Origin: an uncultured Trueperaceae bacterium
Lineage (GTDB): Bacteria > Deinococcota > Deinococci > Deinococcales > Trueperaceae
Reading direction: 5' to 3'
Assembly (NCBI GenBank): GCA_963815215.1
Contig: CAWFFU010000011.1
Span: 256,001-320,000 of the forward strand
DNA: 64,000 nucleotides
Both the position numbers and the translations under genes were made by a program. The notes under the pieces are model-generated. The model was not told the origin of the DNA, made no database searches, and was given only the letters and a program-made list of their open reading frames with translations. Positions 1-64,000 of the stretch are shown piece after piece; within the stretch, counting starts at the first letter, position 1; the number at the start of each line of letters is the position of its first letter.

Positions 1-317
1 TCCCGCGCGAGCACCGCGGCGGTGGCGTGCGGAACGGCGTAATGCGCGTGGATGACGTCGATGCCGACCTCCTCGATGACCTCCGCCAGCTTCGATGCTT
101 CGGCCAGCGTCGTCAGCGGCGCGTCGAACAGCGGGTAGGTCATCGCCTCGACCTGATGGAAGAAGACGTTGGGCAGCGAGGGCTCGGTGAGCCGGAACGG
201 GAGGCGGTCGGCCACGAAGTGGACCGCGTCGCCGGAGCGAGCGAAGCTGAGCCCGAGCTCGGTGGCGGCCACGCCACTGCCCCCCGCCCCGCTGTGGAGC
301 AAGACCGCGATGTTCAC
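1..317 (-). CDS. bshA: N-acetyl-alpha-D-glucosaminyl L-malate synthase BshA-like GT4 glycosyltransferase (runs off the window edge)
   Basis: Manual translation from GTG 317: MNIAVLLHSGAGGSGVAATELG...HFVADRLPFRL...YPLFDAP...IHAHYAVPHA, matching BshA motifs GGSG..ATELG and H.HYA.PHA. Not in the ORF track. Confidence 0.8.
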   Translation of the reverse strand, partial: MNIAVLLHSGAGGSGVAATELGLSFARSGDAVHFVADRLPFRLTEPSLPNVFFHQVEAMTYPLFDAPLTTLAEASKLAEVIEEVGIDVIHAHYAVPHATAAVLAR

Positions 318-468
318 GTAGGGACCGCGCCGAGTACCGGGGGATCGAGGATGTCGCGCACGCCGCAGTCTATGGGGGGCGCTCGTCCCGGAGCCGTGTT
401 CGAGGCTACCCCGGTGACGGCGCGTAGGCCGGCGCTGGCGCTCAGCCGCCCGTGGGGCCCCGTGGCGT

Positions 469-1098
469 TCAGCCCACGGTCCCCCACAGCCCGGCCAGGT
501 ACATCTCCTGGGTGATCACGCCGTGCACCGTCTCGTCCTCGCTCACCACCACCACCAGCTGTTCATGGGCCAGCACGCTCCGTAGCTCGGTGACCGCCAC
601 CCCCGCGGGGACCTTGACGAGCTCCTCCCAGGAGGTGATGCTGTCGCGCCGCAGCCCGGTGACGCCCACCGGGACGCCCGCCTGCTTCACGATGACGACC
701 CGGTTCTCGGCGAGGGTGTGGACGACCTCGCCGGCATCCACCTGAGGCACGCGCCCGGCCGCGCGACCCGCCGTCGGCGGCACCAGCACCCCGAAGCTCA
801 GCAGCGTCGGGCTGGGCAGGTGCAGCGCCGAGCGCGCGTACACCAGCGCGCCGCTGTACGCCAGCACGAACACGATGCCTTCCGCCAGACCGGCGGCGTT
901 GAAGCTGGCGAAGCCGAGCCTACCGGCCCGCCCCAACAACAGGAACACCAGGAACGAGATCAGCAGCGCGAAACCGAACGACGCCACCCCGCCCCAGAAG
1001 GCGGCGCTGCGGAGTTGACCCGGCCGCCTCATGCGCGGCTCCGGGACGCGGCCGCGGCGCTCACGCGTCCGCTCCCGGGAGGCCCGGACGTCGCTCAT
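469..1098 (-). CDS. Membrane protein with C-terminal CBS-like domain
   Basis: Two hydrophobic N-terminal helices, then CBS-like segments (VIVKQAGVPVGV; VVVSEDETVHGVIT). Confidence 0.6.
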   Translation of the reverse strand: MSDVRASRERTRERRGRVPEPRMRRPGQLRSAAFWGGVASFGFALLISFLVFLLLGRAGRLGFASFNAAGLAEGIVFVLAYSGALVYARSALHLPSPTLLSFGVLVPPTAGRAAGRVPQVDAGEVVHTLAENRVVIVKQAGVPVGVTGLRRDSITSWEELVKVPAGVAVTELRSVLAHEQLVVVVSEDETVHGVITQEMYLAGLWGTVG

Positions 1099-1846
1099 CG
1101 AGGGCCCCCGGCAGATGTCGCGGCCGGTCGACGTCCGCGGCCAGGGTGGCGTCCTCGGTCACCAACGCGCACGCACGGATCCCGGAGATCCGCTGAAGGC
1201 GCCGCTCGAGCTGTCCGATGCCGACTCGCCCGACGAGCAACGCCAGGAGCACGTCGAACCCGAACAACCCCGCCAGCGCCAGCGGGTTCTTGCGCGCCCG
1301 GAAGGCGGCGTCGATCACGGGCAGCAGCTTCGGCACCGCCGACGGCGTGATCAGCACCGCGTTCCCACCCGTCAACCGGCCCTCCCGGAGGCGGACGTAG
1401 GTGCGTCGCTGATGCGGGAACTGCGCGGTCGAGGAGGCTTCGGTCACCGCGGGGTACACCAGCTCCGCGTCGGGCTCGGCGTCGATGAACGCCGCCAGGC
1501 CCTCCGGCGTCACCCACGGGATGTCGGCGGTGAGCACCAGTAGACGCGCCTCGGGAGCGTGCGCCAGCGCCGCTCCCATTCCGAGCGCCAGCGAATCGAC
1601 CAGGCGCCGGCCCGACGGCACGTTCACGTCGTACAGTCCCCGCAAGCGGACGTTCACCGGGCCGACGTACACGATGCGTCCCACCGGGGCACAGCCGCGC
1701 AGCGCCTCCAGCACGTAGGCGCCCATCGGCTTGCCGCCCAGGGGCACCAGCGCCTTGGCCTCCACGCCGGCGTCCCGGGCGAGCCGGTCGCCGGCTTCGC
1801 CGCCCGCCAGGACGACGGCCGTGATGGCGGTTCTGGACGGCCTCAT
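1061..1846 (-). CDS. MobA-like nucleotidyltransferase family protein
   Basis: AVVLAGG...KALVPLGGKPM, TADIP and C-terminal DVDRP motifs; TACAAT 6 nt upstream of the ATG. Confidence 0.8.
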   Translation of the reverse strand: MRPSRTAITAVVLAGGEAGDRLARDAGVEAKALVPLGGKPMGAYVLEALRGCAPVGRIVYVGPVNVRLRGLYDVNVPSGRRLVDSLALGMGAALAHAPEARLLVLTADIPWVTPEGLAAFIDAEPDAELVYPAVTEASSTAQFPHQRRTYVRLREGRLTGGNAVLITPSAVPKLLPVIDAAFRARKNPLALAGLFGFDVLLALLVGRVGIGQLERRLQRISGIRACALVTEDATLAADVDRPRHLPGALDERRPGLPGADA

Positions 1847-1976
1847 GCGTCGATTGTAGCGCGCTCGTGGGTCCGTCCGGTGGGCGTGCAGCGACGCCTG
1901 GGCGGGACCGGATCGGTCCCGCCCAGGCGTGGGTTCGCAGGTGGAGGAGCCGCACCGTGGTCGGCTGCCGCCCCGT

Positions 1977-3203
1977 TCAGAGGTGAGACTGGCTGGCCGA
2001 GAGCTGCGCGGTGCGGCCGGACACGATGCTGAAGCCGCTGACGTAGGTGCGGAAGCCGGGGGCCACCAGCGTCAACTCGTGCTGCCCGGGATCCAGGTTC
2101 GGTACCGAGAGCCGACCGCTGCCGCTGGGGATGGTCCCGGCCTGCTGCCCGTCGATGAACACCAGCGCTCCGCCCACATTGGCCTGGATGACCAGCGTCC
2201 CAGAGGCGCGCTGCAGGCCGGTGGAGACCTGGCGATCCTCGCCGGGCGACAGCGCGAAGTTCACGCTCGCCTCCTGGTAGCCGGGCAGGGTGAAGCGGGC
2301 GGTGTGGCTGCCGGCATCGACGCTCATGCGGCCGGTGGGAGTCGTCCCGACGTAGTTGCCGTCGAGGTAGATCTGCGCGCCGCGCGGGGAGCTGTCGAAC
2401 GACACCGTGCCGGTCCGTTGGATGGGCTGGAGTTGCGCACTGACCGACTGCGTTCCACCGGGCCCGAGGTTCACGCTGGTCTGGAACGCCTCGTAGCCGT
2501 CCTTGGTGATCCTGATGTCGTGGCGGCCGGGGTGGGTGCCGAAGTCCGTCGGCGTGTAGCCCACGAAGTCACCGTCGACGAAGGCCTCCGCCTGGCGGGG
2601 GTTCGAGTCGATGCGCAGGTTCCCGAACGCGGGCTGCTGCGGCTCGTTGCCGACGTTGTAGAGGACGGTGCTGGTGACCCAGTCCTGTTGCGGGACCGGC
2701 TTGACGACGATGGCGAAGCCGTGGACGAAGCCGTCCTGACCACCCGTACCGCTGGCGAAGGTATCGCCCGACTTGAACTGCGCGATCTGACCAGTGTCCA
2801 GCTGCCGTTTGCTGGCGACCGCGATGACCTTCGAGAGCCCGCGGGGCGGCGCGATGGTGAAGCTGTAGCGCGCGTTCGCGGGCGGGAACGTGCGGGACTC
2901 CCCGGCCTTCATCAAGTTGCTCTGCCCGGCCGGGTCGTACCGATTGGGCAGGATCTGCGTGATCTCGCCGTCGGGCTTGACGCTGAACAGGTAGACGTAG
3001 GCCGTCTGGCTCACCCGCACCGAGATCTGGACGCTCTCGCCCATCTGGTAGACGGGGCGGGAACCGGACTTGTTGAGCGACACCGTGACGGTGAAGTTGG
3101 GAGCCGGGTTGGGGTTGACGACGATCGCCTCGGGGCTGATGACGATCCTCTGTGCAAAGGCCAGCGGCAGAGCGAGAGCGAGAAGGGCAAGGAACTTTCT
3201 CAT
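1977..3203 (-). CDS. Secreted DUF4384 + PEGA-repeat envelope (S-layer-associated) protein
   Basis: Signal peptide MRKFLALLALALPLAFA; YVYLFSVKPDGEITQILPN; three PEGA-type repeats (DSNPRQAEAFVDGDFVGYTP, DSSPRGAQIYLDGNYVGTTP); SD AAGGAGG. Confidence 0.8.
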   Translation of the reverse strand: MRKFLALLALALPLAFAQRIVISPEAIVVNPNPAPNFTVTVSLNKSGSRPVYQMGESVQISVRVSQTAYVYLFSVKPDGEITQILPNRYDPAGQSNLMKAGESRTFPPANARYSFTIAPPRGLSKVIAVASKRQLDTGQIAQFKSGDTFASGTGGQDGFVHGFAIVVKPVPQQDWVTSTVLYNVGNEPQQPAFGNLRIDSNPRQAEAFVDGDFVGYTPTDFGTHPGRHDIRITKDGYEAFQTSVNLGPGGTQSVSAQLQPIQRTGTVSFDSSPRGAQIYLDGNYVGTTPTGRMSVDAGSHTARFTLPGYQEASVNFALSPGEDRQVSTGLQRASGTLVIQANVGGALVFIDGQQAGTIPSGSGRLSVPNLDPGQHELTLVAPGFRTYVSGFSIVSGRTAQLSASQSHL

Positions 3204-3455
3204 GGCCGGCCTCCTTTCCTAAGACCGAGGCTAGCACGCACCCCGACGAGCACGTGATGATGGGCTTGAACCGCCCTTCATGGAGGTTCCTTCATGTACC
3301 ATGGGCACCATACACACGCCGGGATGCGCCGCTGGGACGCTGTTCCCACCCGCCATCACCGGCCGGCGCGGCGCGGCGCCGCAACAGAAGCGGGTCGGGG
3401 GGGCCCCGCTCTCACGGTTCTAGGCCGGCAGCCACCCATACTCCAGGAGATGACC

Positions 3456-4166
3456 ATGCCCCGACCCCTCCTCCGCCGTCTGGCCCTCCTCGGCGCCCTG
3501 CTCGTGGCGGCGACGGCGAACGCTCAGCAACCGGACGTCTCCAGCCTGCTCGACAACATCAAGAACGCGGCGAACGCCATCCAGGACGCCACCTTCACCG
3601 TCACCGGCAAGCTCGTGGACGCTGACGGCACGGTGATCCCGCTGGACGTCGACATCCAGACCATCCCCCCGCAACACCTCGCCAGCGCCTACATCAATCA
3701 ACCCGACGCGCTGGCCGACAACCAGATCGTCCTCGACGGCAACGTGGTCAAGAACTACACCTTCCTGACCAACCAGATCACGCTGTTCGACGCCAACGAC
3801 CCCGACGCACTGGGCGGCCTGCTACCGGCGAGCCCTACCGGCCAGGGCGCTCCCCAGATCTCGTTCGACCTCGGCGCGATCTTCGCCGGCTACGACGCCA
3901 GCATCAAGGACGTGAAGCAGACGGGCGGAACCACGACCTACGTACTCGACTTCACCAACAAGGATCCCAAGGCGAGCATCCTCAACGTCGAGGCGACGGT
4001 GCCGTCCAGCGACTGGCTGCCCCGCCGGCTGGTCTTCCTGCAGAAGGGGGACCGCGTCGTCGCCGATCTCAACGTGACGAACCTGAAGCTGGACCAGGGT
4101 CTCGACCCGAAGAAGGTCGCCTACCTGCCCAAGGACGCCGAGGTCATCGACAACCGCAAGAAGTGA
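3456..4166 (+). CDS. LolA-like outer-membrane lipoprotein carrier/sorting protein
   Basis: AGGAG at 3445-3449 supports ATG 3456; signal peptide; LolA-like pattern (PDALADNQIVLDG; C-terminal NLKLDQGL...LPKDAEVID). Confidence 0.65.
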   Translation: MPRPLLRRLALLGALLVAATANAQQPDVSSLLDNIKNAANAIQDATFTVTGKLVDADGTVIPLDVDIQTIPPQHLASAYINQPDALADNQIVLDGNVVKNYTFLTNQITLFDANDPDALGGLLPASPTGQGAPQISFDLGAIFAGYDASIKDVKQTGGTTTYVLDFTNKDPKASILNVEATVPSSDWLPRRLVFLQKGDRVVADLNVTNLKLDQGLDPKKVAYLPKDAEVIDNRKK

Positions 4167-4206
4167 GCCGCGCGCCGCTCCGCCCTGCCGCGACGGCCCG
4201 TGACGA

Positions 4207-4247
4207 GGGCGCCCGCGTCCCCACGCTCGAGGGAGACGCGGGCGCCC
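4207..4247. terminator. GC-rich hairpin between convergent genes
   Basis: GGGCGCCCGCGTC ... GACGCGGGCGCCC inverted repeat between the lolA-like and fumC stops. Confidence 0.5.
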
Positions 4248-4253
4248 GACGCC

Positions 4254-5648
<1,395 letters not shown>

Positions 5649-5739
5649 GGTTCCTCCACAGCGGCGGCGTCGGCCGCCTGACGCGTTCATGCTAACGCCG
5701 GCCACCGCCGCGCCGCGCCTGTGTCAGGCCGCGTCCGGG

Positions 5740-6714
5740 TCAGGGCCGGAGCGCGAAGCGCAGCGCGTCCGCCAGGCCGTTGCGCCAGTTGGTCCAGTTG
5801 TGGCCCGCATGGCTCTCGACGTAGCGGTGCTCGACGGCGTGCCCCTGCAACGCCCGGGCCGTGCGCCGGTTGACGTCGGTGAGCCACTCCAGCGTGCCGC
5901 ATGCGGCGTACCAGCGCAGCCCGGCCGCGCCGCGCTCCTCGAGCGTCTGCGCCACCCAGCTGCGCTCGCTGCGGTAGAAGTCGCGGTCGTCGGGGTGCCC
6001 GAGGAAGGCGCCGGAGAACGTCACCACGCCGCTGACCAGGTCCGGGCGCTCGAGCGCCAGGGTGGCGCTGAACAGGCCACCGAGGCTGGCGCCGAGCGCC
6101 ACCAGCTCCCCGCTGGAGGGGTAGCGACCGGTCAGCTCCTGGTACAGCTCGCGCTCGACGAAGCGGCGATAGCCCGGATGGAAGGCGTACTCGCGCGAGC
6201 GCTCCACCGGCTCCACGAAGGCGATCCGCGCGGGCCGCGCTTCGCCGGCGGCAACGAGTGCGGCCAGCACGTCTGCCAGACGGGCCAGCCGGTAGAAGGC
6301 CACGCCGTCTTGAACCAGCAGCCAGGGCAGCGTGGCCTCCTCGAAGCCCGCCGGGGTGGCGACGATGACCCGACGCTGCTGATGGAGCTCGGCACTGGTC
6401 ACGCGCAGCCGGTCCACCGTCGGCGCCGGCGCGGGCTCGGGCGGATCGGCCAGTGGGTCGGCGCGGTAGTCCGGACCGGTCAGCGCGCTGAGCTCCCGAT
6501 ACCAGGGGTTCTCCGCCCGGCGCGGATTCGCCGGGTCGGCCCGCATCCTCCCTTCGCCGTCGAGGAAGCCATACTCGAAGTAGACGTCGTCCGGTAGCTC
6601 GAACGCGAGCGACGACGACCCCACCGGGTCCACCGGCCGCGGCGAGCGGTCCATGTCGGTCAGGTCGGAGGCGAGACGTCTCGCCCACTCGGGAACGTCG
6701 AGGGAGACCTGCAT
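5740..6714 (-). CDS. Enterochelin-esterase-like alpha/beta hydrolase
   Basis: GASLGG nucleophile elbow, LLVQDG, GHNWTNW; TACACT 7 nt upstream of ATG 6714. Confidence 0.8.
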   Translation of the reverse strand: MQVSLDVPEWARRLASDLTDMDRSPRPVDPVGSSSLAFELPDDVYFEYGFLDGEGRMRADPANPRRAENPWYRELSALTGPDYRADPLADPPEPAPAPTVDRLRVTSAELHQQRRVIVATPAGFEEATLPWLLVQDGVAFYRLARLADVLAALVAAGEARPARIAFVEPVERSREYAFHPGYRRFVERELYQELTGRYPSSGELVALGASLGGLFSATLALERPDLVSGVVTFSGAFLGHPDDRDFYRSERSWVAQTLEERGAAGLRWYAACGTLEWLTDVNRRTARALQGHAVEHRYVESHAGHNWTNWRNGLADALRFALRP

Positions 6715-6803
6715 GCCGTCGAGTGTACCCGCACTGCGCAGGCCGTGCCCTACCAGCACGCGCCCGTTCGGAGAGCGTCGAGAGCCTTGGTAGACTCGGC
6801 GCC

Positions 6804-7973
6804 ATGGCCGAACACCCTTACGACACCCTGTCACTGGACACGCTCCGGCACCGAGCCAACGCCAAGTGGACGCACTTCGAGCCCGACGTCCTGCCGCTGT
6901 GGGTGGCCGAGATGGACTTCCCCGTCGCCGACGCCGTGAAGGACGCCATCGCGGCCCAGATCCGCGACAACCTCGGCTACGGCCTCGGGCAGGGTCTGCC
7001 CGGACTGGTCGAGGCCCTGCGGGAGCGCCTCGACACGCGCTACGGGCTACGTCCCGAGGCCGACGACGTGACCTTGCTCGGGAGCACCGTGCAGGGGCTC
7101 TACCTCGCCTCGCTGGCGTTCGCCGGCCCCGGCGACGAAGCGCTCCTGCTGACGCCCCTGTACCCCCCCTTCCGCGCCGCCCTGGAGAACACCGGCCGGG
7201 TGCCCGTGGAGGTGCCGATGATCGACGCCCCCGACGGCTACGCCATCGACTTCGACGCCCTGGAGGCCGCCGTCACGCCGGCCACCCGCCTGCTCATGCT
7301 GTGCAACCCGCACAACCCCGTGGGGCGTGTGTTCCGCCTGGACGAGCTCGAGCGCCTGGCCGAGCTGGCCTTGAAGCACAACCTGTGGGTGATCTCCGAC
7401 GAGCTCCACGCCGACCTCGTCTTCACCGGGACGCACCGTCCGATCGCTGCGCTCGGAGCGGAGATCGCTCGGCGTACCCTCACGCTCTACGGCCCGACCA
7501 AGGCCTTCAACATCCCGGGCCTCAAGATCAGCTTCGCCTATAGCGCCAACCACGCCATGCTGGAGCGCCTCGCCCACCACGCGCGCGGCGTGGCGCCGGG
7601 TCCCAACGTGCTGGCGCAGGCGGCGACGCTCGGGGCCTACAACGACGCGGGCGGCTGGTTCGATACCACCCTGGCGTACCTGCGGGCCAACCGCGATCAC
7701 GTGGCCCGGCGGGTGGCCGCCGATGTGCCCGGAGTACGCATGCACGCGCCGGAGGGAACCTACCTGGCATGGCTCGACTTCCGGGACGCCGGGTTGGGTG
7801 ACGATCCGGCCGCGGTGCTGCGAGAGGAGGCCGCCGTGGGGCTCAACAGCGGCCACGCCTTCGGCCTGGGAGGCGCGGGATTCGCACGGTTGAACTTCGC
7901 CACCAGCCGCGCCATCGTCGATGAGGGACTGGACCGCATCGCAGCGCGCGTCGCATCCGGAGTCGGCGCCTGA
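6804..7973 (+). CDS. MalY/PatB family PLP-dependent C-S lyase
   Basis: LPLWVAEMDF, LCNPHNPVG, SDELHADL, TKAFNIPGL, EGTYLAWLDF; TAGACT 7 nt upstream of ATG 6804. Confidence 0.92.
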   Translation: MAEHPYDTLSLDTLRHRANAKWTHFEPDVLPLWVAEMDFPVADAVKDAIAAQIRDNLGYGLGQGLPGLVEALRERLDTRYGLRPEADDVTLLGSTVQGLYLASLAFAGPGDEALLLTPLYPPFRAALENTGRVPVEVPMIDAPDGYAIDFDALEAAVTPATRLLMLCNPHNPVGRVFRLDELERLAELALKHNLWVISDELHADLVFTGTHRPIAALGAEIARRTLTLYGPTKAFNIPGLKISFAYSANHAMLERLAHHARGVAPGPNVLAQAATLGAYNDAGGWFDTTLAYLRANRDHVARRVAADVPGVRMHAPEGTYLAWLDFRDAGLGDDPAAVLREEAAVGLNSGHAFGLGGAGFARLNFATSRAIVDEGLDRIAARVASGVGA

Positions 7974-7981
7974 GCCGCCGC

Positions 7982-8674
7982 GTGCCGGGTGCGCCGCCGG
8001 CCCGCTTCTACCCGGCCGAGCTCGAACGCTGCCGCTCATGCCCTCGCCTGGCCGACTGGCGGGAGGAGGTCGGCCGGGTGAAGCGCCGCGCCTACCTCGA
8101 CCAGACCTACTGGGCGCGGCCGGTACCGGGCTTCGGCGATCCCGAGGCCACCATCGTGCTGTTGGGGCTGGCGCCTGGCGCCCACGGCTCCAACCGGACC
8201 GGCCGCATGTTCACCGGCGACGCCAGCGGCGGCTTCCTCTACCCGGCGCTACACCGGGCGGGGCTCGCCTCACAGCCCGGTGGCACCACCGCCGACGACG
8301 GCCTGACCCTTCGCGGCGTGTGGATCACGGCCGCGTTGCGCTGTGTGCCTCCGGGGAACAAACCGCGCCGCGACGAGCTGGAGAGCTGCCGCCGCTGGTT
8401 GCGCCACGACCTGGTCGGCCTGCCACGGCTGCGCGTGGTGGTGGCGCTGGGGCGCATCGCCCACGACAGTTACCTCGACCTCCTGCGCGCCGACGGCACC
8501 GCCGTCGTCAAGGCGCGCTACCCGTTCGCTCACGGCGCCGAGCATCGCCTGGGTGGGGGGCCGGTGCTGCTCGACACCTATCACGTGAGCTTCCAGAACA
8601 CCAACACCGGCCGCCTCACCGCCGCCATGTTCGACGCGGTGCTGGCGCGCGCCGGGACGCTCGGCGCACGGTGA
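7982..8674 (+). CDS. udgB: Family 5 uracil-DNA glycosylase (UdgB-like, Fe-S)
   Basis: CxxCPRL, PVPGFGD, GLAPGAHGSNRTGRMFTGD, RCVPPGNKP, YHVSFQNTNTGRLT. Confidence 0.88.
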   Translation: MPGAPPARFYPAELERCRSCPRLADWREEVGRVKRRAYLDQTYWARPVPGFGDPEATIVLLGLAPGAHGSNRTGRMFTGDASGGFLYPALHRAGLASQPGGTTADDGLTLRGVWITAALRCVPPGNKPRRDELESCRRWLRHDLVGLPRLRVVVALGRIAHDSYLDLLRADGTAVVKARYPFAHGAEHRLGGGPVLLDTYHVSFQNTNTGRLTAAMFDAVLARAGTLGAR

Positions 8675-8708
8675 GAGCCGCGACCTGCGTTCGCGTTAGA
8701 GTCACGGC

Positions 8709-9863
8709 ATGACCCTGGCGACACTCAACCTGGGCCCCACCCTGGAATCGGCTCTGGTATCGGGCCACCCCTGGATCTACCGCAACCACCTGCCGCACCA
8801 CCGCCTTACGACCGGGCAGTGGGTGCGCCTCGAAGCGGGGCGCGCCGTGGCGCACGGCCTCTACGACGGACACGGCGCCATCGCCGTTCGCCTGTTCAGT
8901 CGGGAGTCGGTGCCCGATGACGCCCTGCTCAAGCGGCGCGTGCGGGAAGCGCTGGAGCTACGCCGTTCCCTCTCGCAGCGCGCCGACACCGACGCCTACC
9001 GTCTGCTGTACGGCGAGGGGGACTTCCTGCCGGCGATCGTGGCCGACCGCTACGGGCGCTTCGCAGTGATCAAGGCCTACGCCTCCAGCGTGCGGGCCCT
9101 ACTGCCCGTCGTGGCGCGCGAGCTCGGCACCGCGCTGGGCCTCAAGGGCGTGGTGCAACGGATCGAAGGCGATGAGCTCGAGGCGCTGTGGGGCCAGCTC
9201 CCGCCGCCCGAGGAGAGCGTGCTGGAGAACGGCCTGCGCTTCCACGCCGATCTCCGGCGCGGCCAGAAGACCGGCCTGTTCCTCGATCAGCGGGACAACC
9301 GCATGCTGGTGCGCGAGCTCGCCGCGGGACGCCGGGTGCTCAACCTGTTCAGTTACACCGGCGCGTTCAGCGTCTACGCTCTCGCGGGCGGCGCCGAGCT
9401 GGCGGTGAGCGTGGATGTGGCCGAAGGAGCGGTGCACGAGGCCGAGCGCGCCGTCGAGCGTAACGGATTGCCGGTCGAGCGCCACCGAGCCGTCGCCGCC
9501 GACGTGTTCACGTTCCTGCCCCAGGCCGCCGAGCGCGGCGACCGCTACGACCTGGTCGTCCTCGATCCGCCCGCGCTGGCGCGCAACGCCGAGCAGCGTC
9601 GCCGTGCGCAACGCGCCTACCTGAAGTTGAACCGGGCGGCGTTCCGAGCCGTCGAGCCGGGCGGCTACCTTGCGACTGCTTCCTGCACCTCGCAGATCTC
9701 CCCCGAGGCGTTCCAGCGGCTGGTCGCCGAGGCGGCCCGCGCCGCGGGGGTGCGGGCCCAACTCATCGCCGAGCGCGGTCAGCCGCTCGACCACCCTGTT
9801 CCTGCCAGCTTCCCGGAGGGGCGCTACCTCAAGTTCCTGGCGTATCGCGTGCTGCCGGAATGA
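8709..9863 (+). CDS. RlmI/RlmK-like SAM-dependent rRNA methyltransferase
   Basis: GHPWIY PUA-type start, GQKTGLFLDQRDNR, VLNLFSYTG, DLVVLDPP, DHP...FPEGRYLK. Confidence 0.9.
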   Translation: MTLATLNLGPTLESALVSGHPWIYRNHLPHHRLTTGQWVRLEAGRAVAHGLYDGHGAIAVRLFSRESVPDDALLKRRVREALELRRSLSQRADTDAYRLLYGEGDFLPAIVADRYGRFAVIKAYASSVRALLPVVARELGTALGLKGVVQRIEGDELEALWGQLPPPEESVLENGLRFHADLRRGQKTGLFLDQRDNRMLVRELAAGRRVLNLFSYTGAFSVYALAGGAELAVSVDVAEGAVHEAERAVERNGLPVERHRAVAADVFTFLPQAAERGDRYDLVVLDPPALARNAEQRRRAQRAYLKLNRAAFRAVEPGGYLATASCTSQISPEAFQRLVAEAARAAGVRAQLIAERGQPLDHPVPASFPEGRYLKFLAYRVLPE

Positions 9864-9894
9864 GCGCGCCCGCGGCGAGCGTCCGGGCCGCGGC

Positions 9895-10749
9895 TCACGA
9901 CGAGGCCGGCGGCAGCCGTTCGTTCAGCCACGCCAGCAGGTCGGCTGTTACGGTGGCGCGATCGAGATCGTTGAACAGCTCGTGGTACCCGCCCGGGTAG
10001 GACGTCAGGGTGACGTCGCGGCCGCCGATCCGCGCGGCCAGCTCGCGGCTGGCCTGGGGGTCGTTGAGGCCGTCGGCGGCACCGTGCACGATCAGGGTCG
10101 GGACCTCGAGCTCGGGCGCGCGTTCCAGTAGCGGTGGCCCCGAGCGCACCAGCTCGTGCCCCATGCGGGCCTTGATCCAACCGGTGTAGGTCAGGGGATC
10201 GTTCCGGTAGGCGGCCACCTCGGCGGGATCGCGCGAGAGCACGGCGGCGTCGAGGCGCTGGACGGGGAGCTGCGGCACCAGACGTGCCAGCAGCGCCGCC
10301 ATCGGCTTCATCCACCCCGGTGGGGGAACGGTAGGTCTCAGGAAGGGCGCGCTCAGCACCAGCAGGCTCACCCGCTCGGGGTGGTCCAGGGCGAAGCGAA
10401 GCGCGATGGTGCCCCCCACGCTGTGCCCCAGCACCACGCACGGTAGTTCCGGCTGCTCGGCCCGGACGAGGTCGCTCAGGCGCGCCAGGTCGTCGACGTA
10501 GTCCGCGAAGTGCGCCACGTCCGCACGCCGGCCCGGGCTGCGCCCGTGGCCGCGCAGGTCGGGAGCCCACACTTCGAGTCCCTCGGCGCTCAAGGCGCCG
10601 GCCAGCGCGAGGTAGCGACCCGCATGCTCGGCGTAACCGTGCACCAGCAGACAGGTGGCACGTGGCGATTCGGCCCGCCAGCGGTGGACGACCAGCTCCA
10701 GCCCGTCGCGTGTGGGTAGCGAACCGCGTTCCGGGGGCACCGGGCTCAC
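9895..10749 (-). CDS. Lysophospholipase/monoglyceride lipase family hydrolase
   Basis: HGYAEHAGRY, DLRGHGRS, GHSVGG, YHELFND. Confidence 0.9.
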   Translation of the reverse strand: MSPVPPERGSLPTRDGLELVVHRWRAESPRATCLLVHGYAEHAGRYLALAGALSAEGLEVWAPDLRGHGRSPGRRADVAHFADYVDDLARLSDLVRAEQPELPCVVLGHSVGGTIALRFALDHPERVSLLVLSAPFLRPTVPPPGWMKPMAALLARLVPQLPVQRLDAAVLSRDPAEVAAYRNDPLTYTGWIKARMGHELVRSGPPLLERAPELEVPTLIVHGAADGLNDPQASRELAARIGGRDVTLTSYPGGYHELFNDLDRATVTADLLAWLNERLPPASS

Positions 10750-11003
10750 GCCTCCTCGAGCGTGACCTCGACGTCCTCCATGACAGGGTTGGACAGCACC
10801 TTCTCGGCGATCTCACCGAGCTGACGCTCGACTTGCGCGCGCTCGCCCTCGAGCACCAGCTCGATGCGCTTGCCGACGCGCACCCCCGAGATGTTGTCGT
10901 TGCCCAGGCGGTGGAGCGTCGCTTCCACGGCACGCCCCTGCGGATCGAGGATCGAGCGCTTGAGCAGAACATCCACGACGGCGCGGTAGCGGGGCACGCT
11001 CAC
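10746..11003 (-). CDS. purS: Phosphoribosylformylglycinamidine synthase subunit PurS
   Basis: [10 protein letters not shown]...VRVGKRIEL...LSNPVME; GTG 11003 overlaps the purC stop (GTG 10997 also possible). Confidence 0.93.
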
Positions 11004-11758
11004 TCCCCGGCGCCTTCGGTGACGATGGGGCGCGGCTCGCCGCCCTCCACCACCCGGTGGAAGATCTCCTGGTATGCGTCCTCGACAGCGCCGAGGTCGC
11101 GTCGGAAACGGTCCTTGTCGAGCCTTTCCCCGCTCGCCAGGTCCCACAGACGGCAGGTGTCCGGGCTGATCTCGTCGGCCAGCACCAGGTCGCCGTCGGC
11201 GGTGCGACCGAACTCGAGCTTGAAGTCCACCAACTCGATCCCGCGCTCCTCGAAGTACGGGATCAGCATGTCGTTCACGGTCGACGCCATCTCGAACAGC
11301 GCCTCCAGGTCCTCGGGCGTGGCGAGCTCCAGCGCCACCGCGGTGGCGTCATTGAGGGGCGGATCGCCCAGCTCGTCGTTCTTGTAGCACCACTCGATCA
11401 CGATGGGATCGAGGTCGAGGCCCTCGTCCACGCCGTAGCGTTTGGCGAAGGAGCCGGCTGCCCGGTTGCGCACGATCACCTCGATGGGGATGATCTCGAC
11501 AGCCTTGACGAGCTGCTCGCGCTCCGAGAGACGGGAGAGGAAGTGCGTCGGCACGCCCTGCTCAGCCAGGAACTCGAACAGCACCCCCGACACGGCGTTG
11601 TTCACCACCCCCTTGCCGCGGATGGTGCCGCGCTTCAGGGCGTTGAACGCCGTGGCGTCGTCCTTGTACTCGACGATGTAGAGCTGCTCATCGTCGGTGT
11701 CGAACACCTTCTTGGCCTTGCCTTCGTAGCGCATCGCGCCTTTTCCGGGAGCGGTCAC
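11000..11758 (-). CDS. purC: SAICAR synthetase
   Basis: [49 protein letters not shown] 6 nt upstream of GTG 11758. Confidence 0.96.
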
Positions 11759-11829
11759 GCCCGGATGATAGCAGGTCGCGGCGGACCGCCGAACGTGCTG
11801 CAGACGGGCGCCGGCCCCGTCATGGAGCG

Positions 11830-13134
11830 CTACAGCCCGAAGCGGCCGTAGATCGCGTCGACGTGCCTCAGATACCAGTCGGGCTCGAACGCCTCGTCGA
11901 GCTCGGCGGCTCCCAAGCGGCAGTCCGGATCGTCGGCCAGCAGCGCCCGCAAGTGCGTCCCCTCGTCCCAGCTTCGAAGGCTGTTGCGCTGCACCACCTC
12001 GTAGGCCGCCTCTCGGCTCATCCCCTTGTCGACGAGGAGGTGGAGCACCCGCTGCGAGTAGACCAAGCCGTGCAGCAGATCCAGGTTGGCCTCCAGACGG
12101 TCCTCGTACACGACGAGATCGCGCAGCACGCGAGCCAGGCGGCGCACGGCGTAACTGGCCAGCGTGGTGGAGTCCGGCAGGATGACGCGCTCGACCGCGC
12201 TGTGGCTGATGTCGCGCTCGTGCCACAGCGCCACGTTCTCGAGCGCCGCCTGCAGGTTGCTGCGCAACAGCCGCGCCACCCCGGCGAGGTTCTCGCTGGC
12301 GATGGGGTTCTTCTTGTGCGGCATGCTCGAGCTGCCCGTCTGCCCCTTACCGAAGCCCTCCTGCGCCTCGCGCACCTCGCTGCGCTGCAGGTGCCGGATC
12401 TCCAGGGCGACCCGCTCCACGGTGGTGCCCAGGATGGCCAGCGCGCTCATCAGCTCGGCGTGGCGGTCCCTCGCGACGGTCTGGTTGGTGACGGCGTCGA
12501 CGGCGAGCCCCAGCCGCTCGGCCACGCGGGCCTCGACCTCGGGCGGCACGTGCGCGTAGGTGCCCACCGAACCCGACAGCATGGCCACCGAGATCGCCTC
12601 GCGCGCCCGCCGTAGGCGCACCTCGTCACGTTGCAGCGCAGCCAGGAAGTTCAGGAACTTCAGCCCGAACGTCATGGGCTCGGCGTGGATCCCGTGGGTA
12701 CGCCCCACGCAGGGGGTGTGCCGGTAGCGCACCGCCTTCTCGCGGAGCGCTTCGGAGAGCGCCGATACGTCGGCCAGCACGATGTCTAGGGCTTCGCGCA
12801 GCAGCAGGTTCTGGGCCGTATCGACTACGTCGGTGCTGGTCAGGCCGTGGTGCAGGAAGCGCGCCGGCTCCCCCACGCGCTCGCCGATCGCGCGCGTGAA
12901 GGCCACGATGTCGTGCCGGGTGGTGGCCTCGATCGCCTCGACCCGCTCGGCGAAGGCGTCGTCGAGCGGGCGCTCCGCCAGCGCCTGAACGATGGCCCCG
13001 GCCGTGCCGGCCGGCACCTCACCGAGCGCCTCCCAGGCTTCGGTCGCCGCGAGCTCGACCTGCAGCCACGCTCGGTAGCGGGCGGCGCCGCCCCACAGGC
13101 GCCGCATCTCGGGCGTGGTGTAGCGGTCGATCAT
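11830..13134 (-). CDS. purB: Adenylosuccinate lyase
   Basis: [10 protein letters not shown] start, [21 protein letters not shown]. Confidence 0.96.
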
Positions 13135-13197
13135 GGCTAGAACGCTACCACGCTGTCGCGACGCGCTCGGGGCCCGCCCGCCGGTATGCTCATGGCC

Positions 13198-13521
13198 ATG
13201 GAACGACGTCCTTGGGGCCTGGTCGCAGGCCTGGCCGTGCTGCTCGTGGTGGCGCTGGCGATGACCAATCCCGACAAGAAGGCCTTCGCGGCGGCCTACG
13301 CCGACCGCCTGAACAACCAGGTGGTGAGTGCGTCCGACCCCATCGGCCGGCTCCTGGGCGGGCTCACCCAGAACGCCATCGAAGCGGCGCTCGAAGCTCA
13401 GGCGCGGAGGCAGAACTACCTGGTGGCGAGCGTGTACACGGTGCCGATGGCCGGACCCGACCTGCGCGTGCTCGGCATCCTGGGCCACTTCGTCCCGCTC
13501 CAGACGCCGACCGCGCACTGA
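13198..13521 (+). CDS. Small membrane-anchored hypothetical protein (DUF4359-like)
   Basis: N-terminal TM helix followed by TNP..., R.NYLVASVY, GILGHF; TATGCT 7 nt upstream of ATG 13198. Confidence 0.6.
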   Translation: MERRPWGLVAGLAVLLVVALAMTNPDKKAFAAAYADRLNNQVVSASDPIGRLLGGLTQNAIEAALEAQARRQNYLVASVYTVPMAGPDLRVLGILGHFVPLQTPTAH

Positions 13522-13736
13522 CGGCCGGGGCGCGGCTGCGGGCGCCGACGCCGGGCTCGAACCCAGCCCCCCTGGCGAGGACCGGTGGAGCACCGCGAAT
13601 GCCGCACTGGACGGCGCTTCGGCCACCACTCGTGGTTTGCGCGGGGGCCGCGCCGGGTGGTAGACTCGTGCGTTGGCCCGATGTCGGTTGACGCCGCTCC
13701 TGAGCCGTTTTCTGGAGCGCTTCCCGGTGCACGGGC

Positions 13737-16226
13737 GTGTCCACGAGGAGGCAACCCTTGAACGAAGGCCAGGTCGTTCCGGTCCAGATCACGGACGAGA
13801 TCAAGACGAGTTTCATCAACTACGCCATGTCCGTCATCGTCGACCGGGCCCTCCCGGATGTACGCGACGGACTGAAGCCCGTGCAACGACGCATCCTCTA
13901 CGCGATGCAGCGCATGGGGCTGTCCTCGGACCGGAAGCACTCCAAGAGCGCAGGCGTCGTGGGCGAGGTCATCGGTAAGTATCACCCGCACGGCGACATG
14001 GCGGTCTACGACGCCATGGTGCGCATGGCACAGCCCTGGAACCTGCGCTATCCGCTGGTCCACGGCCAGGGCAACTTCGGCTCCATCGACGGCGATCCGG
14101 CAGCGGCCTACCGCTACACCGAGGCGCGGCTGACACAGATCGCCGAGGCCATGCTGGCCGACATCGACAAGGAGACGGTGGACTTCCGCGAGAACTACGA
14201 CGGCACCACCGTGGAGCCCAACGTCATGCCCGCCGCCGTGCCCAATTTGCTGATCAACGGCGCATCGGGCATCGCCGTCGGCATGGCGACCAACCTGGCA
14301 CCGCACAACCTGGGAGAGATCGTCGACGGCCTGATCGCGATGATCGACGATCCGGCGGTCCCCAGCGAGCGATTGATGCAGCACGTCAAGGGGCCCGACT
14401 TCCCCACCGGCGGCATCATGGGCCGCGAAGGCATCCGGCAGGCCCTGGAGACGGGGCGCGCCAGCATCCGGGTGCGGGGCCGCGCGCGCATCGAGGAGCG
14501 CGGCAATCGACACTCGATCGTGGTGACCGAGATCCCCTACCAGGTCAACAAGACCTCCCTCATCCAGACCGTAGCGGGACTGGTGCGCGCCAAGAAGATC
14601 GAGGACATCGCGCAGCTCCGCGACGAGTCCGATCGCCAGGGCATGCGCATCGTCTTCGAGCTCAAGCGCGGAGTGGTCCCCGAGCTGGTGCTCAACCAGC
14701 TCTACAAGTTCACGCAGCTGCAGAGCACCTTCGCCGTGAACAACGTGGTCATCGTCGAGGGCTCGCCGAGGCTGCTGCCGCTGCGCGAGATGCTGCGGCT
14801 CTATCTGGAGCATCGCGCCGGCGTCGTGCGCCGCCGCAGCGAGTTCGAGCTGCGCAAGGCGCGCGAGCGGGCGCACATCCTCGAGGGCTACCTGATCGCG
14901 CTCGACAACCTCGATGCCATCATCGCGCTGATCCGCTCGTCGAAGGACGGGCCCGAGGCGCGCGCCGGCCTGATGCGCGAGTTCGGCCTCAGCGAGGTGC
15001 AGGCCCAGGCCGTGCTCGACATGCGCCTGCAGCGCCTGACCGGGCTCGAGCGCGACCGCATCCAGGAGGAGTACCGCGACCTGCTCGAGGAGATCGCTCG
15101 CCTGGAGCTCATCCTCGCCGAGAAGGAGGAGCTCTGGCGCGTCATCCGCGGCGAGCTGCTCGACGTCAAGGGGCGCTTCGGCGACGTGCGCCGCACCGCC
15201 ATCGCGGACCTCTCCGACGACATCTCCAAGGAGGACCTGATCGCCGAAGAGAACGTGGTGGTCACGCTGACGCGCGGCGGGTACATCAAGCGCACGCCCA
15301 TCACCAGCTACCGCGCGCAGGCACGCGGCGGGCGCGGCGTCTCGGCTCAGCGAGCCAAGGAGGACGACGTCAACTCGCTGCTGCTGGTGGGCTCCACGCA
15401 CGACTTCCTGCTGTTCTTCAGCGACCGGGGGCGTGTCTACCGCGAGAAGATCTACGACCTCCCCGAGGCCGAGCGCGGCGCCCGCGGCAACCACATCCGG
15501 AACATCCTGCCGTTGGAGGAAGGCGAGGTGGTGCAGACGGTGCTGGCGCTCAAGGCGTTCGACATCGCGGGCTACTTCGTCTTCGCCACCCGGCAGGGGC
15601 TCATCAAGCGCACCGCCATCCGCGAGTACGGCAACATCAACAGCTCCGGCCTCATCGCCGTCAACCTGGTCGATGGGGACGCGCTGGTCTCGGTGCGTAT
15701 CACCGACGGCCACGCCGACATCGTGCTCGGCACCCGCGGCGGTCACTCGATCCGCTTCGCCGAGGAGGACGTTCGCGAGACCGGTCGCGCCACCCAGGGC
15801 GTCATCGGCATCCGCCTCAAGGCCGACGACCGGGTGGTCAGCCTGGCGGCCATCTCCGACGGCGAAAAGGAGACCGCGGAGCTGCTCAGCGTTACCGAAC
15901 GCGGGTTCGGCAAGCGCACCGGCCTCTCCGACTACCCGCTGCAGGGACGCGGGGGCCAGGGCGTGATCACCCACAAGCTCACCGACCGCACCGGCGCCCT
16001 CGTGAGCCTCAGCCACGTGGTCGGTGAAGAGGAGCTGTTCGTGCTCTCGCAGGGGGGCATCCTGATCCGCACCAAGGTCGACCAGGTCAGCAGTTACGGG
16101 CGCTCCTCGCAGGGTGTCACCATCATGCGGCTGGGCGCGGGCGACGTGGTGGTAGCGGCCCTCGTCATGCCCGACGAGGAGGATCTGGAGCGGGGGATGG
16201 ACGAGCGCAAGGGCACCAAGGCGTGA
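13737..16226 (+). CDS. gyrA: DNA gyrase subunit A
   Basis: [29 protein letters not shown] catalytic Tyr, GyrA-box QARGGRG, C-terminal pinwheel repeats. Confidence 0.98.
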
Positions 16227-17182
16227 GCGCGACGGAGGGCTCGGCCGCCGCGTCCTCCAGACCGGCGGTGCTGCTCGACTGCGATCCCGGGCACGACGAT
16301 GCGTTGGCGATCCTTCTGGCCGGAGCGACCACCGAGCTCGTCGGGGTGACGGCGGTGAGCGGCAACGCGCCCCTCGATCGCACGCTGCACAACGCCCTGG
16401 TGGTGATCCAGATCGCGGGGCTCGACGTGCCGGTGCACGCCGGCGCGACGCGGCCGCTGGTGGCCGAGCCCCGGCACGCCGCCTTCATCCACGGGAAGAG
16501 CGGTATGGACGGCCCGACCCTACCGCCTCTCGAGCGGCAGCCCGCGGCGGGCTCGGCGGTGCGTTTCTTGCTGGAATCCGCCGAAGCTCGGGACGGCCTG
16601 TGGCTGGTGGCCACCGGACCCCTCACCAACGTGGCGCTCGCTCTGCTCGAGGACCCCGGGCTGGCGCAGCGCCTGCGAGGCATCAGCCTGATGGGCGGGA
16701 GCTACGGACCCGGCAACGTCACCGCCACCGGCGAGTACAACATCGTGGCCGATCCCGAAGCCGCCGCGGTGGTGTTCGCGTCGGGGGCGCGGTTGGTGAT
16801 GGCGGGCCTCGACCTCACGCACCGCTTCCGCATGGGGCCGCCCCGCGTGGCCGCGCTCCGCGCGCTCGGCAACGGCCCCGCGACCTTCGCAGCCGAGCTC
16901 CTGGAGGCCTATGGCGCCGCCTACGCGCGCAGCTTCGGTCCGGAGGTCGGAGTCCCCCTCCACGATCCCTGCGCAGTGCTGGCCGTGACGCACCCCGGGC
17001 TGTTCGCCTCCGAGCAGCGCCATGTCGAGGTCGAGCTCGCGGGCCGGCTCACGCGCGGCATGACTGTGGTCGACCGGCGCGGGGGCGGCAGGGGCGGCCA
17101 GCCCAACACCACGGTGCTCACCGATGTCGACGACGACCGTGCCTTCGAGGCGTTGCGCGACGCGCTCGCGGGCTATCGCTGA
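16223..17182 (+). CDS. Inosine/uridine-preferring nucleoside hydrolase
   Basis: [29 protein letters not shown]. Confidence 0.93.
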
Positions 17183-17239
17183 GGTGCACGGTGTGATGCG
17201 GCTTGTGTACAGTGGCGGGAGAGGCCCGGGCAGAGAGCC

Positions 17240-17920
17240 ATGATCCAGTTCCACCACGTCACCAAGACCTATCCGCGGACGCACACGCATGCCCTCAGAG
17301 ACGTCGATTTCGGGGTCCGGAAGGGCGAGTTCGCGTACATCACCGGGCACTCCGGCGCCGGCAAGTCGACGCTGCTGGCCCTGTTGCTCCGTCGCATCAC
17401 CCCCACCGAAGGGCAGGTCTACGTCGCCGGTCAGGACGTCACCCGGTTGCGCGAGGGCCGGCTGCCCCACCTGCGGCGGAGCATCGGGATGGTCTTCCAG
17501 GATCACCGCCTGCTCGGCCACCTGTCGGCGTTGGAGAACCTGACGTTCGCCCTGCGCGCCACCGGCAACCGCGGCAACATGGAGCAGCGGGCCCTGCTGG
17601 CGTTGCGCCAGGTCGGTCTGGCGCACAAGCGCAAGGCGTTCCCCATCGAGCTGAGTCTGGGGGAGCAGCAGCGCGTCGCGATCGCCCGCGCCATGGTGAC
17701 CAGCCCGGCCCTGCTGCTGGCCGACGAGCCCACCGGAAACCTCGACCCCGACACCGCCATGGAGGTCGTCGAGCTCCTCAACGACGTGAACATCAAGGGA
17801 ACCACCGTGATCGTCGCCACCCACTCGCGTGACCTGGTCGACCGCTTCAAGCGCCGCACGCTGGTGCTGCGTAACGGCGAGCTGGTCCGCGACGACGATC
17901 GCGGTGGCTACTCGCTCTAG
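17240..17920 (+). CDS. ftsE: Cell division ABC ATPase FtsE
   Basis: GHSGAGKST, LRRSIGMVFQDHRLL, LSLGEQQRVAIARA, LLADEPTGNLDP; no ftsX adjacent. Confidence 0.9.
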   Translation: MIQFHHVTKTYPRTHTHALRDVDFGVRKGEFAYITGHSGAGKSTLLALLLRRITPTEGQVYVAGQDVTRLREGRLPHLRRSIGMVFQDHRLLGHLSALENLTFALRATGNRGNMEQRALLALRQVGLAHKRKAFPIELSLGEQQRVAIARAMVTSPALLLADEPTGNLDPDTAMEVVELLNDVNIKGTTVIVATHSRDLVDRFKRRTLVLRNGELVRDDDRGGYSL

Positions 17921-17964
17921 CCAGATGGTCCCGCGCAGCTTGGGCCCCGACGGATCGAGCCGGG

Positions 17965-18714
17965 TCAGAGGGTGGTGACGGAGTAGTCGAGTCGCTCCTC
18001 GGACAGGATCATCTCCAGGAACTGGAGCTGGCCGAGGGCGTCGATCATCGCGAAGCCGTGGTCCTTGTCGATATAGATGCCGTCCTTCATGACGGTGTGG
18101 CCGTACACGCCGAAGCGGTGGCCCGCCTGCTGCACCAGCTCCGGCTTGTTGAACCACCAGGTCTTGGTGTCCCCGTCGTGATAGAAGAAATCGTCGAAGT
18201 ACTGCATGCCCGGGAGCGGCCCGGCGTGGGCGAAATGCACGCCGAAGAACACACGCTCGCGCGCGAAGGACCTGAACCAAGCGACCAGGTCGTCGGGCAG
18301 CGCTACACCGCCCAGCTCGGGGTTGAACTCGTCGTGACGCAACCCACCGCGAGTGGTGATCTCGTAGTTGTGCTCGACGGCCACTTCGTCGTGGTTGCCC
18401 AGGATGATGGTGACGTTGCCCCTGGCCTGGTCCACGAAACGCTTGAAGCGGTAGAGTTCGCGGATCTGCGCCTTCGCGGCGCGCCGCAGGTGGTCGGGAT
18501 TGCCGGGATCGTACGGCTCGACGCCGACGGCGTTGGCATAGGCGCGCTCGTCCTTGTAATGCACGAGGTCACCCACGCACACCACCTGGTAGCGGCCCTC
18601 GATCACGGCCGACGTAGGCTCGTAGGTGGGCGTGCACGCCGCCGACGCCTTGAGCACGCGCCACAGCTCCGGCCACTGCCCATGCACGTCGCCCATCGCG
18701 ATGACCTTGATCAC
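17965..18714 (-). CDS. Calcineurin-like metallophosphoesterase
   Basis: GDVHG, GDLVH, GNHD, HAG and GHT motifs. Confidence 0.88.
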   Translation of the reverse strand: MIKVIAMGDVHGQWPELWRVLKASAACTPTYEPTSAVIEGRYQVVCVGDLVHYKDERAYANAVGVEPYDPGNPDHLRRAAKAQIRELYRFKRFVDQARGNVTIILGNHDEVAVEHNYEITTRGGLRHDEFNPELGGVALPDDLVAWFRSFARERVFFGVHFAHAGPLPGMQYFDDFFYHDGDTKTWWFNKPELVQQAGHRFGVYGHTVMKDGIYIDKDHGFAMIDALGQLQFLEMILSEERLDYSVTTL

Positions 18715-19520
18715 GGGGCTGCGCCTCTGTCCAGCAACAGCTCGCGGAGCCTTCGGTAGAGTTCGCGGGCCTCCTCCGGGCTGCGACCGTATCCGCCGTG
18801 CTCGACGACCAGGGTGGCCGCCTCACGGCCGAGCCCTTCCGCCCTCAGGCGCTCGACGAGGCGCTCGATCACCTGCTGGCCCTCGCTGCGGCCCGGGCCC
18901 GTTTCGGGCGCCGGAGCCGAGCCCGGCCGCGGATCGGATGCCGCGACCGCCCCGCCGGGGACGTCTTCGGCGGGGACGTCCTCGGCGGGGACGTCCTCGA
19001 TACCATCGCTCTCCACACCACCGATCCCCACACCACCCGTCTCCACGCCACCGTCCTCGCGCTGGCCGTCATCGTACCGGCCGATCTCGCGATCGACCGC
19101 ATGACCGTCCTCGACACCGATCTCAGGCACCACCACGGGTTCCCCTGTTTCGAAGTCGAAGTCGACCCAGGCGCCACGCTCGCTCGGCGGCCGCATCCCG
19201 CACAGGCTCGCCGCCCTGCCCAACGCCCAGGCGCACACCCGCTCCACGGCGAGCTGCCCGCCGAACGAGCGGGCCACTCCGGTCTTGTGAACACCGAGCA
19301 GCTCGAGCTCGCACACCACCGCGTCCGGCCCCAGCGGCACCAGTCGCGTGGACCATCCTTCGACACCGAGCACCTGGTTCAAACGCTCCACCACGGCCGG
19401 CCCGCTCACCACCGGCTCCAGACGCGCGGTGCTGCCCTCTCGATCGAGCTGGGCGACGCACCAGTCGAGGGCGTGGGCGGGGAACGGTAGCGAGAGTCGA
19501 GCCCATTCGTCGCGCCGCAT
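18711..19520 (-). CDS. Rad52/Rad22-family (DdrA-like) single-strand annealing protein
   Basis: LSLPFP...W, V.ERLNQVLG..GW, VCELELLGVHKTG; acidic low-complexity linker; helical C-terminus. Confidence 0.7.
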   Translation of the reverse strand: MRRDEWARLSLPFPAHALDWCVAQLDREGSTARLEPVVSGPAVVERLNQVLGVEGWSTRLVPLGPDAVVCELELLGVHKTGVARSFGGQLAVERVCAWALGRAASLCGMRPPSERGAWVDFDFETGEPVVVPEIGVEDGHAVDREIGRYDDGQREDGGVETGGVGIGGVESDGIEDVPAEDVPAEDVPGGAVAASDPRPGSAPAPETGPGRSEGQQVIERLVERLRAEGLGREAATLVVEHGGYGRSPEEARELYRRLRELLLDRGAAP

Positions 19521-19689
19521 CAGCGCAGTATATCAGCGCCGCCGCCACGCTCAGGATGAGGTTTTCCTCGTCCCGAAGGGCCCCGGGGCGATCATCGGAG
19601 GAGCCGCCGGGGAACGCCGTCCAACGGCCCGTGCGGTAAGCTGGGGGCATGCACAAGTGCCTCGCTCGACGCGCAGCGGACGTGTGGAC

Positions 19690-19860
19690 CCCTGTGACGG
19701 GGAGTCGCGTGAGCGCGAACCTGTGAGCGCAGACCCGTGAACGCAGAGCTGTGAGTGGGAACCTGTGAGTGGGACCTGTGAGCGGAGACCCGTGAACGAA
19801 CTCGTGAACGAACCCGTGAACGAACCCTTGGACGACACTGGGGGTGGACCTGTGACCCGA
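19690..19860 (+). repeat. Degenerate tandem repeat, 12-14 nt units, core ACCYGTGARY
   Basis: acctgtgagcgcag / acccgtgaacgcag / agctgtgagtggga / acctgtgagtggg / acctgtgagcggag / acccgtgaacga / actcgtgaacga / acccgtgaacga / acccttggacga. Confidence 0.85.
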
Positions 19861-19979
19861 CCCGAGAACAGACCGGCGCGCAACCTTGCGAGTGGACCCG
19901 AAGGTGGCACCGTGACGACCCCGCTCGCACGGACGTACGCTCGTGGCGGTTCCGCCCGACGCGCCTTACGCTCCCGATC

Positions 19980-22511
19980 GTGCTCATCGCGCTTCTCGGG
20001 CTGACCCTGGCGCCCGCCTTCGCGCAAGGTACCCCGGCCCAGCCGAGCCCCAACCCGCCCTCCCCCACCGTCACGCTGAGCGGGAACGTGCTCCGCTCCG
20101 GCGCAACGGTCGCCCTCGACGGCAGCGGCTTGCAGGCGGACACCGCCTACACGGTCACGGTCACCTCGCCCGACGGTTCCAGCGAACCGACCACGGTGCG
20201 CTCGGACGGCTCGGGAACGGTGCACTTCGAGCGCGTCCTGAAGCAGGCAGGAAGCTGGACCCTGCGGCTGAGAGGGCCGGGCATCGACGCGCCGCTCTCG
20301 GTCGAGGTATCGCAGCAACCCGACGGCGGATCGAGCTCCGGCACACCCAGCACGCCGGCGCAGCCGAGCGCCCCGACGCCCCAGTCGCCCACGCCCCAGT
20401 CGCCCGCACCGCAAACGCCCGCACCGCAAACGCCTACACCGCAGGCCCCCGACACGCAGGCCCCGGCGCAGACGCCCGACGCGGGCACCCTCGGCCTCGC
20501 CATCGAGCAGGGCAGCCTGATCGCCCGGCGCGCCGGGCAGGAGGTGTGGCACCTCGGCTTCGCCGCCGGCAGTGGTGACACCGCGGGCGTGCTCGAAGCC
20601 AACGGCAACGTCTACCTTGGCCACGGCAACAGCGTGCTCGTGCTCGATCCCGCGAACGGCCGGGTGAGGCAGCGCTTCGCGGTCCCCACTCAGGTGACGG
20701 CGCTCGCCGCCGGCGCGGCCGGAGTATCGGTGACGGTCACCTTCCGGAGCGGCACCCAGCAGACGCTCGAGCTCGATCCAGGCGGCATCCGCGGCACCGT
20801 GCGCTTCGGCTCCGATCCCGCCATGTTCGCCTGGCTGCACAACGAGGCCGTCATCGCCGACCCGGCCACGCGCCTCGAGCAGGACCCGACCAACCCCTGG
20901 CTGTACGTGGCCGTTGCCCAGCAGAACGCCGACGTCCAGGCAGCCGCCGCCGACTACCAGCGTGCACTGGCCCACGCCACGACCTTCTACGAGCGGGCTC
21001 AGCTCGCGCGCGTGTTCTATCGCGCGGGCCAGACCGACCTCGCCGGGCAGGCCATGGACGGCGCGCTGCGCGACTTCGTGGATCGCGGCTACGCCGCCGA
21101 GCTGCTGACCGATCCGCAGCTTCGTGAGGCCTACGGCTTCGCCCTGCCCGAGCTCGTTGGTGCAGTGCAGCACGGTGATCTCCAAGCCGCCGCCTTCTGG
21201 GCGCCCTGGGCGTATCGCATGAGCACGCCGGCCGTGCCGGCCACCCAGGCCGCCCTGCTCGACTACAGCCGTGCCCTGCGCTCCGACGGGCAACGCAGCG
21301 AGGCTTCGCTGTGGCGCGCGCGCGCTCACGAGGGCAACGGGTTCAGCCTGGGACGCGCCCTCGACCGGGCCGCCCTCGACCTGGGGCGGGCCGGTTGGTA
21401 CGGAGTGGCGGCGCTGCTGGTGGCGATGCTCTTCCTGCACTTCACCCTGATCGCGAAGTACTGGCGCCCGCAGAGTCTGGCCATGAAGCAGCGCAAGGAG
21501 GCCGGTCGCGGCATCGGCCGCGTCCCCAGGCTGTTCGCCATCCGTTACTACAGCTTCACGGAGAAGCTGGTGCTGGTGCTGATGTTCGCGGCCGTGCTGG
21601 CGCTGGCAAGCCTGGCCGGCTGGGCCGATCGCGGGGACCGACTGCCGCCGTCGTGGCGGACCGGGACCCTTGCCGCCGTGCCCGCGCGCGACGCTATGGC
21701 GACCGCCCTGGGAACGGGGACGGTCGCGGACTTCGTGCGCGGCTACGGAGCTCAAGTGGCGGGGGACGGGACCGCGGCTGCTGCGGCCTACCAGGCAGCC
21801 GGCGCCTACGCTCCCGCTCTGAACAACCTCGGTGCCCTGCAGGGCACGGACGCCCTCTACCAGCAGGCGCTCGACGCGGCTCGCGACCTGCCCGCGGCGC
21901 TCTTCAACCTCGGCCGCGGCACCGACCCCTCACAGCTGCATGCCAACTACGCCGCCAACGCGCCGCTGTTGGCAGTGCCGAGCGAATCGGTGCTGCGTTC
22001 GGCCGTCGCCGGTCAGTTCCAGGACGCGCTCGGCGCGGCGTTCACCAACCCCTGGGCGGAGCTGACGGGCTTCAACCCGCTGGCGACCCCGCTGTGGCTG
22101 TGGGACGCCTTCGTGGTGCTCTTCCTGGCGTGGGCGGCGGTCACCGTCATCTACCTGGTGATCCCCGGACCGCGCCTGGCGCGCAACGCGCCACGCACCG
22201 CGGCCTACCATCTGCTGGCTCTGCTCATCCCCGGCAGCGGCCTCAGCGACGAGCTGTGGGGCGTGCTGCTGCTGGTGCCGTGGGCGATCTTCGGCATCGA
22301 CACCCTGCTCCACTTCCTTGCGCTCGGTGCGCCCGCCGGCATCCCCCTCGCCACGGACTACACCGCGCTGGCGGTGATCTACGCCCTGAACATCGTCTCC
22401 TTCGTGGTGGAGCTCACCTCCTACCGTCGCCGCATGGCGACATTGCGCCGCTCCCACCCGGAGACGGCGCGGGCCTACGGCATGCGGGTGCCCGAGCGTC
22501 CCGCGGAGTGA
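19980..22511 (+). CDS. Large multi-pass membrane protein with extracellular beta-rich, Pro-rich and TPR-like regions; function unknown
   Basis: Signal-like N-terminus (LLGLTLAPAFAQ), PQ(S/T)P(T/A) repeats, helical Ala-rich segments, about six TM helices; start uncertain. Confidence 0.7.
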   Translation: MLIALLGLTLAPAFAQGTPAQPSPNPPSPTVTLSGNVLRSGATVALDGSGLQADTAYTVTVTSPDGSSEPTTVRSDGSGTVHFERVLKQAGSWTLRLRGPGIDAPLSVEVSQQPDGGSSSGTPSTPAQPSAPTPQSPTPQSPAPQTPAPQTPTPQAPDTQAPAQTPDAGTLGLAIEQGSLIARRAGQEVWHLGFAAGSGDTAGVLEANGNVYLGHGNSVLVLDPANGRVRQRFAVPTQVTALAAGAAGVSVTVTFRSGTQQTLELDPGGIRGTVRFGSDPAMFAWLHNEAVIADPATRLEQDPTNPWLYVAVAQQNADVQAAAADYQRALAHATTFYERAQLARVFYRAGQTDLAGQAMDGALRDFVDRGYAAELLTDPQLREAYGFALPELVGAVQHGDLQAAAFWAPWAYRMSTPAVPATQAALLDYSRALRSDGQRSEASLWRARAHEGNGFSLGRALDRAALDLGRAGWYGVAALLVAMLFLHFTLIAKYWRPQSLAMKQRKEAGRGIGRVPRLFAIRYYSFTEKLVLVLMFAAVLALASLAGWADRGDRLPPSWRTGTLAAVPARDAMATALGTGTVADFVRGYGAQVAGDGTAAAAAYQAAGAYAPALNNLGALQGTDALYQQALDAARDLPAALFNLGRGTDPSQLHANYAANAPLLAVPSESVLRSAVAGQFQDALGAAFTNPWAELTGFNPLATPLWLWDAFVVLFLAWAAVTVIYLVIPGPRLARNAPRTAAYHLLALLIPGSGLSDELWGVLLLVPWAIFGIDTLLHFLALGAPAGIPLATDYTALAVIYALNIVSFVVELTSYRRRMATLRRSHPETARAYGMRVPERPAE

Positions 22512-22515
22512 GCGT

Positions 22516-23538
22516 CTGACCACCGACGCCCCCCGGCAGCCTGGCGAGGCCGCCGGAGCGGCCACGGGGTACCTGCTGGTCGTCATCGCAGCGGTGCTCT
22601 GGGGGCTGCTCGGGGTGTTCGCCAAGGGCATCCTTGCCGCAGGGGTGGGGCCGTTGGAGATCTCGTTCTGGCGCGCCACCCTGGCGGGTTCGGCCTTCCT
22701 CATCCACGGCCTGGCGCGCGGCCGGGTGCGACTGGCACGCCGCACCGACCTGTTCCCCTTCGTCGGCTTCGCGATGGTAGGGGTGACGCTGTTCTACGCC
22801 TCCTTGAACCTCTCGATCGCGGCGGGCGGCGTGAGCCTGGCGATCGTCCTGATGTACAGCGCCCCCGCATTCGTAGTGGTGCTGGCCGCCCTCCTTCTGG
22901 GCGAGCGCCTCACCGTCGCCAAGGTCGTGCTGGTGGTGCTGGCCACAATCGGCGTGGCGCTGGTGGCAGGCGGGGGCGGGACGGGCATCGACGTGAACGC
23001 CCGCTCGGTGGGCTGGGGCCTGACGGCCGGCCTCTCCTACGCCAGCTACTACCTGTTCGGCAAATGGGTGCTGGCGCGCTACGCCCCCGTCACCATCTAC
23101 GCTCTGGTGTTGCCGTTGGGAGCGTTGGGGCTGCTCCCGCTGGTCCACTTCCACGCCAAGCGGCCGGAGACCTGGCTGCTGCTGGCGGCGCTGGCGCTGA
23201 TCAGCACCTACCTCGCCTACCTCGCCTATTACAGCGGGCTGAAGCGGGTAGAGGCCTCGCGGGCGGTGCTGGTGGCAACGGTGGAACCGGTCGTCGCCGC
23301 CAGCCTGGCCGCGGCGCTGTTCGGTGAGCGTTTCGGCCTGCAAGGTCTGGCGGGCGCCGGCCTGATCCTGCTCTCAGCACTGCTCTCGGCGCTGCCCGCC
23401 CTGCGCCGCCGGCCGTTGGAGCGGCGCGCGCTGGCGGCGCGCAGGCGAGGCCGGGACGCACCGCGCCCGGACGCCGACGAACCGGACGCGCGCCGTGACC
23501 CCGACCCGCCCTCGCAGGACGGTGTCGAGGCGCCTTGA
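22516..23538 (+). CDS. EamA/DMT family transporter
   Basis: About ten TM helices; GYLLVVIAAVLWG lies upstream of the first in-frame GTG (22594), so a CTG start at 22516 after GGAG is proposed. Confidence 0.85.
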   Translation: MTTDAPRQPGEAAGAATGYLLVVIAAVLWGLLGVFAKGILAAGVGPLEISFWRATLAGSAFLIHGLARGRVRLARRTDLFPFVGFAMVGVTLFYASLNLSIAAGGVSLAIVLMYSAPAFVVVLAALLLGERLTVAKVVLVVLATIGVALVAGGGGTGIDVNARSVGWGLTAGLSYASYYLFGKWVLARYAPVTIYALVLPLGALGLLPLVHFHAKRPETWLLLAALALISTYLAYLAYYSGLKRVEASRAVLVATVEPVVAASLAAALFGERFGLQGLAGAGLILLSALLSALPALRRRPLERRALAARRRGRDAPRPDADEPDARRDPDPPSQDGVEAP

Positions 23539-23563
23539 CCGCCCCCCGACCCGGTGCTAGAGT
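23535..23563 (+). promoter_or_regulatory. Sigma70-type promoter of the arg cluster
   Basis: TTGACC (23535-40), 17 nt spacer, TG-c-TAGAGT extended -10 (23555-63). Confidence 0.7.
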
Positions 23564-23598
23564 TGCATCGTTATCGGTAGCGTTGAATAATGCTGCGC
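23561..23598 (+). promoter_or_regulatory. Probable tandem ARG boxes (ArgR operator)
   Basis: AGTTGCATCGTTATCGGT and CGTTGAATAATGCTGCGC, two 18-mers with TGMAT half-sites, 2 nt apart, in an AT-rich patch overlapping the argG promoter. Confidence 0.55.
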
Positions 23599-23731
23599 TG
23601 CCGCAACGGAATCCGATGCGCAACGCCCTGACCCACCCCCGCGCCCGACGCTGAGCCGCTCTCCGGAGCGGATCCCAACTCGTGGCGACCCCCGGGGGTC
23701 GGATCGGGGCAGTGCTTTGCAGGAGGAACGC

Positions 23732-24970
<1,239 letters not shown>

Positions 24971-25004
24971 GCCGGCCGATCGCCCGGCCGTCGGCGGGAC
25001 CGCG

Positions 25005-25496
25005 GTGAGCTCGGTGGCGACCCTACCCTCCGTATCCGGCCGGACCGCCGCTACCGGCAAGGCGCGGCTGCGCTGGGCGGGGCTTCGAGATCTGCAGGCG
25101 CTGTGCACGCTGTTCCGCGCGGCGCGGCCCGAGCAGGCCAACGACGAGGCGGAGATGGCGTCATGGCTCGAGCACGGCGGTGCCATCGTCCTCGAAGCGG
25201 AAGGCAGGCCGCTGGCGGCGCTGCGCTGGCGCGAGGAGGGGCCGGGCTGGCGTGTGGACCCGGTCGCCAGCCTCCCCGAGGAACGGGGCATGGGGTACGG
25301 TCGCTGGCTGATGACGAAGGTCGAAGCGCACGCCATCCGCTCCAACATCCCTATCCTGACGGTCGAGCTGCCCTCCGGCGAAGCGCTGGCGTACTACCGC
25401 CGGATGGGCTACCGCAGACCCGATCCGGAGCGCGAGCCGACCACGCTGGTCAAACGCGTGGGGGGCACCTGGCAAGTCCAAGAGGGCGAGCGTTGA
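25005..25496 (+). CDS. GNAT family acetyltransferase
   Basis: [13 protein letters not shown] acetyl-CoA motif A; YYRRMGY. Confidence 0.75.
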
Positions 25497-26932
25497 GCGA
25501 CGATCCGTCCCGGGACCGGCAGGCCGGCGCCTCGGCGGCCAGCGACCGGCGCATGTGGGGCGGGCGCTTCAGCGAGCCGACCGACGCTCTGGTGCAGAGG
25601 GTCAACGCCTCGGTCGGTTTCGACCGTGCGCTGGCCGAGGAGGACATCGCCGGTTCGCTCGCTCACGCCGCCATGCTGGCCGACCGGGGCATCCTGAGCG
25701 CCGACGATGCCGACGCCATCCGCGCCGGCCTCGAGGCCATCGGCGAGGACATCCGCACCGGCGCCTTCGCGTGGCGCGAGGACCTCGAGGACGTCCACAT
25801 GAACATCGAGTGGGCGCTCACCGAGCGCATCGGGCCGGCCGGCGGACGGCTGCACACCGCGCGCAGCCGCAACGATCAGGTCGCCACCGACTTCCGGCTC
25901 TATCTGCGCCGCCGTCAACACAACCTGGAGCGTCTGCTCCACGCCCTTCGCGCCACCCTCGCCGACCTGGCCGAGCGCCACATCGATGTGATCATGCCGG
26001 GCTACACCCATCTGCAGGTGGCCCAGCCGGTGCGGTTGGCACACCACCTGCTGGCCTACGCCGAGATGCTCGGGCGCGACCAGGGTCGCCTGCGCGACGC
26101 CCGCGTCCGCATGAACGAGAGCCCCCTGGGGGCCGGCGCACTGGCCGGCACGGGCTTCCCCATCGACCGGCAGGGCACCGCCCGCGCGCTGGGCTTCGAC
26201 GCCCCCAGTGCGAACTCGCTCGACGCCGTCTCCGACCGTGACTTCGCACTGGAGACGCTGTCCGCGTTAGCCGTACTGATGATGCACCTGTCGCGGCTGA
26301 GCGAGGAGCTCATCTTGTGGTCGAGCCAGGAGTTCGGGTTCGCGACGCTCCCCGACAGCCACACCACCGGGAGCTCGATCATGCCGCAGAAGAAGAACCC
26401 CGACGTGTGCGAGCTGGTGCGCGGCAAGACGGGGCGCGTCTACGGCGCGTTGATGGGCCTGCTCACGGTGATGAAGGGTCTACCGCTGGCCTACAACAAG
26501 GACCTCCAGGAGGACAAGGAGGGCGTCATCGACGCCGCCGACACCGCCGAGGACGCGCTGCGCCTCTACCTCGACATGCTCCCGCGCGTCGCCTTCCATG
26601 CCGATCGCATGCGCTCCGCGGCGGCCAACGCGTTCAGCAACGCCACCGATCTGGCGGATTACCTGGTACGCAAGGGCCTGCCGTTCCGCGAAGCGCACCA
26701 TGTGGTCGGCGAGCTGGTGCGGCGGGCACTCGACGCCGGGCTCACCCTGGAGCAGCTGCCTCTGGAGACCCTGCGGGCCGCCAGTGACCGCATCGAGCCA
26801 GACGTCTATCCGGCGCTGGCGCTCGAGAACGTGGTGGATGCGCGCCAGAGTTACGGCGGGACCGCGCGGTCGCAGGTCGAGCACCAGATCGCGCGGCTGC
26901 GCCAGGCATTGCAGTCGGAGCCCGAGCCGTGA
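25493..26932 (+). CDS. argH: Argininosuccinate lyase
   Basis: [39 protein letters not shown]; start TTG 25493 or ATG 25553. Confidence 0.97.
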
Positions 26933-27507
26933 GCGTGCAGCAACCCCGCGAGGATCGTTCGCAGGCCGCCACCGTGACCGTGCGCCACGCCACCTCCGAG
27001 GACGTGCCGCTGATCTTCGACAACATCCGCCACTGGGCGGGCAAGGGTCGCATGCTGGTGCGCCCCATGCAGAACATCTTCGAGAACCTGCGCGACTTCT
27101 TCGTCGCCGAGATCGACGAGGGCGACGGTCCGACGTTCGCCGGCAACGGCGCCATCCACGTCCTGTGGGGCGACATCGCCGAGGTCCGCGGTCTGGCCGT
27201 CGCTCCGGGTATCCAGGCGCGCGGCGTCGGGCGGCGTCTGGTCGAGGCGTGCGAGGCCGAGGCCCGCCGCGTCGGCATCCCCGTGCTCTTCGCATGGACC
27301 TACGAGGTGGGCTTCTTCGAGCGCTGCGGCTTCGGCCTCATCGACAAGAGCCGCGACCTCCACCCCCGGGTGTGGTCGGAGTGCCTGCGCTGCCCGCTCT
27401 ACCAGGGCTGCAACGAGAACGGCGTGGTGAAGCGCCTGGACGGCGTGCCGATGCCGCGCAACCTGCCCGAGCCGCCGCCCGCGCAGGTGCCGCCCGGCAT
27501 CCTCTGA
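26929..27507 (+). CDS. Short ArgA-like N-acetyltransferase (GNAT)
   Basis: [37 protein letters not shown]....CNE, as in short N-acetylglutamate-synthase-like proteins found next to argH. Confidence 0.75.
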
Positions 27508-27639
27508 CGCCGGCCCCGTCCCCCGACGCAGGGGGCGGCCCACAAGCGGCGCCGCGCGGGCACGCACGGCGCCGCCGAGCTACACCACCCCCACCACCCT
27601 CCGGCACGCGCGGGGGCCCGCAGACCGTACAATCCCGGC

Positions 27640-28656
27640 GTGAGGCGTGACCGGCACGTAGCACTCATCCATACCGGCGGGACACTCGGCATGCGCCGCG
27701 GCCCGCGTGGCTTCGAGCCCGCCCGGGGCCATCTGGCGACGCTGCTCGAGCGCATGCCGGAGCTGGCGGACACGACCCTGCCGAGCTTCGAGCTCGTCGA
27801 GTTCGAGCCGCTCCTCGACTCCGCCGACGTCGAGCCGAGGGACTGGGAGGGCATCGCCCGCGCCGTCCGGGCGCGCTACGACGCCTTCGACGGCTTCGTG
27901 GTGGTGCACGGCACCGACACCATGGCCTACACCGCCTCGGCGCTCTCGTTCCTGCTCGACGGGCTCGCCAAGCCGGTGGTGCTCACCGGCTCGCAGATCC
28001 CGCTCGCCGAGCCACGCAGCGACGCGAGAGAGAACCTCGTCACCTCGCTGCTGCTGGCCGCCCGCGACGACCTGACCGAGGTGTGCCTGTACCTGAACGG
28101 CGTGATCCTGCGCGGCAACCGCAGCACCAAGATCTCGGCCAGCGGCTTCGACGCCTTCACCTCGCCCAACGAGCCACCCCTCGGCACGGCCGGCGTGACG
28201 TTGGCCCTGCGACGCGAGGGGTTGCGGCCGCCCCAGCCCGGTCCCCTCACCGTTACCCCTCTCGCCGACGTGTCGGTCGCCGCCTTACGACTCTTCCCCG
28301 GAGTGCGCTCGGACCTGCTGCGCACGCTCCTGGCGGCCCCCGTTGCGGGGCTGGTGCTCGAGACCTACGGCTCGGGCAACGCGCCGCAGCGCGACGAGGC
28401 GCTGTTCGAAGTGCTCGGCGCCGCCACCGCGCGCGGGACCGTGGTGGTCAACTGCACGCAGTGCCTGCGCGGCCGGGTCGACATGGGCGGCTACGTGGGC
28501 GGCGACCGCCTGCGCGAGGCCGGCGTCATCAGCGGGTTCGACATGACCGCCGAGGCCGCCCTGACGAAGCTCATCTGGCTGCTCAGCCTGGGGCTAGACC
28601 GCCCCGAGATCGAGCGCCGCATGCAGCGCGATCTGCGCGGCGAGCTCACCCCCTGA
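27640..28656 (+). CDS. ansA: Type I L-asparaginase
   Basis: HTGGTLGM, HGTDTMAYTAS, LTGSQIP, RGNRSTK, YGSGN. Confidence 0.93.
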   Translation: MRRDRHVALIHTGGTLGMRRGPRGFEPARGHLATLLERMPELADTTLPSFELVEFEPLLDSADVEPRDWEGIARAVRARYDAFDGFVVVHGTDTMAYTASALSFLLDGLAKPVVLTGSQIPLAEPRSDARENLVTSLLLAARDDLTEVCLYLNGVILRGNRSTKISASGFDAFTSPNEPPLGTAGVTLALRREGLRPPQPGPLTVTPLADVSVAALRLFPGVRSDLLRTLLAAPVAGLVLETYGSGNAPQRDEALFEVLGAATARGTVVVNCTQCLRGRVDMGGYVGGDRLREAGVISGFDMTAEAALTKLIWLLSLGLDRPEIERRMQRDLRGELTP

Positions 28657-28694
28657 GCCGCGCCGGACGCCGTGACCGGCTGTATGCTGACGCC

Positions 28695-29012
28695 ATGGAA
28701 ACGGTCACCCTCGCCCACAGACGCTCCTTCGGCGACGCCTTGAAGAAGGTCCCGCTGTTCGACAGCGAGCGCCTGTTGTTCGACCTCTACTGCCTGCAGC
28801 CCGGGCAGAGCCAACGCGTCCACAGCCACCGGGACGCCGACAAGGTGTACGTGGTGCTCGAGGGCGAGGCCCTCTTCGAGGTGGGCGGCGAGCAGGAGCT
28901 GCTGCCCGAGGGGAGCGCCGTCATCGCCCGCGCGGGCGAGGCTCACGGGGTGCGCAACGACTCCGCCGCCAGCCTGGTGCTGCTGGTGACGATGGCGCCG
29001 AGGCCTGCATGA
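28695..29012 (+). CDS. Cupin domain protein
   Basis: PGQSQRVHSH...KVYVVLEG...GEAHGVRN; TATGCT 6 nt upstream of ATG 28695. Confidence 0.85.
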   Translation: METVTLAHRRSFGDALKKVPLFDSERLLFDLYCLQPGQSQRVHSHRDADKVYVVLEGEALFEVGGEQELLPEGSAVIARAGEAHGVRNDSAASLVLLVTMAPRPA

Positions 29013-29440
29013 ACGCCTCGCCCCGGCTGCCCGCACCGCTCGGCGATCTGGCCCTGGACCACGTCGCGATCGCCGTCGAGACGCTGGACGCAGCCACGGA
29101 CGCCTATCTGGCGTTGGGGATGCGGCCGGCCGGCGACGACGAGACCATCGTGGAGCAGGGCGTCCGAGTCCGACCCCTGCGCCTGGGCGACACCCTGGTG
29201 GAGCTCATGGAACCGATCGCCCCCGAAGGACCGGTGGCCCGCTTCCTGGCCACGCGCGGGCCGGGCCTGCACCACATCGCGCTCAGGGTGCCCGCGCTCG
29301 AGCCTGTGCTGGCCCGTCTCCGGCAGCTCGACGCCCCCCTTCTCGACGAACACCCCCGCACCGGGCGCTCGGGGACGCGCATCGCCTTCGTCCATCCCCG
29401 CTTCACCCACGGCGTGCTCATCGAGCTCGTCGAAGCGTGA
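29009..29440 (+). CDS. mce: Methylmalonyl-CoA epimerase (VOC family)
   Basis: LDHVAIAV, EQGVRV, VELMEP, GPGLHHIA, IAFVHP...GVLIELVE. Confidence 0.85.
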   Translation: MNASPRLPAPLGDLALDHVAIAVETLDAATDAYLALGMRPAGDDETIVEQGVRVRPLRLGDTLVELMEPIAPEGPVARFLATRGPGLHHIALRVPALEPVLARLRQLDAPLLDEHPRTGRSGTRIAFVHPRFTHGVLIELVEA

Positions 29441-29570
29441 GCGCCGGCCGCTACCTCGCGGCCGGCCTGTGGCGAATACCCGACGGCGCGGCCGACGCCG
29501 ACGGATAGAATGGCGCCGTGACGCGAACCACCAACCCCAAGGTCCGCGCCACCGATGCGGAGTCGGCGGC

Positions 29571-30365
29571 GTGAGCACCATCCGACTCGCCATCGTGGGC
29601 GCCGGCAAGATGGGGGGCGCCGTACTGCAGGGAGCCCTGCGGGCCGAGGTGCTGTCGGCCGACGAGATCGGCATCTTCCATCCCAACCCGCGCCGCCTGG
29701 CCGAGCTCTCCGAGCGCTACGGCGTGACCGGCCTGGACGATGACGCGCTCCATCACGCCGAGCGCGTGCTGCTGTCGGTGAAGCCGCAGTCGTTCGACAG
29801 CGTGGCGCCGCTGGTGGCCCAGCGCAACGCCTCGTTCCTGTCGATCATGGCGGGCGTCACCGCCCGCACCATCGCCCGTCGCGTGGGCTCGCAGCGGGTG
29901 ATCCGCGCCATGCCCAACCTGGGAGCGAGCATGGGCGTGAGCGCCACCGCCCTGGCACCGCTGCCGGAGGCCACGGCCGAGGATCTGGCGATGGCCCGGA
30001 CCCTGTTCGGAGCGGTCGGTCGCGTCTACGACGTGCGGGAGGAGCTCTTCGACGCCTTCACCGGCCTCGCCGGCTCCGGTCCGGCGTTCGTCGCAGTGGT
30101 GGCGGAGGCTCTCGCCGACGGCGGCGTGCGTACCGGGCTCGACCGCGACACCTCGCGCGATCTGGCTCGGCAGGTGCTGCTGGCGGCGTCGCGGCTGCTC
30201 GAGTCCAAGCGCCCCAGCGAGCTCAAGGACGAGGTGGCGAGCGCAGGGGGTACGGCCATCGCAGGCATACGGGCGCTCGAGCGCCACCGGCTGCGCTTCG
30301 CCCTCATCGACGCCGTCGAGCAGGCGGCGGAGCGCGCAGCGGCGTTGAGTCGCGAGGACGCCTGA
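29571..30365 (+). CDS. proC: Pyrroline-5-carboxylate reductase
   Basis: IVGAGKMG, VKPQ, RAMPN, GSGPAF, VASAGGTAIAG. Confidence 0.95.
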   Translation: MSTIRLAIVGAGKMGGAVLQGALRAEVLSADEIGIFHPNPRRLAELSERYGVTGLDDDALHHAERVLLSVKPQSFDSVAPLVAQRNASFLSIMAGVTARTIARRVGSQRVIRAMPNLGASMGVSATALAPLPEATAEDLAMARTLFGAVGRVYDVREELFDAFTGLAGSGPAFVAVVAEALADGGVRTGLDRDTSRDLARQVLLAASRLLESKRPSELKDEVASAGGTAIAGIRALERHRLRFALIDAVEQAAERAAALSREDA

Positions 30366-30967
30366 TGACAGGGACGTCGGCGCCCGGCCGTGCGCGTTCC
30401 GCGGCGCTCGGGCTGTTGAGCGTCGCGCTGCTGGTGCTGCTGTCGGTCGGCCTCGCGGCCGATCCGCCCGGCTACTTCCCGGCCCGCGCGGGCATGAGCT
30501 GGACCTACTCCAGCGGCGAGACGCAACAGCTCGCCGGGCCGCGGCAGGTCGACGGCCACCAGGTCATGGTCCTCACGCACTACTTCAACGGCGTGCCGAT
30601 CTCCGAGGACTACCTGCAGTTCGGCCCGGACGGGGTGAAGACGCTCGGGACCGCGGCGGGAGGCAAGGTGACGCTCTACCCCACCCCGCTGACCGTCTAC
30701 CCCGCCGCGCCCCTGAAGCCGGGCGCACAGTGGCAGAGCACGACCAAGCTGCCGTCGTTCGACATCACGCTGTCGTCCGAGGTCCTGGGCGTGCGCGGGG
30801 TCAAGACGCAGGCGGGGCGTTTCAACGCCCTCCAGATCCGTCAGCGAACCCTCACCAGCAACGGCGCCAAGACCGTCATGGATCTGTTCTTCGTGCCCAG
30901 CGTAGGCATCGTGCGGTTCGTGACGCAGGACGGAACCACCATCGACCTGATCGACAAGAACTTCTGA
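30365..30967 (+). CDS. Secreted beta-rich hypothetical protein
   Basis: Signal peptide, YFP...WTY, V.T.AG.F, FVPSVGIVR pattern. Confidence 0.65.
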   Translation: MTGTSAPGRARSAALGLLSVALLVLLSVGLAADPPGYFPARAGMSWTYSSGETQQLAGPRQVDGHQVMVLTHYFNGVPISEDYLQFGPDGVKTLGTAAGGKVTLYPTPLTVYPAAPLKPGAQWQSTTKLPSFDITLSSEVLGVRGVKTQAGRFNALQIRQRTLTSNGAKTVMDLFFVPSVGIVRFVTQDGTTIDLIDKNF

Positions 30968-30974
30968 GGCTCGC

Positions 30975-32201
30975 TCAGCCGCGCCCCAGCAGCTCCGCCT
31001 TGAAGGCCGCGAAGCGATCGTCGGCCAGGCTGGCGCGGATGTCCTCCATCAGACGCGCCATGAAGCGCAAGTTGTGCACGCTCACGAGTTGCTGGGCGAG
31101 CTGCTCGTTGGCCTTGAACAGATGCCGCACGTAGCTCCGGCTGAAGCCCGTGCAGGTCGAGCAATCGCACCCCGCCTCCAGTGGCCGCAGGTCCTCGACG
31201 AAGCGCGCGTTGCGCAGGTTGAGGCGGAAGTTGGCGATCGGCTCGCCGTCGTCTCCGCGCCGCACGAATGCCGCGCCGTTGCGGGCGTTCCGGGTCGGCG
31301 CCACGCAGTCGAAGGTGTCCACACCCCGCTCGACGGCCTCGAGGATGCTCGGCACGTCGCCGATGCCCAGAAGATGCCGCGGTTTGCCCTCGGGCAACTC
31401 GGGCACCGTCCAATCGAGCACCGCGTACATGTCCTGGAGGGTGCTCCCCAGGTTCCCGCCGATCGCCATGCCGTCGAACGGCATGGCGGCGATGGTGGCG
31501 GCGCTCTCCCGGCGCAACCCCTGGAAGGCGCCCCCCTGCACCACCCCGAACAGGGCCTGCGGGTGAGCGTGCCTGGGCCCGGAGCTCTCGAACGCGCGCA
31601 GGCTGCGCTCGGCCCAGCGGTGCGTGCGCTGCATCGAGCGGCGCGTGTACTCCTCGTCGTGGAGCGGGCTGGTGCACTCGTCGAAGGCGAGCACCATGTC
31701 CGCGCCCAGGGCACGTTGCACGTCGATGGAGACCTCAGGCGAGAAGGTATGGAGGCTGCCATCGATGTGGCTCTTGAAGCGCACCCCCTCCTCGCGAATG
31801 CGCACCATCGAGCGGCCCCCTGGCAGACGCGGCGGCGCCTCGCCGGGGAAGATCGACGCCACCTTGCCGACGCCGTGCTCGATGGACGCGCCCAGCGAGA
31901 ACACCTGGAAGCCGCCCGAATCGGTCAGGATCGGGCCGTTCCAGTTCATGAAGCGGTGGAGCCCGCCGTGCCGCTCGACGACGTCGGCTCCCGGCCGCAG
32001 GTACAGATGGTAGGTGTTGGCGAACAGCAGCTGCGTTCCCGTGGCGGCCACCGCGTCCGGCGCCACCCCCTTGACCGCTGCCTGGGTGCCCACCACGACG
32101 AACGCTGGCGTGCGCACCGTGCCGTGCGGTGTCTCGAGCGTACCCAGCCGCGCCGCGCCGCGGCGCTGCTGGAGGGTGAAGGTCAGGGCATGCGTATCCA
32201 T
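30975..32201 (-). CDS. tgt: tRNA-guanine(34) transglycosylase
   Basis: NTYHLYLRPG, TDSGGFQVFS, DEC, GVVQGG, DTFDCVAPTR, CDCSTC...HN zinc site. Confidence 0.96.
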   Translation of the reverse strand: MDTHALTFTLQQRRGAARLGTLETPHGTVRTPAFVVVGTQAAVKGVAPDAVAATGTQLLFANTYHLYLRPGADVVERHGGLHRFMNWNGPILTDSGGFQVFSLGASIEHGVGKVASIFPGEAPPRLPGGRSMVRIREEGVRFKSHIDGSLHTFSPEVSIDVQRALGADMVLAFDECTSPLHDEEYTRRSMQRTHRWAERSLRAFESSGPRHAHPQALFGVVQGGAFQGLRRESAATIAAMPFDGMAIGGNLGSTLQDMYAVLDWTVPELPEGKPRHLLGIGDVPSILEAVERGVDTFDCVAPTRNARNGAAFVRRGDDGEPIANFRLNLRNARFVEDLRPLEAGCDCSTCTGFSRSYVRHLFKANEQLAQQLVSVHNLRFMARLMEDIRASLADDRFAAFKAELLGRG

Positions 32202-32383
32202 GGTGGCGGCCCGCCATCTTACCCGCTTCCCGCCGGCGGCAGCGTTCCGTCAGCCCCACGGCCGAGACGGGACAACGATCCCTCCCGGCACACCGTGACG
32301 CCGATGTTAAGCTCCTGTTTGGCGGATTTCACGTGTTCTCACCGACGAGCAGCGTAGTATGCACGTGTCGGGCAGGTCCCGAC

Positions 32384-32456
32384 CTTGGAAGCGATGAAGC
32401 CTGTCTCACCACGTGGGCGCTTGAGACGGGTGGAGCGAGTAGCGCAACCGGCCAAG
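32384..32456 (+). ncRNA. c-di-GMP-II riboswitch aptamer 1
   Basis: CTTGG-AAGCGATGAAG-CCTGTCTCA-ccacgTGGGCGCt-TGAGACGGG-TGGAGCGAGTAGCGCAACCGG-CCAAG: P1 cttgg/ccaag, kink-turn-type TGAA/GGAG, stem, pseudoknot GCGC/GCGC and AGTAG.GCAACCG tail, as in the class II consensus. Confidence 0.88.
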
Positions 32457-32573
32457 ATGAGTCACCCCTCATCGACAGCCTGACAGTGCCCACGAACGAC
32501 CCCTTCCGGGGTCGACCAGGGCGACCACGGTATCCGAGCCCGGTGCATCCGCGCCGCACGCAACGGTCCCGAG

Positions 32574-32648
32574 GCCTTGGACGCGATGAAACCTGTCCTG
32601 CACTTGGGCGCTTGGGACAGGTGGAGCGAGTAGCGCAACCGGCCAGGC
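32574..32648 (+). ncRNA. c-di-GMP-II riboswitch aptamer 2
   Basis: GCCTTGG-ACGCGATGAA-ACCTGTCCTG-cactTGGGCGCt-TGGGACAGGT-GGAGCGAGTAGCGCAACCGG-CCAGGC; same core as aptamer 1 with compensatory stem changes. Confidence 0.88.
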
Positions 32649-32718
32649 AGGTCCGCAGGTTTGCAGGCTTCCCATCGTCGGTCAGGCGCCCCGATCTCTT
32701 CGCGATGCGAGGATGGCG

Positions 32719-33720
32719 ATGGCGCAGATGAGCAACCAGCCGAGCCAGACACCTACACGGCGCACCCGCCGCCCCGGTCGGCATGCCATGATCGGTTTCT
32801 CCGCCATGCTGGCCGCGCTGCTGCTGGCCACCGGCTGTTCGGGCGTGGCCACCGAGCCGCCCCAGGCGGTCACGAACGCCACGGATGTCAGACCGATGTT
32901 CGGCGCCTTCACTTACGGCGGCGTCTGGCAGGGCATGCAACCCGTCCACCAGCTCGAGGACCTGCTCGGCCGAAAGCTCGACGTGGTGCACTGGTTCATG
33001 AGCTGGGACACGCCCTATGACGTTGCGCTGGTCGAGTCCGCCATGGCCGGCGGACGCCTGCCGATGATCACCTGGCAGCCCTACCACCAGTCCGTCAGCG
33101 ATATCGCCGCCGGCACCTACGACGACCTCATGCGGAGCTTCGCTCGCGGTGTACGCGCGACGCCCGGCCTCGTCTACGTGCGGCCCTTCCCCGAGATGAA
33201 CGGCGACTGGGAGCCGTGGAACGGGCAGCCCGCCGAGTTCGTGAAGGCGTGGCGTCGCATGGTCGACATCTTCCGCGCAGAAGGCGCCGACAACGTGCGC
33301 TGGGTGTGGTCGCCGAACATCACCGACCAGCCCCGCACGACCGCCAACGCCATGGAGAAGTACTACCCGGGCAGCGCCTACGTCGACGTCCTCGCCCTGG
33401 ACGGCTACAACTGGGGCACGTCGCAGGGCTGGAGCCAGTGGCGTAGCTTCGACCAGATCTTCGCCGAACCCTATGCCCGCATCACCGCTCTGGGCCCCCA
33501 GCCGGTGTGGGTCGCCGAGGTCGCCTCGACCAACAAGGGCGGCGACAAAGCGGCCTGGGTCGCGAACATGCTCAGCAGCACCAAGTTCCCTCGCATCCGC
33601 GCGCTGATCTGGTTCAACGAGAACAGCGACCTGGATTGGCGCCTGGACAATTCGCTGGCCGTCATCCAGGCCGCTCGCGCGAGCCTCACCCCGAGTCTGC
33701 AGACGACCGCCAGCCGCTGA
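32719..33720 (+). CDS. Glycoside hydrolase family 26 lipoprotein
   Basis: Lipobox LATGC; PMITWQP, IAAGTYD, RPFPEMNGDWEPW (acid/base Glu), WVWSPN, YYPG..YVDVLALDGYN, VAEVAS (nucleophile). Start 32713, 32719 or 32728. Confidence 0.9.
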   Translation: MAQMSNQPSQTPTRRTRRPGRHAMIGFSAMLAALLLATGCSGVATEPPQAVTNATDVRPMFGAFTYGGVWQGMQPVHQLEDLLGRKLDVVHWFMSWDTPYDVALVESAMAGGRLPMITWQPYHQSVSDIAAGTYDDLMRSFARGVRATPGLVYVRPFPEMNGDWEPWNGQPAEFVKAWRRMVDIFRAEGADNVRWVWSPNITDQPRTTANAMEKYYPGSAYVDVLALDGYNWGTSQGWSQWRSFDQIFAEPYARITALGPQPVWVAEVASTNKGGDKAAWVANMLSSTKFPRIRALIWFNENSDLDWRLDNSLAVIQAARASLTPSLQTTASR

Positions 33721-33787
33721 GGCTAGCCGGCCGAGCCCTTCGCGTCTCTGTCTCTGAACACGACCGCGCGCGCCACGCCACTTCGCG

Positions 33788-36595
33788 TCAGCGCGCGCTG
33801 GCCGTGTCCGTCGGCGCCACGACGGCGCGCGAGCCCCCCGAGAACAACCGCTGCTGGACCGCGCTGTACACCGCCCCGTCCTCGACCCCGTTCGCCGCCA
33901 CGATGGCGCTGCTGCGCCGGTACGCGGCGGCGAGGTCGAGCTTGCCGGAGGCGACCTCGCCGCTCAACGCCACCAGCTGCCGTTCGGGTGCGGCGAGCGA
34001 CGAAGGATCGACCCGGTAGGCGGCGTAGGCGCTGCCGAGTGCGTCGGCCAACGGGCCGAGGTGCACCATGGCCTCCACCGGCCCGCGCAGTTTCGGCGCG
34101 ACCCGGCCGCTGCGCGTTACGCCGTGCAGCGGATTGATGTACAGAGCGTAGGCGACGGCGTCGTCGGTGACGACCGGGCGCGCCAGCGACCACGCCAGTT
34201 TCGCCGCGCCGGCACAGACCGAGAAGTCGGGATCGAAGACGTTGAACGAGCCGCTCAGCAGGTGGGGATTGTACAGCGCGGAGTTCGGATCCTCCGAGAC
34301 CGCCCGCAGCAGCGTCAGCGCGTCGGACGTCATCTGCGACAGTCCCTTGTCGCCGGTCTCCCCTACCGCCAGGGGGTCGAGGTAGGACTCGTTGATCAGG
34401 ACCTGCAGCATGAGGCGCACCGGAACGTCGTAGGTCGAAGCCGCCTGCTCGATGTAGGGCTCGATCGGGGCGAGCCGGCCCAGCATGAGCAGCTCGAACG
34501 GGTCCAGTGGCTGGTAGGCGCCGGCCGAGCCCGGGAGCGGCTGCGGGGCGGCGCTGGGATGCCGTAGGAAGACCGGCCGGCAGTACGCGGACAGCGTGGA
34601 GATCGGCTCGAGCACGGACCCGGTGCCGGAGCCGGCCCTGGAGCCGGCCGCGGAGCCAGTCGCGGACGGCGCGAGAGCGGTCCGTGTCGCGGCACTGTCG
34701 GTCCGGGAGATCACGGCGAAGGCCCCGGGGGCCGCCAGCGCGACCGGCCCTGCCAGCGTGACGCGGACCTGTGGCGCCGTCAGCGACAGCGCAGGGAGCG
34801 GCGAAGAGCGGAGCGGCAGGGCGATCGAAGCCTGGAGCAGCGGGATGGTGGCGCTTTGGGAGCCCGGGCTCAGCAACGCGGGAGCCACCTGCGCGACCGG
34901 CAGCGGCAGGTCGTCGTGTTGCGCCATGTCGAGCGGGGTCGTGCGAGCCAGCAGCCGCTCGATCGCGAGCTGGTCGGCACCCGATGCGGGCGCCAGCGCC
35001 AGGATGGCCACGAACACCACCGACAGGGCGGCGACGATGGAGGCCGCCGTTCCAACGGTGCGGCCGTCGACACCCCGCGTGGTGGGCCGCTCCCACGCCA
35101 CGCCCTGCGTGCGCGTGACCACGCTGCGGCTCGCCGCGCGGCGTTCGGCCAGGAACGCCGGGATCACGCTGGTGGCCGCCGCCACGAAGCTGACGGGGTT
35201 GGCCACCTTGAGAACCATATAGGGCAACCACGTGCTGACCAGCCGTCGACCCGCGAAGCGCGCCGCGGAGCCGCGCCGCCGGCGACCGTCACGCGCCTGC
35301 ACGTAGAAGCCCGAGAAGGTCATGAGGCCGGTCGCTGCCAGGTCCAGCCCGAACCAGGTGGCCAGGATGCGCACCAGGTCGGTCGTTCCGATCGTTCCCG
35401 CCGCGGTGAGGGCCAGCATCACCGGCAGCAGCAGTAGCAACAGCAACCCCAACAGGTTCTCGACTTGCGCAGCCCACAGCGTGAAGCGCACGTTGGAGCT
35501 CATCACCCTGTCGCCCGGATCCCCCAGGACCCGTTTCAGGGCGTTCTGGATGCCGCCGCCGTTCCAGCGTTCGATCTGCCGCAGGTAGCCGCCGACGTGC
35601 GCGGGATCCTCGGTGTACATCAGCGCGTCGCCCACGAAGCGGGCGTTCCCGCCGTGACGAAGCTCGATCACGTCGTGGCGGTCGAAGGCCTCCTCGAAGG
35701 GCAGCTCGGCGCCGTCCACGACGATCCGGAAGCCGCGCCGGGTGAGCTCGGCGGGCGTCAGGCGCTCGTCGTGCCGCGGCACTCGCTGCGCCGTGAGCGT
35801 CAGGTCGTGGTCCTCGGTCTGGGTGTCGGGCGGCATGGGCAGGACGTTGCGCCGCACCACGAAGCCGCAGCCGACCACCGTGTACAGGCGGCTGGCCCCC
35901 CACAGGCCGCCGTCACCCAGCATGCCGGCCTGGCCCCGGCGCAGCACGGCGGCGAAGGCGTACTCGGCCGAGCGACCGGCCGCGATGAAGCGCTGGGTCG
36001 GCCCGGCCCCCTCAGGAACGTAGGACATCACGGACCCGGACTGGAGGGCGTAGTCCTCGAGCACGGGCCGGCCGGCGATCCAACGCAGGCGGTAGAAGTT
36101 CCTCTCGAGCGCGGCGACGAACTCCGGATCGAAGACCGTGTCGCCGTCCACCAGAAGCACGCGCTCGGAACTCAGGATGCGGCTCGCCACCAGGTTGTTG
36201 ATCGCCTCGGACTTGGCCGTCCGCTGCGCGTACACCACCACCGCCACGCCCATGGCGTGATCGTGGTGGCTCCAGCGTTCGAGCGTGGCGCTCAGCCCCG
36301 GGGCACGGCCGGCCGAGTCCAGCTCGAACCCGTGCCCGACCAGGGTCGCGCCGACGACCTCGTGGGTGCGGTCGGTCCCGCCGTTGATGCTGACGATGAG
36401 TTCGTCGGGCAGGCGGCGCTGCGACAGCAGCGACGTCAGCGCCCGCCTCGCTCCGACCTCTTCGTTGTACATCGGCGAGACGACCGCCAGCCTGTCGGGT
36501 CCGCGGACGGGCAGACTACGGTCAGGGACCGTACTGAGCGCTGCGTTGAGAAGGGTTGTGGGCATCCCGGACAGGCCGAAGAAGTTGGGCATCAC
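33788..36595 (-). CDS. Processive GT2 glycan synthase fused to C-terminal lytic-transglycosylase (SLT)-like domain
   Basis: SPMYNEE, KSEAIN, DGDT, TED and QIERW (D,D,D,QxxRW); several TM helices; Pro/Ala/Ser linker; then IEQAASTYDVP..LM.QVLINES.LDPLAVG..GDKGLSQM...FDP..SV.AGA..L. Confidence 0.85.
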   Translation of the reverse strand: MMPNFFGLSGMPTTLLNAALSTVPDRSLPVRGPDRLAVVSPMYNEEVGARRALTSLLSQRRLPDELIVSINGGTDRTHEVVGATLVGHGFELDSAGRAPGLSATLERWSHHDHAMGVAVVVYAQRTAKSEAINNLVASRILSSERVLLVDGDTVFDPEFVAALERNFYRLRWIAGRPVLEDYALQSGSVMSYVPEGAGPTQRFIAAGRSAEYAFAAVLRRGQAGMLGDGGLWGASRLYTVVGCGFVVRRNVLPMPPDTQTEDHDLTLTAQRVPRHDERLTPAELTRRGFRIVVDGAELPFEEAFDRHDVIELRHGGNARFVGDALMYTEDPAHVGGYLRQIERWNGGGIQNALKRVLGDPGDRVMSSNVRFTLWAAQVENLLGLLLLLLLPVMLALTAAGTIGTTDLVRILATWFGLDLAATGLMTFSGFYVQARDGRRRRGSAARFAGRRLVSTWLPYMVLKVANPVSFVAAATSVIPAFLAERRAASRSVVTRTQGVAWERPTTRGVDGRTVGTAASIVAALSVVFVAILALAPASGADQLAIERLLARTTPLDMAQHDDLPLPVAQVAPALLSPGSQSATIPLLQASIALPLRSSPLPALSLTAPQVRVTLAGPVALAAPGAFAVISRTDSAATRTALAPSATGSAAGSRAGSGTGSVLEPISTLSAYCRPVFLRHPSAAPQPLPGSAGAYQPLDPFELLMLGRLAPIEPYIEQAASTYDVPVRLMLQVLINESYLDPLAVGETGDKGLSQMTSDALTLLRAVSEDPNSALYNPHLLSGSFNVFDPDFSVCAGAAKLAWSLARPVVTDDAVAYALYINPLHGVTRSGRVAPKLRGPVEAMVHLGPLADALGSAYAAYRVDPSSLAAPERQLVALSGEVASGKLDLAAAYRRSSAIVAANGVEDGAVYSAVQQRLFSGGSRAVVAPTDTASAR

Positions 36596-36796
36596 GAAGT
36601 CCTATCCGTTGGAGCTCTTCCACTCGAGGGCGGCGGCGGGGGCGGGGCGCCGCACTTTCGTCGCGCCTGTCGGGCCGCGACGACCCGCTGTGAAACCTCT
36701 CGCTCTCTATGTAACACTGCTCTCCCCGCCCTGTTGTCCAGCCGTCACAGCCCTGTGCGCTGGGTGGTTTACGATCGTGTGATTTGGGAGGTGCGC

Positions 36797-37420
36797 ATGG
36801 CACTTCACATCAGCGGTAAGCTCGTGGCCGTAGGCCTCGTCCTGGCCGCACTGATCACCGCATTCAGCGCCCCCCGCAGCGTACAGAACGCGGGTGTCGC
36901 CTTGACCCTCACCCCAACCGCCACGGTCCTCACCACGCCTGCCTCGCCGGCGCCGCTGCGGGCCGGGTCGGTCGGGCCCGAGGCCAATCCTGTGTTCACG
37001 CTGCGGGCCACGGGTTACAACTCGATGGTCGACCAGACCGACGCCACCCCGTTCATCACCTCGACTGGACAGCGTACCCGTTTCGGGATCATCGCGGTGA
37101 GCCCTGACCTACTGGCCCACGCCCTGCCGTACGGCAGCCTGGTGCGCATCCGGGACCTCGGCAACTACTACACCGGCCGCGGCTACGGGCACTACCAGAG
37201 CCTGCTGGACGGCCAGGGACTGTTCATCGTCGAGGACACCATGCACTACCGCAAGCGCGATCAGATCGACATCTGGTTCAGCGACTACGCCAGCGCGGTG
37301 AACTGGGGCATGCGCAAGGTGAGCGTCGAGGTCATCCGTTATGGGCGCAACGGCCCCAAACTCGAACCCTCGCGTGCCAACGACTTCAGCGGGACACCGC
37401 AACTGTTCGCCTCGCGCTGA
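36797..37420 (+). CDS. 3D-domain (MltA-like Asp-Asp-Asp) cell-wall protein
   Basis: GGGAGG SD; N-terminal TM/signal; ATGYNS..QTD.TPFITSTG, IIAVSPDL, LPYGS.V, VEDTM, QIDIW. Confidence 0.85.
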   Translation: MALHISGKLVAVGLVLAALITAFSAPRSVQNAGVALTLTPTATVLTTPASPAPLRAGSVGPEANPVFTLRATGYNSMVDQTDATPFITSTGQRTRFGIIAVSPDLLAHALPYGSLVRIRDLGNYYTGRGYGHYQSLLDGQGLFIVEDTMHYRKRDQIDIWFSDYASAVNWGMRKVSVEVIRYGRNGPKLEPSRANDFSGTPQLFASR

Positions 37421-37561
37421 CGGCGCCGACCGGCCGCACTCGCAGCGATCGGTCCTCAACCCGCGGCCCCGGACCGCAGTGACGTCCGCGGATGTGGCGC
37501 GCGCGGCCGGCACGGGCCGGGGGCGTCTCCGGCAGCCTCAGGCCGCACGGTAGACTGGCCC

Positions 37562-38743
37562 GTGCGGAGCCTCGTACCGTACCTGGCGTGGCGGCACGTC
37601 CGCCGACGCGGCCTGCAATCCGGCCTCACCGTGGTCGGCGTGGCGGTCGGCGTCATGGTCCTGATCGTCGCGCTGTCGCTGACCAACGGCTTCGTGGACG
37701 AGCTGATCCGCAGCACCCTGAAGGCCACCCCCATGCTCACGCTCGAGAGCTACATCTCCGGGCAGACGGTGCCGAACGACCCCGCGGTCGGCCGGGCCCT
37801 GGCGGGTCGCCCGTCGGTCACTGCGGTCGCCCCCTTCCTCAGCACCCAGGCGCTCATCGCGCGGCGCGCCAGCGCCAGCCTCGGGATCACCGCCCGGCAG
37901 GGCTACACCCAGATCGTGGGCATCGACCCGGCGCAGGAGACGCAAGTCCTCGACCTGCCGATCCTCCAGAAGCAGGCGACGGCCCTGGCCCGGCGGGACG
38001 GCATCGTGCTGGGCGCCTCGCTGGCGCAGCAGCTCGGCGTGATCGCAGGGGACAAGGTGGTGCTGCGCGACATCACGGGCCACACCGCCGAGCTCACCGT
38101 GGCAGGCACCTTCCGCGTCGGCAACGAGCTCATCGACGGGATCGCGTCGTACATGTCGCTGGCCAACCTGCAGCAGTACATGCACGTGGGGGACCGGATC
38201 AGCGGCTACCACTTGCGACTGGCCGACCCGCAGCGCGCTTCGGCGCTCGGTGTGACGCTCGGCGACGCCTTCGGCCTGCGCCCGGTCTCCTGGGACAGCC
38301 TGTTCGCCAACCTCATCAGCCAGCTCCGCCTGCAGAAGGCGGTCATCGCGGTGGTGGTGTTCCTCATCGTCCTTGTCGCCGCCATGGGGATCGCCAATAT
38401 CCTGGTGTTGACGGTATCGGAGAAGACCGAAGAGATCGCCATCCTGCGGGCGCTGGGCGCTACCGAGCGGCAGGTGCTGGCCGTCTTCACGCTGGAGGGG
38501 CTGCTGCTCGGCGCCACCGGCACGCTCCTGGGAGCCCTCCTCGGGCTGGGCGTGAGCACCTACTTCCGTCTGCAGCCCTACCCCCTGCCGGGCAACCTCT
38601 ACTTCATCACCCAGCTCCCCGTGCAGCTCCAGCCGACCGACGTGCTGTGGGTATGCGCGCTGTCGATCGGCACCAGCGTGCTCGCCGGGCTCTTCCCCGC
38701 GCGGCGCGCGGCCAACCTCGACCCCGTCGACGTCCTGCGCTGA
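37562..38743 (+). CDS. LolC/E (FtsX-like) ABC transporter permease
   Basis: GVAVGVMVLIVALSLTNGF, VSEKTEEIAILRALGA, LYFITQLP, PARRAANLDPVDVLR. Confidence 0.88.
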   Translation: MRSLVPYLAWRHVRRRGLQSGLTVVGVAVGVMVLIVALSLTNGFVDELIRSTLKATPMLTLESYISGQTVPNDPAVGRALAGRPSVTAVAPFLSTQALIARRASASLGITARQGYTQIVGIDPAQETQVLDLPILQKQATALARRDGIVLGASLAQQLGVIAGDKVVLRDITGHTAELTVAGTFRVGNELIDGIASYMSLANLQQYMHVGDRISGYHLRLADPQRASALGVTLGDAFGLRPVSWDSLFANLISQLRLQKAVIAVVVFLIVLVAAMGIANILVLTVSEKTEEIAILRALGATERQVLAVFTLEGLLLGATGTLLGALLGLGVSTYFRLQPYPLPGNLYFITQLPVQLQPTDVLWVCALSIGTSVLAGLFPARRAANLDPVDVLR

Positions 38744-39375
38744 TGGACCGGAGCGCTCCGCTCGACCGGGACCGGGCCTGGACCTACTTGCTCGATCTGC
38801 TGACGCGGCGCGACTACACCGAGGCCGAGCTGCGGGCCAAGCTACAGCGCAGGAAGGTGGACGCCGACGTCGCCGACACTCTGCTCGCGCGTTTGCGCGA
38901 GCTCGGTCTGGCCGACGACGCACGCTACACCGAACACTACGTGGCCTCGCGCCGGCGCTCCCGCGGCCGCCTGGCGCTGCGAACGGAATTGCGCCGCAAG
39001 GGCGTCGACCCCTCTGTCGTCGAGCGTGAGCTCGAGCCGCTCACGGAAGGGCAGCAGCTCGAGGCGGCGGCGGCGCTGTTGCGCCGCTTCGCCTGGCGCT
39101 ACCAGCCCGGCAGCACGCGCCGGCGGCGCACCGCGACCCACGCCCAGGAACCCGAGAAGGAATCCGCGTCGGCGCCCGGCACGCCGTCGGGCTCGGGTGC
39201 CGACGCGGGCCGGGACGCGAGCCGGGACGGGGGCCGCGACGCGGAGGCGCAGGCGCGACGCGACGCCCTCGCCGAACGCGCCCGCGCCTTCGCCTTCCTG
39301 GCCCGGCGCGGCTTCACCGGCGCGGTGGCCGGCGACGCGATCCGCGTGCTCGGCTGGTGGCAGGACGCGTCCTGA
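38743..39375 (+). CDS. recX: Regulatory protein RecX
   Basis: LL.RRDYTEAELRAKL, L.DDARY, G..ALRTELRRKGV, AFLARRGF; low-complexity insert before the last repeat. Confidence 0.85.
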   Translation: MDRSAPLDRDRAWTYLLDLLTRRDYTEAELRAKLQRRKVDADVADTLLARLRELGLADDARYTEHYVASRRRSRGRLALRTELRRKGVDPSVVERELEPLTEGQQLEAAAALLRRFAWRYQPGSTRRRRTATHAQEPEKESASAPGTPSGSGADAGRDASRDGGRDAEAQARRDALAERARAFAFLARRGFTGAVAGDAIRVLGWWQDAS

Positions 39376-39416
39376 GCGGGCCGCTGCGGGGCGCGTCGAA
39401 GCCGGCGCCGCGCGCC

Positions 39417-39445
39417 TTGACCCCCCGGCCCGGGGCTAGTAGAGT
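39417..39445 (+). promoter_or_regulatory. tRNA-Pro promoter
   Basis: TTGACC, 17 nt, TAGAGT. Confidence 0.7.
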
Positions 39446-39457
39446 TGTTAGTTGCGT

Positions 39458-39535
<78 letters not shown>

Positions 39536-39537
39536 AC

Positions 39538-39573
39538 CGCGGGACCTCCACTCGAACGGAGGTCCCGCGTTCT
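39538..39573 (+). terminator. Hairpin downstream of tRNA-Pro
   Basis: CGCGGGACCTCC / GGAGGTCCCGCG 12-bp stem followed by TTCT. Confidence 0.65.
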
Positions 39574-39612
39574 CATCGCGCATTCTCGCGCCCCGTTCGC
39601 GCGCCTCGTTTC

Positions 39613-40044
39613 TCAGGGCTCGCTCCCCGTCGGCGCGTCGAGCAGCGCCAGCGTGCAGCGTGAGACGCACACCAGCCGTCCCGCCTCGTCGCGGATCTCC
39701 ACGCTCCACAGCTGGGTGCTTCGCCCCAGGTGGAGTGGCGTCCCCACCGCCGTCAACGTCCCGTCTCGCACCGACCGCAGGTGGTTGGCGTTGATCTCCA
39801 GGCCCACCGCGCGCCGGCGCGCGGTGTCGATGCTCACCGTGGCGCCGTAACTCGCGACCGTCTCGGCCAGCGCCACGGACGCCCCACCGTGCAGGATGCC
39901 GTACGGCTGGTGGTGCGCCGGGGTCACCGGCATGGTGGCCACGACCCGCTCCGGGGTCGCCTCCGTGATGACGATGCCCAGCGTCTCCATCAGTGTGTCG
40001 GGCTGCGTTCCGAGGATCGGGATGGAGCGGGCGTGCTCGGCCAT
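39613..40044 (-). CDS. PaaI/MenI-type hotdog thioesterase
   Basis: [36 protein letters not shown]. Confidence 0.92.
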
Positions 40045-40134
40045 GCTGCCAGGCTACACCTTGCTATACTGTCCGCCGTTGACCCGGGCGGGAGGTGACA
40101 TCACCGCCCCGGGCGCTCTCTCGAGGAGGCCCCC

Positions 40135-41052
40135 GTGTCCCGTGCCAACAGCATCCTCCCTCCAACCACGCTGGGCCCGACGCTGCTCGCCGGCGTGGCG
40201 CTCGGGCTCGTCGCCGCGCTCGGCAACGGGCTGTTGTGGCGGCTGTCGCAGTTCGGGCGGCACCCGTACCCGGTGTTGCCGGTCACGCTGGTCGTCCTGT
40301 TCGGGTTGCTGTTCACCGGCCTGCTGATCGATCTGACGTCGGGACTGCGCGCCCGCCGGGCCGCCGTGGCCCTGCTCGCCGCGCTGGCCGCGGGAACCCT
40401 GGCCGCGATCGTCGTGCCCTTCGCCGAACCGCGCTACGCTCTGGCGCCCCTCGCTGCTGTGGCCGCGGCGGCGCTTCTGCGCTCGGGCGCGCGCCGGAAC
40501 TCGGTGATGCTCGGCGCCATGGCCGTCTACGTAAGCTGCACCCTGCTGGCCAACTACACGTTCGACAGCTTCCTTCCCGTCGGGGGGTTCTTCCTGCTCA
40601 ATGTCGGCACCCTGTTCTTCGGCGTCACCTTCACGCAGCGCGATCGCGTCCACGGCTTCGGGCGTCGGGCCGTGTACGCCATGATCCTGGCCGCCGCCGT
40701 CGCCAACGTGGCGCTGTCATCGCACCTGGGGACCCCGCTGCGCTACGTGGCGGTGAGCTTCCTGTCGATCGTACTGTCCGAGACGGCCGACACCGAGATC
40801 TACCAGCGCCTCATCCACCGCCGCTGGATCACCCGCGTGGCCACCTCCAACGCCGTCAGCGCTCCCATGGACACCCTCATCTTCACGTTCCTGGCGTTCC
40901 TGGGGCAGGACTTCGCCACACCCCGCTGGTTCGTGCAGGTGATCGCCACGGACATCGTCGTGAAGTACGCCAGCAGCATGATCGCCGCCACCCGAATGCT
41001 CGATCTGCCGAAGGTGCTGGCACGGCGCGCCGCATCGATCGACGCCCCCTGA
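40135..41052 (+). CDS. Queuosine-precursor transporter, VUT/YhhQ family, with extra N-terminal TM helices
   Basis: LLANY...GTLFFGVTFTQRD, SETADTEIY, RVATSNAVSAPMDTLIF.FLAF, VKY; GAGGAGG SD. Confidence 0.75.
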   Translation: MSRANSILPPTTLGPTLLAGVALGLVAALGNGLLWRLSQFGRHPYPVLPVTLVVLFGLLFTGLLIDLTSGLRARRAAVALLAALAAGTLAAIVVPFAEPRYALAPLAAVAAAALLRSGARRNSVMLGAMAVYVSCTLLANYTFDSFLPVGGFFLLNVGTLFFGVTFTQRDRVHGFGRRAVYAMILAAAVANVALSSHLGTPLRYVAVSFLSIVLSETADTEIYQRLIHRRWITRVATSNAVSAPMDTLIFTFLAFLGQDFATPRWFVQVIATDIVVKYASSMIAATRMLDLPKVLARRAASIDAP

Positions 41053-41123
41053 GCGGACGTCGCCGCTGGTAGGCTGTCATGAGGCCCGACGCCGCCGTGA
41101 CGGGCGGACCCGATAGGAGCTCC

Positions 41124-41585
41124 ATGGCCACCATGACCTTCGCCGACTTCCGGGACGCAGCGGGGCGCGATCTCGGCGTCTCACCCTGGATCGGCATCGA
41201 CCAATCTCGCATCGACGCCTTCGCCGAGTGCACCGACGATCACCAGTGGATCCACGTCGATGCCGAACGCGCGGCCGCCGGCCCGTTCGCCACCACGATC
41301 GCCCACGGCTACCTGACGCTCTCATTGCTGGTGCCGATGCTCGAGGGCGTGGGCGCGTTCCCCGGGGACGGGACCACCGTCGTCAACTACGGCCTCGACC
41401 GGCTGCGGTTCCTCTCACCGGTACCGTCCGCTTCTCGGGTACGCCTGCATGCCCGCGTCGCCGACGTGCGGCCCAAGGGCGACGACCGCCTGCTGGTGAG
41501 CTTCGACTGCGACGTGGAGATCGAAGGCCACGACGGCCCGGCTCTCGTCGCTCAGGTGCTGCACCTACTGGTGGCGCCCACCTGA
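41124..41585 (+). CDS. MaoC family dehydratase
   Basis: FAECTDDHQWIHVD, TIAHGYLTLSL, NYGLDRLRF; AGGAG SD before ATG 41124. Confidence 0.9.
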   Translation: MATMTFADFRDAAGRDLGVSPWIGIDQSRIDAFAECTDDHQWIHVDAERAAAGPFATTIAHGYLTLSLLVPMLEGVGAFPGDGTTVVNYGLDRLRFLSPVPSASRVRLHARVADVRPKGDDRLLVSFDCDVEIEGHDGPALVAQVLHLLVAPT

Positions 41586-41610
41586 GTGCGCCTGGGCGGT
41601 GGGCGCTCGC

Positions 41611-42972
41611 CTAGCCTTCGTGCCCGGCGAGGGCGCGGGCGAGACGCCGGGCGATCCCCAGGGCCAGCCCCTCCTCGCCCGGCCGAGTCGCCACCATCAG
41701 ACCCACCGACAGCCCGTCGGGTGTATCGCCGGCCGGAACGCTCGCCGCGGGCGAGGCCAGCACGTTGAACACCGTGGTGTTGCGCAGCATCCGGGCGTTC
41801 GCCTCGAAGTAGGCGCCGTCGTCGCTAAGCGCGTCGATGCGCGGCGGGACGATCGCCAGGGTCGGCGCCACGACCGCGTCCACGCCGGCCAGCTCGGGCC
41901 AGAAGCGGCGCCGAAGGGCGGCCCGGGCGTACCCCAGCCGGATGTAGTCGGCCGACGGCCGGCCGCCGACCTTCAGGATGCGCGCCACCACGCGCGGGTC
42001 CATGGCCTCGCCACGTTCCTTCAGGATCGCTTCGTAGAGGGCGAACGCTTCGTGGCTGGCGAAGCTGCCGTAGCGCCGGTATAGCTCCGGGATCTCCGCT
42101 AGCATCGGCAGCGCCTCCTGCCGCACCTCCATGCCGAGCGCCGCCAGCCGCTCCAGCGCGGCCCGGAAGACCCGCTCGACCGCCGGCTCGAGCTCTGCCT
42201 GCAGCACCGTGGTCGGGGCGAGCACCACCAGCTTCTGAGGCGGCTCGAGAAGGTCGTGGTGGGGTTCGGCCGCCATCGCCTGGTACAGCGCCCAGGCATC
42301 GTCGGCATCACGCGCCAGCGGTCCCAGGGTGTCGAGGGTGGTGGAGAGCGGCACCGCTCCTTCGGTGGGGATGCGACCGTCGGTGGTCTTCAGACCCACG
42401 ATGCCGTTCACCGACGCCGGGATGCGCACCGAACCGCCGGTATCCGAGCCCAGCGCCGCCGCCGCCAGGCCCGCCGCCACCGCCACGCCCGAGCCCGACG
42501 AGGACCCGCCGGGCACGCGCTCGGCGTCGCGCGCGCAGGGCGGCGTGCCGAAGTGGGGGTTGATGCCGATGCCGGAGAACGCCAGCTCGGTCATGGTGGT
42601 GCGGCCCAGGAACACCGCCCCGGCGGCGTCGAGGCGCGCCACCACCGGCGCGTCCTCGTCGGCCGGCGGTCGCTCCAGCAACACCTTGGATCCGGCTGCG
42701 CTGACCTCGCCCTCCATGTCGAGCAGGTCCTTGATAGCGATCGGTACGCCCTGCAACGGGCCGGTGTCGACCCCGGCCCGCAGCAACCGGCTGGCCTCCT
42801 GCGCCTGCCGGCGCGCCCGCTCGGCGGTGACGAGCCGGTACACGAGTCCGCCGGCCGGGTGCCGGTCGATCGCAGCCAGGTAGGCTTCCGTGACGTCGAC
42901 GGGATCGAGCTCGCCCGCACGGTAGGCCCGAGCCAATGAAAGGACGGTCAGGGACGTGGGTTCGGCGGCCAT
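41611..42972 (-). CDS. Amidase-signature family enzyme
   Basis: GVPIAIKDL, PGGSSSGS, GSDTGGSVRIPAS. Confidence 0.92.
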   Translation of the reverse strand: MAAEPTSLTVLSLARAYRAGELDPVDVTEAYLAAIDRHPAGGLVYRLVTAERARRQAQEASRLLRAGVDTGPLQGVPIAIKDLLDMEGEVSAAGSKVLLERPPADEDAPVVARLDAAGAVFLGRTTMTELAFSGIGINPHFGTPPCARDAERVPGGSSSGSGVAVAAGLAAAALGSDTGGSVRIPASVNGIVGLKTTDGRIPTEGAVPLSTTLDTLGPLARDADDAWALYQAMAAEPHHDLLEPPQKLVVLAPTTVLQAELEPAVERVFRAALERLAALGMEVRQEALPMLAEIPELYRRYGSFASHEAFALYEAILKERGEAMDPRVVARILKVGGRPSADYIRLGYARAALRRRFWPELAGVDAVVAPTLAIVPPRIDALSDDGAYFEANARMLRNTTVFNVLASPAASVPAGDTPDGLSVGLMVATRPGEEGLALGIARRLARALAGHEG

Positions 42973-43064
42973 GGGCCAGCATACCGTGTCGATCCCCGGC
43001 GCCGGAACGCGCCCGCAGCGCTCCGGGCTCCGCTCCCCCGTCGCGAGGGGCTAGAGTAGGGACC

Positions 43065-43334
43065 ATGCAGCGGACCCGCGCCGAACTCGAGGCCATGAGC
43101 CACGACGATCTCGTCAACCGCGTGCTGGAGCTCCAGGACATGCTGCGTGAGGGCCTGGCCGTGCGGGAGTCGCTCCACTCGGTGCTGAACAGGATCCTCA
43201 ACGCCAAGGAGGACGAGGTCGCACGCTACGCCGACCTGCCGGCCTCCGAGCTCGGCGGTGACCAGGTCGAACTCAAACGCGCCTGGGAGGCCGCCCGGCA
43301 CGCGGTGTCGAACCCCCTGGGACTGACGCGGTAA
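43065..43334 (+). CDS. Small helical hypothetical protein
   Basis: 89-aa ORF with strong GC3 codon bias; TAGAGT 7 nt upstream of ATG 43065. Confidence 0.7.
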   Translation: MQRTRAELEAMSHDDLVNRVLELQDMLREGLAVRESLHSVLNRILNAKEDEVARYADLPASELGGDQVELKRAWEAARHAVSNPLGLTR

Positions 43335-43351
43335 GCGCTCCGGGCGCCAGC

Positions 43352-43909
43352 ATGAAGGCCGTCGTCACGACGCGGCACGGCGGCACCGAGGTCCTGCGCT
43401 ACCGCGACGTCCCCGTCCCGCAGCTCGGGCCGGGAGACGCACGGGTGGAGGTCCGGGCCGCCGGCGTGAACAACACCGACATCAATCTACGGCTCGGCGG
43501 GTACGCCTCGTGCGTGACGGGCTCCACTGGGACCGCGGGCGGCGGCGAGGTGATCGCCGTGACCAGCGCCCGCCGTCGGCGTGGTGGCGGACAACGTCGC
43601 GGGCGAGGGGTTCGCGTCCATGCTGAAGGCGCTGCGGCCCGGCGGCCGGCTGGTCAGCCCGGGCGCGATCACCGGACCGATGGTGGACCTCGACATGCGC
43701 GACCTCTACCTGAAGGACCTCACCCTGCCGGGCAGCACCGCCTGGGGCGAGACCGTCTTCCCCGATCGGATCGGCGCCATCGAACGCGGCGAGATCCGGC
43801 CGGTGGTCGAGCGGACCTATCCGCTGGCGTCGATCGTGGAGGCCCAGGAGACGTTCCTGAGCAAGCGGCACGTCGGCACAAGCTGGTGTTGCTGCCCTGG
43901 CAAGGCTGA
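43352..43909 (+). pseudogene. Degraded MDR (zinc-type alcohol dehydrogenase/quinone oxidoreductase) gene
   Basis: N-terminal MKAVV..HGG.EVL...V.AAGVNNTD in one frame; C-terminal LRPGGRLV..GAITGP.V.LDMRDLYLKDL...TYPL..I.EAQ..F in another (from 43581); final KLVLLP back in the first frame; central NAD(P)-binding part missing. Confidence 0.8.
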
Positions 43910-43992
43910 CGGCGCGGCGGGGTGCGCACAGCGGTGGGCGCGATGCTGGTGCGGGGTGTGTGCCCGCGCTCCTACGCCGTGCTCGGTCGTTC

Positions 43993-44027
43993 AAAACGAG
44001 GGCCCCGTCGTCGACGGGGCCCTCGTT
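43993..44027 (-). terminator. Intrinsic terminator after tRNA-Asn
   Basis: AACGAGGGCCCCGTCG/CGACGGGGCCCTCGTT hairpin with TTTT on the minus strand. Confidence 0.75.
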
Positions 44028-44101
44028 GGCTCGGCGGGTAGGATTCGAACCTACGACCAATCGGTTAACAGCCGACCGCTCTACCACTGAGCTACCGCCG
44101 A
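44027..44101 (-). tRNA. tRNA-Asn(GTT)
   Basis: Reverse complement TCGGCGGTAGCTCAGTGGTAGAGCGGTCGGCTGTTAACCGATTGGTCGTAGGTTCGAATCCTACCCGCCGAGCCA; minus-strand promoter TTGCAC-17-TAGACT at 44172-44144. Confidence 0.97.
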
Positions 44102-44258
44102 CCGCGCGCCCTGGGGCACGAAGCCCCGCCGAAAGCGAAGCGTAGTCTACCAGAGGCCGTAGGCCGGTGCAAGGCGCGCCGGCGCCGTGCCCGGCGTGGC
44201 TCCGAGCGGCCGCCGTGCGCGGCGCTCCACCCGCAGCACCAGCCGGTACGATGGCGCC

Positions 44259-44597
44259 ATGACGCTCGACGAGTACCAGGCCCAGGCCCGCAGCACCGCC
44301 ATCTACCCCGAGGAAGCGCGCGTGCTCTACCCCACCCTCAAGCTCGCCGGCGAGGCGGGCGAGGTCGCCGAGAAGCTCGGCAAACTGATGCGCGACGAGG
44401 GCCTGCTTCCCGGCGACAGCCTCGACGACGCCCAGCGCGACGCGCTCGCCAAGGAGATCGGCGACGTGCTGTGGTACGTGGCCAACCTGGCGGCCGACCT
44501 GGGCCTGTCACTGGAGGCGATCGGCCGCACCAACCTCGACAAGCTCGCCAGCCGCCGCGTCCGCGGCGTGCTGGGCGGCTCGGGAGACGAACGCTGA
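44259..44597 (+). CDS. MazG-like nucleoside triphosphate pyrophosphohydrolase
   Basis: L.LAGEAGEVAEK...KEIGDVLWYVA...NLDKL..R. Confidence 0.9.
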   Translation: MTLDEYQAQARSTAIYPEEARVLYPTLKLAGEAGEVAEKLGKLMRDEGLLPGDSLDDAQRDALAKEIGDVLWYVANLAADLGLSLEAIGRTNLDKLASRRVRGVLGGSGDER

Positions 44598-44635
44598 GCT
44601 CGCACGGCCAGCGGGCGTTCCGGTAGGCTCGGGGC

Positions 44636-45748
44636 ATGCGAATCGCCCCGTTCCGCATCGAGCACTACTACGCCAAGTACGAGTTCAGCGCCGGCTTCAT
44701 GCTGTCGAGCTCGGACGCCGAGAGCCGTAGCGTCGGCGAGTTGCTGGCGCTCGAGGAGGGCGCCCTGGAGCGCTTCTCGGAGCAGCGCCTGGGCTACACC
44801 GAAGCACCGGGCTCGGCGACCCTGCGCCACCAGGTCGCCCGCGTCTACGACACCCTGGATGCCGACGACACCCTGGTGTGCACGAGTGCCGAGGAGGGTA
44901 TCTTCCTCCTCTACCACACGCTTCTGGGCCCGGGCGACCACGCCGTGGTGGAGACGCCCTGTTACGAGTCCGCTCTGCAGCTCGCACGCAGCACCGGGGC
45001 CGAGGTGAGCGTCTGGCGGCGTCACGCCGAGGACGACTGGACGCACGACGTGGACGCTCTGGAAGCGCTGCTGCGGCCGAACACCCGGGTCGTGTACATC
45101 AACACGCCACACAACCCCACCGGCCTGCTCATGCCGCGCGCGGTGTACGACCGGGTGCTGGCGCTGGGCCGTGAACGGGATTTCACGGTCTTCAGCGACG
45201 AGGTCTACCGCGAGCTCGAGCACGACCCGGCCGACCGGCTGCCCGCCGCCTGCGACCTGGAGAGCGGCGCGGTGTCGCTCGGGTCGGTGTCGAAGACCTA
45301 CGGCCTGCCCGGGTTGCGGCTCGGCTGGCTCGCCAGCAAGGACCGGGAGCTGCTGCGGCGCGTGATGGAGCTGAAGTACTACACCACCATCTGCAGCCCC
45401 GCCCCCAGCGAGTTCCTCACCGAGCTGGCGCTCCGTCACCGGGAGACGCTGGCGGAGCGCAACCTGGCCATCGTGCACCGCAACCTGCCACTGCTCGACG
45501 ACTTCCTTGAGCGCCATGCCGACCTCCTCGGCTGGGTGCGCCCCAACGCCAGCCCGATCGGGTTCCTGCGCTACCTTGAGCAGGGTGACGTGCAGGCGTT
45601 CTGCGAGCGCGTGGTGGCCGGCGCGGACGTGCTGCTCCTGCCGGGCACCGTGTACGACGAGCCGGGCCACCTGCGCGTGGGGTACGGACGGGCCAACATG
45701 CCCGAAGCGCTCCAGCGGCTCGAGGCCTTCCTGACCCGCGCCGCCTGA
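44636..45748 (+). CDS. Class I/II PLP aminotransferase
   Basis: NTPHNPTG, FSDEVYR, SVSKTYGLPGLRLGW. Confidence 0.9.
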   Translation: MRIAPFRIEHYYAKYEFSAGFMLSSSDAESRSVGELLALEEGALERFSEQRLGYTEAPGSATLRHQVARVYDTLDADDTLVCTSAEEGIFLLYHTLLGPGDHAVVETPCYESALQLARSTGAEVSVWRRHAEDDWTHDVDALEALLRPNTRVVYINTPHNPTGLLMPRAVYDRVLALGRERDFTVFSDEVYRELEHDPADRLPAACDLESGAVSLGSVSKTYGLPGLRLGWLASKDRELLRRVMELKYYTTICSPAPSEFLTELALRHRETLAERNLAIVHRNLPLLDDFLERHADLLGWVRPNASPIGFLRYLEQGDVQAFCERVVAGADVLLLPGTVYDEPGHLRVGYGRANMPEALQRLEAFLTRAA

Positions 45749-45823
45749 ACCCTTGGACGGTCCTTCATGGGCGATGGGGCAGGGGCCACAGGAGCCCCGG
45801 CCGGCGGCGAGTAGCATCGCAGC

Positions 45824-47920
45824 ATGGGAAACCGTGTCCGCAGGGCCATCGAGAAGGTGTTGCTGGCGACGCTGCTGAGCACCGCCGCCGTCTCGGCGGC
45901 GTTCGCTCAGGACGCTACCGCCGCTCCGAGTTCCGCCGCACCGCCGGCGGATCTTCCGGTCACGAGGGTGGTTCTCTTCACTACCGGGGTAGGGTACTTC
46001 GAGCACAGCGGTACGGTGACCGGCACGCAGCAGCTCGACCTGCCGGTCGCGGCGGGCCAGATGGACGATCTGCTGCAGAGCCTGGTGGTGCAGGACTTCG
46101 ACGGCGGCACCATCCGACCGGTACGCTATGCGTCGCAGGATCCGCTCGGCCGGGTGCTCTCGGGCTACGCCCTCGATCTGTCGAACGACCCCACGCTGGC
46201 GCAACTGCTGGCGCAGGCGCGCGGGGAGGCCGTCCATCTCGAGGCCGGCCAGCCGCTGGACGGGACCATCGTCAACGTAGAGCGCGTGCAGACGCAGGAC
46301 GGCCCGCCCACCACCTACCTCACCCTCCTGACCGCGAACGGCCTGCAGCGCGTCGGCCTCGACGAGGTGCGTAACGTCCACTTCGACAGCGCCTCGCTGC
46401 AGGCGGATCTGGAGGCCGCGCTCGCCGCTATCGCCCGCTACCGCGGCAACGCCGCGAACGCCGTGCACATCCTGTTCTCGGGTGAGGGCGCGCGCCGCGT
46501 GCGCGTCGGCTACGTGCGCGAGATGCCGGTCTGGAAGACCAGCTATCGTCTGGTGCTCGGCGCCGCCGGCACCGCCGACCTGCAGGGCTGGGCCATCGTC
46601 GACAACCCGACCGATATCGATCTGAACGACGTGCAGATGTCCTTCGTGGCGGGTCGCCCGATCTCCTTCGTCACCAGCCTCTACGATCCGATCTACCTCC
46701 AGCGCCCGCACGTGGCGTTCGATCTGGCTCAGAACTTCGTCCCCCAGGCCTACGCCGGGGACAGGGCGCCGGCCGCCAAGAGCGCGGACCGCGCCCTGGC
46801 GCCCAGTCCGGCCGAGAGCGCCGTGACCGGGCTGGCACAGGCGCCGTCCGCCCCGCAGCTCAGCGGCGCCGGGGTGACCGCCATGGCCCAGGGCACGGCC
46901 ACCGGCGCGACGTTCAGCTATGACGTGCAGCAACCGGTGACGGTGGCGCGGCACGAGTCGGCCATGATCCCCATCGTGCTGAAGACGGTGCCGGCGCAGC
47001 GCCTGTCCGTGTTCGACCCGTCCGTGCTGGGCGCGCACCCGTTGCGCGCCGTGCGGCTCGCCAACGACACCGGCCTCCACCTGGCCGCAGGCCCGGTGAC
47101 GGTGTTCGACCGCGGCGGCTTCACCGGCGACAGCCGCATCAGCGACATCGTGCCGGGCGACGATCGGCTGCTCACCTACGCCGTCGACCTGGGCGTCGAC
47201 GTCACGACGCAGGGCTCGAGCGAGCCCGAGCGCGTCACCGCAGTCACCCTCGTCAACGGCGCCGTCACGACCACCGTCAAACAGCGCCTGCGCACCACCT
47301 ACAGCCTCACCTCGCGCGACGGGGCCGCGCGCTTCGTGGTCATCGAGCACCCGAAGCGTCCGGGATACGATCTGGTCTCGCCCGCCGCAGCGCCGGCCGA
47401 GACCCCGCAGAGCTACCGCCTCGGCGTGGCGTTGGCCGCCGCCGACGGCACCGCGCCCGAAGGCGACGCCACCGTCCCGACCGTCACCCACTGCGGCAGG
47501 GCCGGTCCCTGCACCCTCGAGGTCGTCATGGAGCGCACCGTGCGTCGCACGGTGGCGCTGTCCAACCTCTCGAGCGACGTCATCGCCAGCTACCTCGCCA
47601 ACGTCGACCTCAACAGCCAGGACCGCGCGACGCTGCGCCAGATCCTCGACCTGAAGGGCCAGATCGCCGATCTCGACCGCGCCATCGCCCAGCACCGCTC
47701 GCAGATCGACGCGATCTTCCAGGATCAGAGCCGCGTCCGGCAGAACATGGCGGCGCTCGACCGCACCAGCTCCCTGTACAAGCGCTACGCCACGAACCTG
47801 GAGCAGCAGGAGAACCAGTTGCAGACGCTCCGCAGCGAACAGGACGACCTGCAGGCACAACAGAGCGCCCGCCAGGCCCAACTCGACGCCCTGCTGCGGT
47901 CGCTGACGGGCAAATCCTAG
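45824..47920 (+). CDS. Secreted DUF4139-like protein with C-terminal coiled coil
   Basis: Signal peptide; LPVTRVVLF..GVGYFEH, MDDLLQSL, PVWKTSYRL, LQGWAIVDN; heptad-rich C-terminus. Confidence 0.75.
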   Translation: MGNRVRRAIEKVLLATLLSTAAVSAAFAQDATAAPSSAAPPADLPVTRVVLFTTGVGYFEHSGTVTGTQQLDLPVAAGQMDDLLQSLVVQDFDGGTIRPVRYASQDPLGRVLSGYALDLSNDPTLAQLLAQARGEAVHLEAGQPLDGTIVNVERVQTQDGPPTTYLTLLTANGLQRVGLDEVRNVHFDSASLQADLEAALAAIARYRGNAANAVHILFSGEGARRVRVGYVREMPVWKTSYRLVLGAAGTADLQGWAIVDNPTDIDLNDVQMSFVAGRPISFVTSLYDPIYLQRPHVAFDLAQNFVPQAYAGDRAPAAKSADRALAPSPAESAVTGLAQAPSAPQLSGAGVTAMAQGTATGATFSYDVQQPVTVARHESAMIPIVLKTVPAQRLSVFDPSVLGAHPLRAVRLANDTGLHLAAGPVTVFDRGGFTGDSRISDIVPGDDRLLTYAVDLGVDVTTQGSSEPERVTAVTLVNGAVTTTVKQRLRTTYSLTSRDGAARFVVIEHPKRPGYDLVSPAAAPAETPQSYRLGVALAAADGTAPEGDATVPTVTHCGRAGPCTLEVVMERTVRRTVALSNLSSDVIASYLANVDLNSQDRATLRQILDLKGQIADLDRAIAQHRSQIDAIFQDQSRVRQNMAALDRTSSLYKRYATNLEQQENQLQTLRSEQDDLQAQQSARQAQLDALLRSLTGKS

Positions 47921-47950
47921 GCGGGCGACCTCCCCGCCGAGCCTCCCACT

Positions 47951-47994
47951 AGCTGGGGCGGGCCCACGGTCATCGACGTGGGCCCGCCCCAGCT
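47951..47994. terminator. 18-bp perfect hairpin between convergent genes
   Basis: AGCTGGGGCGGGCCCACG / CGTGGGCCCGCCCCAGCT. Confidence 0.65.
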
Positions 47995-48019
47995 CCCTTG
48001 ACGCGGAGTTACCGCCGAG

Positions 48020-50716
48020 CTAGCCGCACTTGGAGTAGCCGCAGCTCTCGCACTTCTGGCAGCCCTCCTCGAACCGCAGCGGCGCCCCGCAGTCGGGGCA
48101 CGCCTTGCCGCGGTTGAGGACGTTCTCGGCACCCGCCGTCTCCAGGGCCACGGCCAGCAGGTCGGCCTTCGAGGCCACCAGGCGCCCGTGGTAGCTGCCG
48201 TACATACCACCGTTGATGCCCCGCAGCGTCTTGATGAGCGCCTCGGCGGGCACGCCGTACTGCAGCGCGATCGACACCACCCGGCCGAGCGCCTCGCTGT
48301 CGGCGTTGGCCTCGTCGCCGGCCTTGCCCGAGACGATGAACACCTCGGTAGGCAGGCCGTCCTGCTTGTTGACGGTCACGAAGAACCCACGCTTCTCGCC
48401 GTTAGGCAGCATCAGCTTGACCGCGTCGGTGAAGCCGGTGAGGCGCAACGGCCGCTCGAACAGCGGCTCGCTCGGCAGGCGGTCGAGGCGCGCCTCGTGC
48501 CGCAGCGATGCGCCGTGGCCGTCGCCGGCGGCGTCGGCCTCGGACGAGCCGACCGGAGCCGCCGAGGAGGCGCTCACGCCGGCTGCGGTGTCGGCGTCCT
48601 TGGTGACCTTCGTGGAGAGCACCTGGAAATCGCGCGAGCCGTCGCGGTACACGGTGACGCCCTTGCAGCCGGTCTCGAAGGCCAGCGCATAGGCCTCGAA
48701 GACGTCCTGTGTCGTGGCGTGCCTGGGAAGGTTGATGGTCTTGCTGATGGAGTTGGCCACCAGGTCACCACCGTCGAACGCCCGTTGGACCACCCCCTGC
48801 ATCCGGACGTGATCGGCCGGCGCGATGTCGTGCGCGCAGATCAGCACGGTCTTGACGGCGTCGGGGATGAAGTCGAGCCCCTGCACGCTACCGTGGTTGG
48901 CCTGCACCGCCTCCACCACCTTGTCCCAGTCCCAGCCGCCGTCCACGGCGAGGTCGGGGGGCGCGGCGTGCTCCTCCATCAACTCCCGGAACAGCGGATG
49001 CACCAGCGCGGCGTAGTCGCTGCCGATCTTGCGGTAGATGAAGGGCGCGAACACCGGCTCCACGCCCGACGACACGCCCATCAACATGCTGGTGGTGCCG
49101 GTGGGCGCGACCGTCAACACCGCGATGTTGCGACGGGGCGTGTCCAACCCGCTCTCGGCGAACATCGGGAAGGGCGCGCGCTCGTCGGCCAGGCCCTCAC
49201 TGGCCGCAGTGGCCGCCTGGCGCAACTCGCTGATCATGGTGTGGACCGCGTCGCGGCCCTCCTCGGTGTCGTAGGCGAAGCCCATACGGATGAGCGCGTC
49301 GGCCAGCCCCATCACCCCGAGGCCCAGGCGGCGCAGCTTCATGCTCATGGTCCGGTTGTCCTCCAGGGCGAACCGGTTCACGTCGAGGACGTTGTCCAGG
49401 AAGCGCACACAGGTGCCCACGTCGGCTCGGAAGGCCTGGCGGTCGAAGCCTTCCATCCCGACCCCGGGCCGACGCACGTAGGCGGCAAGGTTCATCGCCC
49501 CCAGATCGCACGGCTCCCCCGGGTAGAGCGGGATCTCGCCGCACGGGTTGGTGGCCTTGATGTCCCCCATCGTCTCGCGCATGGGGTTGAACTCGTTGAT
49601 GCGATCGACGTAGATCAGTCCCGGCTCGCCGGTCTGCCAGGCGTGCCGCGCGATGGCCTCGAGCACGTCGCCGCCTTCGCGGGCGATGCTCTGGCGCATG
49701 AAGGCGTCGCTGACCAGCACCGAGATGTTGAAGGTGCTGATATCGCCTTCGGCCTGCTCGCGCTCCAGGTCCTTGGCGGTGATGAAGTCGCGCACGTCGG
49801 CGTGGGTGATGGAGATGGTGGCCATGCCGGCGCCGCGCCTCGTGCCTCCCTGGCGGATCACCCGCAGGGTGGGCGCGAAGATGTATCGCAGCGTCGCTAC
49901 CGGGCCCGCGAAGTCGGCGCCACCGAGCGCCGCCCAGATAGCGAAGTTGTCGAACACTTCGACCGCGAAGCTGGACGGGCCGCTGGAGCTCCCGCCCGAT
50001 CCCTGCACCGGCGTTCCCTCCGGGCGAAGCGCGCTGAGGTCGAGCACTACGTCATCGCCTCGGAGAAGCGCGGTGATCATCGCGCCACCCCCCTGCCAGA
50101 TGCCCTCCACCGAGTCGCCCACGGTCTCGAGCTGGGCACCGGAGGGGGCGTCCTGGCGTTCCACGAAGGTGGCGGCGCGATAGCCGCGCGTGACGTACTC
50201 GCCCCGGACCAGATCGAGGAACGTGCCGCTACGGACCTTGTCGTAGTCGTCGTGACCGGGGTCGATCGTGAGGTACAGCCGCCCGCTGCGGCCCGTGAAG
50301 GCGCGCTTGGGGCGGATCGGGTCGAGGTTGAGGCCGTTGCCCCCGCCCACCTTGGTGACCAGCGCCAGCTTGGTGGCGAGCCGCAATACCCAGGGGGTGG
50401 TCGCCGGGCTCTCCGGGCTGCCGTCCTGAACGAAGCAGTTGAGCACGTTGCCGTGGCCGGTGGCCGCGCCGGCGAGCACCCTGCCACCGGGACAGAAACG
50501 CTTGCTCGCCATCAGCTCGTAGAATCGTTCGGCCATGTCCACCCGCACGTCCTCGCGTTCGGGGCTCGCCACCCAGCTCGCGACGCGCGCGAACATGTCC
50601 TCCAGCGTGGCGTCATCGGGCTGGAAGTACTGCCGCTTGGCGATCGCCCGTGCGTGGTCGTCGAAGCCCACGAGGGTGCCTGCTTCGTGAGGTGTACGTG
50701 CACTGCCCACAATCAT
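48020..50716 (-). CDS. nrdJ: Adenosylcobalamin-dependent (class II) ribonucleotide reductase with C-terminal TSCPD/zinc-ribbon region
   Basis: PGGRVLAGAA, LNCFV, QGGTRRGAGM, TNPCGEIPL, RRLGLGVMG, VAPTGTTS, ISKTINLP, GCKGVTVYRDGSR, CPDCG...C..CGYSKCG; no beta-subunit gene nearby. Start 50716 or GTG 50710. Confidence 0.9.
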   Translation of the reverse strand: MIVGSARTPHEAGTLVGFDDHARAIAKRQYFQPDDATLEDMFARVASWVASPEREDVRVDMAERFYELMASKRFCPGGRVLAGAATGHGNVLNCFVQDGSPESPATTPWVLRLATKLALVTKVGGGNGLNLDPIRPKRAFTGRSGRLYLTIDPGHDDYDKVRSGTFLDLVRGEYVTRGYRAATFVERQDAPSGAQLETVGDSVEGIWQGGGAMITALLRGDDVVLDLSALRPEGTPVQGSGGSSSGPSSFAVEVFDNFAIWAALGGADFAGPVATLRYIFAPTLRVIRQGGTRRGAGMATISITHADVRDFITAKDLEREQAEGDISTFNISVLVSDAFMRQSIAREGGDVLEAIARHAWQTGEPGLIYVDRINEFNPMRETMGDIKATNPCGEIPLYPGEPCDLGAMNLAAYVRRPGVGMEGFDRQAFRADVGTCVRFLDNVLDVNRFALEDNRTMSMKLRRLGLGVMGLADALIRMGFAYDTEEGRDAVHTMISELRQAATAASEGLADERAPFPMFAESGLDTPRRNIAVLTVAPTGTTSMLMGVSSGVEPVFAPFIYRKIGSDYAALVHPLFRELMEEHAAPPDLAVDGGWDWDKVVEAVQANHGSVQGLDFIPDAVKTVLICAHDIAPADHVRMQGVVQRAFDGGDLVANSISKTINLPRHATTQDVFEAYALAFETGCKGVTVYRDGSRDFQVLSTKVTKDADTAAGVSASSAAPVGSSEADAAGDGHGASLRHEARLDRLPSEPLFERPLRLTGFTDAVKLMLPNGEKRGFFVTVNKQDGLPTEVFIVSGKAGDEANADSEALGRVVSIALQYGVPAEALIKTLRGINGGMYGSYHGRLVASKADLLAVALETAGAENVLNRGKACPDCGAPLRFEEGCQKCESCGYSKCG

Positions 50717-50800
50717 CCTCCCTGTCTCGAGAGCGTTCGGCGACGCTCGAGAAGGCTGTCTACCCTGATCGGCCGCACCCGGCAGGCGGCGCCGGTCAGT

Positions 50801-50847
50801 TCGCTACATAGTGTCTGTTGATGCTAGCAACATACAACATCTTGTCA
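50801..50847. promoter_or_regulatory. Tandem NrdR boxes overlapping the nrdJ promoter
   Basis: TCGCTACATAGTGTCT (50801-16) and ATACAACATCTTGTCA (50832-47), 31 bp apart, fitting acaCwAtATaTwGtgt; minus-strand TG-c-TAGCAT extended -10 lies between them. Confidence 0.85.
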
Positions 50848-50985
50848 CGGTAAGGGGTTTCACACCGTCTCGAAAGTGCGCCAGCCGACCCGCGGCGGCC
50901 CCTCGTCGCGCCCCATCCTCTCGACCCCCAACCTATCATCGAGGGCGGGTCGCATCAAGGGCCGGCATTCATCATCTGGGTACAC

Positions 50986-51025
50986 GAACGCCCGTGCATA
51001 CCACATCTTGTATGCACGGGCGTTC
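50986..51025. repeat. 16-bp perfect inverted repeat centred on a third NrdR-box-like sequence
   Basis: GAACGCCCGTGCATAC-cacatctt-GTATGCACGGGCGTTC; centre ATACCACATCTTGTAT. Confidence 0.75.
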
Positions 51026-51132
51026 CGTTGGGATTCCCTGCTTCGACCGGCGCCGTTCGGGCGGGCGTCCGCCGGCCGGCCCCACACCGGCGTCACGACC
51101 AGCCTACCCCCACCGGGCGCCTGAGGTCGGCG

Positions 51133-52650
51133 TCAGTGCTTGAAGTGTCGCTCCCCCGTCAGGACCATGGCCATGCCGCGCTCGTCGGCCGCCTCGATCA
51201 CCTGCTCGTCACGGATCGACCCTCCCGGCTGGATCACCGCCGCCACCCCCGCGTCGGCCGCGGCATCGACCCCGTCCCGGAACGGGAAGAAGGCGTCGCT
51301 CGCGCAGGCGCCGCCGCGGGCCCGCCCCGCCGCCTTCTTGGCCGCGATCTCGACGGCATCGACGCGGCTCTGCTGGCCCGCCCCCACCCCGACCGCACTG
51401 CCACCGGCAGCGAAGACGATGGCGTTGGACGACGTGAACGCGCACACCCGATAGGCGAGCTCCAGGTCGCGCCACTGCTGCTCGGTGGGCTGCGCCCGGG
51501 TCACGACCTTCCACTCGCCGCGCTCGACCCGTACCGGGTCGGGTTGCTGCACCAGGAAGCCGCCGTCGATCCGGCGCAGCTCGAGCCCGCGCTCGCCCGG
51601 CGGTTCGGCCTCCAGCACACGCATGTTCTTGCGCTTGCGGGCGAACAGCTCGAGCGCCTCGGGCGCGAAGCCGCGGGCGATGAGCACATCCGCTTTGGGA
51701 TTCGCGACGACGGCCCGCGCCAGCTCGGCATCCACCGTGCCCGGCAGTGCCACGATCCCGCCGAAGGCCGACTTCGGGTCCGCTTCGAACGCCGCGGCGT
51801 AGGCCGTCGTGAGATCGCCTGCCAGCGCCGCCCCGCACGGGTTGGCGTGCTTGGCGATGACGGCCGCGCGCCCCGCTCCGAGCTCGAACGCGAGCCGCCA
51901 GGCGGCGTCGGCATCGAAGAGGTTGAGGTAGGACAGGGCCATGCCCGAATGCTGCACCACCGAGTCCCACCACCCGCGCGAGCCGACCTCGCGGTAGCGG
52001 GCGCCGTGTTGGTGCGGGTTCTCGCCGTAACGGAGTACCTCGGCACGCTCCAGAGCCAGGTTGAGGTGCTCCGGCAACGCCTCATCGCGCTCCATCCAGG
52101 CCACGATGGCGGCGTCGTACGCCGCGCTATGGGCGAAGGCCTTGCGGGCCAGCGAGCGCCGCAGCGCCTCGTCGGGGCCCGCACGCACGGCGTCGAGCAC
52201 GGCCGGGTAGTCGTCGGGATCGACGACCACCAGCACGGACGGATGGTTCTTGGCCGCCGCGCGCAACATGCTGGGGCCGCCGATGTCGATGGTCTCCAGC
52301 GCCTCCGACCAACCGACGCCGGCACGCGCCACGGTCTCGCGGAACGGGTACAGGTTGACGGCGACCAGATCGATCGGGGTGATGTCGTGCTCGCGCAGCT
52401 CGGAGAGGTGAGCCTCCTCGCGTCGCGCGAGAAGGCCACCGTGGATGCGCGGGTGCAGCGTCTTGACCCGGCCGTCGAGGATCTCCGGGAAGCCGGTGAC
52501 GTCCGCCACGGCGACGGCGGGGACCCCGGCATCGCGCAGCGACTGTAGGGTACCGCCGGTGGACACGATCTCGTAGCCGAGACCGCTCAGGCCGCGCGCG
52601 AAGTCTGCCAGACCGCGTTTGTCCGAAACGCTCAGCAGGGCTCGGGGCAT
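51133..52650 (-). CDS. purH: Bifunctional AICAR transformylase/IMP cyclohydrolase
   Basis: [58 protein letters not shown]. Confidence 0.97.
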
Positions 52651-52711
52651 GACGGAACCACCTCCGGTGGTGCGGTCGGCGGGCGCTCCTCGGAGCGCCC
52701 GCCGTCAGGAA

Positions 52712-54820
52712 CTAGTTACCGCTGCCGGTCTTGCCGGACCCCGACGAGCCGTTGGCGGGGCTGGCGGCCGGTGGCGTGGTCGACGATCCGGAGGACGTCG
52801 TTCCGGAGGAGCCCGTCGAACCTGAGCTGCTGGAACCGGAACTCGAGCCTGAACTGGAGCCGGAGCTCGAGCCCGCGCCGGTCGATCCGGAGCCCGTGCC
52901 CGTCGCGCCGCCGGTACCTGATGACTTCTGCTGGAGCTGCGCCAGGTCGTTCTCGACCTTGATCTGCTTCTTCAGCTTGTCGAGCCAGTCGGTGCGGAGC
53001 TGCTGCTGCTGGTTCGAGAGCACCGCTGCGCGAACCTGGTCCTTGACCTCGTTGAACGTGCGCGTGCGCTGGGGCGTGCGAACGGCCAGCAGGACCACGT
53101 AGGTGTCCACCGTCTTGGGCGGCGACGCACTGCTCCCCGCCGCCCCGCTACTGCTGGACGAGCTGCTGCTCGAGCTGCTTGCAGCGGCACCGTTGGACGT
53201 CGATCCGGTGGTGCTCGAGCTACCGGTCTTCGCCGGCTGCGACAGCACCAGCACGTCAGAGATCCCCTGCTGGCTGCTCGGGAGCGGGCTGAAGGCGTCG
53301 GTCTTGAACAGCGCGGTGTCGAGCTCGGTCACCAGGTCGCCGGGTTTCACCGTGCCCAGGTCCTTGACGGTACCGCTGTCGGCCTTGGCGGTGGCATCGA
53401 GGGCCTTGCCCTGCAGCATCGCCGACCGGAAGGCTTCCGCTCCGGCCTTGCTGGTGAAGTCGACACGCGTAGCCTCGGCCTCCGCCGCGATGGTGAAGCT
53501 CGAGGTGTTGCTGTCGTAGTACTTCTGCATGGCGTCAGGCGTGGCCTTGGCGTCGCGCGACACGTAGTTGAGCGCCGCCTGTGCGACCATCTGCCGGGTC
53601 CCGACCAGCTGGAGCTTGAGGGACTGAGCGCCCTGGTACGCCACGTAGCTGTCGATGAGCTGTCCCAGCACCGCCGGCTTGAAGAACTGGGTGACCAGGG
53701 AGGCGCTCTGCGGTGACAGCGCCCGCTGGATCTGCGGGTTGGTGTACGTGGCGCGATCGAGCTCGGCGGCCTTGATGCTGGTGTCGCCGACCTTGGCCAC
53801 CGTGGGATTGTCGTAGGTTAGCTCGCTGCCCGTGGGGACCGTGATCTTGGCGTCGCTCATGAGCTGCTCGATCTTCTGCTCCACCACGCCCGTCTGCTTG
53901 GCCTTGAGGGCGTCCGCCTTGACCTGGTCCTTGACCTTGTCGAACGCCTTCGGCGCGGCCGGCAGGTAGGTCTCGACCTTGACGATGTAGAACCGCCCCG
54001 CGGCATTGACGACATCGGTGATACCCGGACCCTGCAAGCCGAAGGCGGCGTCCGCCACCGCGGTGGGGAGCGCCGGCTTACCGACCGGCTGCGGCGTACT
54101 CTCCCCCTTGGCCGCACCGAGCGCGCCGCCGCGATCGGCCAGCTCCTTGCTGTTGGCCTTGGCGAGGGCGGCGAAGTCGGCGCCGCCGACCGCCTTCTTC
54201 TGCAGCTCGACGGCGAGGGCGGCGTCGTCGACGACGATCTCGCGGGCTTTGATCTGCGGATCGCTCTGATAGCTGGTGGGGTGCGTGTCGTACCAGTCCT
54301 TCACCTCGGCGTCGCTCACCTTGAGATCCTTGGTGAGCTGCGTCTCCCATTTGGTCTGCCGCAACGACTCGCGCACGTAGTCGCGGAAGGTGGCGTCGGT
54401 GAAGCCGGCGTTGCCGATGAGGTTGAGGTAGGCCTGGTCGTTGCCGCGACCCGCGACGCCGCGCGTCTTCCGGAAGTCGTCGACCGACTTGTTGACCTCG
54501 CCGCCGGAAACGCGGATCTTGGCCGAGGCCTGCGACAGGACGGCGTTCTGGATCAGGTTGTCGACGAGCAGCAGCTGCAGGTCGTTGGCTACTTCGCCCT
54601 GCGACACAGCGCTGTACAGCGGGTTCTGGCGCGCGCGGGCCACCGCGTCCTGGTAGATGGGTTGCCCGTTGACCTGCAGCTCGACCGAGCCGTGGCTCGC
54701 GCCGCCGCCACCCCCGCCGAGGCGTCCGAGCGTCGGCGTGAAGGTGATGATCATGCCGAGCAGCAACCCGATGGAGATGATCCACAGGATGATCGTGTTG
54801 GTGCGACGGTTGAACTTCAT
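52712..54820 (-). CDS. SurA/PpiD-like peptidyl-prolyl isomerase chaperone
   Basis: N-terminal TM anchor, SurA-N-like helices, parvulin-like DFAALAKANS...RGGALG, duplicated architecture, Ser/Gly-rich tails. Confidence 0.8.
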   Translation of the reverse strand: MKFNRRTNTIILWIISIGLLLGMIITFTPTLGRLGGGGGGASHGSVELQVNGQPIYQDAVARARQNPLYSAVSQGEVANDLQLLLVDNLIQNAVLSQASAKIRVSGGEVNKSVDDFRKTRGVAGRGNDQAYLNLIGNAGFTDATFRDYVRESLRQTKWETQLTKDLKVSDAEVKDWYDTHPTSYQSDPQIKAREIVVDDAALAVELQKKAVGGADFAALAKANSKELADRGGALGAAKGESTPQPVGKPALPTAVADAAFGLQGPGITDVVNAAGRFYIVKVETYLPAAPKAFDKVKDQVKADALKAKQTGVVEQKIEQLMSDAKITVPTGSELTYDNPTVAKVGDTSIKAAELDRATYTNPQIQRALSPQSASLVTQFFKPAVLGQLIDSYVAYQGAQSLKLQLVGTRQMVAQAALNYVSRDAKATPDAMQKYYDSNTSSFTIAAEAEATRVDFTSKAGAEAFRSAMLQGKALDATAKADSGTVKDLGTVKPGDLVTELDTALFKTDAFSPLPSSQQGISDVLVLSQPAKTGSSSTTGSTSNGAAASSSSSSSSSSSGAAGSSASPPKTVDTYVVLLAVRTPQRTRTFNEVKDQVRAAVLSNQQQQLRTDWLDKLKKQIKVENDLAQLQQKSSGTGGATGTGSGSTGAGSSSGSSSGSSSGSSSSGSTGSSGTTSSGSSTTPPAASPANGSSGSGKTGSGN

Positions 54821-54870
54821 TCCCTTGACTTCCTCCCAGAGCCTCTGATAGCTTTCTTAATTGACTTCGC

Positions 54871-54947
54871 GCGCCCGTAGCTCAGCCGGATAGAGCGTTC
54901 GCCTCCGGAGCGAAAGGTCACAGGTTCGAATCCTGTCGGGCGCACCA
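54871..54947 (+). tRNA. tRNA-Arg(CCG)
   Basis: GCGCCCG...CGGGCGC-ACCA, anticodon arm TTCGC-CTCCGGA-GCGAA; promoter TTGACT (54825) and TGaTAGCTT (54846-54). Confidence 0.97.
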
Positions 54948-55149
54948 CACGATCTTCCTCGTGCACAGCGGAGAACCGATCTGGTGATGCGTTCGGGGCT
55001 CAAAGCAGAGGAAGTGTACCACGGGCTTTCCATGAGAGTTTCTAGTCGGGCGACGGCCCCACAGGTGGCCGCGCTCCCGTCCTGGAGGCGTTCGCGCTCC
55101 GTCTGACGGCCGCTGTTGCGCAGACCTCGCGCGAACCGCGGGCAACGGC

Positions 55150-56499
55150 TCAGAACAGCCGGCCGGGATCGAATGGCAGGTCCTGGAGAAGCGCGCGGGC
55201 GGCCGCCAACGGGGCGTCGTAGCCGCGCGCCAGCCCTTCCAAGCTGACCTGCGCCGTGACCGCGGGGATGACACCGCCGTCGAAGGCGCGTCCGTCGATC
55301 CCCTCCAGGTTCGCGATCGCCACCATCACTACACTGCCATCGGGCAACGTGAAGCCCTGCACGGCCTCGACGTTGCCGTGGGTGCGCTCGCCCACCACCC
55401 GAGCCCGTCCGAGGTCCTGCAGCACCAGCGGCCCCACCTCGCCGGCCGAGCTGTTCTCGCCGTCGACCAGCGCGATCAGCGGTCCGTCGAAGCGCACCGG
55501 CCGCGCCAGCCGGTCTTCCTCCACCATCGTGCCGTCGCCGGCCACCAGGGTCGACACGCCCTCACCGTCCACGACCGTGTAGCGCCCCTGCCACACCACC
55601 GCACCACGGCTGACCGCCTGGCCCCAGGCGCCCTGGATGAACGCGCCCAGCACCAGCCCGAGCTGGCCCAGGCGCCCGCCGTAGTTGCCGCGCATGTCCA
55701 GGATCAGCGAGCGAGCACCCTGTCGCTCGAGCTCCCCCAGGAGCTCGTGGAAGCGCGCGCCGGTGGTCGGCAGGTTGAGGCTGGGGAGGTAGATGTAGCC
55801 GGTAGCGCCGTCCAGCATCCGGCCGACAGGTTGCTCGGTCAGGGCGCGCTGCGCCAGCAGCGCAGGGTGCAGGATGCGATCGAACGCCTCGTAGCCACGA
55901 CGCAGGCCGAGCGCGACGTCGCCGCGTTGAACCGCCCGACTCAGCACCGTGCCCGCATCCCAGCGAGCTGCGCCGTCGAGCGCTTCGCTCCCGACCCTGG
56001 TGATGACGTCGCCGCGACGCAGCCCGGCGTCCTCCGCCGGTGAGCCGGGCAGCACCCGGGTGACGACCAGGCCCGAACCCTGTAGGTAGGCGGTCTCGAC
56101 GCCGATGGTGGGCGTCGCCTGGGGAGCTGTGGTACCTCCCTGGTACGAGGCCAGGCCCAGCCAGCTCGAATGATCGTCGTGGACGGCATCGACCATCTGC
56201 CTCATGACACTGTCGAAGCCGGCCCGCGTGCCCGCCCCATCGGCCGCCGAGCGGTAGCGGTCGGCCCATGCCTGCCAGTCCATCCAGCCGGGATCCCAGT
56301 AACGGTCGCGGAAGACGTCGACCATTGCCTGGAACACCCTGTCCCTGCCCTGGCTCGACGCCCACAACGGTTCCGCCGCCAGCACCGGCGCGCTTAGCGT
56401 CAGCGCGCACACGACCGTCAGGGCGAGCCGCACCCAGCGGCGCCCGTCGGCCCGGCCGCGGCCGCCCGTCACCGCTCCGTCACCGGTGCCGGCTCCCAC
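55150..56499 (-). CDS. S41 family carboxyl-terminal protease with PDZ domain
   Basis: D.HS, GSPAEDAGLRRGDVI, LILDMRGNYGG, NSSAGE, VVGERTHG; start 56499 or 56472. Confidence 0.88.
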   Translation of the reverse strand: MGAGTGDGAVTGGRGRADGRRWVRLALTVVCALTLSAPVLAAEPLWASSQGRDRVFQAMVDVFRDRYWDPGWMDWQAWADRYRSAADGAGTRAGFDSVMRQMVDAVHDDHSSWLGLASYQGGTTAPQATPTIGVETAYLQGSGLVVTRVLPGSPAEDAGLRRGDVITRVGSEALDGAARWDAGTVLSRAVQRGDVALGLRRGYEAFDRILHPALLAQRALTEQPVGRMLDGATGYIYLPSLNLPTTGARFHELLGELERQGARSLILDMRGNYGGRLGQLGLVLGAFIQGAWGQAVSRGAVVWQGRYTVVDGEGVSTLVAGDGTMVEEDRLARPVRFDGPLIALVDGENSSAGEVGPLVLQDLGRARVVGERTHGNVEAVQGFTLPDGSVVMVAIANLEGIDGRAFDGGVIPAVTAQVSLEGLARGYDAPLAAARALLQDLPFDPGRLF

Positions 56500-56565
56500 G
56501 CCTCAGCCTGGGAGGGAGGACGCGACGGGTCGGGAATCGGCTGCACGCCGGCGCGCCCGCCGTCA

Positions 56566-57093
56566 TCACCACACCGGCCGTTCGGGGAAGGCGGCGCGAC
56601 GCCAGGGACTGGCGACCTCGATCCCTTCGCCCGAGAACGTCGTCACCCGTCGCCCTTCGATCTCGAGCACCACGCCCTTGACGTCGGTCGGCCGGGTCAA
56701 CGTGTAGTACAGCTGGTTGAGCCGTCCGACGATCATGGCGCTGCCCCCTCCGCGCTCGAAGCCGGCGGACAGGTCGATCGTCAGGATGCCGGCGTCCAGC
56801 TTCGCGCTCCGTACCAGCGTGTCGGCGGGCACGGCGCTGCTCAGCCCGCGCGCGGCCTCGTCCGGGGTGGGACCTGCGGCCAGCGCCGCGACGGCGCGCT
56901 CGGCTCGGGACGCGGCGTCGCCGCGTCCGCCGCGACGGTAGACCTGCGTCAGGTGGAAGTTCGTGCCGTCCGAGGCGATGAAGTAGACGACCGTGTCGGG
57001 CAGCCGCTGCAGGGTGCGTACGGTGATGACGGCGACCAACGCCAGCAGCAGTAGCAGTGCCAGCGCCGACACGCGCAGCACCACCGTACGCAC
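56566..57093 (-). CDS. GerMN domain protein
   Basis: N-terminal TM; L.AGPT..E...GLSSAVP, IDLS..F..GGGS, QL.YTLT. Confidence 0.88.
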   Translation of the reverse strand: MRTVVLRVSALALLLLLALVAVITVRTLQRLPDTVVYFIASDGTNFHLTQVYRRGGRGDAASRAERAVAALAAGPTPDEAARGLSSAVPADTLVRSAKLDAGILTIDLSAGFERGGGSAMIVGRLNQLYYTLTRPTDVKGVVLEIEGRRVTTFSGEGIEVASPWRRAAFPERPVW

Positions 57094-57097
57094 CGGA

Positions 57098-58804
57098 TCA
57101 GCGCCTTCGGATGGGGAGGTAACGCGCCTCCCACATCGCTTCGTCGATGCGCGCGCTCAGGTCGTCGCCCAGCTCCGCACGCGCCACGCCGGCGCTCACC
57201 GCTTCCTGCGCCACGGCGGTGGCCACGTAGCGGCTCACGCGGCGCATGGCGCTCACCCGTGGGTAGACCGCGCCCTGCAGGATACGGCCCTGGTCGGTGT
57301 AGTCGGCGAGCGCTTCGGCCGCCGCGCTGAGCATGCCCGGCGTCACGGACTTCGCTCGGGCCACCTTCACGCCGAGGCCCAGGCCCGGGAAGATGAAGGC
57401 GTTGTTGCCCTGGCCCACGCTGTAGCGCACGCCCTTCCAGGTGACTTCGGGGAAGGGGCTGCCGGTGGCGACGATGGCGCGCCCGTCGGTCCAGCGGTAG
57501 ATGTCCTCCGGGATCGCTTCCGAGTAGTCGGTCGGGTTCGACAGCGGGAACACGATGGGCGACGGGGTGTTGGCCGCCACCGCCTCGACGATGCCCTGGT
57601 CGAAGCCACCGCGTTGACCCGAGAGGCCGATGAGGGCCGTGACGTTCCCCTGACGGACCGTCTCGAGCAGGGTCGGGATCGAGCCCGCCACCTGCCAGCC
57701 CGCCACGCGCGAAGGGTCCTGCGCCAGGTCGGCCTTGTAGGCGTCCAGGCCCGGGCGGTCGCTCAACACCAGGCCGCGCGAGTCGACCACGAAGATCCGC
57801 TCGGAGGCCTGGCGCCGGTCGAGCCCCTGACGGATCAGGCCGTCGCGGATCTGGCTGGCGACACCCACCCCGCCGGCGCCCGCACCGTAGACCAGGAACA
57901 CCTCGTCGGTGAGCGGCCTGCGCGACTTTCGGGCAGCCGCCAGCAGGCCGGCGAGCACGACCGCGCCGGTGCCCTGGATGTCGTCGTTGAAGCTGGGGAG
58001 GACGTCCTGATAGCGTTCGAGAACGCTGAAGGCCTTCTGTTTGGAGAAGTCCTCCCACTGCAGCACGGCGTCCGGGAAGCGCTTCTTGAACGCCGTCACG
58101 AAACGCTCCATGAAGTCGTCGTACGCCTGACCCGTCAGCCGCTCGTGCCGCACGCCCAGGTAGAGGGGGTCGTCGAGCAGGTCCTGCCGGTTGGTGCCGA
58201 CGTCGAGCTCGATCGGCAGGGTGGTGGCCGGATCGATCCCGGCCGCGGCCGTGTAGATCGAGAGCTTGCCGATGCAGATGGCCATGCCACCGTAGCCCTG
58301 ATCACCGATGCCGAGGATGCCCTCGGAGTCGGTGGCGACCACCAGCCGAACGTCCGGGATGGGGGTGTTCTCGAACACCTCGTCGACGCGATCGATGTTC
58401 TCCGTGCTGACCACCAGGCCGCGCGGCCAGCGGTAGATGAGGCTGAACTTCTGGACCGCCTCGGCCACGGTGGGGGTGTAGATGATCGGCAGCATCTCCT
58501 CGAGATGCCGCTGGATCAGGGCGTAGAACAGCACCTCGTTGCGGTCCTGCAAGACCCGCAGGTAGATGTGCTTGTCGAGGTTGGTGGTGAAGCGCTGGAA
58601 GTTGGCGTAGGTACGCTGTACCTGTTCGCCGAGCGTCGACACGTGCGGCGGGAACAACCCTTCCAGCCCGAGCTCCTTGCGCTCCTCCAGGCTGAACGCC
58701 GTGCTCTTGTTCAGCAGCGGGAGGCGTGTCAGCACCAGCCCGGGTAGGTCGGTCGCCAGATAGGGGGTTCCTGAATCGTCGGTGAGGCGGTCGTACTGCT
58801 TCAT
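57098..58804 (-). CDS. maeA: NAD-dependent malic enzyme (SfcA/MaeA type)
   Basis: LNKSTAFS, LPIIYTPTV, ILGIGDQG, QWEDF, FNDDIQGTG, GAGAGGVG, PLSNPT, GQGNNAFIFPG. Confidence 0.93.
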   Translation of the reverse strand: MKQYDRLTDDSGTPYLATDLPGLVLTRLPLLNKSTAFSLEERKELGLEGLFPPHVSTLGEQVQRTYANFQRFTTNLDKHIYLRVLQDRNEVLFYALIQRHLEEMLPIIYTPTVAEAVQKFSLIYRWPRGLVVSTENIDRVDEVFENTPIPDVRLVVATDSEGILGIGDQGYGGMAICIGKLSIYTAAAGIDPATTLPIELDVGTNRQDLLDDPLYLGVRHERLTGQAYDDFMERFVTAFKKRFPDAVLQWEDFSKQKAFSVLERYQDVLPSFNDDIQGTGAVVLAGLLAAARKSRRPLTDEVFLVYGAGAGGVGVASQIRDGLIRQGLDRRQASERIFVVDSRGLVLSDRPGLDAYKADLAQDPSRVAGWQVAGSIPTLLETVRQGNVTALIGLSGQRGGFDQGIVEAVAANTPSPIVFPLSNPTDYSEAIPEDIYRWTDGRAIVATGSPFPEVTWKGVRYSVGQGNNAFIFPGLGLGVKVARAKSVTPGMLSAAAEALADYTDQGRILQGAVYPRVSAMRRVSRYVATAVAQEAVSAGVARAELGDDLSARIDEAMWEARYLPIRRR

Positions 58805-58835
58805 GCCCAGCTCCTGCCTTCTACGCCGCGAGGGG

Positions 58836-60281
58836 TCACTGACCCGCGAGGCGCTTGGATTCCCGTTCGAAGTAGGCGTAGTTCTGATCGTCGGGCTTCA
58901 GCTTCAGGGCATGAGCGAATGCATCGGCGGCATCGGCGTAGCGCTGCTGCTGGAAGTAGAGCCGTCCGAGCGTGCCCCAGGCCGAGGGGAAGGCGGGGTT
59001 CGCCTGGATGGCGGCCTTGAGGTCCTTCTCGGCAGCATCGAACTGGCCCGACTGATACTCCTGGACCCCGGCAACGTACGCCTTGCCGGCGTCGGGGCCG
59101 TAGTCGAGCTGGTGCTTGGCCTGATCGAGGAAGTACGTGGCGCGGCTGTCGCCGGGCGAGCGCTGCAGCACGCCCTGCCAGTACAGGATGGCGTCGCCGT
59201 AGTTGCCGAGTTCCTGGCTGGTGCGGGCGGCCCACACCCACGCCTCGAGGTAGGCGTTGTTGGCCCGCAACGCCGTGACGAAGGCGTCGCTGGCGGCCTG
59301 GACCTGCCCCTTCTGGTACAACGATTGCCCCTCGTAGAAGGCCTTTCCGGCGGCCGTCCCCCAGGTCGCCTCGGCCTGCGCGAGCTGGAGGAAGTAGGCG
59401 GCGCCCTTATCGCTGGGACGGGCCTGGGTGACCCGCTTCCAGTAGCCCACGGCGGTCTCCGGCCGGCCCAGGTCGAGCGCGGTCCGGCCCGCCCACACCG
59501 CCGCATCGGTGAAGTCTGGGTTCGCCGACAGGGCCTGCTCGAAGAGGCTCAGCGCCTGCTGCTTCGATCCCTTGTCGTAGAGGTCGAGGCCGCGCTGGTA
59601 GGCGTCGCTGGCGTTCACGCCCACACGGACCTGCTCCTGCGTGCGCTGCAGGTAGTAGCGGGCGGCCTGGTCGTCGGGCTTCACGCCAACCAGCGCCTGC
59701 CAGTACGGCAGCGCCTTCTGTGGGTCGCCCTGCTCGTAGTAGATCCTCCCCAGCCAGCGCAGCGCCAGCGGGTCGTCGGGCAGGACTTCGTGCACCTTCT
59801 GGTAGTAGCTCAGCGCCGCCGCCTTGTCGCCGGCCTGGTAGCGCAGGAACCCGAGCTGCGTGCCGGCCTCCTCGAACATCGCGGTGTTGCTCACGGCGTC
59901 CGCAGCCAGGCCGCTCATGTCACCGAGCGAACCACCGTCGTTGAGGTAGGCGAGCCACATATTGTAGGCACGCACGTACCACTTGAGCGTGCTGTAGGTG
60001 CGTGCCAGGAACCGCTCGATGGCGGTGTCGTGGGGCGCGGCCTGCAGCGCCTGCTCGCCCGTCCGCCAGGCCAGGCTCCAGTGCGGCTGGTCGGGGTTCG
60101 CCGGCTCGCTCAGGGAGATGGCCTGCTGCCGCGCCTGCTGCGCCTGGCTGAAGAGCTGGTCGGCGTTCGCCGGTCGCTGTGCGGCCGCGGCGGCGAACAG
60201 GCCGAGCGCCAGCAAGGCGCACAGCAGCACGCTGGGGCGCACGCCCGGCCGGCCCGTCATTTCGATCGTGCGGTGAGCCAT
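58836..60281 (-). CDS. Secreted tetratricopeptide-repeat protein
   Basis: Signal peptide; repeated A..W.GR...LG...A..YW..V....P.D..A.Y.L units. Confidence 0.85.
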   Translation of the reverse strand: MAHRTIEMTGRPGVRPSVLLCALLALGLFAAAAAQRPANADQLFSQAQQARQQAISLSEPANPDQPHWSLAWRTGEQALQAAPHDTAIERFLARTYSTLKWYVRAYNMWLAYLNDGGSLGDMSGLAADAVSNTAMFEEAGTQLGFLRYQAGDKAAALSYYQKVHEVLPDDPLALRWLGRIYYEQGDPQKALPYWQALVGVKPDDQAARYYLQRTQEQVRVGVNASDAYQRGLDLYDKGSKQQALSLFEQALSANPDFTDAAVWAGRTALDLGRPETAVGYWKRVTQARPSDKGAAYFLQLAQAEATWGTAAGKAFYEGQSLYQKGQVQAASDAFVTALRANNAYLEAWVWAARTSQELGNYGDAILYWQGVLQRSPGDSRATYFLDQAKHQLDYGPDAGKAYVAGVQEYQSGQFDAAEKDLKAAIQANPAFPSAWGTLGRLYFQQQRYADAADAFAHALKLKPDDQNYAYFERESKRLAGQ

Positions 60282-60739
60282 ACGACCTCCTGTGACGTTC
60301 GGATCACGTACAGCAGGCGTTCCCCGTCGTTCCCCTGGAACACGATGTGGGTGCGGTCCTCGGCACCGACCGTCTGCTCGGTGCGGTCAGATTGGAAGTA
60401 GCCGTCGACAGCGAACGCCGTCTCGATGTTATGGACGTAACCGGCCTGCAGGCTCTTGAGGAGCCCGCTGGCCTCGTACACTTCCCAATCGGTCCAGCGG
60501 TCCCGGTCGGGGACGCGCGCGATCACCGCCTCCGTCCCCTTTCCGACGGCCCGCAAGGTCCCGCGGGGCAGGCTCAGCGAGGGGTCGAACGTCGCGGAGA
60601 TGGCGGTGCTCACCATCACGTCCGCCAACAGCTGGGCGTGCGCCGCCGGAGCCAGCACCCCCACCGCGCACAGCGCCGCCAGCGCCACCGCGCGCCCGAG
60701 AACGCCGTGCGCAGGACGGTTGTGCCGTGGGCTCGCCAT
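60257..60739 (-). CDS. Secreted hypothetical protein
   Basis: Signal peptide ending AHA; TAGACT 6 nt upstream of the ATG. Confidence 0.65.
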   Translation of the reverse strand: MASPRHNRPAHGVLGRAVALAALCAVGVLAPAAHAQLLADVMVSTAISATFDPSLSLPRGTLRAVGKGTEAVIARVPDRDRWTDWEVYEASGLLKSLQAGYVHNIETAFAVDGYFQSDRTEQTVGAEDRTHIVFQGNDGERLLYVIRTSQEVVWLTARSK

Positions 60740-60870
60740 GTGCCGAGTCTACCACCGGCAGTTGAACGTGCCATGAAGCCGCTGGGAGTCTGAGTAAACG
60801 CCGGGGCACGGCGCGCCCGGTAGCGCTGCCGCCACGGACGGCGCCGGGGCGCACGGTAGAATGCGAAGCC

Positions 60871-62184
60871 ATGTTCCAGAGCCTCGGCGACCGATTGCAA
60901 AGCGTATTCGACGGCCTGCGCGGCAGGGGCCGCCTGAGCGAGGCCGATGTCAAGGCGGCCCTGCGCGAGGTGCGCATCGCCCTGCTGGAGGCCGACGTCA
61001 ACCTCGAGGTCGCCCGCGACTTCACCAGGCGCGTCCAGGAGAAAGCCATCGGCTCCGACACGCTGATGTCGCTCAACCCCGATCAGCGCGTGATCGCCAT
61101 CGTGCAGGAGGAATTGGTCGAAGTCCTCGGCGGCAAGGCCGTGCAGCCCACCCTGGCCAACGACCGCAACGTTTGGATGCTCATGGGCCTTCAGGGAGCC
61201 GGCAAGACCACCACCGCCGGCAAGCTGGCCTACAAGTACAAAGGTCAGGGCCGCCGCCCGTTGCTGGTGGCCGCCGACACCCAGCGCCCCGCCGCACGCG
61301 AGCAGCTCAAGGTACTCGGCAGGCAGATCGGGGTGCCGGTCTTCGAAGTGCAGGACGACGAGGCGCCCACGAGCATCGCCCGGCGCCTGGAGGCCCACCT
61401 GCGGCAGGACTTCCGCGACCTGGTCATCGTCGACACGGCCGGCCGCCTGCAGATCGACGACGCCTTGATGGAGCAACTGGTGCAGCTCCGCGATCAGATC
61501 GGCCCGAGCGAGCGCATCCTGGTGGTCGACGCCATGACCGGGCAACAGTCGCTGCCGGTCGCCAACACCTTCGACGAGCGCGTCGGCGTCACCGGCCTGG
61601 TGATGACGAAGCTCGACGGTGACGCCCGCGGCGGCGCGGCGCTGTCGGCCCGGCACGTGACCGGCAAGCCCGTCTACTTCGCCGGCATGAGCGAGAAGAT
61701 CGACGGGCTGGAGCCGTTCCATCCAGACCGCATCGCCGGACGCATCCTGGGGATGGGCGACGTGCTCACCCTCATCGAGAAGGCCCGGGCGCTCGAGGGC
61801 GACGAGGAGGAGCTGGACTCCAGGAGCCTATCGGACTTCAGCCTGCAGGACATGCTCACGCAGATGCGACGGATCAAGCAGATGGGCTCGTTCGGCGACG
61901 TGCTGAAGATGATCCCGGGCGCGTCCAAGGTGCTGCCGGCCGAAGGGGTCGACGAGCGTGAGATCCTGCGGGTCGAAGCGATCATCTCGAGCATGACCGA
62001 GAGAGAACGGCTCAAGCCGCGCCTGCTCAACGCCAGCCGCCGCAAGCGCATCGCGCGCGGATCGGGGACGACGGTACAGGACGTGAACCGCCTCATGCGC
62101 AACTACGAGGAGATGCGCAAGATGATGAAGCGCATGGGCCGCCGGGCTCCGGGCAAGCGCATGCCCCCGGGCTTCCGGGGCTGA
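60871..62184 (+). CDS. ffh: Signal recognition particle protein
   Basis: [24 protein letters not shown], Met-rich M domain RKRIARGSG. Confidence 0.98.
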
Positions 62185-62316
62185 TGCTCGTGGTCAACGA
62201 CCGCGTCGACGGCGAGCAGCGAATGGCGGCTTTGCGCCGGCGCCGGGGAACCGTGTAGACTGGACCACTGCGACGGCTGCGGCGTAAGGTCCGCGTGCCC
62301 GACCGACGGAGGCAGC

Positions 62317-62619
62317 ATGGTCAAGATCCGCCTGACGCGCATGGGCTCCAAGCGCAACCCCCACTACCGGATGGTCGTGGTGGACGCGCGCAAGAAGCGC
62401 AGCGCCGACTACATCGAACAGATCGGCTACTACGATCCGCGCGAGACGACCCCCAACGCTTTGCGGGTCGAAGCTGAACGCGCCAGCTACTGGCTCGAGC
62501 AGGGTGCCCAACCTACCGACACGGTGGTCCGCCTGCTGGAGAAGGCCGGCGTGAGCGTGCCGGGCGTGGAGGCCAAGAAGCGGGCCGACTACGTACGCCG
62601 CACGGAGGCTCGAGCCTAG
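62317..62619 (+). CDS. rpsP: 30S ribosomal protein S16
   Basis: [18 protein letters not shown]...IEQIGYYDP...GAQPTDTV. Confidence 0.98.
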
Positions 62620-62642
62620 GCCCGGCCTAGGCGAGGCGCGCG

Positions 62643-62873
62643 ATGCCCCTCGAGCTCGTCACCTACATCGTCCAGAACCTCGTTGCCGAACCCGAGCAGC
62701 TCGGCATCACAGCGCAGCGCGGCGACAAGGGCCTGCGCATCGAGATCCGTTGCGCGCCCGACGACGCCGGGCGAGTGATCGGTCGCGGCGGCCGCGTGAT
62801 CAACGCCATCCGCACGCTGGCGCGGGCGGCTGCCGACGGTCGCCAGCGCGTCGAGGTCCAGCTGATCGACTAG
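62643..62873 (+). CDS. khpA: KH-domain RNA-binding protein KhpA
   Basis: D.GRVIGRGGRVINAIRT; conserved position between rpsP and rimM. Confidence 0.9.
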   Translation: MPLELVTYIVQNLVAEPEQLGITAQRGDKGLRIEIRCAPDDAGRVIGRGGRVINAIRTLARAAADGRQRVEVQLID

Positions 62874-62908
62874 GGCGCGGGGCCCGCTTCCGGCCCGGGA
62901 GAGGGCGC

Positions 62909-63427
62909 GTGCCCGGAGACCCCACAGCCACCATCCCCCCCGAGGGGTTCATCAAGATCGGCGTTCTGGGACGGGCGTTCCAGCTCGAAGGCGGAGTGCG
63001 CCTCCATCCCGGGCCGGCCGCTGGGCCGCTCGTGCTCGATCGCGTGCAAGGCGTGTTCGTGATGGGTTACGGTCCGGCGTCGATCCGACAGGTTCGCCGG
63101 CACGGGGACGATATCCTGCTCTACCTGCAGGGCGTGCGTGATCGCGAGGGCGCCCAGCGGCTCACCGGAGCGGAGGTGTTCGCACCGTCGTCGGCCGTGC
63201 CCGACGACGCAGACGACGCCTCGTCGCTGACGGGCGCCGAGGTGATGCAGCTGGGGCGCGCCGTGGGCCGCGTGCACGAGGTCCGCCACAACGCCGTCAA
63301 CCCGTTGCTGGTGATCCTCACCGCCGGCGGTGAGGTGCTGGTGCCGTTGAACGCTCCCTACGTGGTGGTGCAGGCCGGCCGCGTCGAGCTCGTCGACCCT
63401 CCCGAGGGGCTGCTGGATCCCACGTGA
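62909..63427 (+). CDS. rimM: Ribosome maturation factor RimM
   Basis: IG.LGRAF.L.GGV, GVRDREGA..LTG, EVLVP, DPPEGLLD; position before trmD. Confidence 0.85.
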   Translation: MPGDPTATIPPEGFIKIGVLGRAFQLEGGVRLHPGPAAGPLVLDRVQGVFVMGYGPASIRQVRRHGDDILLYLQGVRDREGAQRLTGAEVFAPSSAVPDDADDASSLTGAEVMQLGRAVGRVHEVRHNAVNPLLVILTAGGEVLVPLNAPYVVVQAGRVELVDPPEGLLDPT

Positions 63428-64000
63428 AGGTCACCGTCTACACCCTGTTCCCACAACTCGTCACGCCCTATCTGCAGGAAGCGCTGCTCGGCCGCGCCAT
63501 CGAGCGCGGCCTGCTCACGGTCGAGACACGCGACCTGCGGCGCTTCGCCGGCAACCGCACCGGCCGCGTCGACGACGCACCCTACGGCGGTGGCGCCGGC
63601 ATGGTCATCCGCGTCGATGTCGCTGCGGCGGCCGTACGCGAAGCCCAGCGCGACGCGCCGCCCCCCGACGAGACAGTGCTCCTCTCTCCCGCCGGCCGGC
63701 CGCTCGACCAGGCGCTCGTCGAGCACTGGGCAGGCCTGCAGCACCTGGCGTTGATCGCCGGCCGCTACGAGGGCTTCGATGCCCGCGCTGAAGCGCTGGT
63801 GACCCGCGAGGTATCCGTCGGAGATTTCGTACTCATGGGCGGTGAGTTGCCCGCCCTGTGCATCCTGGAAGCGGTGGCGCGGCTGCTGCCAGGCGCCCTT
63901 GGCGACGCCGAGAGCCATCGCCAGGACTCCTTCACCACCGGGCTGCTCGACTACCCGGAGTACACCCGCCCGCTGGTCTTCGAGGACGCCGAAGTGCCCG
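63424..64000 (+). CDS. trmD: tRNA (guanine-N1)-methyltransferase (runs off the window edge)
   Basis: Manual translation: MKVTVYTLFP...VDDAPYGGGAGMV...GRYEGFD.R...SVGDFVLMGGE...DSF..GLLDYPEYTRP. Confidence 0.97.
   Translation, partial: MKVTVYTLFPQLVTPYLQEALLGRAIERGLLTVETRDLRRFAGNRTGRVDDAPYGGGAGMVIRVDVAAAAVREAQRDAPPPDETVLLSPAGRPLDQALVEHWAGLQHLALIAGRYEGFDARAEALVTREVSVGDFVLMGGELPALCILEAVARLLPGALGDAESHRQDSFTTGLLDYPEYTRPLVFEDAEVP

Follow-up and report, generated by a model that had tools for sequence, protein, structure and literature searches.

Why should one gene be preceded by two aptamers that are predicted to bind the same ligand, and what would each of them do there? The question is posed by a leader within a window of 64,000 nt (64 kb, the whole stretch of DNA that was analysed) from an uncultured Trueperaceae bacterium (Deinococcota, 70% G+C). 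The answer that we have come to favour, with modest confidence when it is taken as a whole, is that a GH26 glycoside hydrolase gene may be governed here by two c-di-GMP-II switches in series, with c-di-GMP turning the gene OFF and a second stage that works on translation.

We are close to certain that there are two such aptamers and that they stand in tandem. An earlier note on this DNA, written from the letters alone, had claimed two aptamer copies in one leader and had thought a covariance-model search the way to check it; in an Rfam scan of the window (64 kb, both strands, 4227 families, the basis of the Rfam E-values given here), RF01786 (c-di-GMP-II), a model of 84 positions with a gathering score of 53.5 bits, matches twice above that score and over model positions 1-84 each time. 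Both copies lie between a divergent tgt gene (start 32201) and the GH26 gene:

32378..32462, + strand: c-di-GMP-II aptamer 1 (RF01786, 64.4 bits, E 4.4e-12)
32384-88 with 32452-56, + strand: P1 of aptamer 1, its fold supported by covariation
32412-32420, + strand: pseudoknot loop of aptamer 1, CGUGGGCGC
32573..32653, + strand: c-di-GMP-II aptamer 2 (RF01786, 71.0 bits, E 5.7e-14)
32576-80 with 32643-47, + strand: P1 of aptamer 2, its fold supported by covariation
32606-32611, + strand: pseudoknot loop of aptamer 2, GGGCGC
32719..33720, + strand: GH26 glycoside hydrolase gene with a lipoprotein-like N-terminus (Pfam PF02156, E 1e-10)

RF01786 is the best model of its clan, CL00127, at both sites, as it is at all 40 sites in relatives; the clan also holds two orphan variant models, RF03169 and RF03170. 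In the cmscan alignments the core nucleotides GAUGAA, UGGGC, GGAGC, AGU and GCAACCGGCC are present in both copies (and are invariant or nearly so across the aligned relatives), and every strongly conserved consensus position is retained. The blocks that the note had said the copies share (GCGATGAA, TGGGCGCTT and GTGGAGCGAGTAGCGCAACCGGCCA), the stem halves that it had said differ (CCTGTCTCA/TGAGACGGG vs CCTGTCCTG/TGGGACAGG) and the GGTCCCGA that it had seen before each copy are all where it had put them.

Relatives were taken from a genome scan that gave at least 121 loci, with 2.5-kb flanks for 80 of the 121, and this sample is limited by its search pattern, which fixed part of the 3' pseudoknot strand. 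Among the 144 distinct aptamers listed, both window copies included, P1, P2, P3 and the pseudoknot are backed by covariation: 92.7% of cells are paired, both sides have changed at 17 of 22 pairs, and the covariation score is 0.518, where shuffles give 0.187 and sliding gives no more than 0.125. The pseudoknot columns are 99.4% paired with three of five pairs covarying (part of the 3' strand being fixed by the pattern), and 7 aptamers have A-U where the others have G-C. The remark in the earlier note that the window's pseudoknot, GCGC/GCGC, is unlike GCAC/GTGC holds good against the Rfam consensus (GCAC/GUGC), and to judge from these sequences the difference is a compensatory change. Both copies are, by the same kind of evidence, full members of the c-di-GMP-II family, with c-di-GMP as their predicted ligand.

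What, then, is the gene that they precede? Its likely start is ATG 32719 (GC3 = 0.90), and its product aligns with the PDB entry 2bv9, 'Endoglucanase H' (E 4.6e-55, residues 68-322), with both glutamate motifs in register, PEMNGDW with HEANGDW and VAEVAS with IAEFAS. The aligned glutamates are presumably the catalytic pair of GH26, and we take 2bv9 to be the lichenase CtLic26A. That name occurs in the reference list of PMC6556568. The product is a predicted enzyme of the lichenase-like branch of GH26, in other words, a surface beta-glucanase-like protein. A large GT2 glycosyltransferase gene adjoins it in the window, and the C-terminal part of GT2 lies beside the GH26 gene in 5 of the related loci listed (L020, L018, L023, L076 and L035); with a beta-glucanase-like gene and a large glycosyltransferase gene side by side, it is an extracellular glucan whose control is suggested.

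The pairing of leader and gene is not peculiar to this genome. We have at least 31 GH26-family leaders from Trueperaceae and other Deinococcota genomes, the window counted in, and these leaders share kinship, so that counts across them are not independent. Among the 31 listed, there are 19 with a doublet, 11 with a single aptamer and 1 at a contig end, and a GH26 homologue lies directly downstream in all of them. Rfam at its gathering score gives 40 hits in the 20 related loci scanned, 18 of which hold doublets (one has two); L039 has one copy only above the threshold, and L061 ends at the contig start. Truepera radiovictrix genomes are among the carriers of a doublet (loci L004 and L064). In the GH26-type doublets listed, the two aptamer starts are 156-203 nt apart. 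Leaders with one aptamer have a loop context of the aptamer-2 type, ...GCAnnUGGGCGCUUGG. Judged by these sequences, the doublet and its link to the GH26 gene are conserved, and in the explanation that we think best the doublet would come from an old duplication that has been kept in many Trueperaceae. Behind other doublets, the ORFs gave no Pfam family except in L049, where VanW/G5 was found.

We suppose that a single transcript, from near 32367, would contain both aptamers. Ahead of aptamer 1 lie the following, their alignment across leaders being judged by eye:

32327..32333, + strand: conserved box TTTCACG, a possible -35 or regulator site
32355..32360, + strand: -10-like hexamer TAGTAT (TAnnnT in 19 of 19 tandem leaders)
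32367..32383, + strand: hairpin GUCGGG-CAGGU-CCCGAC, abutting P1 of aptamer 1

The TAnnnT box stands upstream of aptamer 1 in each of the 19 aligned tandem leaders listed, and no comparable box was seen before aptamer 2 in the same 19; between the aptamers of the window there is neither a credible ORF nor a promoter-like site. TTTCACG, 21 nt before the hexamer, aligns with TTCACAC or GTCATAAC-type boxes across the 19 leaders and does not match the sigma-70 spacing scan; a search of 32150-33900 for a sigma-70-like promoter consensus gave none. At the position of the abutting hairpin, relatives have different sequences, such as AGGGAGC/GCUCCCU and ACGAGG/CCUCGU.

The stretch from aptamer 2 to the start codon, 66 nt long from the Rfam end of the aptamer (70 nt from the nhmmer end), contains these parts:

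32648..32679, + strand: switching segment, three GCAGG repeats and CCAUCGUC (predicted folds)
32684..32692, + strand: element 2, AGGCGCCCC, complementary to the aptamer 2 pseudoknot loop and to the start-codon GGCGC
32697..32713, + strand: hairpin UCUUCGC-GAU-GCGAGGA, holding the Shine-Dalgarno (SD) GAGGA (32709-32713) in three predicted folds

In the unconstrained fold of aptamer 2 with its platform, the switching segment pairs with GCGAUGAA-CCUGUCCUGC of the aptamer; with the platform folded alone, CCAUCGUC pairs instead with GGCGAUGG at 32715-32722. As modelled, the segment thus has two alternative partners, the 5' half of aptamer 2 and the start-codon region. By eye, L117 and the second L076 leader retain the pairing of CCAUCGUC with GGCGAUGG; L030 does not retain it column by column, and the AUG of the first L076 leader is covered by a shifted pairing of 11 bp. 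Element 2 has its own two partners. Its duplex with the loop, at -18.8 kcal/mol, outdoes 96% of coding chunks of equal length from the window, 20 of the 30 related leaders listed have a loop:element duplex within the top 10% of coding controls, and in the whole-leader fold element 2 pairs with 32721-25, where GGCGC, overlapping the start codon, resembles the aptamer loop. In the single-aptamer relatives, the 3' strand of the SD hairpin spells out the aptamer loop, as GGGCG or GGGCGC. Downstream of aptamers, strict G[CT]GCCC occurs in only 45 of the 133 units listed; class-II aptamers of this core type do not in general have such a perfect complement, and in the listed set the pattern is found mainly in GH26-linked leaders.

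The SD itself, 6 nt before ATG 32719, has an unpaired probability of 0.03 in the unconstrained fold of aptamer 2 with its platform, and when the platform is folded alone the SD is in the hairpin and the AUG is in a helix. From -14 to +3, the window's unpaired value is 0.35 with the aptamer free to misfold vs 0.19 with the platform alone, the latter denoting more structure than is seen at 91% of the 43 other ORF starts compared (0.36 +/- 0.12). The energy of the platform fold is ordinary beside shuffles (z = +0.28). Several further statements of the earlier note bear on this region and survive the comparison: CCATCGTC (32672-32679) and GGCGATGG (32715-32722) are at hand, the pairing over the AUG that it had proposed belongs to the minimum-energy structure when the region after aptamer 2 is folded alone, and the folds, with the SD in a hairpin and the AUG covered, are consistent with the translational platform that it had assigned to aptamer 2. 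Its TAGTAT at 32355-32360 and its hairpin CGACCCC-TTCC-GGGGTCG at 32497-32514 were also located, and the U-tailed terminator that it had failed to see is absent from the whole of 32150-33900. We consider a translational platform on aptamer 2 likely.

How might such a platform work? Each aptamer would have its own downstream module, made of a C-rich element complementary to the loop, a hairpin and a G-rich copy of the loop. When c-di-GMP is absent, the pseudoknot loop (GGGCGC) would capture the element; when c-di-GMP is present, the loop would be locked in the aptamer's own pseudoknot, and the freed element, together with the CCAUCGUC segment, would close over the G-rich copy. In module 2 the ribosome-binding site and AUG 32719 overlap with that copy; translation would therefore drop, making this an OFF switch. 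On this reading there would be two same-ligand switches in series, of which the second would act on translation, and as to direction, we lean slightly toward repression by c-di-GMP.

Could the same parts work with the opposite sign? If c-di-GMP turned the gene ON (aptamer folding might, for instance, take away a segment otherwise involved in closing the ribosome-binding site), high c-di-GMP would bring about production of the glucanase along with that of the matrix polysaccharide, a picture in keeping with the large GT2 gene next door here and the GT2 C-terminal part in the five loci named above. The characterised class-II riboswitches of C. difficile are, in the sections of PMC11477304 that concern them, all ON switches, and the SD hairpin, present in both modelled states and stable by default, fits a switch that needs opening. 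Accessibility of the SD was compared by nested folds in 30 of the 31 GH26-linked leaders (L070, its start codon ambiguous, was omitted): there is no systematic shift (mean -0.01), the SD region being less open in the unconstrained fold in 9 of the 30 listed, as activation would have it, and more open in 5. That comparison is weak either way, because the proposed loop:element pairing is a pseudoknot and lies beyond the program. Against activation, it would leave the loop-complementary elements and the loop-like sequences at the SD and AUG with no role, and in the window, once the aptamer is taken to be folded, the freed segment covers the AUG by pairing, which is the OFF direction. We judge activation unlikely, if still worth taking seriously.

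What, though, is the first aptamer for? The linker that follows it is built in the image of module 2 without the start codon:

32456..32473, + strand: hairpin GAUGAG-UCACCC-CUCAUC with a C-rich loop, directly 3' of aptamer 1 (predicted fold)
32486..32494, + strand: element 1, GUGCCCACG, complementary to the aptamer 1 pseudoknot loop
32497..32514, + strand: G+C-rich hairpin CGACCCC-UUCC-GGGGUCG, without a U tail (predicted fold)
32542..32555, + strand: small linker hairpin GGUGC-AUCC-GCGCC (predicted fold)

RNAalifold on 21 aptamer-1 regions gave the aptamer helices only, because the post-aptamer hairpins were misaligned, and each of the 21 leaders was therefore folded separately. A hairpin at the position of 32497-32514 is predicted in all 21 tandem leaders listed, with differing stem sequences, and the hairpin after element 1 reaches -10 kcal/mol or better in 20 of them; in the window its base can be extended, in the predicted fold, by GCCC (32488-91) and GGGCG (32519-23). 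By eye, the first hairpin has an equivalent in relatives, again with a C-rich loop but on another stem (UCGAGU/ACUCGA), and L117 has GGUGCG/CGCACC in place of the small one. The helix of loop and element 1 is paired in 84.0% of cells across the 21 tandem leaders listed, as against 25-58% when slid. Two of its pairs have changed on both sides (C-G/U-A and C-G/G-C), a count no better than shuffles, 433 of 500 of which reach it; CGU/ACG in the window's clade stands against UCU/AGA in another, and the T. radiovictrix-like clade shows only weak complementarity for element 1, with 8-9 unpaired cells at three positions. The linker's fold energy is ordinary beside shuffles (z = -1.25 in the window).

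An intrinsic (Rho-independent) terminator was tried as the platform of aptamer 1 and given up: the G+C-rich hairpin is there, and a U tract after it is absent here and from all 21 leaders listed. U-tailed terminator-like sites are not enriched in 22000-41999 (7 vs 4.4 +/- 2.2 in shuffles), so termination by other means may still occur. In the 50 nt after aptamer 1, C exceeds G in all 19 leaders listed, with a mean C-over-G skew of +0.24, as against +0.02 after aptamer 2; the window's value after aptamer 1 is +0.375 on a background of 0.02 +/- 0.16. Module 1 would probably act earlier than module 2, on the elongation or the fate of the transcript, by way of its hairpin and its C-rich, G-poor tract, and with two switches for one ligand in series, repression at high c-di-GMP would be tighter and steeper. 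That module 1 has an output of its own is a tentative part of this proposal, one that we hold with some doubt. A kissing pair of GUCCC (in the C-rich hairpin loop after aptamer 1) with GGGAC after aptamer 2 was considered by eye; it fits several clades and not the window's, and was set aside.

One may go further and imagine a single competition network, in which four G-rich copies (the two pseudoknot loops, GGGCG after the first hairpin and the start-codon GGCGC) contend for two C-rich elements. The ribosome-binding site would close only when both aptamers had locked their loops with c-di-GMP and both elements lay on G-rich copies; a half-occupied leader would be partly open, the freed GGGCG of module 1 still holding element 2; and the first stage might expose a C-rich tract for Rho loading. 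The whole would amount to an AND gate that represses in response to a single ligand and whose parts mimic the pseudoknot strands of the aptamer itself; if true, no class-II c-di-GMP riboswitch would have been shown to be an OFF switch before it. We offer it as a speculation that is rather improbable.

More improbable still is a single cooperative sensor with one platform, as in tandem glycine riboswitches, in which aptamer 1 would have no output of its own. The want of a start codon or a U-tailed terminator after aptamer 1 is what such a sensor would lead one to expect, as is the fairly constant spacing of the doublets, but the linker is long, about 110 nt, it has its own conserved element and hairpin in 21 of the 21 leaders listed, mirroring module 2, and a single aptamer suffices in the 11 related leaders listed; moreover, tandems of c-di-GMP-II are classed with those of multiple expression platforms in the portion of PMC9481103 that deals with them. 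Least probable is that the aptamers sense another ligand, such as a different cyclic dinucleotide, as variant riboswitch classes sometimes do: the altered pseudoknot and the orphan models sharing the clan would suit the idea, but the parent RF01786 is best at both sites and at the 40 sites listed in relatives, the pseudoknot change is compensatory, and the strongly conserved positions are all kept.

The favoured reading, two switches in series that repress, can now be set beside what is known. Tandem c-di-GMP-II riboswitches have been published, as 59 doublets and 9 triplets (Sherlock et al. 2022, RNA Biol, PMC9481103, here and below for the passages on these tandems), and the present doublet is therefore a further, well-conserved case of an RNA and an arrangement that were both known before. 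Those tandems likewise have two or three complete class-II aptamers per leader, and same-ligand tandems with multiple expression platforms are predicted there to sharpen the response, which makes a sharper dose response the published expectation. In the examples given in those passages, from Paraclostridium and its relatives, the gene downstream mostly encodes a surface-anchor protein (COG4932), whereas here we have Trueperaceae, a gene for a GH26 glucanase-like lipoprotein and no U-tailed terminators.

Closer in phylogeny, a 2025 study in Microb Genom (PMC12452182) reports, in the text and tables searched, that tandem c-di-GMP-family riboswitches are enriched in Deinococcota: the phylum and the general arrangement are the same, and Truepera radiovictrix is in its genome list. 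It treats class I, class II and the variants together as a single family, and within those text and tables no gene or mechanism is named for the Deinococcota cases and no class-II loci are given. In C. difficile (again from the relevant sections of PMC11477304), the same aptamer family lies upstream of surface- or matrix-related genes, but there each aptamer is single and either switches transcription ON or works by way of a group I ribozyme, in contrast to a doublet with a predicted translational platform that is probably OFF. The triple-tandem c-di-GMP-I riboswitch Bc3-5 of Bacillus thuringiensis, as described in the part of its report used here (Sci Rep 2016, PMC4759541), also sets several complete c-di-GMP riboswitches one after another in one 5' UTR and differs in its unrelated aptamer class (GEMM-I) and its phylum, Bacillota. 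Literature searches for riboswitches in Truepera and for c-di-GMP-II in Deinococcus, judged by titles and abstracts, gave nothing apparently on topic for either.

If our reading is right, it would tie c-di-GMP signalling in the Trueperaceae, Deinococcota that have received little study, to a definite output, a surface beta-glucanase-like enzyme, and repression would broaden the known roles of class-II c-di-GMP riboswitches. The loop-complementary elements suggest a simple design open to mutational testing, and the 19 doublet and 11 singlet leaders listed for one gene family make a natural comparison for what a second aptamer contributes.

As to the rest of the window, a 1-kb gap at 36500-37700 gave no Rfam match at E <= 1 and no Pfam match for its small ORFs, and the Rfam matches other than the two aptamers are three tRNAs.

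The tandem c-di-GMP-II riboswitch in the 5' leader of the GH26 gene is real. Each sequence feature listed in the earlier note is present where it was placed, and the covariance-model check that it proposed is positive: RF01786 matches both copies over the whole model, above its gathering score of 53.5 bits, and is the top-scoring model of its clan at both sites. The two aptamers lie on the plus strand between the divergent tgt gene and GH26 ORF, their starts 195 nt apart, and the order of parts after aptamer 2 (module 2) is similar to that after aptamer 1 (module 1).

Features of the leader and its neighbors (window coordinates)
30975-32201, minus: tgt
32378-32462, plus: c-di-GMP-II aptamer 1 (RF01786, 64.4 bits, E 4.4e-12)
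32456-32473, plus: small hairpin with a C-rich loop
32486-32494, plus: element 1, GUGCCCACG, complementary to the aptamer 1 pseudoknot loop CGUGGGCGC
32497-32514, plus: G+C-rich hairpin
32519-32523, plus: GGGCG
32573-32653, plus: c-di-GMP-II aptamer 2 (RF01786, 71.0 bits, E 5.7e-14)
32648-32679, plus: segment with three GCAGG repeats and CCAUCGUC
32684-32692, plus: element 2, AGGCGCCCC, the C-rich counterpart of element 1
32697-32713, plus: hairpin whose 3' strand is the Shine-Dalgarno (SD) sequence
32719, plus: AUG, overlapped by GGCGC
32713/32719-33720, plus: GH26 ORF (GC3 0.90)
33788-36595, minus: 935-aa protein, GT2 glycosyltransferase domain at the N-terminus and SLT lytic-transglycosylase domain at the C-terminus, convergent with the GH26 gene

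Across 144 distinct, aligned aptamers, standard pairs fill 92.7% of the cells of P1, P2, P3 and the pseudoknot (75.3% in shuffles and 30-40% when slid); 17 of the 22 pairs change on both sides, and the covariation score is 0.518, vs 0.187 ± 0.006 in shuffles. The GCGC/GCGC pseudoknot of the window is a compensated form of the consensus GCAC/GUGC, with A-U pairs at those positions in 7 sequences, and the fifth pseudoknot pair alternates between U-A (106 sequences) and C-G (30).

Searching the genome collection for the 22-nt core that the aptamers share gave at least 121 loci. Among the matches listed, Trueperaceae or other Deinococcota account for most, and the minority comprises Thermus, Rossellomorea and other Bacillota, Thermomicrobia and others. 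An HMM of 142 distinct aptamers resolves the matches listed, together with the window, into at least 119 distinct arrays: 91 are singlets and 28 are doublets (start-to-start spacing 147-229 nt), with no triplet among the 119. The sample is restricted to aptamers with the exact 22-nt core, and 41 loci have only ~300 nt of flank. A GH26 homologue (tblastn with the window protein, 50-82% identity) lies directly 3' of the aptamer or aptamers in at least 29 contigs; with the window, and with one contig that has two paralogues each behind its own doublet, these make 31 listed leaders, of which 19 have two aptamers in tandem, 11 have a single one and one (L061) is cut by the contig start. Rfam at the gathering score finds 40 matches in 20 of these loci and doublets in 18, the upstream copy of L039 falling below threshold. 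The closest leader among the matches listed, L117, is nearly identical to that of the window; the GH26 homologues of T. radiovictrix are ~55% identical to the window protein.

Because upstream (…CGUAYNUGGGCGCUUGA…) and downstream (…CUGCAYNUGGGCGCUUGG…) copies of the GH26-linked doublets are two distinct types, and single-aptamer GH26 leaders carry the downstream one, the sequences point to one old duplication. In the contig of L075/L076 two adjacent GH26 paralogues each have a complete doublet (~2447-2717 and ~4012-4285 in L075); seven other loci (L072, L043, L004, L064, L011, L054, L045) have a second paralogue after the first, and no aptamer was found between the two. A different kind of Trueperaceae doublet (L015, L047, L077, L067, L040, L053/L063), its second aptamer ~150-206 nt from the first, precedes small proteins of ~145-177 aa without a Pfam family; one copy scores low with the HMM and has a GCAUC/GAUGC pseudoknot, with A-U where others have G-C.

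By eye, a TAnnnT hexamer lies 5' of aptamer 1 in each of the 19 aligned leaders (TAGTAT, 32355-32360, in the window), together with a conserved box ~21 nt upstream of it and a hairpin of variable sequence abutting P1. No comparable box was seen before aptamer 2 in these leaders, a difference that supports a single transcript beginning near 32367.

What, then, would c-di-GMP do to this transcript? The recurring design is a C-rich element with two possible partners, the pseudoknot loop of the aptamer and a G-rich sequence resembling that loop at the ribosome-binding site. Ligand binding would lock the loop away, the C-rich element would be released and the start site would close, so that c-di-GMP acting through aptamer 2 would repress translation; module 1 would use the same parts, with no start codon, for a separate output. 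We lean modestly toward such an OFF switch. The duplex of element 2 with the aptamer 2 loop is predicted at -18.8 kcal/mol; 20 of the 30 leaders compared have a duplex of this kind that ranks in the top 10% against coding stretches of equal length (four leaders had at most 7 controls). In single-aptamer relatives the 3' strand of the SD hairpin repeats the letters of the aptamer loop (GGGCG or GGGCGC). Of 43 other ORF starts in the window, 91% are less structured than this initiation region. A whole-leader fold pairs element 2 with GGCGC at 32721-25. The pairing of CCAUCGUC with GGCGAUGG over the AUG, suggested in the earlier note, is predicted when the platform of aptamer 2 is folded alone, with the SD within its hairpin; aptamer 2 and platform folded together without constraint give as MFE a long helix of the aptamer 5' half with the GCAGG/CAUCG segment, not the aptamer.

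The opposite sign, an ON switch, seems to us less likely. Counting against OFF are the characterized class-II switches of C. difficile, which are ON (PMC11477304), an SD hairpin present in both modeled states, a nested-fold comparison without trend over 30 leaders and fold energies that are not exceptional. The earlier interpretation is supported in its checkable points; the mechanism and its sign are our inference.

The conservation of module 1 suggests a separate output for it. The long-range helix of loop and element 1 is paired in 84.0% of cells across 21 tandem leaders (25-58% when slid), with CGU/ACG in the window's clade and UCU/AGA in another; its covariation score is 0.276 vs 0.208 ± 0.017, two-sided changes (2 pairs) are not above shuffles, and one clade pairs poorly. 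A hairpin follows element 1 in 21/21 leaders, its stem sequences differing and a U tail absent in all 21. The 50 nt 3' of aptamer 1 are C-rich and G-poor in 19/19 leaders (mean skew +0.24; +0.375 in the window vs a background of 0.02 ± 0.16), a bias that the stretch after aptamer 2 does not have. The C-rich tract may serve in Rho loading, and the hairpin may be a terminator without a U tail; the absence of U-tailed terminators says little, since they are not enriched in this genome region (7 vs 4.4 ± 2.2). In most tandem leaders of other clades (e.g., L072, L080, L020), the linker between the aptamers contains a nearly invariant hairpin, GCCCGA-NNNNU-UCGGGC, with a 3' strand similar to the aptamer loop sequence GGGCAC or GGGCGC; leaders of the window's clade lack this hairpin.

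The tandem c-di-GMP-II arrangement itself is already known. Sherlock et al. (2022, PMC9481103) count 59 doublets and 9 triplets, most of them in Paraclostridium upstream of a surface-anchor gene, whereas ours precedes a GH26 gene in Trueperaceae; they class these riboswitches with the tandems that have more than one expression platform and expect a steeper response from two same-ligand switches in series. A 2025 survey (PMC12452182) finds tandem c-di-GMP-family riboswitches enriched in Deinococcota, in a genome set including T. radiovictrix, but its searched text and tables name no gene for them; here the gene is GH26. Our literature search, which covered passages of the PMC9481103 text, turned up no publication about these Trueperaceae leaders or the GH26 link. 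The novelty lies in which group hosts the tandem and which gene it regulates, in how deeply it is conserved and in the loop-complementary elements.

The start codon of that gene is taken as ATG 32719 because GAGGA (32709-32713) sits 6 nt 5' of it. The protein has a weak match to GH26 in Pfam (E 1e-10) and, over residues 68-322, a strong one in PDB to the GH26 domain "Endoglucanase H" of 2bv9 and its related entries (E 4.6e-55), in which the two glutamate motifs align; its N-terminus, judged by eye, looks like a lipoprotein signal (…LLLATGC…). We take the 2bv9 domain to be the Clostridium thermocellum lichenase CtLic26A. That name occurs in the reference list of PMC6556568. The C-terminal part of the GT2-SLT protein lies beside a GH26 homologue in five related loci (L020, L018, L023, L076, L035). 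The GT2-SLT and GH26 genes may act on one extracellular glycan.

The window is 70.3% G+C, and its gene content is that of an ordinary chromosome (gyrA, argG, tgt, ribonucleotide reductase, purH, ffh, rpsP). A ~970-nt gap (36596-37561) separates the GT2-SLT gene from a divergent LolC/E-like permease gene; it contains no ORF whose GC3 looks coding, Rfam gives no match there at E ≤ 1, and its small ORFs match no Pfam family. Large ORFs at 19980-22511 (plus, 843 aa) and 45824-47920 (plus, 698 aa) have coding-like composition and no Pfam family at E ≤ 0.01. The only other Rfam matches in the 64-kb window are three tRNA genes, at 39458-39531 (plus), 44030-44101 (minus) and 54871-54944 (plus), the first with a promoter-like TTGACC-17-TAGAGT just 5' of it (39417-39445).

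Follow-up and report, generated by a model that had tools for sequence, protein, structure and literature searches.

The locus studied here lies in a window of 64,000 nucleotides from contig CAWFFU010000011.1 of an uncultured Trueperaceae bacterium, and its features are listed in Table 1. Two c-di-GMP-II aptamers and the gene of a GH26 lipoprotein are followed by a convergent gene for a 935-aa fusion of a GT2 glycosyltransferase and an SLT domain (GT2-SLT), and then by a weakly 3D-like gene. The neighbors named in the original prediction, tgt and a lolC/E-type permease gene, are borne out by Pfam matches on both sides.

Table 1. Genes, RNA elements and protein domains of the locus (positions in the window, or residues of GT2-SLT where so marked)
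Feature	Position	Strand	Basis
tgt, left flank	30975..32201	-	PF01702 E 4e-135
c-di-GMP-II aptamer 1	32378..32462	+	Rfam RF01786, 64.4 bits, E 4e-12
c-di-GMP-II aptamer 2	32573..32653	+	Rfam RF01786, 71.0 bits, E 6e-14
Pseudoknot loop GGGCGC of aptamer 2	32606-32611	+	sequence
Anti-aptamer switch segment	32679..32692	+	complementary to aptamer-2 pseudoknot loop
Predicted hairpin covering Shine-Dalgarno site GAGGA (32709-32713) and likely start ATG 32719	32697..32721	+	predicted folds, sequence
GH26 lichenase-like lipoprotein, 335 aa from first ATG	32713..33720	+	PF02156 E 1e-10
GT2-SLT fusion, 935 aa	33788..36595	-	PF00535 E 7e-7; PF01464 E 2.8e-6
GT-A domain of GT2-SLT	residues ~33-370	-	DGD, TED, QxxRW
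Three TM helices of GT2-SLT	residues ~380-399, 410-429, 516-535	-	topology prediction
Gating-loop-like WERP of GT2-SLT	residues 501-504	-	sequence
Disordered linker of GT2-SLT	residues 569-663	-	prediction
C-terminal SLT (GH23-like) domain, residues 664-925	33821..34606	-	model pLDDT 95.9; predicted extracytoplasmic
3D/YuiC-like secreted protein, 207 aa; conserved flank, outside module	36797..37420	+	gene maps + weak 3D match
LolC/E-type permease gene, right flank	37562..38743	+	PF02687, PF12704

The 207-aa product has no Pfam match on its own. PF06725 (3D) is weakly matched by two of its 12 orthologues (best E 0.026), B. subtilis YuiC is a similarly weak relative (E 0.04), and by eye two of the three Asp positions are retained of a motif that we take to be the hallmark of the 3D domain (PF06725). 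Since the PF06725 and YuiC E-values are marginal, the label "3D-like" is weak but plausible. The original prediction had placed this gene in the module, which we reject: it is present in 41/41 genomes and directly adjoins tgt in those lacking the module. Further, some genomes carry the module without it, and in gene maps of relatives it is accompanied by the LolC/E-type permease gene.

Both aptamers exceed the RF01786 gathering score of 53.5 bits, in agreement with the tandem arrangement originally proposed ahead of GH26, and the canonical RF01786 scores above its clan variants in each. The second upstream aptamer is found in many, not all, relatives. A CAACCG ligand-contact segment occurs in both aptamers and is invariant across 15 aligned copies, and the GCGC of the aptamer loop is complementary to a GCGC downstream; the hallmarks of this class, as described in the cited part of PMC13715770, are the P4 pseudoknot complement and the ligand contacts A69, A70, and G73. 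In predicted folds, the anti-aptamer segment pairs alternatively with the pseudoknot loop of aptamer 2 or with the base of the hairpin covering the ribosome-binding site (RBS). The duplex with the loop is calculated at -17.4 kcal/mol versus -11.5 in shuffles; among 40 leaders of homologous genes, 29 show such pairing at p<=0.05. In alternative folds the RBS of the anti-aptamer state is more open in 17/29 leaders and less open in six; unconstrained folding is neutral on the direction of the switch (10 versus 9 of 40 leaders). On these models we lean towards a riboswitch that turns GH26 OFF at high c-di-GMP. The aptamers precede GH26, and GT2-SLT had no upstream aptamer in any of 17 further loci, which agrees with the proposed c-di-GMP input through RNA on the hydrolase. 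The 97% complete genome has 22 GGDEF matches and no match to PilZ (PF07238). Its remaining c-di-GMP-II targets are surface proteins.

The GH26 protein scores 41.9 bits against PF02156 (cut-off 20.2). Its catalytic residues, the acid/base E161 and the nucleophile E269, are both invariant (63/63), and its N-terminal hydrophobic stretch ends in a Gly-Cys lipobox-like site, found in 51/76 GH26 N-termini, in agreement with the GH26 lipoprotein assignment made earlier. The nearest solved relative is CtLic26A (E 5e-55 over residues 70-324, with both catalytic Glu aligned); mannanases and xylanases follow at E 2e-10 or weaker, a gap of 45 orders of magnitude. Judged from its sequence, the enzyme resembles a lichenase more than a mannanase, a point missed in the original prediction. 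Its specificity may differ from that of CtLic26A, because Pro (62/63) stands before the acid/base Glu where CtLic26A has His; nearby, a Tyr of CtLic26A is replaced by a variable residue. The gene is often duplicated (25/77 genomes).

In the glycosyltransferase, D150xD152, T260ED, Q340xxRW, and the gating-loop W501 are invariant (119/119), and the first Asp motif is a variant NGG instead of DDG. The membrane part is predicted to comprise three TM helices plus interface helices, with no N-terminal TM pair and no cytoplasmic C-terminus, hence no site for PilZ; together with the genome-wide absence of PF07238, this upholds the earlier remark that the GT2 carries no PilZ. In processive membrane GT2 synthases, a TM channel of about six helices surrounds the chain. 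A full translocation channel in this GT2 model is doubtful: it has three TM helices, and VIA matches it best to a mannosyltransferase that also has three, PcManGT (Z 24.2, rmsd 3.4, 325 aligned), followed by viral hyaluronan synthase (Z 22.6) and BcsA (Z 22.1). The word "processive" in the original prediction is accordingly uncertain; a partner or oligomer could complete the channel.

The same observations fit a GT2 that is no translocating polymerase and instead transfers a single glucose, or a few, to a lipid carrier, in the way of PcManGT with mannose, an oligosaccharide or glycolipid then decorating the envelope while the SLT domain makes wall space and GH26 edits a short glucan. Stand-alone GT2 relatives (476-517 aa, one named Patescibacteria) mostly show one to three hydrophobic peaks, and an exporter is found neither at the locus, as already reported, nor in the 97% complete genome (no match to BcsC_C, PF05420, nor to Wza). 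We nevertheless consider this reading unlikely, since Foldseek puts hyaluronan, chitin, and cellulose synthases first, the QxxRW, the finger-helix TED, and the gating-loop W are all invariant, and a frequently duplicated endo-type GH26 lipoprotein would in our view better suit a polymer.

The tail of the fusion, described originally as SLT-like, has the fold and the catalytic Glu of a family-1 lytic transglycosylase. The PF01464 match covers residues 714-804; by VIA the model is closest to MltC (Z 14.4, rmsd 2.7, 144 aligned) and Slt (Z 14.3), before a GH23 chitinase (Z 10.9). The catalytic E736 and S737, G751, Q754, Y816, and N821 are invariant (119/119); among the family-1 motifs, Glu-Ser and GxxQ are invariant and the AYN-type motif is a variant YALYIN. 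Conservation is 0.73 in the SLT core versus 0.63 in the GT domain. The modeled domain thus likely cuts peptidoglycan.

Less probable still than the non-translocating enzyme is a PNAG- or chitin-like GlcNAc polymer, which the GH23-like tail would trim in place of peptidoglycan, GH26 having another substrate or a new GlcNAc specificity. Besides the chitinase among the fold matches, this reading draws on the sole NCBIfam lean of the GT2 (TIGR03937, PgaC/IcaA, 23-26 bits versus a cut-off of 422), on an EY motif that we assign to the PgaC/NodC/chitin synthase type, and on the CE4 deacetylase gene of the G114-type and G135 loci, to which P0220, a CE4 joined to a stand-alone SLT relative, may be added. 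However, CE4 is present in only 5/125 loci from these two lineages, and the constant partner is the lichenase-like GH26. An independent parallel is seen in Deinococcaceae, where a 40%-identical GH26 lies <=3 kb from a different, stand-alone GT2 in 15/21 loci, GH16 is present in 14/21, and c-di-GMP riboswitches were found in 10 of the 12 loci scanned. The single GH16 tested had 19 PDB matches, all beta-glucanases and 1,3-1,4-specific wherever the linkage was named. The GT2 of the Deinococcaceae loci scores PgaC-like, yet travels with two lichenase-type hydrolases; therefore a PgaC-like score need not mean GlcNAc.

Most relatives have an additional gene between GH26 and GT2-SLT, overlooked in the original prediction and absent at the studied locus, which encodes a GSDH-like propeller (PF07995 E 9e-48; TIGR03606 63 bits versus a cut-off of 435) equally near HHIP propellers and E. 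coli Asd, and so a tentative candidate for a PQQ-dependent sugar dehydrogenase. No BcsB/BcsC-type partner genes, sugar transporter, or beta-glucosidase were seen in the mapped loci of the module.

GT2-SLT is present in 77/128 Trueperaceae genomes and in 0/236 other Deinococcota genomes. GH26, counted as present at E<=1e-30, accompanies it in 71/77 carriers and occurs in one of the 51 genomes without it (41% identical, at an unrelated locus), both being missing from 50/51, with the reservation that these are related genomes and the counts are not independent. All six GH26-negative carriers have contigs that break on the expected GH26 side, and one of them shows a GH26 fragment. The two genes lie <=5 kb apart in 63/77 genomes, convergently in 62; 14/77 show no linkage on one contig, and in G047 the distance is 208 kb. 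In most loci the module sits at the same place in the chromosome, with tgt on one side and the 3D-like gene on the other, and certain low-GC lineages have GH26 elsewhere. Linkage is kept despite relocation and re-orientation in L125/L195, L137/L199, L145/L206, L149, and L204. Passive synteny of a GH26 scavenging plant or algal beta-glucan with an unrelated wall enzyme, after a single joint entry and shared inheritance, would suit the common site, the opposite strands with separate promoters, and the displaced low-GC copies, but is very improbable given the joint absences, the linkage that outlasts relocation, the lack of a sugar transporter or beta-glucosidase in mapped loci, the surface-protein targets of the other c-di-GMP-II elements, and the parallel GT2-GH26 pairing in Deinococcaceae. 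GH26 and GT2-SLT are conserved and inherited together with the riboswitch, so the independent occurrence that would speak against the original prediction is not seen, and this part of it stands without the 3D-like gene. That the three are also a functional unit is highly probable.

Building on the co-inheritance, linkage, folds, catalytic residues, and conserved anti-aptamer, we infer, at about even confidence, a Trueperaceae-specific, synthase-dependent surface-glucan module in which GT2-SLT is joined by one or two copies of riboswitch-GH26 and, optionally, by a GSDH-like propeller. GT2 would make a beta-glucan at the inner membrane, for which mixed 1,3/1,4 links would be the most likely; mixed-linkage glucan as the product is a tentative assignment that falls a little short of even. 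The third TM helix would put the tethered SLT domain outside the membrane, where it could nick peptidoglycan beside the synthase and let the chain pass through or lodge in the wall. The membrane-anchored GH26 would trim or release the chain, and its action on the GT2 product is reasonably probable. c-di-GMP would control translation, and solely that of the GH26(-GSDH) mRNA. In its absence, the switch segment would pair with the aptamer loop and leave the RBS open; with ligand bound, it would help bury the RBS, and therefore high c-di-GMP would retain the polymer and low c-di-GMP would shed it. A bolder form of this proposal, possible but rather unlikely, is a new glycan-secretion design, in which a minimal, three-helix GT2 making mixed-linkage beta-glucan has its own SLT that bores through thick peptidoglycan or seats the chain there, and c-di-GMP acts only via a translational OFF riboswitch on the glucanase that removes the polymer, with no protein receptor. 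Deinococcaceae would have arrived at this polymer too, by way of another GT2 and of class I/II variants of the riboswitch.

Polysaccharide passage across peptidoglycan is called an open question even for well-studied cellulose systems (cited part of PMC9040799); with GT2 and a lytic transglycosylase in one polypeptide, it could be tested via a single point mutant. By the account in PMC10374906, only a small number of mixed-linkage glucan synthases have been described in bacteria. If our interpretation is true, the GT2-SLT family (155 clusters at 90% identity) with its matching glucanase, and the Deinococcaceae set, would enlarge that list, and c-di-GMP would govern a matrix polymer by RNA on the degrading enzyme, not by the synthase.

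The Bcs and Pga/Ica systems resemble this locus in GT2 fold, in the paired extracytoplasmic hydrolase, and in the c-di-GMP link, but the locus lacks PilZ, BcsB, BcsC, and PgaA/B/D, and its GT2 has three TM helices. The locus falls outside Bcs by the absence of PF07238 and PF05420 matches in the 97% complete genome and by the predicted non-cytoplasmic C-terminus, and outside Pga/Ica by the low TIGR03937 score and the rarity of CE4. PcManGT (PDB 6YV7), the best structural match by Z, also has a small membrane domain, described as a "half tunnel", but is an archaeal lipid mannosyltransferase of 18% identity with no fused wall enzyme. BgsBA of Sinorhizobium meliloti and RiGT2 of Romboutsia ilealis share the D,D,D,QxxRW type of GT2 and the proposed product class, and BgsA is likewise c-di-GMP linked without PilZ; however, BgsA binds c-di-GMP by a cytoplasmic C-terminus, and RiGT2 has PilZ (all as presented in the cited part of PMC10374906). 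By description, GT2-SLT is set apart from BgsBA by its predicted periplasmic SLT tail and a locus without a BgsB-like partner. CtLic26A (PDB 2BV9) is a GH26 beta-1,3/1,4-glucanase (cited part of PMC10470212) and a catabolic cellulosome module, in contrast to the lipoprotein of a biosynthetic locus here. Tandem c-di-GMP-II riboswitches are common, with 59 doublets, mostly clostridial and upstream of surface anchors, in the catalog of PMC9481103 (part cited). In C. difficile, all four class II switches are described as ON switches, and zmpI offers a likeness as a release enzyme that is off when c-di-GMP is high (cited part of PMC6366702). Unlike these, the platform here would be translational, probably OFF, and on a glycoside hydrolase.

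The Streptomyces CslA-GlxA-CslZ-LpmP system is similar, by description, in its accessory propeller-type oxidoreductase, GlxA there (a fold that we presume) and GSDH-like here. Its glucanase is a GH6, in contrast to the GH26 under c-di-GMP riboswitch control here. Both combine a GT2 synthase, a lipoprotein glucanase, and a peptidoglycan-cutting activity proposed for wall crossing, and CslA/CslZ/LpmP is, in the cited part of PMC9040799, the precedent for wall hydrolysis in service of glycan export. Unlike in Streptomyces, the synthase here bears its wall-cutter in the same polypeptide, as a family-1 lytic transglycosylase. A synthase with its own wall-cutting domain and an RNA-controlled chain-cutter looks like an undescribed make-and-shed route for a surface polymer.

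The cassette formed by a riboswitch-preceded GH26 gene and a GT2-SLT gene is real and conserved. All parts named in the original prediction, that is, two c-di-GMP-II aptamers (Rfam), GH26, the convergent GT2-SLT fusion (Pfam), and a divergent 207-aa reading frame, were found in the sequence. The source genome (3.3 Mb, 97% complete) contains seven matches to the canonical c-di-GMP-II aptamer RF01786, which form three tandem pairs and one single aptamer, one SLT gene besides GT2-SLT, and 22 GGDEF matches, some of them apparent duplicates on small contigs; the profile search of this genome gave no PilZ match. Several GGDEF matches score identically on different small contigs (C1, C5, C6, C9, and C14), which suggests duplicated or mobile segments.

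Features of the GH26/GT2-SLT locus (window positions)
Feature	Position	Strand	Remarks
c-di-GMP-II aptamer 1	32378-32462		Rfam 64.4 bits, cut-off 53.5
c-di-GMP-II aptamer 2	32573-32653		Rfam 71.0 bits, cut-off 53.5
GH26, 335 aa	32713-33720	+	3' of both aptamers
GT2-SLT ORF, 935 aa	33788-36595	-	convergent to GH26; Pfam GT2 and SLT matches
3D-like ORF, 207 aa	36797-37420		divergent from GT2-SLT; without a Pfam match of its own

We give about even chances to a reading in which the GT2 would make a surface β-glucan, the tethered SLT domain would open the wall beside it, and at low c-di-GMP GH26 would trim or shed the chain. The AlphaFold model of GT2-SLT (pLDDT 87.7, linker 569-663 disordered) matches hyaluronan, chitin, and cellulose synthases in its N-terminal part, and the DxD, TED, and QxxRW motifs and the gating-loop-like W501 are unchanged in all 119 family sequences; the first Asp motif reads NGG. 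Family-averaged hydropathy gives three transmembrane segments, at about 380-399, 410-429, and 516-535; the loops that join the last two are basic. With an odd number of segments, the C-terminal domain comes to lie on the outer side of the membrane, which accounts for the missing PilZ. In BcsA and HAS the channel is closed by N-terminal helices; with only three segments, GT2-SLT is missing helices of this type. An alternative, which we regard as unlikely, is a lipid-linked, non-translocating GT2: the structure comparison VIA ranks the three-helix lipid mannosyltransferase PcManGT (Z 24.2) before viral HAS (22.6) and BcsA (22.1). A homodimer prediction for residues 36-535, considered as channel completion, scored 0.00, which is evidence neither for nor against.

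The SLT domain, folded alone (pLDDT 95.9), is nearest to the family-1 lytic transglycosylases MltC (Z 14.4) and Slt (14.3); a GH23 chitinase (10.9) and g-lysozyme (10.3) follow, and Foldseek E-values are modest (7e-4). The domain is no relic, given its invariant E736 and a core that exceeds the rest of the protein in conservation. We find distinctly doubtful a reading in which the product is a GlcNAc polymer trimmed by the GH23 tail, although a CE4 deacetylase in five of 125 loci favors it. Among 1.8 billion representatives searched, 22 are near-full-length fusions. Next come unfused relatives of either part: GT2 proteins 476-517 aa long, with one cluster named Patescibacteria, and SLT proteins, with one cluster named Dehalococcoidia. 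The ESM Atlas gave generic SLT and GT2 clusters only. Given these separate relatives, the fusion looks as if put together from two mobile parts. The representative P0135, a divergent full-length fusion of 844 aa on an 82-kb contig, is Lys/Asn-rich and 33-35% identical to the rest, and may be a case beyond Trueperaceae.

The β-glucan product of the preferred reading draws on the hydrolase. The closest solved relative of GH26 is the lichenase CtLic26A (E 5e-55), as against 2e-10 or weaker for mannanases, so that a role on dietary mannans is rejected by sequence. Both catalytic Glu residues are retained in all 63 distinct sequences, 62 of which have Pro at the CtLic26A His position, and a lipobox-like site was seen in 51 of 76 N-termini. 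GH26 genes with 37-43% identity occur in 22 of 125 Deinococcaceae genomes. Of the 25 matches, 21 were examined for neighbors: a stand-alone PgaC-like GT2, distant from GT2-SLT (31% over 224 columns), lies within 3 kb of GH26 in 15 loci, and GH16 is found in 14. The one GH16 compared matches β-glucanases only, 1,3-1,4-specific where named, and ten of the 12 loci scanned have c-di-GMP riboswitches. Because two lichenase-type hydrolase families stand beside a c-di-GMP-controlled GT2, these neighbor genes point to a mixed-linkage glucan, and we consider this sister system a candidate locus for it. In its members (L106 at G033:C4:3240157-3243663, and L229-L248), a Lic26A-like GH26 accompanies the PgaC-like GT2 and a lichenase-like GH16; the switches ahead of GT2 are of the c-di-GMP-II-GAG type, those ahead of GH16 of the c-di-GMP-I or I-GGC type.

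GT2-SLT is present in 77 of 128 Trueperaceae genomes and in none of 236 genomes of other Deinococcota searched with a 119-sequence profile, two candidates being scored per genome. GH26 (E<=1e-30; 72 of the 128) occurs in 71 of the 77 genomes with GT2-SLT versus one of the 51 without, where the lone copy is 41% identical and sits in an unrelated glycosyltransferase cluster; two copies were found in 25 of the 77. In 63 of the 77 genomes no more than 5 kb separates the two genes, which are convergent in 62; this contradicts the independent, unlinked occurrence that the original prediction had named as refuting it. Among the 14 genomes without linkage, six have no GH26 match, and all six loci end at a contig edge on the GH26 side, one with a visible GH26 fragment; the two genes are truly apart, by 208 kb, in G047. 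These genomes are kin and non-independent, so that the counts describe a pattern, not significance; the pair is also found away from tgt, and the riboswitch-GH26 unit may be convergent, co-directional (L145/L206), or divergent (L204) relative to GT2-SLT, which leaves mere passive synteny of the two genes highly improbable. Low-GC loci were mapped by tblastn, the others by a simple gene caller. In G046 (L194) and G086 (L196), with L081 (G019) in the same set, GT2-SLT appears to occupy two or three open frames, and the GSDH gene is split in G004 (L076:8819-10043); these are cases of either decay or assembly errors.

The 3D-like gene, whose label is weak, had been counted as part of the module and is rejected as a member: it bounds the insertion site on the right. 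It occurs in all 41 genomes sampled across the order. Among ten module-less family loci mapped, tgt directly abuts it in five (G001, G006, G009, G015, and G018), a sixth adjacency is implied, and three have no readable gene map. In G021, tgt-3D-lolE is intact with GT2-SLT located elsewhere, and the gene remains beside lolC/E in other families (G025, G033, and G039). On the other side, between proC and tgt, a conserved 200-aa secreted protein without a Pfam match (30365-30967, + strand) is found in most mapped family loci, module present or absent. A secreted GSDH-like propeller adjoins GT2-SLT in at least 48 of the 77 genomes and is missing from the locus studied here. A CE4 polysaccharide deacetylase (L138:9519-10673, L199, and L198:2727-3977) occupies the GSDH position in G114-type loci, whereas in G135 it is found upstream of GT2-SLT. 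In low-GC Trueperaceae (L082:4265-5890, L125, L131, and L190-L195), a β-helix lipoprotein of 500-550 aa (PF13229, PF02415), possibly a polymer-binding or lyase partner, is encoded 3' of GT2-SLT on its strand.

In 17 further loci, chosen mostly from contexts away from tgt or of other orientation, eight of eight riboswitch matches precede GH26 or lie just 3' of GT2-SLT and none precedes GT2-SLT. Control of the GT2 by a riboswitch or by PilZ is rejected, a loose regular expression finding a PilZ-like pattern in just four of the 119 proteins; the GT2/3D intergenic alignment has no evident conserved element except on the 3D promoter side. A conserved complement of the pseudoknot loop lies 3' of the last aptamer (32679-32692), in many leaders some 31 nt ahead of the start codon. 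Predicted folds offer it alternative pairing at the base of a Shine-Dalgarno hairpin. In 29 of 40 leaders, the loop-segment duplex beats dinucleotide shuffles at p<=0.05 (mean -16.0 versus -11.4 kcal/mol), and the whole-leader MFE has no advantage over shuffles. A scan found no sigma-70 promoter or terminator-like site, which is consistent with, and short of proof of, a translational platform, which is the likely mode of action. When the anti-aptamer helix was forced, the ribosome-binding site was more open than with the aptamer locked in 17 of 29 leaders and more closed in six (means 0.37 versus 0.33), leaders without the motif and eight without an in-frame start 15-50 nt past the segment being left out; the unconstrained test, weakened by mis-called starts, was neutral (10 versus 9 of 40). 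Repression of GH26 by high c-di-GMP is thereby favored only modestly. Elsewhere in the source genome, a second tandem pair (L187, G000:C8:285801-287833) lies 5' of the gene for a 587-aa lipoprotein, parts of which are Ig-like, Pro-rich, or a right-handed β-helix. Small secreted proteins and an 837-aa surface protein carrying SdrD-B/carboxypeptidase-regulatory repeats, together a pilus- or adhesin-like cluster, are encoded 3' of the third pair (L188, G000:C3:1070163-1070998) and of the single aptamer (L189, G000:C11:356427-361426). The L189 aptamer and the first one in L188 deviate from the canonical CAA ligand-contact triplet.

Full-text literature gave no description of the GT2-SLT fusion or of this locus, and subscription papers and supplements could hold one; we consider the architecture undescribed and the type of system known. 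Tandem c-di-GMP-II aptamers are already on record (PMC9481103). The module falls outside both the Bcs cellulose and the Pga systems by their defining features, and works like the CslA/CslZ/LpmP system of Streptomyces (PMC9040799) and like BgsBA (PMC10374906).

Follow-up and report, generated by a model that had tools for sequence, protein, structure and literature searches.

A GT2 synthase fused to a lysozyme-fold domain in Trueperaceae, co-inherited with a GH26 gene and c-di-GMP-II riboswitch matches

Results

Organization of the locus

The window (the whole stretch of 64,000 nucleotides analysed, from an uncultured Trueperaceae bacterium) contains a gene joining a GT2 synthase to a lysozyme-fold domain, a convergent GH26 gene and two c-di-GMP-II riboswitch aptamer matches (Table 1). 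The Pfam models Glycos_transf_2 (E 7e-7) and SLT (E 2.8e-6) both matched the fusion protein over cut-off. Translation probably starts one codon after the GTG, at ATG 36592: Met occupies this position in 88 of 121 family members, and AGGA closely precedes it. A scan of positions 32150-37600 revealed neither a sigma-70 promoter nor an intrinsic terminator pattern.

Table 1. Features of the fusion gene and its neighbourhood (window coordinates)
Feature	Position	Strand	Remarks
c-di-GMP-II riboswitch aptamer, distal	32378..32462	+	Rfam RF01786, 64.4 bits (cut-off 53.5)
c-di-GMP-II riboswitch aptamer, proximal to GH26 gene	32573..32653	+	RF01786, 71.0 bits (cut-off 53.5)
Conserved strand complementary to aptamer GGGCGC and ACCGG	32678..32691	+	
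Convergent GH26 gene	32713..33720	+	lipobox-like LATGC; co-inherited with fusion
GT2-lysozyme-fold fusion gene	33788..36595	-	935 aa counted from GTG, one ORF
Lysozyme-fold (SLT/GH23-like) domain, aa 664-925	33821..34606	-	E736-S737, D749-x-G-L-S-Q754, Y816-A-x-Y819-I-N-P822, C672/C794
Disordered P/A/S/G linker, aa 566-663	34607..34900	-	56% P/A/S/G, pLDDT <50
Last predicted TM helix, aa 511-534	34994..35065	-	predicted in-to-out
Arg-rich predicted interface helices, aa 441-489, and W-x-R loop	35084..35275	-	W501, R503 invariant
Predicted TM hairpin, aa 378-398 and 407-436	35288..35464	-	E379 121/121, W414 116/121, D418 119/121
GT-A catalytic domain, aa 33-357	35525..36499	-	NGGTD 71-75, DGDT 150-153, GCG 242-244, TEDH 260-263, QIERW 340-344
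Folded insertion of ~45 aa after TED, aa 271-314	35654..35785	-	family-specific
Uncharged N-terminal segment, aa 2-24	36524..36592	-	P12 and N17 in 119/121

The synthase and the lysozyme-fold domain are a genuine fusion in one gene. Of 61 fetched loci, 57 carried both in a single frame (56 by motif pattern, plus L060, an 892-aa ORF whose SLT motif the pattern missed); two of the others were truncated by contig ends and two (L037, L055) were interrupted by a stop codon or a frameshift. A contig of 600 bases from run X3, which may be the window's own source, spanned the SLT start, linker and last TM helix gap-free. The single frame and this contig rule out an assembly artefact or chance read-through. 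The fusion proposed by the sequence-only reading was therefore real, and the motifs that it quoted were all found (DGDT 150-153, TED 260-262, QIERW 340-344, INES 734-737, GLSQM 751-755 and FDPDFSVCAGAAKL 787-800). That reading recognized the fusion and overlooked the GH26 partner and the riboswitches, the best functional clue at the locus. Literature searches, mostly of openly available papers, returned no description of the fusion, and the accessible part of PMC12419801 contains none.

Synthase half and membrane region

DxD, TED and QxxRW were unchanged in all 121 fusion homologs. The DDG position reads I/V-N-G-G-x-D, with N71 and D75 in 121/121; the supposedly full D,D,D,QxxRW set thus holds for DGDT, TED and QIERW and lacks its first Asp. 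TED and QxxRW lie 79-80 aa apart in 120 of 121 homologs (the remaining one was parsed wrongly) and ~35 aa apart in typical processive GT2s, indicating an insertion of ~45 aa, close to the ~50 aa first estimated. In the predicted model the insertion is folded (pLDDT 94-98).

Neither fusion half, searched as a single sequence, had a significant match in PDB, and the NCBIfam equivalogs PgaC/IcaA (23.4 vs 422 bits) and NodC (12.4 vs 550 bits) scored below their curated cut-offs. With the predicted model, Foldseek placed hyaluronan synthases (HAS), chitin synthases and cellulose synthases at the top. Z was 22.1 against CvHAS (8snc; model residues 6-546) and 20.3 against XlHAS1 (8smm), the HAS alignment covering ~400 residues including the post-loop helix. 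The best structural match of this half in the VIA comparison was a small mannosyltransferase, PcManGT (6yv7; Z 25.1, rmsd 3.5, 325 aligned). The predicted model combines a GT-A fold, interface helices and TM helices towards the C-terminal end. In modelling, the front half resembles GT2 enzymes of the hyaluronan/chitin-synthase type.

No close unfused GT2 sister emerged. A shorter-length search gave nine matches, seemingly fragments or frameshifted members; a profile search had family members alone among the best 120 of 154 matches; a plasmid search gave one weak match; and an atlas search returned generic 350-440 aa GT2 clusters and generic SLT clusters.

Three clear TM helices and an uncharged 23-aa N-terminus were predicted. 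Judged from the range ends of the structural alignment, which begins at model residue 6 and XlHAS1 residue 65, the N-terminal segment is the predicted counterpart of the inner half of HAS TMH2, whose GLYG is residues 63-66 (PMC11750622). By analogy with HAS, which has a WGT motif (PMC11750622), the W-x-R loop after interface helix 3 is likely a gating loop. TM helices and a long Pro/Ala/Ser/Gly linker follow the catalytic domain as had been claimed; linker length in the family is 5-354 aa (median 38, 10th percentile 19 aa). Median K+R counts in five successive loops were 5, 1, 6, 8 and 3, and the tail holds exactly two Cys in all 121 homologs. Because of this charge bias and the Cys pair, the tail is predicted to lie outside the membrane, as first proposed. 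The whole-fusion model had a pTM of 0.76.

Lysozyme-fold tail

A lysozyme-like fold of the C-terminal part, which had been set as a check, was predicted confidently (pLDDT 94.5). The closest structure was MltC (Z 14.3, rmsd 2.7, 144 aligned), and the other top matches were likewise peptidoglycan lytic transglycosylases (LTs): 5o2n (Z 13.6), MltE (13.0), MltF (12.7) and Slt70 (11.5). A GH23 chitinase (Z 10.4) and the GH124 cellulase (Z 10.1) ranked below them, followed by EtgA/IagB-type structures (8urn, Z 8.4; 4xp8, Z 6.8) and mannanase 5xtj (Z 6.8). Foldseek agreed with the LT ranking. The C-terminal helical part of the tail lay outside the LT matches. Among the tail domains, 13 of 67 matched MltC and 4 of 67 matched IagB, weakly in both cases.

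E736, S737, D749, G751 and Q754 were present in 121/121 homologs, so that motif I (ES), with the catalytic Glu as claimed, and motif II (GxxQ) are retained. D749 corresponds to Ala in MltC and Slt70, by sequence register rather than superposition, and its spacing to Q754 equals that of D60-Q65 in EtgA. EtgA D60 occupies the lysozyme D52 position, which is Ala in Slt70 (PMC10880428, accessible part). Motif III reads Y/F-I/V-N-P in 121/121, not Y-N-x-G, and its Asn is missing; aa 826-855 contain no conserved Tyr, the motif IV position being His in 102/121. N117 and Y133 are common to EtgA and Slt70 (PMC10880428, accessible part). By its motifs the tail departs from the standard family-1 lytic transglycosylases, and that earlier label finds no support as it stood: an invariant Asp stands where LTs differ from muramidases, and motifs III and IV deviate. 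Hydrolysis is the likelier reaction, given an invariant Asp749 at the second-acid position of lysozyme and EtgA and the absence of both Asn in motif III and Tyr in motif IV.

The long branch (1.62, SH-aLRT 100) on which the fused tails sat in a quick tree suggests that their function has shifted. Asn in motif III and Tyr in motif IV were also missing from the 45 sister SLTs that are not fused, so these losses are older than the fusion. Some Woesearchaeota records carry sister SLTs fused to deacetylases. P0151, which lies on a contig of 82 kb, is the deepest-branching fusion, and its low GC is compatible with Trueperaceae.

Distribution, GH26 partner and riboswitches

Fusion matches were found in 77 of 128 Trueperaceae genomes, and at most weak matches in 236 other genomes of the phylum. 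GH26 was present in 74 of the 77 fusion-bearing genomes and in 1 of the 51 without the fusion; the genomes compared are kin, so these co-inheritance counts are not independent. Where enough flank was available, a convergent GH26 gene lay within 5 kb of the fusion in 39 of 44 loci and was not adjacent in 5. All five fusion-negative relatives tested had an empty site, with 170-440 bases from tgt to the 3D-like gene and no riboswitch. The divergent 3D-like gene (36797-37420) was ruled out as a cassette part, since it remains at all five empty sites; among 40 fully flanked loci, four had GH26 without it and none the reverse. Cassettes often carried two GH26 paralogs and often a PQQ sugar dehydrogenase. 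An export or outer-membrane gene was not seen in the cassette loci. In L054 a polysaccharide deacetylase gene lies directly 3' of the fusion; such adjacency occurred in only 1 of 61 loci.

The GH26 partner was closest to the glucanase CelH (2bv9; E 5e-55, residues 70-324, both catalytic Glu positions aligned), mannanases matching at 2e-10 or weaker. In 59 of 59 partner ORFs kept, the residue preceding the acid/base Glu is Pro instead of His, so the partner's specificity may differ from that of CelH.

A riboswitch lay 5' of GH26 in 14 of 15 loci scanned. A strand complementary to the aptamer occurred in 13 of 15 loci vs 0.2 expected from shuffles, with a pattern set after the data had been seen; the strand at 32678..32691 is likely the anti-aptamer of an expression platform. 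Constrained folding of the 11 of 15 loci parsed by the pattern gave mixed results: with the aptamer masked, the start was less open in the window and L031, and the start region was more open in several other loci.

Discussion

Proposed role of the cassette

The cassette probably serves to make and edit a surface glycan. More tentatively, and at somewhat less than an even chance, we propose that it is linked to c-di-GMP and that the tail of the fusion opens peptidoglycan. We infer a processive cytoplasmic GT2 domain that likely polymerises a beta-linked glycan, and the chain would pass through the predicted HAS-like membrane region. The tethered tail, predicted to be periplasmic, would likely hydrolyse nearby peptidoglycan so that the chain crosses the wall, acting via Glu736 and Asp749 as EtgA does via E42/D60 at the type III secretion system. 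The GH26 lipoprotein would trim the polymer, release it or clear it, and through the riboswitches c-di-GMP, a biofilm signal, would control the amount of this lipoprotein. As GH26 already provides a separate glycanase, the wall would be left as the tail's target. A precedent comes from Streptomyces, where a proposed role of CslZ/LpmP is to make openings in peptidoglycan for the glycan of CslA (PMC9040799, accessible part).

That the five best tail matches are peptidoglycan LTs agrees with a wall target. However, LT is the parent fold, and a derived glycanase would match LTs best too; the motif III/IV deviations, the long branch and the very short linkers of some members also count against this reading. 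Further points against it are the lack of a visible export or outer-membrane gene and the loci with non-adjacent GH26. Against export stand the PcManGT match and the small TM complement, with three clear helices only and a short N-terminal segment; NodC has three TM helices and no channel (PMC4132801).

A rather doubtful but serious alternative is that the synthase trims itself, the tail cutting nascent polymer where it leaves the channel, so as to fix its length or free the chains, and GH26 cutting the other linkage. The polymer would then likely contain GlcNAc, possibly with mixed beta-1,3/1,4 linkages like hyaluronan. The W-type loop and conserved Cys243, the latter judged by the NodC motif, resemble HAS/NodC, and lysozyme folds include a chitinase, the GH124 cellulase and a mannanase. 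The pTM may mean that the tail is docked on the membrane part. The long post-fusion branch also fits, as do the non-canonical motifs III/IV, but these arose before the fusion, as the unfused sisters indicate. The L054 deacetylase gene and the Woesearchaeota fusions point the same way; however, such a gene is adjacent at one locus only, a deacetylase-lysozyme fusion could equally act on peptidoglycan, and the GH26 is nearest to a glucanase.

It is unlikely that the GT2 does not export, making in NodC- or PcManGT-like fashion a short oligosaccharide or glycolipid beside a tail that is an independent membrane-anchored wall hydrolase. The PcManGT match, few TM helices and I-N-G at the DDG position would fit. 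Polar and acidic residues conserved within the TM helices, the invariant W-x-R loop, the long HAS alignment and the co-inherited secreted GH26 argue against it.

Grafting, in which a Glu736/Asp749 retaining pair joins new polymer to peptidoglycan strands by transglycosylation, seems improbable. The invariant Asp749 at the lysozyme D52 position is consistent with it, as is a cassette without an export gene, whose product may remain in the wall, but EtgA D60 is tied to hydrolysis, not transfer (PMC10880428, accessible part). The same low probability applies to a one-protein wall-grafting machine that builds and exports a new mixed-linkage, possibly GlcNAc-containing glycan on a pared-down HAS scaffold, cuts peptidoglycan by a lysozyme-type Glu/Asp pair and splices the polymer in under c-di-GMP-controlled editing. 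A true lytic transglycosylase (1,6-anhydro ends) or a non-catalytic binder is very improbable: ES and GxxQ, the Pfam SLT match, the LT folds and a second-acid Asp incompletely conserved among EtgA relatives speak in favour, but Asp749 is invariant where LTs carry Ala, and E736 invariance speaks against a dead domain.

The fusion makes the passage of synthase-made polymers across peptidoglycan testable by one point mutant, E736Q; according to the Discussion of PMC9040799 (accessible part), such passage has been described in none of the cellulose systems that are well studied. Also of interest in the family are a minimal HAS-like scaffold, whose product is probably new, and an SLT subfamily, so far undescribed, that carries a second acid and extends to Woesearchaeota and Dehalococcoidia records.

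Comparison with known systems

MltC, MltE, MltF and Slt70 share with the tail its fold (Z 11.5-14.3), ES and GxxQ. In these family-1 LTs Ala stands two residues ahead of GxxQ and motif III is Y-N-x-G, where the tail has Asp and Y-I-N-P; the tail further lacks the motif IV Tyr, carries extra C-terminal helices and is joined to a synthase. EtgA/IagB share the Glu and D-x-G-x-x-Q and a proposed wall opening for a trans-envelope process, whereas they are free small proteins positioned by a partner, retain N117 and Y133 and score lower structurally (PMC10880428, accessible part).

Class I HAS (CvHAS, XlHAS1), chitin synthases and BcsA share with the fusion the GT-A fold, DxD, a TED-like motif, QxxRW, interface helices, the TM hairpin and a W loop before the next TM helix. 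Unlike these synthases, to which its identity is 11-17%, the fusion has no visible TMH1 or TMH6 equivalent, I-N-G at the DDG position, the 45-aa insertion, conserved TM residues that are acidic rather than basic, and a fused hydrolase predicted to be periplasmic. PcManGT of Pyrobaculum calidifontis, with 346 residues, has no tail and is not known to polymerise.

The GH26 module of CelH acts as a lichenase, and the glucanase of the Streptomyces Csl system is of GH6 type. Whole Cel5-26H of Clostridium thermocellum cleaves mixed-linkage tetramers (PMC5651568). The Streptomyces CslA-GlxA-CslZ-LpmP system differs from the fusion cassette in consisting of separate non-homologous proteins, with an LPMO and a copper oxidase and no fusion, and the accessible part of PMC9040799 mentions no riboswitch; like the cassette, it brings together a GT2 synthase, an oxidoreductase, a glucanase that is a lipoprotein, and the opening of the wall.

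Fusion of a GT2 Synthase to an SLT Domain

The reading frame on the minus strand matched the Pfam GT2 model at residues 38–81 (E 7e-7) and the SLT model at residues 714–804 (E 2.8e-6). Two further GT2 models fell slightly below the cut-off, and no NCBIfam equivalog was approached by the protein. Every motif quoted in the sequence-only reading was found at its place. Alignment of the query with 120 homologs (121 sequences) revealed that D150, D152, T260-E-D-H263, Q340, R343 and W344 of the synthase and E736, S737, G751 and Q754 of the tail were invariant. Of the full D,D,D,QxxRW set that had been claimed, DxD, TED and QxxRW stood, but the first Asp is missing because the DDG position reads I-N-G. 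TED and QxxRW are 79–80 residues apart, and the insertion of about 50 aa noticed after TED is present (~45 residues) and folded in the model.

The fusion is real and family-wide. Matches were observed in 77 of 128 Trueperaceae genomes (46 of the 79 high-quality ones). The tail alone gave strong matches in the same 77 genomes and weak ones (E 1.8e-6 to 8e-4) in 4/236 genomes of the phylum's other families. Both halves lay in one frame at 57 of the 61 loci fetched with long flanks; two of the remaining four ran off a contig edge and two were split. Together with a public-run contig, possibly the window's own source, that spans the tail, linker and last TM helix gap-free, this argues for a genuine fusion rather than an assembly artefact. 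Split or frameshifted copies (protein P0130, loci L037 and L055) probably reflect sequencing errors or decay; P0130, called at 459 aa, begins at residue 477 of a near-identical protein. The window's genome has one other SLT gene, located elsewhere, with a stronger Pfam match. The fusion was also found in loci titled Gemmatimonas (L043) and Hyphomicrobiales (L074), which are probably mis-binned contigs because L043 shows the full Trueperaceae gene order.

Structure and Relatives of the Tail

When modelled by itself (67 sequences, pLDDT 94.5), the tail adopted the proposed lysozyme fold, with MltC as the best structural match (Z 14.3), followed by 5o2n (13.6), MltE (13.0), MltF (12.7) and Slt70 (11.5). 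A Ralstonia GH23 chitinase and a GH124 cellulase scored 10.4 and 10.1, and the last 60-odd residues were hardly covered in the matches. The family-1 lytic transglycosylase (LT) label was not supported in the form given: the ES Glu and GxxQ are invariant, but judged by its residues the tail departs from these enzymes at three places. Invariant D749 stands where MltC has Ala, motif III reads Y-I-N-P, and no conserved motif IV Tyr was found in the 121-sequence alignment. EtgA D60, corresponding to lysozyme D52, is described in PMC10880428 as the residue separating muramidases from LTs and as not fully conserved among EtgA relatives. The D749–Q754 spacing equals that of D60–Q65 in EtgA, namely five residues.

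When a tail profile was searched against 1.84 billion representatives, 112 matches were obtained. In 45 unfused sister SLTs aligned from among them, picked by long match with short generic SLT matches excluded, the Glu was present in 42, the Asp in 44 and G-x-x-Q in all, while the motif III Asn was absent from all 45. Named sisters were two Woesearchaeota records, fused to polysaccharide deacetylase, and one Dehalococcoidia record. In a quick tree, a branch 1.62 long (support 100) set the 25 fused tails apart, P0151 being the deepest. P0151 (L102:2-808), the deepest-branching full fusion, lies on a low-GC contig and is followed by a small lipoprotein-like gene, not GH26. Proteins P0157–P0229 represent a subfamily of membrane-anchored SLTs marked by ES...D-x-G-x-x-Q and Y-x-x-G, apparently without a family name; three are deacetylase-SLT fusions of ~700 aa, two of them named Woesearchaeota, and P0186 joins SLT to a DegT aminotransferase domain.

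Synthase and Membrane Topology

In Foldseek searches with the whole-protein AlphaFold model (120 sequences, mean pLDDT 87.7, pTM 0.76, linker <50), hyaluronan, chitin and cellulose synthases matched about equally (E 4e-9, 2e-8 and 1e-7). The top VIA-align match was PcManGT (Z 25.1, rmsd 3.5, 325 aligned) and the second CvHAS (22.1, 4.7, 394); XlHAS1 (20.3, 3.9, 402) and BcsA (19.5, 4.4, 339) also matched. The match covered XlHAS1 residues 65 to 542, which PMC11750622 places within the GLYG kink of TMH2 and at about the TMH6 start. The scaffold may tentatively comprise half of TMH2, TMH3, TMH4, interface helix 3, the gating loop and TMH5, a mapping based on alignment range ends only. W501-x-R503, invariant, was assigned to the gating loop by inference, and the first 23 residues of the family are nearly uncharged and conserved. 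Median K+R in successive loops (5, 1, 6, 8, 3) places the tail outside the membrane, in agreement with the earlier prediction. All 121 tails have exactly two Cys, as needed for a disulfide.

Genomic Context and Riboswitches

Among solved structures, the convergent GH26 protein came closest to the GH26 module of C. thermocellum CelH (E 5e-55), and no mannanase did better than 2e-10. This module is the lichenase of Cel5-26H. Whole Cel5-26H is described as cutting mixed-linkage glucan tetramers (PMC5651568). Of the 77 genomes with the fusion, 74 had a GH26 match (weak in G009 and G037), versus 1 of 51 others. Where a locus had 2.5 kb of flank or more, GH26 was convergent and within 5 kb at 39/44, and a PQQ sugar dehydrogenase was present at 33/44; the latter gene is absent at the locus in the window's genome. 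The fusion is present in 50 of the 51 genomes that have the close dehydrogenase; the one that lacks it, G090, is unpublished data.

Five of the 51 negative genomes were examined, each from a genus that also has positive members. In all five, tgt lay 170–440 bases from the 3D-like gene on one contig, indicating that the cassette is cleanly absent and the 3D-like gene retained. This gene, which we label 3D-domain-like by its motifs, is divergent from the fusion and conserved beside tgt even without the cassette, and was ruled out as a cassette part. Other lineages carry the fusion and GH26 together in a different gene context. Five low-GC loci have no adjacent GH26; the beta-helix lipoprotein encoded after the fusion there may serve as a polymer-binding or lyase partner. 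At one of the 61 loci (L054), it is a secreted polysaccharide deacetylase gene that comes after the fusion on the same strand, overlapping its stop codon.

Two of the genome's seven c-di-GMP-II aptamers lie upstream of the GH26 gene and point toward this hydrolase gene, not the synthase gene. At 14 of the 15 scanned loci GH26 was preceded by such a riboswitch; the remaining locus stops ~110 bases short of the gene on its upstream side. An aptamer-complementary strand followed at 13 of 15. None was found in the five empty sites or in two loci without adjacent GH26.

Features of the fusion loci and of the window's genome (L, fetched loci; C, contigs of the window's genome; otherwise window positions)
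Feature	Location	Strand	Remark
GT2-SLT fusion gene	33788-36595	-	935 codons
GH26 gene	32713-33720	+	lipobox-like sequence
3D-like gene, secreted	36797-37420	+	no Pfam match; NCBIfam EntC E 0.052
tRNA gene	39458-39531	+	
tRNA gene	44030-44101	-	
c-di-GMP-II riboswitches	C3:1070163-1070436		tandem pair
c-di-GMP-II riboswitches	C8:287590-287833		tandem pair
c-di-GMP-II riboswitch	C11:361343-361426		single
Beta-helix (PMP-repeat) lipoprotein gene	L037:11781-13430	same as fusion	directly downstream
Beta-helix (PMP-repeat) lipoprotein gene	L039:10826-12448	same as fusion	directly downstream
Beta-helix (PMP-repeat) lipoprotein gene	L040:4265-5887	same as fusion	directly downstream
Beta-helix (PMP-repeat) lipoprotein gene	L041:11535-13052	same as fusion	directly downstream
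Beta-helix (PMP-repeat) lipoprotein gene	L042:3675-5297	same as fusion	directly downstream
Polysaccharide deacetylase gene	L054:11519-12670		

Discussion

The likely role of the cassette is to make and edit a surface glycan linked to c-di-GMP. As to the sugar, GH26 would suggest a beta-glucan, whereas GlcNAc would be suggested by the W-type loop, the lysozyme fold and the single neighbouring deacetylase. The conserved membrane-segment residues N17, E379, W414 and D418, set against the contrast between an acidic cellulose channel and a basic HA channel (PMC11750622, Discussion), hint that the product is neutral.

We tentatively favour a tail that would hydrolyse peptidoglycan at the polymer exit site. 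Its nearest folds act on peptidoglycan, it shares its Glu/Asp signature with secretion-system wall openers, it is flexibly tethered, and the cassette already has a separate glycanase; in Streptomyces, separate proteins provide a precedent (PMC9040799). A tail that cuts the fusion's own product is less likely. A non-exporting GT2 transferase is improbable, although NodC, with three TM helices, has no channel (PMC4132801), which speaks against export, and grafting of the polymer onto the wall by the tail slightly more so.

Both domains are already annotated in databases, and our literature searches found no published description of the fusion or cassette. Pairing of a synthase with a hydrolase is already known for BcsZ and PgaB. 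CslZ is a further case (PMC9040799), and RiGT2 and BgsA are described as bacterial mixed-linkage synthases (PMC10374906).
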